Positions 1 through 64,000 of a DNA stretch of 64,000 bases are shown here, piece after piece. Each line of letters begins with the position of its first letter. Positions within the stretch are counted from its first letter, which is position 1. A program made the translations under genes and the position numbers. The notes under the pieces are model-generated. The model was not told the DNA's origin, made no database searches, and worked only from the letters and a program-made list of their open reading frames with translations. Where the stretch lies: contig NW_002060955.1 of NCBI RefSeq assembly GCF_000150275.1, forward strand, positions 536,886-600,885. Reading direction: 5' to 3'. The stretch is from Trichoplax adhaerens. Lineage: Eukaryota; Animalia; Placozoa.

Positions 1-789
1 TATTAGTAATAGTCCACGCTGGTCATTTATAATGGTGATGTGATAGGGATCGATTTTCTAGTAAATAAAGATGAAGAAACTTGAATCCTACAAGTTTTTG
101 TATCTACTGTTAGTAAAAAAAGTAGAGCCATGCTTATTTTAGCACCAGTACTAGTACTAGTACTAGTTGAGGAGTTCCATTGCACTCTAAGCTGTAGGAC
201 TGTATATATGCATCTTTATTTACTTCTACGCTTGTTCATCCGGGTAAACCCGGTAGGATAAAACAACAAAAAAATGATTACCTACGGTAGTCATCAGATC
301 AATTTTCGGATCTATTTATGATGTTTACAATGTTACTTATTTTTAAAAACTCTATGTACATAATAGGACATTGAAATAACTATCAAATGATTACACGATA
401 CTTCAATGTTCTATTCTCTTTTGCTCTTCTACATTGCACATCTTGAATTGAGGGACATATCGTACATATCCATTTTTCAAAGTGGGTGGATTTTCTTCCT
501 TGAGGTATACAATAAGGGCATTTAGCGATTTCCTATTAACGAACGCAAACATCCATAAGAACAAGTTTATACGTGTTAGGTTTTAATTTTTAATAGGTCG
601 CTTTCTTTTTTCATGAATGTCCTCTTTGAAGTTATCTCAGCAGGCAAGTATCTTAACTTAGTCCCCCTAAAGTTTTGTCTCCATGTTGACGGCAAGGTGG
701 AGATTTTTGTGATTACTGTGTAGTTGATCGATCATTCAATCTGCTCTATTACTTCAAAGTCTGATGTCTCCAGTTTTTATTTCAACTAA

Positions 790-1900
790 TTCAATTATTC
801 CTTGTGAAGTAACTTGAATCAAGGAGGATTTTCCCTTCTAATTTGCAATAACTGCCGTCATGGCCTACGTCAATACTGGCAGTGGTAGACATAAAAAAAA
901 AAAAAATCCTTTGCATTGCACCAATGGAATATCTGTATATACGATAGCAATGGAATTGTAGACGTCAAAATCTCTTCAACTCGGCACAACGATAAAACGT
1001 CGTCCTGAATTTAACCCATTTTAATTCCTCCTTATTGAAAGTGACTTTGATCAAAGGAGAATTTTCCCTTGCAATTGGCAATAGCTGCTGTTACGTTGCC
1101 AATATTGATATACTGTAATGGCAGAGGCAAACATGCACGAACTATTTCCAGTGAAATCGTGCCAGAAGGAAATCCTAACAAGATCAACAGTACGATACCC
1201 TTGGAGCTAATATCATAAAGCTCCAGTCACTTTAACCAGGCATTACTAACCAAAAAACAGTCGGTAATTGAACCAATTTAATTTCTCCTTATCAAAACTA
1301 ACTTTTGATCAACGGAGAATTTCCCTTGCAATTGGCAATAGCTGCCGTCATGTTGACCCATATTGATATTTTGAAAGTAGTAAACATGGAAAAAAATCAA
1401 TTCTCACTGAAATAGCAGCAAGAGAAAATCGATACAATACGTAGAGTAAGAATAAGACAATACCACTGCAACTGCAATAGAAAAAACTTGAGCCTTCAAT
1501 CATGGACCACAACAAAACGTAGTCCTTCATTGAATCCATTTATTTCATAAACCACTATTATCCAAAAAGTAACTATGATCAAAAGAGAATTTTCCTTGTC
1601 ATTAGCAATGACTGCCATCATGCTGGCCAATATCGACATTAGCCATAGCAGACATGAAAATTGAAACACCCAAGATTCCACTGCAGCTGTAATAAACCCT
1701 CAATCTTTTCAACTCTTATTCATTTCTATTTGCTCATTCAGTGCAATTTAGATTATAGGAAAAATCATCTGATCCCATTTTTCCTAGCAATGGCTACCAT
1801 CATTTTCGATTTTTTTAGCCCATGTTGATTGGCACTCGCACCTATTTCAATTCACCATTTCCAGTGGAAATAGCAAGAAAGGAGCGAGAGAGAAATTGCG
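790..1900. repeat. Degenerate tandem repeat, about 5 copies, period about 210-270 bp
   Basis: A core resembling 'ACTTTGATCAAAGGAGAATTTTCCCTTGCAATTGGCAATAGCTGCCGTCATGTTGNCCNATATTGAT' recurs near 810, 1043, 1301, 1572 and, more decayed, 1775. No ORF is shared between copies. Confidence 0.75.
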
Positions 1901-2990
1901 CCGCGATCAAACTGTATGATACCGTTGAAGCTGTAATCAAACCTGTAACGAAAGGGTGATGCAGACGAGGTGTCAATCATGACACAATACCGTCAAGAAA
2001 GGAGTCAACTAGAGTGATTGACGAGCGCATTCTGCTTTGACGAGTGTATACTACGCCACTTGCAAGTGTGGCACATTAGAGCACGTATTGTATGTTATCC
2101 ATTTGTGGTGTGTCCTCGGTATCGGTACAATACGGTTCGGGAACAGACCATTACGGTAATGGACCGTGGCTATTGTAGTAGGTTAGTTTCCATTGATTGT
2201 TTTGAAAAAGGACAATGACGTCAGAGGATGGTGATTCGCTGCTATTGGTTGAAAAATTGTGGTGGGGTTGATCCTTGGATTGGTTCCGTATCTGCGCAAT
2301 AGGCTTGTACGCAGATGTGGACGTGCTTTCTGAATCGCATAGAATGGCCATGGGGTTGTACGGATGTATGATACAGTTCGGTTCAGAAATTGCTATGAAA
2401 TGACAGCCAAGGTTGTCTTTTGTTGCAACGTGGGCAGGGTAGGGCCGTATCAAACGCACAAAAACAACAGCAATACTATACAATAGAAAGTATTGTAAAA
2501 AGTGGCTACTGTACTCTAGCCTTTCTTCTCTTTGTCTCCTTGGAAAATCCCATACTGATACACTACCGATACGATACTGTACTAGTATGACGTAAAAAGA
2601 AAACATCCTTGACCGCCTACGCTGTACTGTACTGGTGTGTTTGCCAATTTTACAGTCCAAAGTCTTGCAGCATACATTGTACTGTAAAGGATCTTTTTAA
2701 AGAGCACTCCTACAGCGCTAACACTTCATTTGCCAATCAGACGATCAACGGTGAAGAAGCAACCAACAAACCCGACGACTATCCAATCGCTTTGAAACGC
2801 AGTTTTGTACTGCAATCTTGACGCATCTTAACTACCAACATTATAGACAAGTTACAGAAAAGGCCTGAAAAAATTGCCTTGAAACCTTGCAAACTGATCT
2901 TTCAAGAGAGTAGATACGGTAGAAGCGGATTATCGCTTTTGGATGATTGAAGCACTTTGATTAGCCAGGATAGAGAATCGACCCAAGATA

Positions 2991-4606
2991 ATGAAAGGAA
3001 TTCTACAAGCAGCTTGTGTCTATAACGGTAAATACTATCTGCTCTATTGATGTTATAAAGTTGACCATGATAGACGATCAATTTAGGTAGAATAAGCTGC
3101 TAATAGGGATTGCTTCATACAAAGATTGAAACTGATTATTGATTTTGGGATAGATGATGACCTACTGCAACTATCAGAATATTTGAACGAGGTACTAAGG
3201 GCAATAGACGAGGTCGAAAGTAAGTAGTCAGACTCGGTACTTTGCTGTAGTTATCGATTAATATGGGCATCCACGATTTACATTTGTTATCTACTGGTTG
3301 TTTTAGGGAAAGATGCACAACAGCAAAACCGACTCATTGGTCCTTCTCCTTCGCGACCGTCTACCGATTTCATGGCGATCTATAGTCCACCAGTAATAAA
3401 TGACATACACTTGCATCAGTATGACGAGAATTCCTCCGAAAATAGCAGTAACGTATGGAATTACAGTGATCAAGACAGCGATTCTGATCACGGCTATGAT
3501 TCATACAACAGTAAGTTAATATTAAAAATGATAATACCGTATAGTATACAGTACAGTGTGTGCTGTTGATTTTATTATTGTTATTGTCGTCTTCATACCA
3601 GACCAATATAATAACCGTACAATATACTATTATTTTGATAAGGTTCAGAAAATGCTCGTTTATTTAGAAATGAATATGTCCATGAACTAATTTTCTACGT
3701 TAAATTAACAAATTAGACAATACTTTTGTAAGCTGATTTTATGATTCAAGTATTGAAATTGATAGCAGTGTTCTTGCACTGTCATTACAGATCTGAACGA
3801 TACCGTAACTGGTCAAAATCGTAGATACCCAGACAATGGCTTTCAATTTCACATGGATACTATGGAAAATACATCTTTCACGACTTCTGGTATGTTGCTT
3901 ACTACAAAATGTATGATAAGCTTAATAGCGTAGACACGATTCACTTCTACTCTTGATGACAATTTTCTATTGCTAAACGCCCAATTAGATTCATTCTTCA
4001 ATCCTTTGCCGCCAAATGACTTTAGCGAATATGACCCTTCAAGCGAGGGTCCTAGTTCGCCTGATAGTATTTATGGTGGTAATAATGAAATCAAGAAGCC
4101 TATAAAAGATAATCGTCGCCGTAAGAAGTTTAAAGGTAGTTAGTTAGCTAGTACTTTTGATGCTCATCTTTTATGGTGCCACCCTAAGCCTTTAATGCAG
4201 CTATGATATGAACAAGATTTAGTATAATTTTAAATTAATTATAGCAATCTTTCGTTGTACAGGTGAAGCGTCTCAACCGCTAACCTTATGGGAGTATATC
4301 CTGATGAATTTAATTGCACCAGAATCGAAGGAATTCGTCAAATGGAGTAATGAAGCTAATGGCGAATTTATCATCAAAGACTCTAAATTGCTTGCAGAAT
4401 CGTGGGGGATTCATAAATGCAAGCAGCCTACGACGTATGAAAACTTGTCCAGATCATTACGCTATTACTATGGAGAAAAGATCCTGGAAAAAGTACAACA
4501 TCGCCGTTTAATGTACAGATTTATCAAGCGTGAACAATTTAATAATTCTAAACAAAGATACTTAAATTTAAAAAGGAAGAGACCGATTTTGAGCAAAACG
4601 TTTTAG
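2991..4606 (+). CDS. ETS-domain transcription factor, Elf/E74-like (about 298 aa; exons 2991-3027, 3154-3219, 3307-3510, 3791-3889, 3989-4135, 4263-4606)
   Basis: All six exons join in frame through GT-AG phase-1 introns (897 nt total). The last exon encodes LWEYILMNL..VKWSNEANGEFIIKDSKLLAESWGIHK..YENLSRSLRYYYGEKILEKVQHRRLMYRF, an ETS domain with the three Trp and the RxLRYYY recognition helix. DSK..WGxHK and ILxKV..RLxYxF resemble the Elf/E74 subfamily. The start codon is the least certain part. Confidence 0.9.
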
Positions 4607-7600
4607 TACCATGTTAACGTTCCCTTTTTCACCGAATGCGGTGAGCTTAGTGGGAGTTTAAAGGTGGTAATACCGATTTAGCTTCGATGTTGTCTGTAGT
4701 GGTAGTTTAACAAGGATGATTTTAATTTATCTGAGTAAAGTTTAAAAGTAAACTATCGAGTTGATTTGCTTCTCTACTATGAAATTAAAATAGACCAAGT
4801 AAATATTATTCTAAAAAGAAATGAAGATTTAATGTTATGTAATGTTATATAGTACGTCTCTTTCCGCAGTATTGTACCAGAATTCAACAGGACAACGTGA
4901 TGTTGTACAATACTGAATTTTATCCATAGATATGTAATGAAGATTAGCTGTTTTTATTCTTGAAAGAAGCTGTTGAAGTAAACTATTGTGCACAGTAGTA
5001 TTTCTTCAATTGCCGTTTAGATAGCATTGACAAAAGTAGTGCAGCTAGTTTTAGTGCTTACGCTTATTCTGTGTAGACCAGACAACATCGATGTTTAGTT
5101 TAGTCAGTCAGTTTATAAAAGAAAACATTTTATTAACTACACTTGTCATTAACTCATATTGCAGCATCGCTGTTGCCCCATGTGTTAATTTCCAAAATAT
5201 GCATGGAAAGCGATTGTTGTATTCTGCAACTGATCAATTCATGTTTGAGCTTATACGCGTCTATGTAATGTTGTAACTTAGCTGATAACTGTTAATGAAG
5301 TACATGGAATTACTTAGCTACATACCGTGCGTATAACCAATATGGCAAGGTAGATCTTGTTTTAACTAGAGTTAGAAATGCATAGGTTGGTGTTGATTAA
5401 CTGTGATTATAAATAAAACCGTAGCTTGTAGTTAGATAAATGATTGTCATTTCTTTGCGCGTGATCAACTTTACGAAAGCATGAGGAAATAGTAGACCAC
5501 TTAGCCAATCTCGTAATTAGACAATAGTGTAAGATATACTGTATGCAGATTGCATGATAATGAAACAATATATAAAATTGCTGTCCGCGATACCAAGACC
5601 AGCGATATTGTAAAATAAATAATTAATCAGGCGATTTTAGTTTAAGTATCTTGTTTATACACACCACTTGGCAATGCTAGCATATAGGCTGATTTTTTAT
5701 CATGCGTTGCAGCCGATTGCTATACAGTAACCGGGTATTAGCTAAAGTACCTCCACTCTGATCGTAGATATTATGCAATAACCCATAATCTAGATAGCAG
5801 AAGACATCTTTGAAAAATACTGCAGTAGATTCGCTAATTTGCAAATAGAATACTGCACACTGTACAGTACAGTAGATGCTTTGCCTAGCTAGTATGTGCA
5901 CGTATATAATGTACTGTATCATGAATAGCTAGACATGGCATACTTCTATAGTATGTGAATTTGCAGATAGTATACTTTACCATGGACTACTAGATGCACC
6001 TTGCAATGCATAGTCTTACACTGGTACATGCTTTGTCAAGCTGTACGTGAATACATTATCATACATATCTGTCTTTAATTAATAGAACGATACGACATAC
6101 TGTACTTCTACTGCATATGAATTCGAAAATATAAAAACAGCGTGCCATTAACTGCTTATCCACTACCGTTGTAATGATCTAATTTGTGACAACAAATGAA
6201 CGATGTATAACATCAACTTAGAATTTAAAATTTTATTGATTGGTATTAAAAATATTAGACATTGGCACATTTAATAGTTATAAAATCCAGCTCAGTTAAA
6301 TACAGATGATGCTCCAATTTAGGAAATTGGTATTTAATTACACTTAGGTAGACTACTGCATCTTCCCTAGTGTTAGGAATACAGTATACAGAAACTGTAA
6401 AATAGTGAACTCATGATGGCACAACTGTGCAGCAATATTTCATCATTGAATACGTACAGTACATGCTTTTGCAACAGTATCATTCACTATACGAGTATTA
6501 ATTCTCTGACATTGTACGTCTATTTTGTAAAATTCTAAAAATTAATATTATTTCAAGTCAAAAATAATTAAGTTCTAGTTATGACAACCATTTTTATATA
6601 AATTCAAATGAAGGAAATGCCGTGCCGTAAAAGTCAGTAATGGAATAATAATAACATCAACAATCACTACATATGATGCATACTGTTATATAAATACGTA
6701 TAGACATTGAGTTAACAACTAGTTGATAAGGTAACTTCGATCGAAATAGTGACTACCTTCATTGATTCTACACTAATTATAAAAAAATTAGAAAGTATAA
6801 AATAAAAATTTATACCTAATATACAAATCTTTTATAAAAATGGGATAAATGGTGATGACCAAAATCTAGCTAAGTGTATGGTAGATATGCTAATTAATTT
6901 AAAAGTCGTTCTGGGCACAAATTACATAAACAGTTTTAATTGACAGAAAGTTGAAGCCTATTTAAGCATAGCTACATCAGATACTAGCTTAAATAAAATA
7001 ACTAAACTGTCCAACATATCTATTTATAAATGAGTAATATAATAGTACAGATGGCGAGCGGATACATTTTATATGCTCGTGTATGTTTACTGTAGTTAGT
7101 TTCACTTTGGATCATAGGTATTTTACAAATTTATCGAGCTTTCAACTTTATCCATCTTAGAAGTATATATGGTAGACCAAAATTTACAAATAGATACGAG
7201 AGATTGATGTGAGATGAAAACCAAGGTCGATTTTGTTGTTATAAATTCATTGGTAAATAATACGTATAGACGTATCATTACTCCTTAAATCGGTAGGTAG
7301 CTGTGTCTTTCGTCTATTATTTAATAAAAGATTAGAAAGTAATTAGAATATCCATTCAGTTTTAAGAATTAACTCGATCTTTAAGACGGTTTGGCCAATA
7401 TTGTTGCAGAATGATTTTCTCCCATTTTTGCAATTTTTTCTCGCATCTTGATCTTGACAGTTAGTTTTACTACGCGTAGCTTTTAAGACTTGAATTAGAA
7501 TTATCATCAGTTCTGATTTTATCATAATATACGTATATTACATTACGTAATTACTACTTCATATATATATATGTGTGGGATAATAATAATTGAAACAGCT

Positions 7601-7738
7601 ATTGCATCTCATCTATCCAAATTATCTAGTAGTTGCTGCTGTCTGCAAAGTTAAATTTGTTAGCTGTTCTCCATGCATCGATATAATACGGAGTACAACT
7701 AAAAGTGTACACTATAAATAATGATAATCCATCGTTAT

Positions 7739-10700
7739 TTATACATATTCTGCTGGTGGCGATAATATTGGTTGTTGATTATCGGCTAGACTACGCTTGA
7801 CAGCGGGATAACTGGATACAGGTGCCGATGAAGCTGGTCCTTTAGTTAATGGTGAAGCCTGTGGTCTATACTTAAATTTTCGTTTTCCCTTTAATTCGCT
7901 ATCACTAATTCCTTTTTTAGTTGGAGCTATTGGATTTACTTTTTTCTCCATCTTGTGCCGATAGGGTGGTACTTTGCCACGTTGTAGTGTATTGTAAGAA
8001 TCAGATTCTCCTTGTTGTGAATTGATCTTGCGAAGGTGGAAACTTTTTTCATGGCGATCACTACGTTCGCCATCGCTATCGGTACTACTTGGTGGCTCGA
8101 GTAAATCATCTAGCGGATCATCGACTGGGCCTTCATCGCTTGTTGATGAGACAGCTTCTAATTCACCAATGATACTACCATCCGATTCTGGCATAGTCGA
8201 TAATCGATTAAATTGTTGATGTAATAAACCACTGGGATAGCCATAACGTAGACCTTTGTAAGGAGCGGGAACAGGGCCATTTTGGATACTCCCTTCTAAT
8301 TCACTTTCATACAGGCCATCGCCATCAATGCTAGTGAGATCGAGATCATAATGTTCTAATGGCTCAGTTAACTTTAATGGATGGTGTGGATGATGATTAT
8401 TATTAACTTGTGTCATTGGTGCTTGATGTGCAACATGAGCATTATTGTTCGGTATTATTCCACGACGATGAGGATTACGAACATCTTGCTTATTATTCAT
8501 GGGTGGATTTCGTGTAGTCATTTCAATTTCGACATTGTTTTGACGATGTGGAAATGTAGGATAATGTGCATGGTGTTGATCAAGAGTATTAGCATCCCGA
8601 TTATGATGATGCTTCGTAGACGATTCAACAGGTAGACTTTTAACACTACTTGGCTTCGATTTTCTACCGCCGCGACTTCGATTTAAAATATCATGTTGTA
8701 AACTATGACTACTGTTACTTTTATTCATACGCTCATTTTCACTTTCAGTAAAATTGCCATTTTCACTATCTTTAACTGGATCACTACATGAATCTTCCAA
8801 AAGATCGCCAATGTCTGTTCTTGAATTTTCAGTTGTTTGAGTTTTTTCACTATCGACAAATGCTTTATTAGCGATTCCACCATTATTACCATAATTATTA
8901 TTACTTTCATTGGTTTGATCAAGTGGATTATTATCATCATTTTCAGTTAACGAATGCGTTTGTTTTTTCGATTTTCGACGCCGACGGCGCCTTTCTTTCT
9001 TAACAACGATATAAATTAATATGGCAATCACTATGCTTGAAATAGCCGCAAAAACGATTGCTAATATTAAAGCAATCGGTACTGGCTGATTCTGAGGCCC
9101 TGGTTGGACGCAATCATAACCACCATCAGATCGGCCTTGACAAGTTGTACCTTGTAAGCATGGCGATGATAGGCAAACTAGCGCAGTTTCGCATACTTCA
9201 CCGGTAAAATTAGTTAAACAACTACATGTAAACATGGTAGTCGATGATTTTGATGGTATACATGTTGCGTTATTCTTACACGGACGAGATCGGCATGCAC
9301 CAAGATCAACACAAGTATAATTTTCCCAATTATCTTGGCAATAACTGCTATTACTGGGGCATGGTGATGATGCACAAACAGGGCTGCCATTGCAGCCTTG
9401 GCTAATGCCGTTACTCTGGCTAGATAGAACAAAAACTGTATTTTGGCTTGAATTTTGCGCTGTATTAAGTGGCAAGCTATAATCGTTGGCTTTTAAATTA
9501 TTTAAACAGCCAGAAAATGGTGTTATAACACCACCATCAAGAATTTGTCCACTTGGTCCATTGGCTAGTGTCAGTGATTTTAAATCAATACCTAAAAAAT
9601 TTAGAGTAGGCTGAGAAAATTGCTTGCTGTTCTTGATATTATCCACTAGCAACGAAATAGTTCCATTAGAGTATCTTATCACTTGGACAGTATGCCAGAG
9701 CCCATCATGAACAAATTTATTAACTTCAACATAACCTTGAGTTGTGGAATTGACAATTACAGAGTATCTTATTAAGCCAAGGTATACCTAATATAGAATG
9801 GAATCAAAAATCAAGATAAAATCAATGTAACTACCAACCTCTGTGAAAGAAACTAACTTTGAAACTTAATGTGGATACTAATCTTACCTGTAAGACAGTT
9901 GAATTTGTTTTACCCGTAGCGTAGAAAATAATCCCATTTAATCTACGTGTCCTAATACTGATTGAAATTTGACTTTTCTGAGTATTAATAGATAGGTCAC
10001 GCTTGCGTTGTCGTTGTCTAGCAATTGGGCTAACTAAATTTTGGATTGTTAGAGATCGATAATAGGCTGCACTCAGAGTATAGCTGATGAAAGCGTTATT
10101 TCCCAAAGTAATCCCTCTAGAAGCTACAGCAAGAGGTAATACAAAACGTTAATTAGACAAGAAATGAGCTGAATTACAAAGTGTGGTGTTTAAATGGATA
10201 ATAGGATAATTAAGTACAGACATTAACTATAAATAGCCCTAAAAAATTATTGTATATTGATTCTACGTATTAGAATAAAGTGCTAAATTAATAGGATTAG
10301 CATTTAAAAGAAAGATGGAGATCTTGAATAAAGTTTCTCTAAGCAATAATGAAATTGAGCGCATTGTACCTTGATTACAAAATGTTCCAGTTCTATTTTG
10401 GCTACATTGACAGCTTGCAGTAAACCAATTATCGATGCATCGGCTATTATCCATACAAGGATTTGGACTACAAACAGATCGACGTAAACATGTTGCTAGG
10501 ATTCCGGAAGATTGCGTTAAATTTTGACGCTTAATATCGGCGTGATTGATTTGAACGCTACGCATACATCCAATAAATGATGATGAATGTAAACGAGTAG
10601 GATATTGAGTTAAAATATTAACAGATTGAATGCCACCAAGATAACTTGAAGCAGATTGGAGATTAAACGCCCTAATAACGATCGATACAATCATAAAATC

Positions 10701-13700
10701 ATTATTTAAAATTGCTTAAATATCACTTAATATATTTGATCGCCCTATGGAATTATATGAGATGTGATCACGATTTTACATAGAGCTATGGCATGTACTT
10801 TTTCTACACAATAAATTTAAATTATCGACATATCTTGATATTAATGTTATTGACTGTTCCTATTATCATATCAGGAATAACTTATAAGAAAGATGCGAAT
10901 AATACTATTAATTAATACTGTATGGCAAAGTGGAGGATAAATTATGCAATAAAAAATATCTAATACAGTTTAAAATAACAGAAGACTTAAACTATCATTT
11001 ACTACCTTTAACTTACATGTTAGGAGTTTGAGCTTTACCATTGGTTGTAGAACATGTTGATGAAGTAGAACCATCGATACACTGATCAACTTTCAATTCT
11101 CCGTACTAATTATTAAGAATAAACGTTAGCAACTATTTAACGTGTAAAGTCAAGAAAAAATTTAACTCTACGTCATAGCTGCGATTTCAAATAGTAGGGA
11201 ATCATACAATCTAAGCTTTGCTTATATATCGCATTCCGACTGTGCTAGTTGATACCATTCTTTTTATTAACATTGCGACAAACTGAAATAATTTGTTGGC
11301 TAGTGATACATATACATAGGAAAATTATTAAAATTATAAGTTTATACCGTACCAAATAAATTAACTTAGACTACTCTAATTATTATTAATATTTCATCAA
11401 AATTATACGATTATTGGCTAGCATCAAAATGTAATCGGTAATAAGAAAGATCAACTATAAAGTAAAGTAAAAACAGCTATGCTACTGTAAATAGTAAAAT
11501 GGTATTAAAATTATACGATTTATTAGCTGGCATAAAAAATTATGTTTAAAAATTCTAATCATTAAATAAAACAGCTACTTCTACCGTAACTATTACTCTA
11601 AATTGGTACACCAATCTTAGTTTTGTAAAGGAAAGAGATTTCGATCGTGATGCAATACTTGGTAAAAATTTTAAACTATAAAAAATAGCATCTACAGAGC
11701 GGTTTCTAAACCATTTTGACTTACCAAACCTATTCTGTGAGCTCTAATTCGATGCCAAAGACCATCATTAACAACCGTATTTGCTGTAAGCTTGGCTGTA
11801 TTACCGTTTTCAAGAGAAAATGCAAATTGAACTTTACCTTGGATAATTTGGATAACTAAATAGTCGCTATTTTGCACTGAATACGTATACAGCAGTAACC
11901 CATTGCTTTGCAAGGTAGAAAATGAAATAGAAATAGTAGTAGTTGCAGGCTGTTGGCTAATCATGCTAGTTGGTAGCATGCCATAAGAAAGTGATTGAAA
12001 TCCCATGCTATGATGTTGACATCGATCACCATGAGTTCCAAATGTACATTGGCATCGAAACCAATCACCAAGAAGGAAACAAGTCCCGCCATTATAGCAA
12101 GGATTAGGAGAGCAACTACTAAATTGAGATGCTACGTTAACGTGAAGTACGGCTGAAGTCGATTTTGCAAGAGGACCAATTCCATCTTGAGCAATAACAA
12201 CAAGTTGATATTGTTGAATGATGGTAAAATTAAACCGCACAACATAAGTAATTTGGCCAGTAGTTGAATCAATACTGAAATGATTGGATATAGCATTACT
12301 AACTAATTTATAGCTTAGAATACTATTTGGTGCTCGATCTGCATCAGTTGCTTTGACAGTAACAACCGATGATCCTGTTGGTGTAGTCGAGGTAAGAGTA
12401 ATAGTATAAGAGGATGGATCAAAAATTGGTTTGTTATCGTTGATATCTGTTACAACAACGTAAACGATGATTGTCGTATTTAAAACAGGGCTTCCACTAT
12501 CCATGGCTAATATAGTTAGATTATAGTGGGAGGTTTTTTCACGATCTAACTCTTTCGCGATGGAAATGTGGCCATTTTGATCAATCTTAAAAACGCCTTG
12601 GGAATTACTTTGTGATGCTATGCGATATCGAATTTGACTATCTGGACCAGTATCATTATCCTGAGCAGAAACTGACGTTAAGACAGTAGTTACAGTAGCA
12701 TTCTCAGCAATATAGATAGGTGTTTTTGGATAAGTTATAAACTGAGGTTGATAATGATTGACTCGGATAATATGAATAGTCAAATTTAGCTTGGATGATG
12801 GCGTAATAGGCCAATTGATATTAGCATCTTCAGCTAATATTGTAATCCAATAAGTATTGGTAGTAATAGGCCTCGTAGTTAACGATTTAGCCAAGGTAAC
12901 ATTGCCATCGCTGGTAATTGTAAATCGGCCTTGAGCATCATTTAACAACTGATAGATAGTTTTAGCATTAGAGCCTGTATCGTGATCGAGAGCTCGAGCG
13001 CTATAAACTATATTACCCACTTGAATTTGTTCGTTAATGTTGATGCTAGCATGAGATGATGTAAATTTAGGGCCATGATCATTAATATCATCCACGATAA
13101 TTATAGCCTGAGTTTGGTTGGTTTGGCTTAGCTGTTGTTGATGAGCAACAGTAATAACAAGTGTATAACTAGGCCATTTTTCGCGATCTAATAATCGATG
13201 AACAGTGATAATTCCAGTTGTTGAATTGATTTGAAAGGATGAATTAATATTACCAGCAGCAATTTGATATGTTAATGTTGCATTAATATCGGCTGTACTT
13301 CCTTGAATTTGGCCTACAACAGTGCCAATAGTTGCATTTTCAATTACTCGATAATTGTACTGATTGTGTTGAAAGTAAACTGGACTATCGCTAACATCTA
13401 AGATAGTTACAAGGACAGTTGCAGGTGTTGTTGATTTTAATCCTAAACCATCCATAGCGTCAATTATGAGCGTATAACTTGTACTTCCTTGGCTATCTTC
13501 TCGATCTAATACTTTACCAGTCATAACAGCACCCGATGTTGTATTAATTTTGAAACGATTTTGATAATTATTTCTAATTTGGTATCGAATTTGACTATGA
13601 ATAGTGTTATTTGCATCTTGATCGTAAGCATAAACTCTAGTTAAATAAGTATCACTAGGTTGATTTTCTTCAATCTTGGTTGAATAATGTTGTGGTTGAA

Positions 13701-15732
13701 AAATTGGCCGATGATCATTGCTATCGGTTACTGTAATAATAACTTGCGTTGTCGATGTAATTGTCGGTTGATTATTTCTATTTTCAGCATAAACTGCTAA
13801 GGTATAGCTTGCGATGGATTCACGATCGATCGTTGATTTCAAAGTTAATACTCCAGTTAGTGTATCAAGTTGAAATGGAACAGCTGATTCAACCAGATGA
13901 TAGTATAGAGGTAGATTTTGACTTCCTTGCGATAGCGTTGCATAGACAGTTAAGATATAGGTCGATGGCTGGCTTGATTCATTAACTTGTCCTTGATATT
14001 GGGTAGCATTAAATACTGGTAATGGAATAGTAGAAGGATCGACAACAGAAATAGTGACTTGAGAGGTAGCTGAATATCGCTCCGATGTTGCATTTTCAGT
14101 CGCATCGATTGTTAATTTTCGCACTTGGCCAATTTGCAAAGGGACATTGGATGATTTATTCATTAAGATATTACCCTGCTGATCGATTTGAAAAGCAAAA
14201 TCGTTATTGCCAGTTAAGATCTGATATTGTAATTGACTATTGCTACCAGTATCATTATCGTAAGCTAACGTTCGTAGGACAAATACTCCACCACGACTAT
14301 TTTGAGGTAGAAGAGCAGAATATTCAGAACGTTGAAAATGGGGTTGATGATCATTATCATCAGTGACTTGGATGGTTAATATCCCACTAGACATAATATT
14401 GGGATGTTTACTATCTGTAGCGTTAATGGTTAATTGATACTGGCTGATATTTTCCCGATCTAATGGTTTAACGTTAATCACCAAGGCAGGATTTTCTCGA
14501 GCATCTAATTGGAAAACCTGGCCAATATTACCAGCAGTAATATTGACATGGACAGGTCCTTCTACATCTGCTTGGTTATAAATAGTTGTCACAAAGGCAA
14601 CTAAGGCTCTATCCACACTATTCTCAGGGACATAAGCAATCGATCCTGATGGAAAAGGTTGAATATTTAATGTAATAGCATTGGGATTAATGACTTTAAT
14701 GCTGACGATCGTTTGTTGAGTATTGCTCGGTTGGCCATGATCGCTAGCAGTCACGGCGATAGTATACGATGTTTGTGTTGGCTGGCGTCGAAGAGTAATG
14801 GCACCTGTGGTAGCATTGATGTTAAAATCATTTTGTACTGTCTTAAAGGCATAACTAACTAGACCAAATTGGCCATCATCACTATCTTCAGCATGAACAG
14901 TTACGATTAAAGTGCCAATCGATGCTGTAGAGAGAATATCTCCTTGATAGGAAGCTTGTTGAAATTTTGGTGCATTATCGTTAATATCTAAAACATAAAC
15001 ATCTAATCGTGTATAACCGACATATTGATTTTTTTGGCTATCGGTTGCTGAAATGTTGATTGCATAATACGATTGTTGTTCTCGATCGAATTTCTTAATC
15101 AGTTGGAGATATAAAACATCACCTTTGGTAATTAAGTTAAAGTGGCCAGTTTCATTGCCAGAGACGATATGATAGAGGATAGCACCATGATCTGGATCAG
15201 CATCGCTAGCTTGGCCAATATGATAATCGGCACCGACATTGGCACTTTCTGAGATATTGACGATATAGCGAGAAGATGGAAATCGTGGAGGATTATCGTT
15301 GACATCGAGGACACGGATGTTAATATCGAATATTTGATCTGCACCACTTGAACCGCTACAATATCGAGCAATTTTCAAGGTGATGCTCGAGGTGGCTATA
15401 TTTTCTCGATCAATACTACGATTGGTAATTAAGCAGCCATTGCTGGTGTCGCTAAATCGGAAATAACTAGCATAACTGCTACTTTGTTGGTTAATGGCAT
15501 AATTGCAATTAGTTCGAGCATCGCCAATGCAGCCAATGGCTTGATTTTGAGCACTTCCATCGGTAACATTAAATGAAGTAACGACTTGGGCTAAACTGCT
15601 GTGATGATGCCCACAACTGGTTAAAAGGATGAATAAATAAAAGAGTTTTATGACCAATGGAATAGTTTGACTATGGATTGGACGATAGCCACCGGATTGT
15701 GGTAAGAAAGGAATTGATATTTTTATTGCCAT
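7739..15732 (-). CDS. Fat/Fat4-type cadherin (about 2227 aa): signal peptide, about 11 cadherin repeats, EGF-LamG-EGF-LamG-EGFx3, TM, about 420-aa cytoplasmic tail. Exons 15732-11725, 11105-11017, 10671-10370, 10123-9888, 9787-7739
   Basis: DRE, DxNDN and AxDxD cadherin motifs in the 1346-aa ORF; two LamG domains (DGLWH twice); EGF cysteine patterns; TM IALILAIVFAAISSIVIAILIYIVV followed by KKERRRRR. Exons join in frame through GT-AG introns (6684 nt). Tail contains EHYDLD and ends AEYV, recalling Fat/Fat4 tail motifs. Confidence 0.92.
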
Positions 15733-18700
15733 ATTAGAATTCCAAAAGAGGATAAATTAATAAAAAGAATAGAGTGATGGGTAAAAGATGATTCCAATTC
15801 AAGACGGAGAAGACGACGTAAATATCGGCTTAAATAAGAAAAAACAAAAAATGGCGTACAGAGGGTTGAAATAGTAAAGGATTTCTTTATTTCTTGGCAG
15901 TTAGTGTAGAATAGATCTGGATTACTGTACCATGAAAGAAATATTGATCCTTGACCGTTATTTTTCCGGAATATTGTCTGGGGGGAAAAATGATGAGAAA
16001 ACTAACGTTAGTCGATTTGAATGAGGGACAAGTATGCTCCATGTCCATCGATTGAAGAATTTTATTGAGTAATTGGATTACCTTTCTATATCGTTGTCTT
16101 CAATTTCTTTTAACAAGATGCCGATGAGAAGCAATTGAAAAGCCCGTACTATTCTTTAACATCAAATGGATTGCGTGATTGACTAGTAATAGCCAATTCA
16201 ATTAATGCAGCGATTTTTTGCGGTACAATTGCAAGTAATCGATTCTCTACAACCACAAATGGAACAACGATCAAAGGTTAGATGGGCAATAATCAACGAT
16301 GGATTAATGGGCTAATTTTCTTATTGAAATCAATTTCACTAATTGCTTGTTAAAGTAGAGTAGTACTTCAAAATTGATGGCTACCACGCTTGATCAATAG
16401 GATTGATTAGAAATATAAGAAAAAGGAGAAAGCTGTTTAACTACACTTTGAATCGCTGCAGGAGTTTGTGTTGCTAAAGAGTTAGAAAAGAAAATTGGTT
16501 AACTGTAGTTTTACTGACTTACCGATTGACTTTGAAAGGAAGTGTCGTGGAGTTGAAATTCTTCTTTTTCACTAATGGCCAAGATTGGCGTTGTTGTAGT
16601 AAGCAAAGCTTTTGATGCTGGCCGGCTTGTTGAATAAACTACGATCGAATTGGAAATGATTTCTAACTGGACGAATGGATTTGTTACAGCAAATTAACAG
16701 TTAAATTTCATTTTCGTTAATGATTTGGATAAAATAGTGAATTGTAATCTATTTCCTGAATGAAATGAAGACTTTAAAGTATACAATATTGCTACAATGT
16801 TCTTTCTGGCTTGAATAGAAATTTTGTGAGGATTTTCCTTCTTTGAAAGAATAGAGACTTGAACTTGGATTACTACAATTTTTTTTTCTTGACTAAGTCG
16901 TTGAAAACCAAGGTTAACCACTACAATTTAACTACTACGTGTAAAAATGAATATTTTTCCCCCTTTTCCTTTCAACAATGGATAAGAAAAATTGAAGAAA
17001 AGGTGATAATCCAAAGATGGACTGTTACGAGTTTAAACCATACCATGCCGCCATCGTAATGCGACTATGGTTTGGAGAAAAAAAGAGAGGAGATGGTTGT
17101 AAGCTGTGTAGTAATAGTTGAAGTAGTTTCTGCTTAGGACTAAATTAGAAGTAGAAAGAAGAGTAGATAAGGATAATATTGAAGGATTGGACGACTTCAA
17201 TTAGCCCTCATTAGGGCCAAATGGACAAGTAATCAATCGACAAACGATTCCTCTTTCTTCTTGGATGAGCAATAGAGAATAGAAGGCAAGAGACGCTGTA
17301 TTTATTAATAACCAGTAAATGGGTCTTGTCTCGGATAATATTGACTAACTAAAGATTAAAAGGCTGTCAATTCTTTCTTTCAATAATTAGAATAGAGATA
17401 GGTAATGGCTTTTTCTTTTTACTTCATTGAGACAGCAGTATAGAGTTGCTAGAAGCCACCAAGAGTTGAACCATGTTTTGTATCCGGTGCGTCGATAAAA
17501 GTAGAAATTAACTTTAGGCGTAATTTTTTTTTTTCTTCTCCTGCCTTTCTCTCTCTCTTCTTTAATTTAACGATGTCTGTCTTTTGCTAACATTCAATAT
17601 TATTTCAATATCATTACCAGAAGCATTAATAAATGTAACGTTGATAATATTGAAAATAGGAGGAAAAAAGAAGAATGTAGCTAATACTATTGGAAGAGAC
17701 ACATTCAAAACGCGTAATTTCAAGCTAATTAAATAATAAGAGAGTAAGAATAAGAATAAAGAAATAAAACAGAAATAACTTGGAGTTAATGGTGATTACT
17801 GTCCAAAGATTGAAATAGTATTGAAAAGATGATTGGACAATATGTTTTAGACGGTTTAATCCAATTGTAGATAGAAGAGACTCGTTGGATATGCAGTCAG
17901 AAAAAAATAGCAATGGCGTCTAAATCAACACAATTGGTAAGTAATGAGTGAGTAAGAGAGGAGATGCTAATGGAATAATTTAATTCAATATTATGCCAAT
18001 CAGGACAGTATTCAACACATTCTTGGCTGAGGAAACTGTCAGGTTAGACACTTACTACAAGTCCTTTAGCCTAGTCTAGTTATTCTTCTACGGAGAAAAG
18101 ATCGCGCAAACATCCACTCTCATCTCCTACAGGCTTCTTTTCTTTCCCTTATTGTCAATAAAATTATAATCAATATGGAAAAGGAGGAAAGAACAATGGC
18201 TAACCTTGGCTCAAGTTAAACAAAAGTTGGAGGAAGAATAAGAAAGAGAGCGGGGGTAAAGGAAGGAGAGAATGGAGGATGAATTTCAAAGTCTGATTTG
18301 GCTTTAGACCACCTTGGGTTAACATTGTCTACCTACAGAGAACATGGCTACTGATTGCAATGGCAAATTGGCAAGCAACACCTTCATCTTCTAAGTAGAC
18401 CTCCTGGTGATTTCATGATTGCTTGAATGATATGGTCCATGTCATTTTAGCAAAATAAGAAGTAATTTCAATTCAATTCTGAAGTAGACAACCCTTCTAA
18501 TGACATTGTTTATGAAATATACCCTTATCCTTGCCGCTCAACCATGAGCAAGGAGGGCAGCAAGCATAATAACTCGATTACGCCATCGTATAACGAAGAA
18601 TCCCTTTCTCGATGCTGGTATCCAAGGGATATTATCTAGGCAAAGATTAGCCTTGCCATGTTGTAATTGATTTTATTCCTTTAAGGGTTTGTTATCGGAA

Positions 18701-21700
18701 TTGAAAGATGAATGGATCAAGGATAATTTCATCCTTACTATTTATCCTTCTACTCATCTTTTCTACCTATCTTTTCTACTAAAATTTTCATCAACAATTG
18801 CCATGTTGAGTGAGAAGAATGAATTCAAAAAGGAGAGAGAAAGTGGTAGTCTTATTTATTACCGCTTGAATCATTTCTCTCTTGCTTTATGAAAGTTGGA
18901 TCGCATGAGTCATGACTCAGAAAATAAGGGAATGAATATAAATGGATCCTACTGATCGATGGTTTTTGCTTTCAGCTAGCAGGGAAATGAGAGATGATGG
19001 AAGGGTTTGTATCACGTTAAGCTGGTTTCATTCTTTTCTAGGAAAGGATTATCTTGTTGTGACATGGAAAGTCGACATGGAATATCAACATGTAGCTTGT
19101 ATTGTAGGCTACAATAATCCCTAGCTAGCCCAATAACTACTATTTCATTGGACTACAACTACAAAAATACTACAATGCTATTAATGATGGAGAACATGGC
19201 AATCCATAGGCAATCTTTTTTATATAGAACTAGAAAAATCGTTCAGGTAGACCTCAATTGCATCTTGCTACCGTAAGGAAGGAGAAACATTGAAATGGCT
19301 TACTATCAACAGAGAGTAGAAATGGATACTCATATTATTTTTGTCTCTCTCCTCTTGTACATAGACATCATTATGTATATATATACACTGAGCGTCTTGT
19401 TTCATCAATATTGCCGAATATTGTCTTGGTTGACTGTTGATCCATTCTGTCTCAAGATGAGGGAAAGAACAAAAGTATTAGCAGCAAAACTAAGCAAATA
19501 TAATCGTTATGGCCGTTAGAATCTGTTCTGACTGGTTGATGGAAATCAATCCGATGAATAATGGATAAATAATCTTATTGATACCGGCGATCGATTATTA
19601 ATAGACTGTAGAAAGGATCAATTGAAATAGACGTCATAAGATGGCAACAATCAATCCCTTAGCAATGGCTTGCTACAGTTGACATTTCCATTTCAATTAT
19701 AGCGGAATCAAAATGTCAAATGTGCTGCATGATGGATTAAGACAAAAACATTTTCATCCTTCATGTTAATTTATTCTTTTGTCCATGTATTCAAATGCGA
19801 CCACCCATCTCCATCATTTCGTTGGAATGTCTTTCTATTTGCGATTATAATTGACTAAATAAATAAATAAATAGAAATAGACGGAAGAGAGAAAGAGATG
19901 AATCAGCATGGTCCATATTGAATAGCCATCGTTCCCACACTCTCTTCGTCATCCTTACTATCTTGCTGTGTAGCCACTAATTACTCTATCGTAGCCCATA
20001 CAAATTGTGGTTTTCCAGTATTAGTGCCATAAATGGAGGAGAAATGCAATCGTTGTGCCTTCTATGCGATCGGCATCTATCAATCATTACCTTCATCCAT
20101 ATACATCACGGAAACCTTAAAGTCGGTCCTACTATCGGATAAGTTTGCTATCATGCAGTAGAAATGGAAGGCCAGTACAAATGAATACTCGTAGAACACA
20201 ACAAGGGATAAATGGATCGCTTTGTATTACCTGCTTGGTTGATGAGAGACAAATATTCTCACCATTGGATTAGTCATCCCATAGGATTAACAGATTGAAT
20301 GCTCAATATAGCGATGAGTAAAATAGAGTACTGTAGTTCCTACTTAAAATAACACGGAGAAAGGCGTAAATTCTACTATTGTCGGTTGTAGATTGATTCT
20401 TTCTCACATTGGATTGGTCGCTGATAAGTACCGTAGCAACTTAAAGATCTAAAAGGTACTAAGAAATAGGATCATCAACATGATCTACTCTTGTCGATGG
20501 CAGACCGGTATTGCTCGTTTTGGATTCGTCATCCATAGATGGTAGCTTGAATATTTCAACTAGGGCTACCTTGCATTCAGGAGCAAATGGCGCAGCCCCT
20601 GCTTAAATTAACACCGAAAAAGCATTCATCTGAATCTCCAAAGATGGTTTATTATATAGAATGATCTTCTTACATTGGGGTAGTCGACTATAAGGAATAG
20701 CTTCAATACTATCAAAATCGGGGCTAATGGACATAGCATAGATACATTAGACAGGTTCAAGAGACAAAAATCAATTGATAAGATGGATAAGAAAGAGTGA
20801 TATTTCTCTAACTAGGTTGAATATGCTAGAAAATATCTTTTTCCTAGGCAAATTAGTTATATAAACTAACTACCGTAGTAAAATAGTCAAGGTTGAAAGG
20901 GTGCTTTGCTTAGGACAGGAATCAATGTTATTTTATTCAAGAATACTATTTCTTATACCCGGCAAATCTTTCATAAGATAGATAAAGTTTCAACATGGGT
21001 TGCGATAGAAAGAAGATAAAAAGTTACTCTCAGTAGATAATAAGGGTAATGAGAAAAAGAGACGAATCAGCATGATCCATATTGAAAAAGAAAATTTCCC
21101 ACACTCGATTGGCCACCCCCTCGGGTCCGCTCTACAGTATCTTAACTAACATCGCAAATAAGTCGTAAACTCGCATAATATGCTATCTCATTAACGGATT
21201 GAGGCCACGTGATGGAGAGGAAAAGGAAATTAAATAAATTTAACGAAGGATAAAGGTCATTTAGTGGTTCTAGTTTCAATCGTACAGTAGTAGAAAGTAG
21301 CTGGTAGTCGCGGAAGTATTCGATGTAAAAGCTAGCCCTTAAAATACCACTTGTGTAAGGACAAAACAGCAGTCAATATGGCACGATATTAATAATCTGG
21401 TAACCTGCTTGTTATCTATCAATAAACATATCTTGAATAATGGAAAGCCAGAGATTACACTAGATAATCTACAATCTAGATTACTACGACGCTGTTGGAG
21501 TAAAACACAGTTTAATTAAAAACAATAAAATAGGATTGCATTGAAAAGAATTATTAAGGAATGTTGATCGAGGAGGCACATTATCCATTTCACTAAAAGA
21601 AATAGTGTACAAGGGCAAAAGTCGGGCATAAGTGACTAACCAAGAGGGCTGATGGAGTAATATCGAGAAGAATACTAGAGTTAGGATGAGACTTGAGAAT

Positions 21701-22074
21701 TCAAGACGAAAAGGGATAGATTGCAGTTCAATAAGTGAATGTGTGAATAAACTCGAATAGGATAATCTAGAACTAAAGCGATTGAGTCTTTTATTTTTCT
21801 AGCCGATTGAACAAAACAGAAGGATTCTTATCTACTGCAACATTAAATCATTATTCCGTAGTAAGGATTAAAATAAAGAATTAAGTCATGATACAGTCAT
21901 TAAACTGTAGTGTTTGACCAACATAAAGATCTATGAGTAAATTTAAATGAATGAATACTAGGATAACTTCAAGGCTAATCAATCCGTGGTAAAAGAGTTT
22001 CAATGATAGCGAAACATTATGCCTCATTATGCTCATATTTCCTTGCTAATTCAACAAAATTAATGTACGAATAT

Positions 22075-22495
22075 CAATAACAATCGGATATTGTAGCAAG
22101 GTAAAATAATTATTCACTACCATAGGCAACAGAACTACTGTAACCTAAATTCATATACTAGTATCTGCGTCAATAATATAACAAGGGAAAATAAATATCC
22201 TCTTTCATAGTCAAGCTAGTTTCAAATACTAGTATTTGTATCAATAATTATACTACAGCAAGAATAAAATAAATATCCATTTTCATAGTCAATTGAGTTA
22301 CTGTAACCCAATTTTGAACGAGAGTTTCCGCATCAATAGTATTGTGATGGTAAAATAAATATCCACTTCCATGGTCAATAGAGCTACTATAACCTAATTT
22401 CAAATACTAGTATCTGCATCAATAATAGGGCAAGGATTAAATAACTATCGACTTCCATGGTCAACAGAGCTAGTGTAACCCTATTTCAAGCGCAA
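22075..22495. repeat. Degenerate minisatellite, about 5 copies of a 70-90 bp unit
   Basis: Recurring 'CAAGGTAAAATAAATATCCACTTCCATRGTCAANAGAGCTACTGTAACCTAATTTCAAATACTAGTATCTGCATCAATAAT'. Confidence 0.8.
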
Positions 22496-24356
22496 GAACA
22501 GGATCGCTAAAGACCCAAAGATAAATGAACGCGGCTATCAAATTATATTATTAATATTGGCAAAACATCAACTGTGGTATGCATGTCTATTCTTAGCTGA
22601 AAAATAAACAATTCTATGCCATCTCAAATCATTCTATTGATCAAGGTAATGAAATAAGACAACTCCAATGAATTCAGGTAATAGATACCCATGGTGTCCG
22701 TTAAAAGCGTTTTGTTAATAAAATCAACTTTTAGCCCCTGTTGATCGATCAATCTCGTTGGCGATATTTGATCATGCTGGCATGATCTCAACGATGGTAT
22801 GCATCTATCGATAAAATAATGGACTGTTTATAATGATGATTAAGCACTGCTAGCAATAAAACAACCAATTCTCTGTCTACAAACCATTAAAGTATTAAGC
22901 AATTACGAGAAAAATTAAAAATTTTATGAGAAGAGATCCTGTAGAACTACTCTATCTATTCCTAACGGCTCTCGTTGCTATAACGAAGACCTAATTCAAC
23001 GGCTGGATATAATAAAAATGTGTTTGAGAGTGTTGGCAAAGTATTATAGTAAGAGTCCATACTGTGGAGGGTAATATTGTTGCTCTTCTTAATAGAAATC
23101 TTTGTCGTGATTACCTTTAAGAATACAATTGATGAATGAAAGGATATTGTTTATTTATTCAAAATTTTAAAATATTCAAATTGGGCAATTAGCTGATGGA
23201 ATGTGACAAAATTATTGTCACTTAAGGTCAGTATAGAAAGAGTTTCCTGCTTCCCGAATCATCTTCCGCCACCCCATTAAGTACAGGCCAATTATCAAGA
23301 CAATCCGTTCAATCCAAATGATGACCAAGTACACGAATTAAGCAGAGTTATGCTTGCTTTCCAATGACCAGGACGTATAACTTTTCTGCAACATAGATAG
23401 GACAAAACTCCATTTGGATTTGGCAATGTTTTTTGTTCTAATATCTATTTTTTGATACATTAGTAATTCAACCTTGATCTAAAGCTACATTGCTTCTATT
23501 CTTCAACATAGTATAAATGTCCTACTGCTATTAAATATGGAGTCGTGGACCAATAGCTATCTAACATTTTCTCTACATCTATATTAAACTTATTCCAGGC
23601 CGATGTACAATTTAAAAGATAATTTTTGAGAGAAATAGATCACAGATTAGGTACAAGTATATTTAGAAAATTCGTTTACTCGTCTATCATGATAAATGGA
23701 TAGAAAGTAGTAGTGGTAAAAGTATCTTTTGTCAAAATCGTAGACAAGTTTTAAAATTAACAGAAATAATTAGTTCTTGTCTTGTTTGTATATTATGCTC
23801 TTGCATACTATCAGTAAAAAGGAGAATAGATTAGAAAGAAAGCCGATTACTGATCAAACAGACACTCGATAATAATCGTGCAGATAGAACTTAATGGGAT
23901 GATAGATGAATTACTAATTAAGAATGGCGACGGCCTCACGGGATGCAAATTATCTTTTAACATTACCACCTAGACTATTGAATGGTAAATTAGACTCGGA
24001 TCCTATAGCTCTTGTAATATAAATTAAATAAATCAGAACGACAATTGAAGTAAATTGTTCCTCATGATATGGACTTTTTATTCAATCGCATGACCTATAA
24101 TGCATCAGCAGGTTATAGAATCTTAAAATGCTTAGGAAGTTTGGCAAGAAATTAGCCTTTAATAGTAGCATAAGTGAAACTGTAGAGATTTATGAACTAT
24201 GCAATACAAACGGCAATTGTTGATACATCAAACTTCTAAATTGCTACACTTCCTAAATTAACTTGAATCTATTCTAATGATATGTATATCTACGTGATTA
24301 ATAAGAGTTTAAAAGTTAAAACTATGCGAATATAGTCCATGCCGATGTTTTAAGTA

Positions 24357-24380
24357 ATATATATATATATATATATATAT
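24357..24380. repeat. (AT)n microsatellite, about 12 units
   Basis: Uninterrupted ATATAT run. Confidence 0.95.
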
Positions 24381-24929
24381 AACACAACAGTATAAGATTA
24401 CATATTTTCCAATTAGAAATAATTAACTAAAAAATTTCCATATCGTCTCTTTATTTGGCTCTTTTAGACAATTTACTAAAGCAATACAGCGAAGTATAAT
24501 TATAAGATTCTGTAACTTTCTTCAAAAATAATCTATTAAAAATTTTGATTATGTTATATCATTTTCATGGTAAGTTAATGTTTATGCTGTACAGTTAAAT
24601 AAAACTATTAGATTGCAACCCTATTCCTAGCCTTTATCTATTAAAGATTTAAATCATTTAACATTCTACCATAAATCAAAATATCTTAACACTGGCAAAA
24701 GATATTGGATTAGACTTTGACTAATCTTAATCAAATGTAAATTTTTTCCCAACCACTAATACTGCAATACTATGAAAGCTGATGTAAGAATCAGACTGTA
24801 AAGCGAATCTATTGAAGCTGCATATTATCGAGCAGTAATTCCATAATTGATTTTAATGTTTCTTATTCATGGCAGATAATTAAGCTTCATTTCATCATAA
24901 TCCAACAGAGTTTCATTTCTACCTGTAAC

Positions 24930-25900
24930 CTTATTAAAAAGTTGCGAAGCCATGCCTAGCTGATTAAACAAAATTTCAAGGACCTAATATTAATTCCGTC
25001 ATTTCATAGGAAAGCTTACTACTCATCAAAAATAATTTAGTATTGAGTTAATCATAACCAAATAAAAATACATTTTAGTCAATAACTGCATAAATTATAA
25101 AACTTTTGTACAACAGATGTGCTTAAGTTGAACTAATCAACAGGCCTTAAATCTCTGATTTGCTAGAAAATTGATCTTTCACGGAAGATAATCTATCGGA
25201 TAAACGAACCATAAGCTTATATTCTATCTTAATCAAATAATAACTCTTTTCTACTAACAATGCTATAAAAATTGTTAAGCTACTGCCTAACTGATCTAAT
25301 ACAAAGCTTCAAATTCCAAATCGTAATCCCATAATTTATCGGAAAGCTTATTGCGCATTACAGATAAATTAAACATTGATTCAGATCTAATCAAATAGAA
25401 ACTCTTTTTAGCCAATAGCGTCGTAAAACTTATAAAGCTATCGATGGCTAATATACTAAAATGTCGAACGTATTAAAGGGTCTCAAATTTACCGCCTATA
25501 GCCAGTAAGAAATGAAACATTGATTAATTAAATCTTAATCCAATAGAGACTCTTTTCGATATAGACGTTCTAAAACTATGGCAAAGCAGATGAAATAAAC
25601 GTTTCACTACCTAATTTTAAACTCATAGAATAGGCCCTTATCATGGATAATAAATTATCCAACCTCTATTCCATATTTAATCCCAAAAGTGATTAATCAT
25701 AACTAATATCTCGTACAAAATTAAAGAATGATTGAGAGACATCCAACTTGATTTCAATCACTAATTTTATAAGCTAGCATGTAATCTTTGTCTCACATTA
25801 CAGCTTTAAACTATAGCATCTTAATCCCATGATTCATCAGAATATTTACTATTGAGAGGAGATAATAATTTAAACATTAATTTAATCGTTATCAAATACA
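24930..25900. repeat. Highly degenerate tandem repeat family (period about 150-175 bp)
   Basis: Recurring blocks: 'TAATCCCATAATTTATCGGAAAGCTTA' near 24990, 25325, 25822, and 'AAACATTGATT..TCTTAATCAAATAGAAACTCTTTT' near 25040, 25226, 25371, 25515, 25872. Confidence 0.6.
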
Positions 25901-26319
25901 TGTTCTTTCAATAACTAGAGCTCAAACTGACTAGAAGACTCTTGCAACTTTGTGTATTCATCAAGCAAGTTTCTTGACATTATTAACTATCATCGATCAT
26001 TGAAATATGCATATTGTGTAGAAGAAAGTCGTATCCTGATTGTTTGGCAGCAGTTAATGTTTATTTTACCATGTCTAATTTCCATTACCCAGTTGATCAT
26101 CAACATGAGCTAATTCAATATTCTAATTATCCAGGTAATCATGAAAGTATTTGGAGGTTATTGTTCCTAAATGCTACGTCATTCTTGATTATTTTATTCA
26201 TTCACGATAAAGAGTAAGCATAAAGGAAATTTTAGGCGTGATGACTTTAATTATTTACCAGAACGATATTTAAAATCAATCTTAGCCAAAGCAGCTTCTA
26301 TGTTTGGACCACGATTAGC

Positions 26320-26950
26320 GCTAATTCCAACCCCCTTTAATACTTGATTGATGGATAATTTCGATTATGCACTATAGCGTAGACTTTGGAGACATAATTG
26401 CGTCGCTTATACGAATTATGGAGAATCGATTTTGAATGTTATAACTCAACTTTGTACATCTTCCAAGCTCTCCTAATTATATTATTAATTCAGTTGGATT
26501 ATTGATGTACCTAAACTAATCATTAATGTCTTTCACGTCCAAATGATGTCAGTCCCTATTCTAAATGATATCTGAAAGTTTAATCTTGGTCGAGATAAAG
26601 TTCTTTACTAAAACACCAATTAAGACTTTTTCCAGCCTTCTTTATTTTAGATTGATAGATAATTTTCGTTCGATACTTGAATATAGATTAAGGAGTAATA
26701 ATTAAGTCTTTACTACAAGGCAAATGATATCTTAAAGATTTATCTAAACCAAGATAAAGGTTCTTCACTAAAAAGTCAATTAAGAGTTAATTCCAGCCCT
26801 CTTTATGCTTGATTGATGGGTAATTTCCATTAGATACTTGAACATGGACTATCAAGTGAAAATTAAGTCTTCAATACAAATTAAGTAACGTTGATTTTGA
26901 ATATTATGACCCCACCTTGCACACCTTTGGGAGGCATATTAATTATATGA
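26320..26950. repeat. Degenerate direct repeats (about 157-bp tandem pair plus older partial copies)
   Basis: 'AGATAAAG..TT..ACTAAAA..CAATTAAGA..TTCCAGCC.TCTTTAT..GATTGAT..TAATTT...GATACTTGAA' at about 26593 and about 26752. Partial copy at about 26325. 'GATTTTGAAT.TTAT.AC.C.AC.TTG.ACA.CTT' at about 26428 and about 26893. Confidence 0.7.
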
Positions 26951-29900
26951 TAAGTTCAATTCGACTGTGAAGGTGTTCCATAACTACTTGTTGATTTCAT
27001 TTTTATCTAAAATAAATGCGGACAAACTGAGTGATTATTTATTGTTTTAAATGCGTTTATTGTGATGATCTATTCTCAAGAATATGCAAAAATGAAAAAG
27101 TAGATACAAATGATTACCGTTATAACAGCCCTTTCCATCGCTTGCTAAAATTATGATTATTATTATCGATAAAATTCTTACTGGAGCAAGAATAGCACAT
27201 CCATAAGATATATATATGAAGTTTCCTTTGAATTTTATTGATTTACTTCCTTAGATCTGATAGTTTGTATCCCTGAAAAACTAGCGACAATGGTTAAGTT
27301 TGTATGTAATTATCCTTTGTATAACTCCACCCTTACTTTATTTGATTATAGGCTGATACTGGATTAAAGGAAAAAAAAATGATCGTTTGTATCCTTGTTC
27401 GATTTGTCATATTCACCCCACAAAGACAAAGTGTCGTACGTGTAAATTAAGTAATAATATAAAGGATGTTAAAGTTTAGAAGCTTTCATTCACTATTATT
27501 CGGTAAATAATAAAAGAATTTTGTTTCTTTGATTTAGTGTCAAAATAAAGATTAGGTCAAAGTTCTGTAGACGAACTCACATGGATGGAGAATTTCGCCT
27601 TCCTAGTTCTGTATCAATCCAGTTCCTTGATGTATCGGTAGAAGGATTAAAGCTCTTGAATTTGGATATAAAATAGAAACTAGTCAAGTTATATAGATGG
27701 CTCTATGTTTAGATCGAAATGTTTATTTAATATTATATGCATATGCTTTGAGTCTGTAATCATTTAGCATGACTATTTCATTCTATTTTATGAAATACCT
27801 TCACTCTAGAACAAGTCAAGATAGACTAATCAAGATTACTTCGTCCTAAGGGAATAGGAATCCACTAATTAATAAGTAAACTTGTTTTCAATCTATACAA
27901 TCGATATTCAGCTTGAGGAAAATTAGTTTAATGAGTCATCATATCGTTAAACAATGAATCGAATGTTAATTAACTCCTAGAGGCACGCGATTTACAAAAT
28001 AATTTTCAACTGGCATTAATCACGATGAATTGTTTTCCATAAACTAGAGCAAAAGGGCGGAGAATGACAACTTAAATAAGAAACAAAATAACTCGGAAAG
28101 AAAGAAATTATATAAACATAGAAATCCTTCGATGCTAATAAATGTATTGTAGTGAAAAACAATTTATTCTTTACCTTAGTTTTATTGCTGCTTTGATATT
28201 TTCCCATGTTATTAATCGATGATAAATTCGAATAATAACAATTAAGCTGTTCAAGCTTAACAGTTGGCGTTACTAACAATTAAAAGGTCTGAGGTCTTGT
28301 CCGGTCTTATTACAATTGATAACGAAGAGCAACTTCGACAATCACGCAGTCGGATGTTTGTCCTAAAATAGGTTTCTATCAACTATGTTACTTGAAGTAA
28401 TTCTAAAACATAAAACGGATACACTATCTTAAATAGTAACCTTCCCAGTGCAATGCTACCGGGTGAAATTAAAGTTACGATTCTCTTTGGCATCACATAA
28501 TTGTCACATCGTTTCCATTTCTTGCATAATTATACGCTATTTAGTACAATATAAGCTATTACGTTACCATGTATTTGGTAGTCTACTGAAACAATGTATC
28601 CAGAAGCGGAGCTTAGTTACTATCTTATATTCGCGAAGCTTAATTGAGGGAACTCTTATGGGCTGCTAGAATAAGACACTATGATACATAATAGCAAGCG
28701 TAGATTCTCTACTGTGCTATAATCATGTACAGAATAGTTACAGTTTACGATAGAATTATACTTAAATTTGATTAAAATAGGCATTATTTTCGTAAATTCA
28801 GCTAAGGGAGTTGTGAAAGAAGGCTGCATCTAGATGATAGGTTATACTTTTTAAAACTAAAAGTAAATGCTATTTTTAAACTGTAGTAGATTATAAAAAA
28901 TTCAACTAGATTGTACAAGAGTAACTTATAATTTTATCATAATATTATCTCAATATGCAGGTTACTGTGTTTGCTTACAGTTTCTGATAATATAGTTATT
29001 CAGTTTGCAGAAATGTAATATACATACTTCAGTATTTGGCATTAGACTTGTGAAAGAACATATCTAGATAATGATTACCCCATCGCTTCATACTTAATAT
29101 AAATTAACCGCTGCAAAATAATTTTAGCTGCTTGAAAGCAAATGACCTAAAATTTTTATAGGTTATTCCTTAAATTTTTAAGGGCTCTATATAGCAAAGT
29201 TTAAGATTTTAGATACTTTTATTTAAAGCCTTCGAGAATAAATATATTCAAAATATGCGCGTATCTGATACTGTATGTAAGGATAACCAATTCAGAATTT
29301 GTTCATATCACTGCATTTAAAAAGTCGCAATAGATCTTGAGCTGGTTATGCATTGTTAATGCTACTATATTGAAAATTTCAGTTCAATAATTTTAAACAA
29401 CTAATTTAATTTAAGTGCATTGAATTTTAATATTAAAGAGAACCATTAGCACATTTTACTCAGTTATGAATCTCAATTAAAAATTTAATCGTATAAAACT
29501 AGTACTACTAGTATTGCAAAGTTTATTGATGAACATTATACACAGTTTCAGCGAATGTTAAATCGATGCATTTCAATACCTGTGTGTTGCATACTAGAGA
29601 ATTTCTCGTCAATTTGTGCAGTAAGATGTAATATACCACAGATAAAACTTCACATGTTTGATGCGTTATGATGAATTATGTAAAAGAAAAATGAGACGTG
29701 GACTTACGTTACCACTAATACCTACAGTTAGTGTGACTCACTTGGTTTACGGATTTTAAGATATTAAAATTTAATATAATCGTTGATAATTGTAAGATTT
29801 AAACGATCAAAACGCCTATAGAAATGCAATTTTTTTTAATCTTTATCGATTTAAGACTAGGGTATTGCGCTAGTGAACTGGAATGATGTGATTGAGTAAG

Positions 29901-30915
29901 AAGCACGTTAATAGTGTCTAAGAGTATCTCTGAATCAGTCTTAGTATTATATGCTTAAATAAAAGAAAAGTTTGAAAATAAACTCAAATTTAATACATCG
30001 TACTAATCTTCACCACTTATTTTATTAGAGCATTTCACACTTAGTATTCTTTTCTTTTCTATCCCATAGCTCATTTTTTTTATATGTGGTCTCAGCTTAT
30101 TGATGTTGTTGTAATCCATCGTTCTACATTTATATAAAACCCCACAGGATAACTTGATGAAATTAAATTCTATTTCTTTAAAGCACTGAAGTGTGATGTT
30201 AGGAATTTGGTTACGTTATGATCATTTCAACGCTATTTGTAAATTATTAAACATTGATACTAATACCTGACGTATTTATTTCGGTTTACATCGGCCAATA
30301 TTGTTATTCCTGGCCTAGGGTACAAAGGACAGCTAAACTTATATGGCTACCGATCCTCTTTTGTGCTTTATATATTAACCACAGATTCACTTTCTTATAC
30401 AGATATCGTCATAAGGCATCAGATTGGACTATTTCAAATATCATTGCATATCATACCGTACTTATTATGCATTACAGCCGTAGCATATTATACGTAATAA
30501 TAAATATTGAAGGTATTTAGGGGTAACTCAATAACCCAGGTTCTATACAATCTATGATACGTTACAAATTTATGTTATCACTTTTTTTTAAGTCTATCTT
30601 ACTTAATTTAAAAATTAAATAAAATTCGATGTGAATTATTAGCATAATAAAATTATACAGAAATAATAACAGTAATAAAATAAAATTTATCTCTAAATTT
30701 TAACTCGTCGATTATAAGCTTTCAGCATAATGTTAACTCGTATTAAACGCATACTCAAAGTAGCCATTTGTAAATTTCTTGTTTTTTACTGCACTTAGTA
30801 TGAGACAGTAGGTATAAAAGGGTGCTAATATCAATTCAATATGAATAATAGGAAACGATTAGAGATAGTCTAGTCAAGTACTATGGTGTCCTTTATGCTG
30901 TTGTTGCTATCCTTC

Positions 30916-30929
30916 GTTACCATAGCAAC
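30916..30929 (+). promoter_or_regulatory. RFX X-box (GTTACCATAGCAAC)
   Basis: Full 14-bp match to the RFX X-box consensus GTYNCYATRGNAAC, starting about 100 bp upstream of the ATG at 31017. Confidence 0.8.
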
Positions 30930-31016
30930 ACCATTTCGATGCTAAGTGTGTATCATCGTAGAATTGGAGTGAGCACAGTTGATGTTAGTCAGATATTTTA
31001 AATCATTTCTACGCCA

Positions 31017-34000
31017 ATGGCAGCTTCTACCGCGAGTTATCATCGACGCCAATCTCGAAGAGATGCCAAGGAAGTTATAAATCGACCTAAGGTATTATCA
31101 ACTAAATTATTTCAATAGCTTTTGGCTATAAAGCAGTATGACATAAGGCTTAATCAGTGCACAAGTAAGATCATTTTAACAAACGCTAGTTTTAGAAATG
31201 AAAATCAGTGTACAGCTTTTCTTCCTTCCCTACTAGCTTAAAAGTAACAGATTATTCTTGTTAACCATGATATTACTATATTCGGTTCTACACAGAGCTA
31301 ACACTTAGATTTAAATTTCATGTTAAATTCATAAGATATAGATAAAATTAACATAGTTATAGAATTGTAGCGTTAAGTTTAAATCTATCCTAATCAATTA
31401 GATATTGGTCATCACCATCTACATTCTAACCTGTATTGTAGCTATAGAAGCTACAAAGTAAACGGTCAGTGCTGATACAGGCATGATTTATAGTTATTGA
31501 ACGTTAGATAGTGTTAGATAGCCTTTAAGATTTCTATTACTATTAGCTAAGGTAGTCAATTTTGTTTAGGTGACTTTATAAAATTAAAGAATGAGTAAAA
31601 ATTGCCTATCGATAAGGTATGATATTTAGAACTGTAGATTTTGCTCCGCCAGTTAGAAGGAGAAGTATAATGAAATTCTTATATAAACAGATCCAATTCT
31701 GTCAGTAGTTCAAAACGATCTAATATTTTGATATTCTACTCAAATATTATGAAAATCAAGTCTATTTCTGACTTTGTGAAAACTTATTAACAAGTTGAAT
31801 GATATAATTGATCGATAGCCCACACAATCAGCTTAAAGAGACTTATACTTGTATTTATTAAAGAATTTAGAAATACTGATAGTCCGATACTCTCCTAGGA
31901 ATAAACATTAAAGCACTCTTTTAAAGATCTATTGAAAGGAAGTTAGAGCTATAAAACTCTGTAAACAATATATAATTAACGATTATGCACATAAATAAGG
32001 TTTAATTTAATTTAATAGTTAGATCTTGAGAGGACCAGAAATCAAATATAGTACAGTTACGTATTTAATGATAGAATACACTCAATTATAATTATTTACT
32101 AGACAAAGGGGATTACTACAGCAAATACGATACTCCGTGGATACAGGATGTAACTTTTGAGTAAAAGTATTGTTATTACAGACGTTAAGGCAACCCAATA
32201 TCTATGATTGACTGCTAGCCTTGCAGAAATAAAATGCAATAAGACAAGTAATACATCTATATCTTTAAAGTATTTTCATGAGTAATATTGATGATGTGAA
32301 ATCGTACTGTCGATTAAAACCTATAATCGATTGTTTTTATACGTGTATTACGCGTAAACGTAAATGATAAGAAATATTTGAATATGACTCCTAGATATTT
32401 CTTAAAATTCTTTCAAAACATGATTTAGTTGTCTTGATACAAACTAAAATGAAAGATTCCCACTCGGCTTGATAGTACCAAGTCAATCATAGATAGTGTG
32501 ATAAATTGGGAGTAATATTATCTGAACGTAGCTACTGCAATTTTCTAATTATAGTTTAAATGGTAATAATAATTTTCATATTTTTGTTATTGCTATGAAT
32601 ACAGGTAGAACTAAATGAATACATTTTAAGTGAAAAATTGAAGGATAGGCTTCAACAGTTACATTCGAATGCACCTGAAAATCATAAGAGAATATTTAAA
32701 GAATACATAGACGAATTTGAAGACAGGCAGCGTACTGGTAGCCGGAAAAGCTCAGCAGGTACCCTTTAACGTGCAATAAAGTATTTGATTTTTTATTAGG
32801 TTTTAAGCTTTAAATCTTATTGCCAAACAGAGGTAATTCTATATCGTATGTTGAGCAGAATTATATTATTTCTTTACAAGATGATTGTATGTGTATTGTA
32901 GTTTCTATCATTGACATTATTCATATTACTGAATAGTAAAAGTAAGAATCTCTTGCTATTTTTTACGTCTTTTCGTAATATCGAAATTCATTATTAGGCT
33001 TATAAATTTACAGATAATTTGTTCTGTAGACAAGGGATGCGGCCCGTTTAACTAATCAATTAAAAAACAAAAATGAGCTGAGACTTAACAATATTCATGC
33101 CATAATTTTATTATGTTAGTTTTAGTAGATTATATCAAGTCAATAATATCGTTCTAAGCATGCTAATAAATAGCTATAATTTATCTTTTCTATACGTAAT
33201 AACCAGGTTTGGTTTAATGGAGGCTAATTCTTGTAATAATCTATAAAACATAACTTTTACATATTTTACTTCATAATACTTTAGGATCTTTGCCTTTTTT
33301 ATTCTAGTTTGCAAAAGCTTTCATCTTTTTGCTACTAATATTTGATAGTTTCAAGATTAAGTCAAAGGCTACAAAATTTAATGGACTTAAGCAGAATCAT
33401 ATACATTTATTTGGTTACGAAATTAATTTAAATAGGAGGATGTTTTCGATTTAGTATTATATATAACTTTTTAGATAGCCTTTGATATAACCGTAATTTA
33501 TAATAGACCCAGTATGCTACATACCTCAAATCTGAAGATTTATGAGATATGTTAAGATAGATAGAAATTTTTAGGGTAGAAACACATTTTCTATTATTCC
33601 ATAAAGAACATTTCTAGAGTTAAAATGCTGAAATTTTCTTATAATATCTATATTTCTATATGCTTGATAATAATATCTTATCGATGGATTTAATTATCTA
33701 TTTCTTTAGCTCCATTTTCTAAAGCTATAACATCACATCGACTTGATTTTAAGTATCAATTTCAACCACCAGCCAATATTCAAAAGTAAGATTGTGGACT
33801 TATATTTCCTATTACATACTTACCACTGAAATGATTTGCAAAGATTGACTACAAGCATTTTGATTAAACTTGCATTATTTTCTGCTTTGCAAAGCATTTG
33901 CAAAAAATTTTAAATTATAATCATTTAAGATTTAGTTGAGTAATGTAGTTTAACATCGTACACAACTCATCAACCTAGACCTCCTTTTCCTTAATATAGC

Positions 34001-36605
34001 ATAAGTACTACCATTTACAAGCAAATTTATCCTTAGTTGTGATTCAGTACTATACTATTTTATTGAGATCAAGTTGCTGTATGTTAATAAAATATACAGG
34101 TTACTAGAATCATTTTCCTAAATTGCTATTTAACCACTATTACGGCCATAAATTAAAACATGATTGAATAATAGAATTTAAGAATAATGTTGCAAGTAAT
34201 TTTTATAAATCAAAAGATATTGGTAACTTAATGACATTAATGTGATGGAATATTGTTGGCAGCCAGAATAATGCCATGAATAATATAATCAGTTACTTTA
34301 TTTTAAAGAGAACGAAATGAAAATAAAATTTTGTAGTAATACTTAAAACAGTTTTATATAATTGAAACTGCATAGATTAAATGGATATCAACGTTTCTAC
34401 ATGATAGCCTTCCACGATGAAAGACACATCCTTATTGTTTCAAAAATATATCATAAAGAGATTTTATTTAATGGTGTTTGACTTAATTTTATCACTAGCA
34501 GTAATATTAAAAATTTAAAGATTTTTATTTCCTGGTTTGGTAACAAATTGTTCTGATTTAAATAGGCCGAATGAGAAATAATATATTAACAAAATTAAAT
34601 AGATTTCTATATGGTACTATTATTAGATGATAGTTTGATCGTTGTCGTAACACTGTAACACTTATCTGAAATCTGGATATTTTAAGTTTCTAAGTTAATA
34701 ATGTCTCTTGGGTTAGGCCAAAACACAGCCAGATGTTGCCATCATCAAATGCTGAAGTAGATAAAACACTTGGCAAAACTGTTTATGAGGTAGAACATGA
34801 GCAAGTAGCAAAATTTACTCCAAGAAAACTAGAACCATTGAAAACAAGTAGTACTAAAAACAATCCTCATCCGCTAAAAGTAAAACAACATGGCTAATCT
34901 GTAGCTTATATATTTATTTTTACTGGATGTATTTATTCATTTTTACATAAATTATTCTAATGGTTTCATATTTGTCACCTACCTATTGACAGCCTTTTAT
35001 GGATTGGCAATTGAAACCTAATGTAGAAGATGGTCAGCAATCGCCGTTAATTGAGCAAAGTCTATATGAAATGGTCCAACGTGACAAAAATCAATCGACC
35101 TATCGTAAAGATTTTACACCCTCAATGCCTGGTAAGTTTTTAATCATTTATTCTTAAACAGAAATTTATATTAATGGAAAGAATGAATCATCATAAAGGA
35201 TAAAAACTAACTTAGGCGCTGTTTACATGTTCTTTCTAATATCCTGAACTAGACAAAGTATACTGTTGTCTGCTGATTTATTGTTTCGTGTTAGCCTTAT
35301 ATATAGAACAGAAGAAAACTTTATGCTGTAATTTATAATTGATAACTAACAATTATAATTGCATACGAGCATACTAAAGAAATGTGCATTTCAATTTATG
35401 CTCGCACTGGAATAATTGCTTCAATTAAATAGAGTTATGATTGCTTGCAAAGATTAGAGCTTGATACGGAATTATTAATTACTTTCCATTCTGAAGAAAG
35501 GCATTATAGGAGTAATTGCAATGTAATTGTATATTTAAAATATTAAGTTCATTATTATGTTCATGATAGTATCAATTTGAATCGATATAATAAGCTTTAG
35601 TTGATATCAATTAAATTAAATTCTTGATAAATGAGATTTGATTCGAATTCGATAGCAATAACTTAGAAATATTTGATTGATTAGGAATAAGTTGAGGCCT
35701 ACTTTTCTATTCTTATACAGTCGTGCTCTAATTAGTCTAAAAAAACAGATTAAGTTAAGATCAAATTTAATTAGAAATAGTGTAACATTTAGATACTAGC
35801 TTTATTAACCCGGGATATACTGAAATTATTAGATATGCAAAGATTAGCTAGCGCAAGAAAAATGATATCTAGTCGTCAACCCAAATATGACGAAGACACT
35901 TGGAAAAGTATTACCAATGCAACGTTTAAATACAACAAGCTAGATCAATCACTCTTGAATCCAGTAACACGATTTGGGTCTAATCCACATATAAAAAATT
36001 ATGCAGTTGGCATATGTAAGTGTAAAGATAATATAATTATTACACCGTCTTTAGTTATATCAACGATGAAAATGTGTTGTAGTTGCGGCAGAAATGGTAC
36101 CGTAAATCACTACAGTTGTTTGCAATCTTAATCTAATTGGAACAGAGACATTAACTGCATCGCAAGTACAAAATCTCGGAGCTTGTAGCTGTCTTGATCA
36201 AAAACTAGATGTAAATTTAGCTACAATTTACTGCGAAGTTTCGTTTTAATCTCATGCCTTAAAGTACGATATTTCACTTTAAAGAGTTTTAAGAGAGAAC
36301 TATAGATTAGTACTTTGCCAATTAGCAATTTTTATTTGAAATGAATCTAATAGATTCCATAGTTTAATTTCTAAATTGATGATCATCCTTCTATTATTAT
36401 TTCCGAACGCTTTAATGATAATGTATAATGCTAATTAGTATCATGTTAAATTCTTAATGCAATTTTTTATCATTAATTTATATCTCCACCAAAACTTTGA
36501 CTGATATTAAATGGAACAGTGCCCATTACTTCTAAGGATTCTCCTATACTTGAGATATCAGCCAAGACTTGTTATGAAAATTACTATGGCTCTCGACGAC
36601 GGTAA
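31017..36605 (+). CDS. Putative ciliary/axonemal protein, TEX26-like (about 291 aa; exons 31017-31091, 32605-32758, 33710-33785, 34717-34879, 34993-35131, 35833-36015, 36520-36605)
   Basis: Seven exons join in frame through GT-AG introns (876 nt, ATG to TAA). Motifs TSHRLDF, KTVYEVEH, NNPHP, STYRKDF, TRFGSN..AVGILP and KTCYENYY include repeated T/S-x-Y/H-x-x-D/E/N-F/Y units typical of microtubule inner proteins. An X-box lies upstream. The TEX26 assignment is from recalled motif similarity and is unverified. Confidence 0.7.
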
Positions 36606-38389
36606 TCATTGTAGTTATCGAAAGGAATAAAAATTTATTTCGATATTCAATTAAGATACCGAATTATCGTTAATTATTATATAAGTAAACCTTCCGTAAT
36701 CTATTGGAATTGAAATTTAATGTAAATTGCAAATCATTTGATTGTAATTGCTATTTTTCTAATTATTAGAACTATCACATAGTGATTGTAATAATCAAAA
36801 TGGCCTACTATATTATATCATATAGTGTAGTCTTGATTTTTATACTAAGATTGTTTGTGTATAATCATCCTTAGTAAACCCTGTCATTGATGACCACTCA
36901 TACTTCTCAAATAGCTATCTAGTCTCCGTGTTAAAGCTGTTATTAAGCTCGTTGATCATTTACACAAAGTAATCGTTTCCATTATCAATTTTTTCTACCT
37001 TATCAAACGTAAATGGCTATTTATACATTTGATTGACGTCTATTGACTTAGTTTTAATCGCGTCCAAAGTGCTAATAATGAAGGTTATTGTGTAAAAGGT
37101 AGAAGGTAAAGTTGATTGAATACATTTTACATTCGAACGTTAAATAAAGTAGCATTCCCATCTCGATGTGATCATGCAAGTTTATAGCCATCGTAAATAT
37201 GTAGACATGTTAACAGATATATTGTACATGTTGAACGTATAATATATTTTCATTTTCTAGCCTGTATTTGTGTTAATATAAAACAGACATCAATAAATTG
37301 TAGTCAACAATCACTGCTTGCCTAGACAACATTTTATGGTGTTTCTTGTGAGTCTCAAAGTACTGTATAAAACTCAGGTTTTATAGAAATGTAAAAATGA
37401 ATTATTCGAAGAATATAATCAGTTCCATCATCAGTATTAGTCGTTGCAATACAGTATCTACTCAATTTTTGAATAGTGTAGTATCGTCCGTGATTGATCT
37501 AGTCTTTATTACTTTTATTCTATTCAAGATTTTCGCTATACTACTGAAGTAAAGTATATTATCTTAACCTATTTTAAATGATGTCTTAAAAACGCGACTG
37601 TGATAGTACGGATAAGCTTTTCTATTCTAAATGGCAAAGTTTTCTGCCAGAAGTAATACAGCAAGTTTAAAAGAAGAATTTAAAGCTATTAATCATCTTC
37701 TTATAGTTCTTCACGAAAAGTTATAATTAATTGATAAAATAGGGTAATAGATTGATAATCACTGGTTAGGTGGAACACTACATAAAGCACATAGTTTCAT
37801 TTAGAGCTCAGTTTAATGGCGTTTCCAAGGCTATGTCTTTTTCAAATGTATTGCTCAATCATTCTTATTTTTTTGGAAATATCTTGAAAGGTAATTTCTG
37901 CTTCTCCGCTTAACTTTAATCCTATGAAACTGTTCCAGATCAATGGAATTAAAACAGCCATCTTATACAAATGACTCTACTTCAGGTTTTTGATATATAA
38001 GTATCTATGTCACGTAAATTGAAGTGAAGTCATATAAAATTAGGCCAGATTTTCAATGTAATAATATTCATGGCTGAGAAATTAATTCCTTTCAGTGTGA
38101 TGATGTAAAAGTATATCAAGTTTGCGATGTAGTAATATTCTATAATGGATATTAGTTAAAATGTAATAACATGAAACTGGTTCCAATTTGCGGTATAATA
38201 GTACCCGCATCATGTAAAATGATTCAAATGTATTCAGGTCTATTGCTAATTGTTCAATTTAAACTAAACTCCAATTAATTAACATTATCCTAGCAAAGGG
38301 CTTCGAATTGCATTTAGCATACCTAAACGATGTTTATAAGGGAGTTATTAAAGGCATGATTGTGGAAAGATTAGCTTGATAATGGTCTA

Positions 38390-39610
38390 GCAGTTAGTTT
38401 ATGCATCGCTTGGGTTTCATGCTGAGTTTGAGTAGATTTACTGGGCCTCTAATAACGATAATCTAATTAGTGTTGTAAATTTCGTTTCAAGTTAAAAGGA
38501 TGCAGATTGCAGGCTAGCTTCCTGCATTTTTCGTATGTAAATGTTGATTTATCGCGTATTGTAATCTTATCAAAGGACAAATTAAATTGCAGAGACGAAG
38601 AGACTAAAATATCAAGCTAGGTGATGTCATAAAATAAAGAGATAGGTTAAGGTACATTCTAGTAAATTGTATACAGTATAATTGATTTTATCAGAGAATT
38701 ATGAGTGTTATGATTATAGACTTTCAAAACAACGAAATTTTCCAGTTGCTAGTTTATATTTCATTTGGGTTCACGCTTGAGTCTAAGTTGATGGATTGGA
38801 GGTTCTGATAACAGTAATATATGAGTGTCACAGAGTAAATTTTGCATATTGATGCTTATTATACTTTTGTTAGATAATGTACTTTGGTCTTAGTTGATAA
38901 TACCGCAATCTATGACGTTATACAAATTGAGATGATTGTAAGTGTACTATAAATGGCTGGCTTTTTAATAAAGTTTGGATTCAGTTTTATGTATATCATT
39001 TTAAGATGTAGTAAATAATAATGAGAAGACTAGTAGATCTGTCAATAGATTCAATTCTTAGTTAGAAAAATAGTAGTTACCAACGAATAACTAAACAACT
39101 GAGCACAAATAAGTCAATGCCAATATGTTACCAACGAGTAGCAAGATCAGATATGATGGATAACTTTTCACCAATTCTTCGCGATCTTTAAATGCCGTAC
39201 TGTGTTTTACTGATGACCATATTCAAGTATAAATTACTCTTTGAACATGATTACACTATATAAGGTGCCCCATCTAAATCTTGATAATTAAGACTAACGT
39301 TGGTGGTTGCATCAGCAATAAATACCACAACATGAAAATGACAATCTGATTATAAGAAAGACTAAAGGTTAAATTGTAATTAATCATTATATTATCAACA
39401 ATGCTGGGCTAGATATGGTATTGTTCCAGTAAAGAGCAGCGAATTGTATATAGCACGTATTAACCGGGTTTTCATGAGAGAATGACTAGTACCATGATTA
39501 TAGCCAAAGAAAACATACGAAATTTGTAATAGCTAGTTTATATTTCATCTGGGTTCATGCTTGGATCAAAGTTGATAAATTGGAGCCTTTGACAACAACA
39601 ATATGAGAGG
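38390..39610. repeat. Three dispersed direct copies of an approximately 75-bp element (about 38392, 38748, 39532)
   Basis: 'GCTAGTTTATATTTCATYTGGGTTCAYGCTTG..TC.AAGTTGAT..ATTGGAG..T.TGA.AACA..AATAT.GAG'. Copies 2 and 3 are clearly similar; copy 1 is more diverged. Confidence 0.7.
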
Positions 39611-40109
39611 GCTGTAACGAAGTTATTTACGAAATTATTAATATGATAGCAAATTTATGCTTAACACTGTATTTTACTTATTCAATACTAATGTTATGCT
39701 AATGAGTAAGCTTCTATTTATTATTATAATAATAGCGATGACGCAGCTTATTGATATTGAAAAATAAATAAATAAAGAGAAGTAAGGTATGGAAAGAATG
39801 TCTTCGCGCTTTCAATCTATTACGGCTTCGTTAATATCAAAAAAGCAATTTACCAATAATTAGAATTGACGACCGTTGACTTCTTAGGGCGTATCCAATT
39901 TGGCCGATTTGAGCGCACAGTGAACTAACATAGATTTTGAAATCTTGACATTAAATAGAAGGCATTAGTTTGGCCCAATCATATAATGTAAAGACGAGTG
40001 CGATAATCAATCGCATCTCTATTAAAGTTGCAACCTCTATCGATTAGAGTACTAGTGTTTATTTCCCCAAATTACTGTGTATGCTTTCAGTCTTGTTATA
40101 AATTGAAAC

Positions 40110-43100
40110 ATGGCGGCATATGAGTCCACAAAATTGACTATCCTCGATGAAACCGAATTTATCCACAAAAAAGGTATGAAATGCTTTGAAGAAGGCGATT
40201 ATGAACAAGCTCTATTACATTACAAAGAAGCTGTTACTCAAATCCAATCTACGTCCAAGAATAGTAATAATAATCATCACCATCAACTTGAACACGATAT
40301 TTATCTGGACATAGCCGATTATTATTTAAATCAATATAAACTGATAGAAGCTGATAAATGGAGAGGAAATGCGGAGATATTAGCCGAACAACTACAAGAT
40401 AGAGTAAGAATTGCAAAGTGCTTTGATAGACAAGGGTGCATTAAAGAATTGCAAGGTGATTTGAATGGAGCTTTAAAAGATTTTAACAAATCACTTGGAA
40501 TAAAATCAGAATGGTCAGAAAATGAAGATATCAATATGAGTAAGTCTTATCTTAACATTGGAAGTATTTATGATAAGCAAGGCAAGTATGACGACGCTCT
40601 ATCGATGTATAACAAGTCACTGAAGATTCAACTAACACAACTTGATGACAATCATCCAAAAATTGCTGTAACTTATAGCAATATTGGTGGTGTCTATAAT
40701 GATCAAGGCAAGTATGACGACGCTCTATCGATGTATAACAAGTCACTGAAGATTCAACTAACACAACTTGGTGACAATCATCCAAGTATTGCTACGACTT
40801 ATCACAACATTGGTGGTGTCTATTATCATCAAGGCAAGTATGACGACGCTCTATCGATGTATAACAAGTCACTGAAGATTCAACTAACACAACTTGATGA
40901 CAATCATCCAAGTATTGCTACGACTTATCACAACATTGGTGGTGTCTATAATGATCAAGGCAAGTATGACGATGCTCTATCAATGTTAAACAAGTCACTG
41001 AAGATTCAACTAACACAACTTGGTGACAATCATCCAAGTATTGCTACGACTTATCACAACATTGGTGATGTCTATAGAGATCAAGGCAAGTATGACGACG
41101 CTCTATCGATGTATAACAAGTCACTGAAGATTCAACTAACACAACTTGGTGACAATCATCCAAGTATTGCTTCGACTTATCACAGTATTGGTAGTGTCTA
41201 TAATCGTCAAGGCAAGTATGACGACGCTCTATCGATGTATAACAAATCACTGAAGATTCAACTAACACAACTTGGTGACAATCATCCAAGTATTGCTGCG
41301 ACTTATCACAACATTGGTGGTGTCTATAATCATCAAGGCAAGTATGACGACGCTCTATCGATGTATAACAAATCACTGAAGATTCAACTAACACAACTTG
41401 GTGACAATCATCCAAGTATTGCTACGACTTATCACAACATTGGTGGTGTCTATAATCGTCAAGGCAAGTGTGACGACGCTCTATCGATGTATAACAAATC
41501 ACTGAAGATTCAACTAACACAACTTGGTGACAATCATCCAAGTATTGCTGCGACTTATCACAACATTGGTGGTGTCTATAGAGATCAAGGCAAGTATGAC
41601 GACGCTCTATCGATGTATAACAAATCACTGAAGATTCGACTAACACAACTTGGTGACAATCATCCAAGTATTGCTGCGACTTATCACAACATTGGTGGTG
41701 TCTATAATGATCAAGGCAAGTATGACGACGCTCTATCGATGTATAACAAATCACTGAAGATTAAACTAACACAACTTGGTGACAATCATCCAAGTATTGC
41801 TACGACTTATCACAACATTGGTGGTGTCTATAATCGTCAAGGCAAGTGTGACGACGCTCTATCGATGTATAACAAATCACTGAAGATTAAACTAACACAA
41901 CTTGGTGACAATCATCCAAGTATTGCTGCGACTTATCACAACATTGGTGGTGTCTATAGACATCAAGGCAAGTATGACGACGCTCTATCGATGTATAACA
42001 AATCGCTGAAGATTCAACCAACACAACTTGGTGACAATCATCTAAGTATTGCTGCGACATATCACAACATTGGTAGTGTCTATATACATCAAGGCAAGTA
42101 TGACGACGCTCTATCGATGTATAACAAATCACTGAAGATTCAACTAACACAATTTGGTGACAATCATCTAAGTATTGCTGTAACTTATAGCAATATTGGG
42201 CAAGTCTATAATCATCAAGGTAAGTATGACGACGCTCTATCGATGTATAACAAATCGCTGAAGATTGAACTAACACAACTTGGTGACAATCATCCAAGTA
42301 TTGCTACGACATATATCAACATTGGTAGTGTCTATAAAGATCAAGGCAAGTATGACGACGCTCTATCGATGTATAACAAATCACTGAAGATTCTACTAAC
42401 ACAACTTGGTGACAATCATCCAAGTATTGCTTTAACTTATAACAATATTGGGCAAGTCTATAGAGATCAAGGCAAGTACGACGACGCTCTATCGATGTAT
42501 AACAAATCACTGAAGATTCGACTAACACAACTTGATGACAATCATCCAAGTATTGCTATAACTTATAGCAATGTTGGGCAAGTCTATAACGATCAAGGCA
42601 AGTATGACGACGCTCTATCGATGTATAACAAATCACTGAAGATTAAACTAACTCAACTTGGTCACAATCATCCAAGTATTGCTGCGACATATCACAGTAT
42701 TGGTGATGTCTATAAAGATCAAGGCAAGTATGATGATGCTCTATCGATGTATAACAAATCACTGAAGATTAAACTAACACAACTTAATGACAATCATCCA
42801 AGTATTGCTACGACATATCACAACATTGGTGTTGTCTATAAAGATCAAGGCGAGTATGACGACGCTCTATCGATGTGTAACAAATCACTGAAGATTCAAC
42901 TAACACAACTTGGTCACAATCATCCAGGTATTGCTGCGACATATAACAGCATTGGTAGTATCTATAAAGATCAAGGCAAGTATGACGACGCTCTATCGAT
43001 GTATAACAAATCACTGAAGATTAAACTAACACAACTTGGTCACAATCATCCAAGTATTGCTACGACTTATCACAACATTGGTAATGTCTATAAAGATCAA

Positions 43101-43940
43101 GGCAATTATGACGACGCTCTATCGATGTATAACAAATCACTGAAGATTCAACTAACACAACTTGGTGACAATCATCCAAGTATTGCTACGACTTATAACA
43201 GCATTGGTAGTGTCTATAAAGATCAAGGCAAGTATGACGACGCTCTATCGATGTATAACAAATCGCTGAAGATTAAACTAACACAACTTGGTCACAATCA
43301 TCCAGGTATTGCTACGACATATCACAACATTGGTGTTGTCTATGAAGATCAAGGCAATTATGACGACGCTCTACCGATGTATAACAAATCGCTGAAGATT
43401 CAACTAACACAACTTGCTCACAATCATCCAAGTATTGCTACGACATATAACAGCATTGGTAGTGTCTATAATGATCAAGGCAAGTATGACGACGCTCTAT
43501 CGATGTATAACAAGTCACTGAAGATTAAACTAACACAACTTGGTCACAATCATCCAAGTATTGCTACGACTTATCACAACATTGGTGGTGTCTATAATCA
43601 TCAAGGCAATTATGACGACGCTCTATCGATGTATAACAAATCGCTGAAGATTCAACTAACACAACTTGGTCACAATCATCCAAGTATTGCTACGACATAT
43701 CTCAGTATTGGTAGTGTCTATAAAGATCAAGGCAAGTATGACGACGCTCTATCAATGTTAAACAAGTCACTGCAAATCTTTTTAGTAACGCTAGGTGAGA
43801 ACCATCTTCATACTGCCCAGCTGTATCGAAGTCAAGCTGTAGTCTATTGTAAACTGTTGAATTTTCGTCAAGCAATCTCATTATATCGAAAGTCCATTAA
43901 CAGTCTACGCAATGTCTACGGAGAGAGTCATCCTCAAATT
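40110..43940 (+). CDS. Long TPR-repeat protein (42-aa kinesin-light-chain/NPHP3-type TPRs), 3' end runs into the assembly gap
   Basis: Uninterrupted ORF from AAACATGGCGGC. About 3 divergent N-terminal TPRs, 26 near-identical 42-aa repeats (HPSIATTYHNIGGVYNDQGKYDDALSMYNKSLKIQLTQLGDN), then a divergent capping repeat. Confidence 0.95.
40540..43800 (+). repeat. Coding tandem array: 26 x 126 bp
   Basis: The CAAGG anchor (QG codons) falls at 40578+126n, checked at 41460, 41838, 42846 and 43728. No indels between units. Confidence 0.97.
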
Positions 43941-44258
43941 NNNNNNNNNNNNNNNNNNNNNNNNNNNNNNNNNNNNNNNNNNNNNNNNNNNNNNNNNNNN
44001 NNNNNNNNNNNNNNNNNNNNNNNNNNNNNNNNNNNNNNNNNNNNNNNNNNNNNNNNNNNNNNNNNNNNNNNNNNNNNNNNNNNNNNNNNNNNNNNNNNNN
44101 NNNNNNNNNNNNNNNNNNNNNNNNNNNNNNNNNNNNNNNNNNNNNNNNNNNNNNNNNNNNNNNNNNNNNNNNNNNNNNNNNNNNNNNNNNNNNNNNNNNN
44201 NNNNNNNNNNNNNNNNNNNNNNNNNNNNNNNNNNNNNNNNNNNNNNNNNNNNNNNNNN
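43941..44258. other. Assembly gap (318 N)
   Basis: Run of N. Confidence 1.
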
Positions 44259-46417
44259 ATATTCTAAAAGGCGGGCTGATAAGTTACTAATTGTAGTGCG
44301 AAGTATAAACTGTAATCGTATCGAGGTGTAACCTCGTGTAGCTATAAATACCGATCAACTAATAATAAAATGCAGTTATCAATCTTACTCACGGAGTGAA
44401 CTTATTATTAAAGAACAAAACAGTCTATATACAGCATTGAATCAGTTGACTAATTGGATAATATTGCACACTGACTTACTGGCTCAAGTTCGCAAATGTA
44501 TCCGAATTCAATAAACGATCATTCCGTGTAAACAATGATATTCAAACATTAGAAAAAGTATAGTCTGTTCAAGTAGACTAGTCGGTAAAGCTAATACTAT
44601 ATTGCTAAATTGAAGGGGCAAGTAGATAATACAATTAAGCGGCGATCGAATTTAATTACTGTTTTTTACTTTAGAAAAAAAGTTTTGAAGTAACTTTGTC
44701 CAAATACGACATCATCTTGAATCAATTTATTCATACTAGAGCTAAAACATTTAGCCAATGTCTCAACCATAAAGGGATCCAATAATTCAAACTCATTAAA
44801 ATACTACTTTTATGTTGTTTTATCACCGGTTTAATGAATGCAACATAAACAATTCACGCGTGCAATTACATTACTCAAAACGAGTATAACGCTTAGGTTG
44901 ACAACAGAACTATGTTTTCTTTCACTTAACTTAAATTGTATATGATGTATTCACGGTAATTCTTGATCATGCTTTTGATTGATCTACTTTGCAATTTTAT
45001 ATACGTCATAAAGGTTCCAGGTAACAAGTCTATGACTTTTTATATCACCTATATCCAAGCCTTAATAACTCTAAAATTGCAAATTAAAAATAGTCAATCG
45101 CGATTAGTAGACAGAGGTGTATCCAAACATGTTCGTCTAGTCGAAAGGCTATCCATTCGTCCTATCCTTCATAGTTTTAAAATTGAATCTTTAGTTATTC
45201 TTCAATAACTAGACATAACCATTACTAATTAGCTATAAGGTTGCAATAGCTTATTCTATCAACTATAAATCGAACACCCATAAGTTGATAGAGCATTATC
45301 GTCAATATTCAGTCATTAGCAGATAATCATATAGGGGGAAATGAATTATTAAAAGGTCAACGTTTAGTCAGTATAACAAAACAAATTTCATTCAAGTAAT
45401 ACGAATACAGAAGTAGAATAAAATCGTACAATAAATATTCACACAGAATCAAATCGTATTCTTGCATCTGCAACTACGACAATTCATGCTTCTAAAACTC
45501 ATCAATCAAGGCAAGAATAGCATGTACAGTATCATCAAGGGAAATACCTTTTTTAACATTTTCTATTCTAGATTTGTTCAATATCATTATTAGATGGATG
45601 ATATCAATACTTCAAATTCTGGTCATCGTACATCATCACTGACAAAGACAATAACATATAAATATAGAATTTTATTTGTTTTCAGCTTGATAACACCTAA
45701 TATTCAAACAGAATGAGCTTTGAAGTAGCATTACATGACGAAAACTTTGCCAGCCACCAAGATAATAGATCATTTTTAATTGAAGTCCTCATTTGTAAGG
45801 AAACCTTATTATTTCTTTTCATTGAGAAACATCAATCATTCTTACCAATATAAGATCTGACAGCTGAAAGTTACTAGAATTAAATACGACTACCGAACAT
45901 GCAATATTTACGGTAGGTACTAGTGAACCACGTACAAAATATAGATCGAGTAGTGGTTATGTTAGTATTTTGCTGTAGATGAAAACAAATTGATATCCAG
46001 TTTATACATTATAATAATAATTGGATTTCGTAAAGCATCAGTGAAAATATGTGCATGACCAACACGTACTTCTTTATTCTCTCTATCCATCTACTCCCCT
46101 TAAAAGAATATGATCATTACATGCATCATTAGAAAGTACGAATAGTTCAATGTTATGGCTTACGATATTAATTACAAGCTAACCAAACAACCTGTACGCG
46201 ATTCATTAGATTCTACTTGTGCACTCCGGCTACTTTTACATACACGATACATATACAGTTCAAGTTTGTTTTATTTTATATTTCGCATTCGATCAATATG
46301 GCAAAGTCGAGCATTTACAAGCTATCATTTAATATCGGTTATAAGTTTCGTTTAAGAGTATATCTTGTTTCATTGTTTGCATTTTAATTTATCTGCGATA
46401 TTAATGTAATGTTATAG

Positions 46418-46674
46418 ATCCAAAGAAGCACTTTTTCCAAACTGCAAATACAATTGGTTTGGATTGGACAAGATTGGCTGCAACTTTGGATCAATCCATC
46501 GATGTCGATAGTATTAAAGATAAAGAAAGTAAGGTTTTTGACCAAGCGATGAAATTTCTCAACAAGTGGTATAATAAAAATTATCCAAATGTAAATGTTG
46601 ATCAGCTTCAAGCAGCTTTACGACGAATAGATAGGAACGATATTGCTTTGGCTATTAAGCCCACTAAGACATGA
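46418..46674 (+). CDS. Terminal exon encoding a death domain; probably the C-terminus of the TPR gene
   Basis: Acceptor TTATAG at 46412-46417, then PKKHFFQTANTIGLDWTRLAATLDQSIDVDSIKDKESKVFDQAMKFLNKWYNKNYPNVNVDQLQAALRRIDRNDIA. This fits the death-domain pattern G.DW..LA..L / Q...L..W / L..AL..I.R.DI. It has no ATG of its own near the start. Linkage to the TPR exon crosses the gap and is inferred. Confidence 0.8.
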
Positions 46675-48012
46675 AAATATTGTTGCGTAATGGCATATTT
46701 TTCAGTGTAATGCTTGTCTTTCGAATAGTAAGTACGATATTATAGATTGAGAAATTGATTATAACTATTAATCCTATTAAGAACGGAACTGTATTCGTAC
46801 ATGTGGTTGATATTGCGCTTTATTTAACAACTACTTGAAATCGATTAAATTCTATTTCTTTATAAATGAAGTAAAAAACTTAAGCAAATTTAATACTCTT
46901 TACACTTTGTATTAAGGCTATCATCAGTCATAAAGTAATTTTCAGCTAATTTGTATATCAATTATCGAGTGTAGTGTGCAGTTGTACAGCCTCTATGAGA
47001 TGAAAGAGGAAAGCAAACTAGACTTGATTTGTTAAATACAATCAAAAATTTACTAGTATTAATTTTACTATTGTCTTTTCTTTTTGTATACTTATTTGGA
47101 GTCTGGTTGTATCTATTTACACTTGTATTCGTTCTGTATTCTTATTCGACTGCTTTGGCTTAAATAGCGTGTAGTAAGCTAATTCTAAGGCTCCAACATA
47201 AAATCAGACTATCAAGATTTATATAACCATGTTCAATTTTATTACAAGGAAAAACAAACTGTAGCTGTATCTGCAACAAACTAGCAACAAGAACCCCTCG
47301 ATGCATATGCTAATAAACCTAGCACATGTCCTATTAAGTAATTACAGTGAAAATCCGATTCCTTTAATGATGTTGCCACATGAAAATGTTGTAGCAACCT
47401 ACAGCGCACTCTAAGCCTGAATCTAGACTGTACTCTAAGCATGATTTGATATCGACAGTGCCAGCGTGGCGAGTGGATTCTAAACCATTTGAGTTCACAA
47501 TCACTAACTCAAAATTTAAGTTATTAAAATGGAGCAAATCTCTAACTTGATACAATTAGGCAGATACCGTCTTTAGCGTTAACGTATCGTTAGTGCTACT
47601 GCTCGTTGCGTTACTACTGTATTCGTATAGCTGAAATCTCTGCAACCAGAGCAACTTCTGTTTCAATCATTCAGTATCAGATTATTCACATATTAGTCAA
47701 TAAAATCATTTTATAACGGCCAAATCAATTTCTTCGCTCAATATAGTGAATACAATATATTTCAACTATATGTTTGCCAAACTGATACAAATAATTGACC
47801 ATCATCTAGCAGGAGTAACCGTAACTAACTGCTCTATACTAGTAACATTATTACTTATTCGATCTACAAATCATGAATTACATATGCTTGACTGGAAATA
47901 CTACTAGCTTAGTCATCTAACATAGGCACATAGAGGTAAAGCAGTAACCATGTACTTATTAACATCCACCACTTGCTTTCATTATTATTGCATATGCTCG
48001 CATATACAATAA

Positions 48013-49420
48013 TTAACTACTTTTTCCAATCCTACCAGGATATCGGAATCCGGGGAAGTTATTATTCTAATAACCAGTTCAACTTCACTCACATTGCGGC
48101 AGTCCATGCGATATCCACAAATCAACTAATTGTATAAAATCGAAATAAAAGCATTAGAAAATACATTGAAAATAAGCATACGAAAGCAAACTGCGTTATT
48201 AGACCAATTGTAAATGCCGCTTTGCTTAGGAAGCATGAAATTTATGCAGATTACCCTAGATATTAGCAGTTACATTTCCAATTCTGCTATGCGTCTGCCA
48301 AGGCACGTTCTTGGCCCCTAACTAAATACCGTACGGCTAAGAGGATTAAAACGATATTGAGAGGACGATGTTATCCATCTTTTAGGCTTTATCTTTGTTG
48401 GCTGATCATGAAACCATTCATCAAATGGCATCATATGGTAACCGAAAATATCCTAGTCTGGAAACAATTTTTAGATATACCATTGAAGTTTTGGATGATA
48501 TTCAGAGTAGATACAACGAAATTAATTATTATTGTAAATCGATGATCAATTCGATATAGTATCTTAATTTAGCAAGTTGATAATAGTAATTAATGAGCTC
48601 AATGCTTTCAACAATAAATCTACTATTAATCTCAATCAGTTGCATAATAACTTTACAGTAATCGTATAACATGGAAGAGAACATTGCTTACTGCATATAC
48701 TTCACAGTACAATATTTAGCAATATACCTCGGCCGAAACTTGATACAAACCTAATACTGGGTCTTTATCAAGAATTCCAATAGTTACAACAGCAATCAGA
48801 TATATGCTAGTTGTTGTTTAAACATACAATTCGGATATGGTGAAATTACTTTTATTAAACAATATCTATTCTACTCTAACATACCGTTCGCTTTGCTTTA
48901 GTAGATCTCTTAGGTACAACATCTTTTAAACAGATAAACTAGCAGGATATTTTCCTTTCTTCAGTACACGGCGTATCTCTTGGTATAACTTTTCTTGAAT
49001 GTCAGGATGTTTGCCCAATATACAGTGTCCACAGCACTGTGTTGGCTGACTATATAGACACGCATGGATATTGGCAAAATACCACTTGCAATTGCTATCA
49101 AAAACAAGCGTGGTAAATGACTGACATACTAAAGTTATCGTTACTACACGTAGTAAAATTGAAATAATTTTCAATATTACGAAATCCCCTTTAAAGAATG
49201 GTACACATACGAAAGAGGTCTAATTTCATCTGGAAAGACAAGACCATCTCTTTTGGACAATCTTATCAATGTCAATTGCTTTTGATGATATCCATTACTT
49301 TTGAGTAGCGTTCGTAAAGACCAAATGAACGGTAAACCATCAGGTTTAGGCATCTCTTGCACAGGTTAGGCCTTCATGATATTCATTATTGTTGCTCTCG
49401 GGTGTTTCATGTGTGATTTC
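48013..49420 (-). pseudogene. Cytochrome P450 pseudogene, mitochondrial-clan-like
   Basis: Remnants in order: N-terminal A*PVQEMPKPDGLPFIWSL; J/K helices LGKHPDIQEKLYQEIRRVL..YLRDLLKQSER; ILDKDPVLGLYQV; heme motif FS*GPRTCLGRRIAELEM* (about 48275-48330); final exon LICGYRM..LEKSS*. Multiple stops and frameshifts, ExxR degraded, middle of the protein missing. Confidence 0.85.
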
Positions 49421-49433
49421 GGCTGTTGACTGG

Positions 49434-50345
49434 AATACAACTATATTGAGCAAAAACAGGTCCAATGGTAATGAATGATGCCGGTGATCTTTGGCACAGT
49501 TGTATTAGTATTGTAATGGTGATGAAAGAAGAATGATTCCTTATTATTCCTATACTCCATCTTGCTAAATACCTTTCCAAATAGGATGATTTAGCTGACT
49601 CGGATTTCTTTCACGGATTCAAATAGTCTTCAACCCGTGCTCTAGCTGCAGCTGCCCGTGGTTCGCTTCTGATATTGCCGGCTTGGGAAATGTTCAAGCC
49701 GGCATAAATTACATGGCGATGAAAAACAGAAGCAGTGCAGTCAATCACTGTAATACAACCATTATTGAGCAAAACAGGTCCAATAGTAATGAGTGATGCT
49801 AGTGATCTTTGGCACAGTTGTATTAGTATTGCAATGGTGATGAAAGAAGAATGATTCCTTATTACTCCTATACTCCATCGTGCTAAATGCCTTCCAAATA
49901 AGATGATTTTGCAGACTCGATTTCTTTTCGCGAATTGGAATAGTCTTCAATCCGTGATTCGCTTCTGATATTGCCGGCTTGGGAAATGTTCAAGCCGGCA
50001 TGAATTACATGGCGATGAAAAATGGAAACAGAGTTGACTATAATACTTGTACAACCATTATTGAACAAAACAGATCCAATAGTGATGAATGATGCCAGTG
50101 ATCTTTGGCACAGTTGTACTAGTATTGCAATGGTGATGAAAGAAGAATGATTCCCTATTACTCCTATACTCCATCGTGCTAAATACCTTTCCAAATAAGA
50201 TGATTTTGTAGACTCGATTTCTTTCGCGGATTGGAATAGTTTTCAATCCGTGCTCCAGCTGCAGCTGCCCGTGGTTCGCTTCTGATATTGCCGGCTTGGG
50301 AAACGTTCAAGCCAGCATGAATTACATAGCGATGAACAATGAAAG
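49434..50345. repeat. Tandem triplication of an approximately 296-318 bp unit
   Basis: Units start near 49434, 49752 and 50048 (TACAACCATTATTGAGCAAAACAGGTCCAATAGT...TTCGCTTCTGATATTGCCGGCTTGGGAAATGTTCAAGCCGGCATGAATTACATGGCGATGAA). Unit 2 lacks the about 22-bp GCTGCAGCTGCCCGTG segment. Confidence 0.95.
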
Positions 50346-52851
50346 CAGTACAATCACTGTCAGTACCAAATATACCTCTACAAGCAATCATGGCGTAGAA
50401 TTTCAGCTTAGAAATTGTCGAGATCGGGATCGCAAAAGTAAAATGGAGGTCGCTGTTATGCCAGTAATGGCAGCTTTTGGTGTGGTTACTTCTTGCTATA
50501 GCAGATCGACTTGAGTCAATTTTTTTATAGGAATTTCTATCAACTATTTTGAGTGTATGGGGTAGTATACTGATTTCGAATGCCACACCCTTGACAGGCG
50601 AGCACACCGATCCAAATCTGCAAGACCTGATGCTTGCCCGACGGCATGATCTGAATACGATCTCATACTGTATACTATATCGTAACACGGTACATGCGTT
50701 GTAACCCTGTCTTTCCACTGCCAACTTGGTAGGGGTGATGTAACTTGGATGGTGAAAGGTGGTGTGGCAGATGGAGTGATTATGCGCAGTCCATTGCAAT
50801 GCTATCGCCATCATGGCTTGCAGTCTTTTCTCGAACATGGCGATCAAATCACTGGTTAACTTGCAATTAAATAGAAATGCATTCAATTTGGTACTTAGAA
50901 CGATGGGCAATCTACCTGTCTTCATCGTTCATGACAATAGAACGACATCCAAACGTTGGTTGAACTGCAAGAGCAACGTTAAAAGAACCATCGGTAAGTT
51001 GGAGAGTAGCGAGTCCGTAGTCCATCAATACAGTACTGTATAATAAGTAAGTGGCTTAGGTGTACTATGATCATCATCAACGATGTTGAGCCATGGAAAG
51101 GATTGCTTGCAATGCTTTCCTACTAGAGTATTGAGTTAGACTGTTAGAAGATGAGATAGGATCGAGATAATGCTGTCGAAGTGTACAGTGATTATAGGCG
51201 AGGAGATGAATTAGGTGCTTAATCATCATCTCCATCATCATATGGAGCATGCGACCATGGCGTACTACAGTCGTTTTTCGCCATGCCCATCGTCTAGGCA
51301 ACATTAATCATGCCATGGAAGTCATCAGTTGATAGCTTTCCATCATAAATAGACTTGTCTGTCCATTTTCTATATCTTACGAGTATCATTAGGAATGGTT
51401 ATCGAGAGTACGATCAAGTTGATGTAGAATTGTATTCGACTCTACAACGTTGTATGAGGTGATAGAATAATGTTGCAGATGAGTTGCATACTGTTACCGT
51501 AGAATATCGAGTGCAGTAGTGATAGTTTGAAGGAAACCAGCTACCGCAATGACTACCTAGAGCCATGTAACACAAGCATCTGTTTTTATATAAAATCATA
51601 ACGATTAGTCGTTAAATAGCAATGCTGTACACTTGATTCCAGCAGATGATTAGATTCCCTATTACCATGAAAGTGATTTACGTTCTACTTAACCAGCAAG
51701 AGATTACAACGACCAGGCAAGGAACCAACTCAAGATAGAATCAATCAAGTTCAATTTGGTTCCATCATAATGCTATGATTCTGTGTCATGGCAGCCACTC
51801 ACAGCCGCTAGTGCTGTATTAAATTGTGATAGAATCGATTAGCTTCAAGGAGTTGATCCCCTATCGATCATACTGTACGTATATTCGGTGAAAGTACATG
51901 AGGAGCTACTATATATTAATTCTAATCAAGAGTTAATCATGTTTCCGGGCCACAACTCGTACTAATAGATTGTTCTAGTATTGGAACGAAGCCGTTATAG
52001 AATCAAGTTCAATTACGTTTTTCCTACCAATTATGTAAGTAATGGATGCTATGCTAAGCTTAGGAATTACTTCAGCGATCATCTGGCTTAGCCCAACTTA
52101 TATCAGCAAATTGCTCTATTGCTGAAATCAAACTAGGATAGAGTTGATGAAGTTCAATCACAAGATTCCCTATTTATAATTATCATTGCAGGAGTATTGC
52201 TATGCTACAGTAAGTTATAACAATACCTTTGAAGCGATCTTGTATCTTGGTCTTAACGCGAAGTCGTAATTAATGTAAATTTGGCCAAATTAAGTTAAAT
52301 GATCCTCTCCGATCATGCGCTTATAAAGACTTCATTATGGTACAACGCTTAATCAAGATAGTAGTACAACGTTGACGTTTCTAGGCGGTAATATTTATAC
52401 CTGCAGATTTCTACAACATTCGAATCGATCAGGTTGAATAGATTATGCTCTGCCAGTCATACGCATACAAGCAATCACTTATAAGGCTATACTCAATCCA
52501 GACCATTCTTGAATGATTAAATTTTTGCCTGCAATTCATACCTGTAAATTTCTCTGATATCTAAATGAATTCATGACAGAATTATTCAAACTAGATTGAA
52601 CTCTTTTCTATTGTACACGTTAACTCATTCAAGATGATACTGATACAGTCAAATTTCTTATCTGCCATTCATTTCAGCAAATTGCTTCAATGTTGTAGTG
52701 AAATGAAGATAGAATCCATAGAAAAAAAATTAAACTATTCTCTACCCGTCATAAAATGAGCTCAGCTCGATTCCATTGTAGTGGTTATCATTGGTAGCAT
52801 AAAAGTTAAACTGTATTTGATAATCAACTGCAGATTCTTTGCTATCGTTTA

Positions 52852-55800
52852 GGCTATAATAAATGATGAACGATTCATGACCATGCTGCAACTAGAGCAG
52901 TTTACTTACAGAAAGAGTAATAATTTCAATTGCTTTAGAATCAACGTGATCATTATCGTATCCCTATGATGTTGACATCTTTTGTCATTTTTGAAATATT
53001 GTTGACATTGATCATGGGTCTTCTATTGCAGATCAGTCACCTTACCATGGCTTAACTTATTCATCATCCAAGCAAATCCATACAACAGGTAATCGTACAC
53101 ATTGCATCTTATTACAAATTAAAATAAATACCGATATTTAATAAAAAAATCCTCGCTTCGATTTACTTCGACACTACGTTGATTAAAATTGATATTATTG
53201 ATTTTTGCCTTTAAAAGTATGTTGCGCTAACTTTACTGTACGCTATAATATTGCTACAAATTAAACTAGTATACTACTATAATTGATCTTGACAGCATCT
53301 AGGTATAATAAAGATTATTATAAGGTTTTGGGCATATCCAGGAATGCCTCTGCAGATGAAATCAAGAAAGCGTATTATAAGGTAAAGCTTTTCGCTATAA
53401 TCGATACTGGGTTCGATCTAGTTTATCATGATCTCAACCTGTCGTATAGTAGAGAATAATAAGATATAAGCATTTTTTACGACATAAAGGCATATTTATC
53501 AGAAATTTTTGGTAATAAAACGATATATTTGTATCGTATCGGAATTGTCTTGACGTTATAATTGATTGATTGAATAAACTTTGTGAATATTGTGTCTTGA
53601 ACTATAGCTGGCCAAGCAGTATCATCCTGATAGAAACAAAGATGATAAAGAAGCTGCAAAGAAATTTACAGAAATTAGCGAAGCTTACGAGGTAGGAAGT
53701 TATTGACATTAATACATTATGGAGACAGACATTCAAAGCCTTAGTAATAGATTAGAGATTATTGGTAATAGTATAAATAACCAATGTTAATAAATTAATA
53801 GTTGTTGCGAAAGCAAATACAATTTCTGTATTCTAAATTATTTCAATATGTTTATTTTAATCGTATTTACATTAGATATTGAGCGATGCAAGCAAGCGAT
53901 CCCAATATGACCAGTATGGAACAGCTTTTTCGGGTGGTGGTGCCGGTGCTGGTGGCGCAGGTAGAAACTTTGTCGCATATTGTATACAGCAATTACGGCC
54001 TGTTAAGTCATAACTGCAACAATTTATATATTATTCTATATAATTCTCCAGTATCAATAGAGAAATATATGATATCGAAATAACTTTTTGGCGATATTAT
54101 TATCTTGAGTATTTTTCTGATTAATATTCGTGCACGCGCTTTTTTTATCACTAATTAAAGGTTATTCGCAAGCGAGTGCTGAAGACATATTCAAAGAATT
54201 TTTTAGTCGTGATGGTCCATTTAGAGGTTTTACTGATTTTGGTGGTTCTCAATTTACAGATAGCACTCAGGTATGAAGCTACAGTATTTATGAAGATTAA
54301 TGTATGTTGTGCCTTAAATTCAACTTTGTTATCTTGTTACTATTGTGTCATGATGGTAATTACACTACTTGACTTGGCTATGCCCTACGCGATGCCTTTT
54401 CCTTTATAAAACTCTAAAAATGCATATGCTTTAATACTTTAAATTTCAATCCATAGTTTCTACTACGCCTAACCTTTATGGAAGCTGTTAAAGGCTGCCG
54501 TAAAGAAATTGAAATTCCTATCAGTGCCAATTGTGATAGATGTAAAGGTTCTGGTTCAGAACCTGGTAGTAAAATTGTAACATGCACTACGTGTAATGGG
54601 ACTGGCCAGGTAATTTATTTCAATCTCAATTAAATAGGAAATATCCTTAGCTATCTCATTTATAAAGTATAGTAATGGTAAATTGTTCTTGCCTAATGTA
54701 ATGATTTACGCTATTACATTTAAATTATAGCAATATATACAAACTGGCATTTTTAATATGGCTGCAACTTGCCAAAGGTGTGGCGGAAGAGGTCGCATAG
54801 TTACTAAACCATGTAGAAGCTGTAGAGGTCGTGGCACTGTAAAGAAACGCGAGCGAATTTCTATACATGTACCTCCAGGTTGATATTTTTAATTACGATC
54901 TATGGCTTAACCATAGATAGTTTTCTTAATTGATTATTATCTTCGTTGTTGTTATTAGGTGTTCAAAAAGGACAAGCTATGGGAATACCTATTAGCAAAT
55001 CTGAAGAAGTATCTGTCGTTTTTGAGGTTAGTTGCAATTATAACTGATTTAATTTATTTCTGTATTCATTTAAATGGATTTTTTTGCGAACGCTTTCTTA
55101 ATCGTAGTCTTTGGAGTTATAGCTGCTGTATTAATAGAATATTTATGTCCTAATCGTACTAATATCTCCTGATGTAGGTATCAGAAAGCAGCGTATTCGA
55201 ACGTGATGGTTACAACATACATTCGGAAATTGAAATTTCAGTTACTCAGGTATTTTACTCTTATTTGAAGCTGTCATACTTTGGTTTTGTACGTGACCAA
55301 GAGATTTATGTATGGATGGGCGAAGATAATTTCTATATTTCAATCATTGCTCGGTATAGGCTATACTTGGTGGTACTATCAGGGTTGATGGAATTCATGG
55401 CGCAGTTAATATTAAGGTAATAATTTCTAGGCTTACGATTTTACGAATTATTGGAGATTTTTGTCTGTGTAACTTAGATATGGAATATATTAGCATTATT
55501 ATGTTCTTATTACAATAGATCCCGCGTGGAACTCATTCTCATGAAACTATTAAATTATCTCAGCGTGGTGTGCAAAAATTACAGAGTACTGGGAAAGGAG
55601 ATCATTTTGTTCATATTAAGATCAAAGTGCCACGGTATTTAAAGATGAGATTACGTAACATTTTATGCACTGATAATATGCAGTATTGCAACGACCTCTA
55701 AATTTTCTCACCATTAGCAGTTGTACTCCTGTGCTATTTATTTCGGTATAATTTATTTAAATTTACTAAAATATCATTGTTATTGATTACTTGCAAAATT

Positions 55801-56136
55801 CCAGGTCTCTAACACCGAAACAGCAAGCATTAATTTCTGCCTTTGCCGAAGAAGAGAACGAACGCAAAGGTACCGTAAACGATGTTAACGATTCACCAGG
55901 TAGGAAATTCTACTATATGATCGTAGAATACATAAAGTTTTTTATTTATTCTGACTATAAGGTAACTTGCGAAGGGTTATCTAACGCTTACACTTCAAAT
56001 ATTATACTTGTGTTTCATTTGTTATACAGAAAGCGAAAGTTGGCTAACGAAACTGAAGAGAACATTTGGATATGATGATAGTCATGATCAGATAGAAGGT
56101 GAATATGACGAGAGGCGAGAAGAAAAGAAAAATTAA
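52852..56136 (+). CDS. DNAJA3: Mitochondrial type I J-domain co-chaperone (DNAJA3/Tid1 homolog), multi-exon; start codon uncertain
   Basis: Spliced reading gives [19 protein letters not shown] (presequence-like end, exons 53032-53088 and 53296-53381), [11 protein letters not shown] (HPD, exon from 53608), a G/F-rich segment, four CxxCxGxG zinc-finger motifs ([32 protein letters not shown] at 54530-54840) and the C-terminal domain ([30 protein letters not shown]). Stop TAA at 56134-56136. Confidence 0.9.
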
Positions 56137-58329
56137 ATACTGGCGTTTAACCTATTCATCACAGTTTCCAGACTGTTTTTATTATACAGTATTGTTGTTT
56201 ACATTATTGGCCAAATTTATACCATCTCATCAAGCGAAAAAATTTATGTATTGTCTGTTAATTCACTTGTATCATAGACGATGTTGTGGATATTACAAGT
56301 TAATTATTTTAATACAATTTGCAAAATGATCAATGATTTCCACTAACTCTGAATGTTTATTTAATCACAGTTAGACAGCAATAGATTAAGTTGATTAATT
56401 GATTATATACAACGTACGTACGTACAGTATATCTACAAGACTGTAATACCTTTGCATAACTTATCGGCTCCATACTACTGCAGTTTCATAAACTCACTGT
56501 CGTTCTAGGAATTAAAAATAAATATTAAGTTCAAATTTTATTCTGAAACTGTACTTGTAAACAAGTTGATCATTATGATACTTGTATTATATTCTAGTAA
56601 AGTTGTCTTGATGTAGAGTGCGTTTATGGTATGCGTAGTGTGATTAATATGAGCTTGCTGATTAAGTACGCTACTATAATGTGTAGATGTCAGATGATTA
56701 AGATTCTCCGTTCACTTGACAATTTTTATCAGTTGCTACGCTTCTTACGGTATGTAATTCTGATTAGTTATAAATGATATCGGTATCATATCTTACTGTT
56801 ATGCCAAGTCTAAGCGGTAATTGAAGTTGCTGCATAAAAGAGTTACTTGTACAGCTTATTTAGTTTCTGACTTAAAATAAACGCTTTATTTTCAATCTCT
56901 AAAAATGACCGTAATGCAATGGAATGAAAATGCAATGTGAAATACCGATGGAAATTCCTACTGTATTACGCTAGACGATCATTGATGAGTAGGCTATTGG
57001 TTAGTATCGATATCATACATATGTTATTAATAGGAGTTAGAAACTCACAAATTGCTTTAAGAACTACATTAATGCAATGAGATTAACACCTATAGACATA
57101 ATTTTTATTTCAGAAAATAAGTGAGATGTTATATAATGGCCAGGAATAAAACGAAAATCAATCATGCTAACACTTTTAATAAGTATATTTATAGTACAGT
57201 ACTCAGAGTTAATTCAACCAAAATCGTACTTGTACATCAGATAACGCCATGAACCTTGTTTTATACCGCATTCTTCAATTTCAATTATTTTCTAGCTAAA
57301 AATGTGTTTATTTACGGTATCAAGTAGACCAAAATAAAAATATTTCATTTCGACCATTATAAATACATCAAAGAGGCAAATTCATAAGCCGGTAATTCTA
57401 CATTAAGTGAATGACATCAGTTAATAATTGTATTAACTACATTATTAACTCACACTAATTGCACAAGTTTCAGCATCGTGTACAAGAATTATTGTTGAGG
57501 ATTATTTCACGTTTACATCATGCTACCAAAGCTAGTGTTTATCATCTGTTAAGATACCATTACTGCGTGAACTTACGATATGAAACATGTTGTCAGTAAT
57601 ATAAATATAATTTCTTTTAGCGATCAAGACCAACAACATGAAGCTATAAAAAAATACTATACGTACAACGATGTCAGCTCAGGAAATAGTGCGACGATAA
57701 ATAGGCCAATTACATACGATGGCAGGCTTCTTTTATCATTGTCATTATTATGATATTAACTTGCGGATGTAGCAAACAAAGTGTAATGACGGAAATGCAG
57801 ATATAACATTTTGCTAAAAATCTTCTGATAGGATAAAAGGTAAACACCAGTTTAAAGTCTATCATATCTGCTCCGTAGTCAATTAACTAATCGTAAGGTG
57901 AGCTAGGAATTAAAAAATAAAATATTTAAGACCAACCACCCTATCATATATGACATCAACAAGAAATATTCTTGCTTTCATCAATTTTTAGGAGAATTTT
58001 GCAGATTGCCACAGGTAAATCAATACAAGTCATAGTAACGTTTCATCGGATAGGACTACGACACCGTTCATGTTTATAATGACTTAATGAGCTATATATA
58101 CAAGCTTTTCACTGAATATCCATGAAACGCTAAAATTTACTAACAAATACACAAAAGCGAGCTAAACATAAACATTCATTCATTTTGTTGCATATTGTTT
58201 TAAAGAGCTAAATTTCATATACTGCAAATAACTATAATAATGCGATTTTTTTAAATACTAGTATTCATGAGATGAAATGAAAAGAAATGTATTCACATGA
58301 TCAATAATGCCTAAGCTGACTTCACGAAT

Positions 58330-63808
<5,479 letters not shown>

Positions 63809-64000
63809 CTAATTACGCAGTAGTAAGTGTATATAAGTTAGTATCTTGTAATTTCCATACTGACACAGTTAATTTGTCAGAAATCAAATTTTAGATAAAA
63901 AAAGTTGATTGGCTTTCGTACACTTATTATAATTAAATCATGAAGTAAAAGCCTTTTTAAGTACTAATTATAATATTCATATCAAATAAAACTATAGCCA

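Follow-up and report, generated by a model that had tools for sequence, protein, structure and literature searches.

A Trichoplax TPR-Death gene without a Roc-COR exon: a candidate sensor with a repeat array variable at groove positions

A family of ROCO genes with TPR and Death/CARD domains has already been catalogued in Trichoplax (Civiero et al., 2014, PMC4104024). Published accounts of these genes give domain architectures only, and hypervariability of the repeat arrays goes unmentioned in them. Precedent for the behavior of such a TPR array comes from fungal NLRs with highly internally conserved TPR, ANK, or WD repeats (Dyrka et al., 2014, PMC4986451). In TPRs generally, positions 2, 5, 9, 12, and 13 are concave and ligand-contacting, and they are also the most variable (PMC1261162). 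Here, we describe a forward-strand gene in a 64,000-nt stretch of the Trichoplax adhaerens genome (contig NW_002060955.1, positions 536,886 to 600,885; "the window" denotes this whole stretch). The analysis establishes how the gene is built and spliced, which family it belongs to, that it has no NTPase domain, and how its array varies. The gene is intact, transcribed, and made up of three exons with about 1436 codons, some of them in an assembly gap whose content is deduced from close relatives, and it belongs to an expanded placozoan TPR-(Roc-COR)-Death family with phase-1 exons while having no Roc-COR GTPase exon of its own.

Structure and transcription of the gene

A single reading frame runs from an ATG at 40110 into the assembly gap at 43941, open for 3831 nt and over 27 repeat units, with no stop or frameshift. 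Stops are seen in the translation upstream of the ATG, and an in-frame TGA lies 6 nt before it, so that no coding exon can precede the ATG in that frame. The preceding region (39625..40109), likely promoter and 5′ UTR, was co-duplicated with the gene, being 91-94% similar to the paralogous loci L002, L003, and L004 from 39625 onwards. The start codon opens a family-specific N-terminal region of about 144 aa (40110..40538), made of degenerate TPR-like helices that have weak Pfam matches to TPR_1, TPR_2, and TPR_12 and are helical, with low confidence, in the AF2 model. This region is followed by 26 indel-free units of 126 bp (40539..43814), each a 42-aa KLC-type TPR (TPR_12), and by a degenerate 27th unit, a capping TPR (43815..43940), with which the 3.8-kb exon reaches the gap edge at 43940 on a complete codon.

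The gap (43941..44258) is bridged by an unplaced contig, C1003, which matches its left flank at 98.6% and its right flank at 100% identity and has 441 bp between them (the interval L001 3473-3913); this sequence stays open up to a phase-1 GT donor. The ungapped L002, a 95% paralog, has the same layout over the region and is colinear with both flanks of the gap. As C1003 is not strictly the same haplotype, we infer rather than read what the gap contains: a predicted 157-nt tail of exon 1 (52-aa linker and phase-1 donor), then the first intron, 78 nt long, a mini-exon of 66 nt in phase 1-1, and the initial ~140 nt of intron 2. The remainder of intron 2 (44259..46417) is 95% colinear with the L002 intron and has no Roc-COR remnant. 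The terminal exon (46418..46674) begins at a phase-1 acceptor after the AG at 46416-46417 and ends with a TGA stop at 46672-46674; the 3′ UTR (46675..46950) was placed from RNA-run contigs over the homologous L002 stretch 2300-2582. With donors and acceptors all in phase 1, the exon phases fit exactly, and the exon lengths total 4308 nt, or 1436 codons in frame, including the deduced gap portion. Exon 1 would thus encode a helical N-terminal cap, 26 TPR units, the degenerate capping unit, and the 52-aa linker, exon 2 would be the mini-exon, and exon 3 would supply the death domain.

The first-pass annotation had proposed that the TPR exon is spliced to the death exon at 46418, and this is supported, by way of the mini-exon within the gap. 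On L002, RNA joints at 5187->5266 and 2836->5122, both GT..AG, confirm both introns; the intron-2 joint skips 2285 bp, and its end at 2836 corresponds to window position 46418. These joints are present in three RNA-type runs and absent in a DNA-like run. RNA-run contigs thus join exon 1, mini-exon, and death exon exactly at 46418, with the joints seen on L002 and the joined contigs not assignable to one copy. In the death exon and the 3′ UTR, RNA contigs also have letters specific to the window; those in the 3′ UTR lie at 46739, 46757, 46898, 46905, 46907, and 46917.

The terminal exon matches Pfam Death (PF00531) at 51.8 bits (cut-off 22.6; E 9e-14; profile positions 4-83 of 86), as had been claimed from the letters alone, and its closest solved relatives are the death domains of ankyrin-3 (E 1e-6) and FADD (E 1e-4).

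An expanded family and the absent NTPase

The death exon had at first been called an orphan, but the gene is no orphan design: it sits in a large Trichoplax family, many members of which have a Roc-COR exon between TPR and Death. Counting the paralogs, as had been suggested, gave 121 genome matches to the N-terminal region, many starting at query residues 1-7, and 32 TPR-to-Death loci, in a genome with at least 110 Death exons. The gene shares with the family its N-terminal region (46-95% identical to paralogs), its degenerate cap (kept in L002, L003, L005-L009, L021, and L022), its conserved linker, and phase-1 junctions to a Death exon that is 56-86% identical to those of paralogs. Roc and COR-A Pfam matches lie in ORFs beside paralogous TPR genes, and Roc-COR is present in the paralogs L021-L023. 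Genome-wide there are 76 Roc-COR matches; an intervening Roc-COR exon occurs in 15 of the 32 TPR-to-Death loci and is missing from the other 17, and its presence in the former makes the family ROCO-type. All 35 TPR ORFs of at least 850 aa are without Roc-COR. Public H2 gene models include both forms, RDD37135.1 (TPR-Death) and RDD45494.1 (TPR-RocCOR-Death); the latter and RDD43187.1 carry the annotation "Nephrocystin-3".

For the gene itself, tblastn with two paralogous Roc-COR ORFs as queries found no Roc-COR in the window or in L002, and the nearest match on the same contig (C1402) is more than 1.1 Mb away. The earlier remark that no NACHT/NB-ARC is visible holds true, since there is none on contig C1402 (the genome has 43 NB-ARC and 9 NACHT matches), a stop lies in frame upstream, and the three exons are all accounted for. 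Two class assignments were rejected on these grounds, that of an NLR/STAND receptor, for want of NACHT/NB-ARC in the same protein, and that of a ROCO protein proper, for want of tandem Roc and COR in the gene.

Variation and signs of selection in the TPR array

Tandem Repeats Finder detects a single array, at 40578-43772 (period 126, 25.4 copies, 92% matches, 0% indels). In the register from 40539, the scaffold residues are nearly invariant over the 26 units (Y4 26, I7 25, G8 26, Y11 26, G15 26, Y17 24, A20 26, and Y24 23), so the near-frozen, indel-free scaffold first described is indeed present. Variation piles up at unit positions 2, 5, 6, 9, 12, 13, and 31, where every residue reported before was found again, together with one further state each from edge units; positions 36, 37, and 41 are likewise variable. 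Median pairwise identity between units is 96% over scaffold codons vs. 74% over variable codons. Overall, the between-unit median is 91% in nucleotides and 83% in amino acids, the mean for neighboring units is 86%, and no two of the 25 core units are identical. Measured against the internal-conservation criterion of Dyrka (>85% identity over at least 100 aa), the array is a borderline case in amino acids and exceeds the limit by a clear margin when scaffold codons are considered. C1003, either an allele or perhaps a paralog of very recent origin, matches the 3′ half of the array at 97.7% with four units fewer, and a search for an orthologue of the array from another strain found none.

The TPR_12 profile scores 1400.7 bits over 22 stretches (cut-off 30.1), and TPR_10 scores 732 bits. 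In the AF2 model the TPR units have pLDDT >90 and two helices each, and Foldseek gives the KLC1/2 TPR as the best structural match (rmsd 2.3-3.6 Å, TMt 0.8-0.87); together with the 126-bp period without indels, these results identify a KLC-type 42-residue solenoid. Helix A spans unit positions 39′-12 in the model, which aligns 41, 2, 5/6, 9, and 12/13 in a single stripe along the helix, on the side away from the packing residues 4, 7, 8, and 11. Both this geometry and the published assignments (PMC1261162) agree with the proposal that the hypervariable helix-A sites are the canonical concave, ligand-contacting TPR positions. At positions 2, 5, 6, 9, 12, and 13 there are 24 distinct signatures among 25 units, and only five are common to any other array. 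So much diversity with near-zero sharing among paralogous arrays means that there is no small alphabet, and the per-repeat code of TALE or PPR type that had been suggested finds no support.

Site models, which had been proposed as a check for dN/dS above 1 limited to groove sites, favored M2a over M1a on this array (LRT 32.8, p 8e-8; omega 5.8, or about 6, on ~11% of sites), with sites 2, 9, 12, and 31 at P >0.99. The same sites recurred in four further arrays (L002, L025, L026, and L007; LRT 9.5-25), and across all five, which lie on different contigs, M2a picked 2, 5, 9, 12, 13, and 31. These LRTs are inflated, since the fits used a fixed FastTree topology and one branch-length scale on clearly recombining sequences. 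State counts put omega at 2.4-3.7 for groove codons against 0.4-0.6 for the others, and groove dN is 4x the array-wide dS (4-6x in four young arrays). The strength of this signal depends on the use of array-wide dS: the synonymous divergence estimate is also raised at groove codons (0.33 vs. 0.09), which brings within-groove omega to only ~1-1.4 in the window array and L002. The within-groove N:S ratio of 29.5:2.5 exceeds the expected ~4.8:1, although alone only marginally. Moreover, in all TPRs constraint is weakest at these very positions, and its relaxation accounts for part of the pattern. Scaffold omega is 0.36, from which purifying selection on the protein follows. With these reservations about recombination, the fixed tree, and local dS, the claimed non-synonymous excess at the hypervariable sites is supported and is replicated in independent arrays.

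Proposed function and competing explanations

It is plausible, judging from sequence, that the gene is a candidate immune-type sensor that lacks the family's usual Roc-COR GTPase switch. The overall reading to which we lean, with slight preference over doubt, is a TPR-Death family gene without Roc-COR whose array is diversifying at the groove and whose product is a sensor or adaptor without a nucleotide switch; ligand binding, signaling, and an immune role are what we infer. Unit duplication, unequal exchange, and gene conversion would drive the evolution of the array and hold the scaffold at ~96% identity, while the outward helix-A residues (2, 5, 6, 9, 12, and 13; also 31 and 41) would diversify faster than synonymous sites. 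The long superhelix would present a concave surface that varies around a ladder of conserved Asn-6 residues and binds extended peptide-like ligands. Ligand-driven clustering or unmasking could then bring the C-terminal death domain into assemblies with further proteins of this class, for which the genome has more than 110 Death exons, Roc-COR-Death paralogs included, and thereby start a death or inflammatory-type signal. The protein would serve as a sensor or adaptor arm without a nucleotide switch of its own. The first-pass interpretation is supported as to groove hypervariability, death-exon splicing, and lack of NACHT/NB-ARC, needs correction as to the family, and is unsupported as to its residue code.

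A possible but rather unlikely explanation is that the gene encodes a scaffold or adaptor of an ordinary kind whose TPR array was amplified recently, and that low surface constraint and the retention of older alleles, while conversion homogenizes the rest, produce the variation with neither recognition nor diversifying selection. The general variability of positions 2, 5, 9, 12, and 13 in TPRs, the within-groove omega near 1 with raised local dS, and the marginal N:S excess are as this explanation would have them, and the best solved relatives of the Death exon, ankyrin death domains, are found in structural adaptor proteins. However, it sits poorly with a groove dN 4-6x the array-wide dS in four young arrays, with the recurrence of the same sites in five arrays, with groove codons that often differ by two or three nucleotides beside identical neighboring codons, and with the purifying selection on the scaffold; massive expansion and clustering of the family are also usual for fast-evolving recognition families.

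An assembly artefact, affecting the array or the death-exon link through collapsed or chimeric paralogs, or a decaying pseudogene, is very improbable. The gap does lie at the critical junction, and C1003 is 97.7-100% identical to the window in its 3′ half yet has four fewer units and only 90% identity in its 5′ half; this mismatch indicates that the region assembles poorly and leaves copy number uncertain. Against such an origin stand the long open frame with its 25 distinct core units, the colinearity of the gap flanks with C1003 and L002, the exact fit of the exon phases, and RNA contigs with the window's own variants and the expected joints. It is unlikely, though less so than an artefact, that the protein has no signaling of its own and acts in trans on Roc-COR-Death paralogs, either serving them as a separable sensor arm or being a decoy or inhibitor that joins or caps their death-domain assemblies, by analogy with sensor/helper pairs or death-domain-only regulators. 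The window Death exon is nearest (68-70% aa identity) to Death exons behind the Roc-COR exons of C1389 genes, closer than to those of other Roc-less genes; N-terminus, cap, and linker are common to the window gene and these C1389 genes, and long arrays never occur with Roc-COR. The proposal is drawn from sequence similarity, and recent exon exchange within the family may by itself explain the likeness.

Comparison with described systems

The Trichoplax ROCO TPR/Death genes (PMC4104024) resemble the window gene in N-terminal region, 42-aa TPR type, cap, linker, related Death exon, and phase-1 boundaries, similarities that clearly point to one gene family. Compared with the Roc-COR-bearing members, the window array is 3-5x longer and much more homogeneous, and a Roc-COR exon or remnant is absent. 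The brown-algal LRR-ROCO and NB-ARC-TPR candidate immune receptors (PMC3341825, PMC11378527) are also expanded and clustered, with diversification at concave repeat sites and shuffled exons. In the algal genes every repeat occupies an exon of its own, and exon shuffling or alternative splicing mixes them, whereas the window gene has its whole array in one exon, intra-exonic unit exchange, and no NTPase domain.

The TPRs of kinesin light chain (KLC1/KLC2) come closest both in sequence, among natural proteins (E 1e-41), and in structure (TMt up to 0.87), with the 42-residue period and conserved Asn at position 6 in common, and KLC binds cargo peptides in its concave groove. Unlike the window gene, KLC carries a heptad-repeat region that binds kinesin heavy chain and lacks a death domain; its repeats number six, have diverged, and show no hypervariability. 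A repeat solenoid together with a C-terminal death domain is also found in DAPK1 and ankyrin-type proteins; DAPK1 is the animal ROCO protein with a death domain, and no solved structures come closer to the window exon than those of ankyrin death domains. However, these proteins have ANK repeats and kinase/Roc-COR or ZU5-UPA modules, and they are single-copy and conserved rather than expanded and hypervariable. Fungal NLRs (PMC4986451), including the Podospora 42-residue TPR protein (PDB 4Y6C/4Y6W), also have 42-residue KLC-like units of very high internal identity, and their concave-face variation, positive selection, and signs of unit reshuffling or concerted evolution are as in the window array. 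While the fungal proteins pair their repeats with NACHT/NB-ARC and N-terminal effectors (HET, HeLo, sesB), the window gene has no NOD and bears, in an animal host, a C-terminal animal death domain.

Array, gap and splicing of the TPR-Death gene

On the plus strand, a single tandem array with a period of 126 bp occupies 40578-43772 (25.4 copies, 92% matches and no indels in Tandem Repeats Finder), within one ORF that begins with an ATG at 40110 and is still open where the assembly gap starts (43941). Reading in phase from 40539 yields 26 units, each 42 residues long, and then a degenerate unit 27 (43815-43940); ahead of the units is a helical N-terminal region of 144 residues. An in-frame TGA lies 6 nt 5′ of the ATG, similarity to paralogs begins 485 bp upstream of it, and many matches to the N-terminal region across the genome (assembly of 105.6 Mb in 1414 contigs, AT-rich) start at query residues 1-7. 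Pfam recognizes TPR_12 (1400 bits) and TPR_10 in the array and a Death domain at 46418-46674 (51.8 bits, cut-off 22.6), which confirms the first-pass annotation's observation of a TPR array accompanied by a death-domain exon. Its scaffold and its variable residue sets at unit positions 2, 5, 6, 9, 12, 13, and 31 are reproduced by a per-codon table, in which Y4, G8, Y11, G15, and A20 never change, I7, Y17, and Y24 change only rarely, and variation also occurs at positions 36, 37, and 41. Units 17-26 (42555-43814) have a two-unit, 252-bp periodicity, in which one unit type (H5/N6, Q31/D37) alternates with another (N5/S6, K31/H37), a pattern suggestive of pairwise unit duplication in the recent past.

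The frame ends at 43940 on a whole codon. Two copies elsewhere in the genome span the region that corresponds to the gap. C1003, an unplaced contig of 4170 bp (a small scaffold with an internal gap), is 98.6% identical to window positions 43500-43940 and 100% identical to 44259-44514, with 441 bp between both stretches. In those 441 bp the exon-1 frame stays open for 157 nt, which encode a 52-residue linker, and reaches a GT donor in phase 1; after it come a 78-nt intron, a 66-nt mini-exon (phase 1-1, GTAAGT donor), and a final ~140 nt that begin the next intron. Exactly the same layout is found in L002 (C1402:504500-513500, minus strand), an inverted, ungapped paralog located ~65 kb upstream with 95% identical flanks and the same three-exon organization as the window gene. 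C1003 was rejected as a simple gap fill: its 5′ half is only ~90% identical to any copy compared, and its array falls short of the window's by four units (504 bp). Its 3′ array is 97.7% identical to that of the window, and its 3′ half overall is 97.7-100% identical to the window array end and intron; C1003 may be the other allele, differing in repeat number, or else a copy of very recent origin or fifth member of the clade. As it is not simply the missing piece, its role was limited to that of a near-identical guide alongside L002, and we infer the content of the gap from these two independent copies, which agree. Read in this way, the gap would hold no stop codon before the donor, an interruption that the first-pass annotation had considered.

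Splice joints were read from contigs of four public runs, three RNA-type (one recorded as RNA-Seq) and one DNA-like, compared with the paralogous interval L002:2300-5700 only. In all three RNA-type runs, one joint connects 5187 to 5266, skipping 78 bp, and another connects 2836 to 5122, skipping 2285 bp, both with GT..AG ends on the gene strand; neither joint is present in the DNA-like run. Position 2836 of L002 is equivalent to window position 46418, so the acceptor predicted there matches the end of an RNA joint, as read on the paralog. Where RNA contigs cover the Death exon and 3′ UTR, many of their variant letters agree with the window's sequence, and the window copy is therefore transcribed too; within the joined RNA contigs, the window and L002 copies are not distinguishable. 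The exons, searched one by one rather than as a joined protein, are 3988, 66, and 254 nt long and add up to 4308 nt or 1436 codons in frame.

Elsewhere in the window, large exons of a FAT/CELSR-like protocadherin lie at 7739-15732 on the minus strand, with cadherin, laminin-G, and EGF content: a 1346-aa ORF holds 10 cadherin domains and the start of a laminin-G domain, and a 647-aa ORF combines EGF repeats with a transmembrane segment and an extended cytoplasmic tail. An exon for an Ets DNA-binding domain is found at 4304-4606 on the plus strand (Pfam Ets, E 4e-24), and a proline-rich ORF with repeated motifs at 61355-61777 on the minus strand resembles a formin FH1 region by sequence appearance.

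Variation and probable selection at the predicted groove

An AlphaFold2 model of the N-terminus and seven units reached pLDDT >90 over the units, with helix A at positions 39′-12 and helix B at positions 16-34. Because they are spaced by three or four residues, positions 41, 2, 5/6, 9, and 12/13 fall in a single line along helix A, on the side facing away from packing residues 4, 7, 8, and 11; position 31 comes late in the extended helix B. Across TPRs, variability is greatest at positions 2, 5, 9, 12, 13, 33, and 34, all on the concave face, and ligand contacts in HOP involve positions 2, 5, 6, 9, 12, and 13 (Magliery and Regan, PMC1261162). The hypervariable sites of helix A are thus predicted to line the groove side, as had been proposed, a placement that uses the model's helix boundaries and this published geometry. 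Kinesin light chain (KLC) TPR domains match the model with an rmsd of 2.3-3.6 Å and TMt up to 0.87; among natural proteins in the PDB, KLC also ranks first by sequence, and a Podospora 42-residue TPR protein (4Y6C/4Y6W) matched as well.

At positions 2, 5, 6, 9, 12, and 13 over the 26 units, minimum codon-state changes per site, a measure insensitive to recombination, amounted to 29.5 non-synonymous against 2.5 synonymous (omega ~2.5). Against the array-wide synonymous rate, groove omega was 2.4 (p 0.001), or 3.7 (p 1e-5) with the 25 core units only, and the 33 codons that do not belong to the variable set had an omega of 0.39. An M1a/M2a likelihood fit, our own implementation with a fixed topology and a single branch-length scale applied to units that recombine, gave an LRT of 32.8 (p 8e-8) with ~11% of sites at omega 5.8 and posteriors >0.99 for sites 2, 9, 12, and 31. 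The same comparison in four paralogous arrays returned LRTs of 12.3 (L002), 25.0 (L025, on C1028), 9.8 (L026, on C1383), and 9.5 (L007, on C1410), and sites 2, 5, 9, 12, 13, and 31 were picked in these replicates. The non-synonymous excess expected by the first-pass annotation is seen, and we regard the data as good evidence of diversifying selection at the groove codons, though short of conclusive.

A rival reading is that constraint has been relaxed in an ordinary adaptor. Pairwise Nei-Gojobori estimates were dS 0.094 and dN 0.034 for the scaffold and dN 0.47 for the groove, where apparent dS was also high (0.33, vs. ~0.09 in the scaffold). Within-groove omega is only 1-1.4 in the window and L002 arrays because of this raised groove dS, and reaches 2.4-4.4 in L025 and L026. 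A raised dS is expected if old variants persist at the groove while conversion homogenizes the rest, and the groove codon pattern is compatible with old variants kept by selection; locally raised mutation input may be an alternative source. In all arrays examined, codons 2, 5, 9, and 12 often differ by two to three nucleotides while flanking codons are identical.

Homogenization itself is visible between loci. The L002 array has only ~16 units, in an order not colinear with that of the window, and units of the two arrays are as similar between arrays as within them. Three groups of arrays are each homogenized internally: the window with L002, L003, and L004; L025 with L026; and the three genes L007-L009. 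The six groove positions form 24 different residue combinations in 25 core units, only five of which recur in any other array examined. The suggestion of a per-repeat code like those of TALE or PPR proteins is therefore rejected, as groove signatures are too diverse for a small alphabet.

A Roc-less member of a TPR-(Roc-COR)-Death family

A profile search of the whole genome returned 43 NB-ARC and 9 NACHT matches, none of them on the gene's 1.9-Mb contig, in agreement with the earlier statement that the gene lacks these domains. Genome-wide, there are 121 matches to the N-terminal region and 110 to the Death profile. Several paralogous TPR exons have a 737-762-aa ORF with Roc and COR-A downstream, and the 76 Roc-COR matches in the genome are interleaved with TPR and Death exons. 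Among 32 loci with a Death exon no more than 15 kb downstream of a TPR exon and in the same orientation, Roc-COR lies between them in 15 and is absent in 17. The 21 TPR ORFs that have Roc-COR after them do not exceed 848 aa, and none of the 35 ORFs of ≥850 aa has Roc-COR. The Roc-COR exon acceptor is in phase 1 and an internal Death exon in one paralog is phase 1-1, so the family is built from phase-1 cassettes. No Roc-COR trace was found in the window or L002, nor a remnant within the 2.2-kb intron of the window gene, whose Death exon is closest (68-70%) to those that follow Roc-COR in C1389 genes. The window gene is a Roc-less, long-array member of a placozoan TPR-(Roc-COR)-Death family.

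A published catalogue (Civiero et al., 2014, PMC4104024) lists Trichoplax ROCO genes carrying TPR, Death, and CARD domains, and gene models of Trichoplax sp. H2 include TPR-Death (RDD37135.1) and TPR-RocCOR-Death (RDD45494.1) proteins under automatic names such as "Nephrocystin-3." Relatives of the window protein in public collections come from Trichoplax adhaerens and Trichoplax sp. H2. Searched against protein collections at two query lengths, the N-terminal region gave one 37% JGI match and then none, with the window's own protein absent as well; an all-representatives search retrieved a best match of 39% identity and no Trichoplax sp. H2 orthologue.

Architectures vary among the paralogs. 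On the minus strand of C1389:264000-273999 (L021), a Death exon at 4088-4324 stands between the TPR exon and a Roc-COR ORF (1353-3563), with a second Death exon at 214-465. The inner Death exon is stop-free and ends in a phase-1 donor, so this gene may read TPR-Death-Roc-COR-Death; its Roc-COR ORF is 99% identical to that of the L022 locus. Three tandem long-array genes at C1410:8187000-8226400 (L007-L009) have ORFs of 1081-1675 aa, a common cap and linker, and groove signatures that repeat every three to four units. Downstream of them Death-like matches are only fragmentary or split, and their Death exons may therefore be decaying. In another sub-family (L023 at C1414:12748000, L024 on C1333, L026 on C1383), the TPR exon ends not in the window-type linker but in a long Glu-, Lys-, and Gln-rich tail with repeated EEKQEKQ-like motifs.

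Possible function and comparison with known systems

The most likely model begins with a cytosolic TPR superhelix whose variable groove, arranged around a conserved Asn-6, would bind peptide-like ligands; the death domain would then recruit other death-fold proteins. Having no nucleotide switch of its own, the window protein may act and signal through ROCO-Death paralogs. These functional steps draw on domain knowledge and fungal precedent (PMC4986451). Besides relaxed constraint, the rivals to groove binding followed by death-fold recruitment are a purely regulatory or decoy role and an assembly artefact. A broader proposal, that placozoans have germline-diversified recognition in which long, self-homogenizing TPR arrays whose groove residues change fast are receptors, with Roc-COR in cis or, in death-domain-only members such as the window gene, in trans with ROCO-Death paralogs, is tentative and at present rather unlikely.

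The family and its domain architectures are already known and annotated; new for animals, as far as the searched literature goes, is the behavior of the arrays. A published survey of placozoan immunity screened classical domains only, i.e., NACHT/NB-ARC, TIR, LRR, and similar (PMC6321704), and would therefore have missed the TPR-(Roc-COR)-Death family. Should the arrays prove to be receptors, intracellular surveillance in placozoans would depend largely on modules of the ROCO and death-domain types, and in the Roc-less members one could study, in a simple system, how a repeat sensor sets off death-fold assembly when it has no nucleotide switch. A further resource is the arrays themselves, which are natural TPR scaffolds of 42-residue units, very long and variable at defined positions.

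Near-identical, reshuffled repeat arrays with a groove-limited non-synonymous excess are documented in fungal NLRs (PMC4986451) and in brown-algal receptors (PMC3341825, PMC11378527). The literature searched described no such array behavior for placozoans or any other animal, and the same evolutionary pattern is now seen in one of the earliest-branching animals. However, fungal NLRs carry NACHT or NB-ARC, whereas the placozoan family carries a death domain, plus a Roc-COR GTPase in sister genes. If the receptor proposal were true, the family would be an animal counterpart of fungal NLR repeats with high internal conservation and of plant sensor/helper pairs, based on a GTPase instead of a STAND ATPase.
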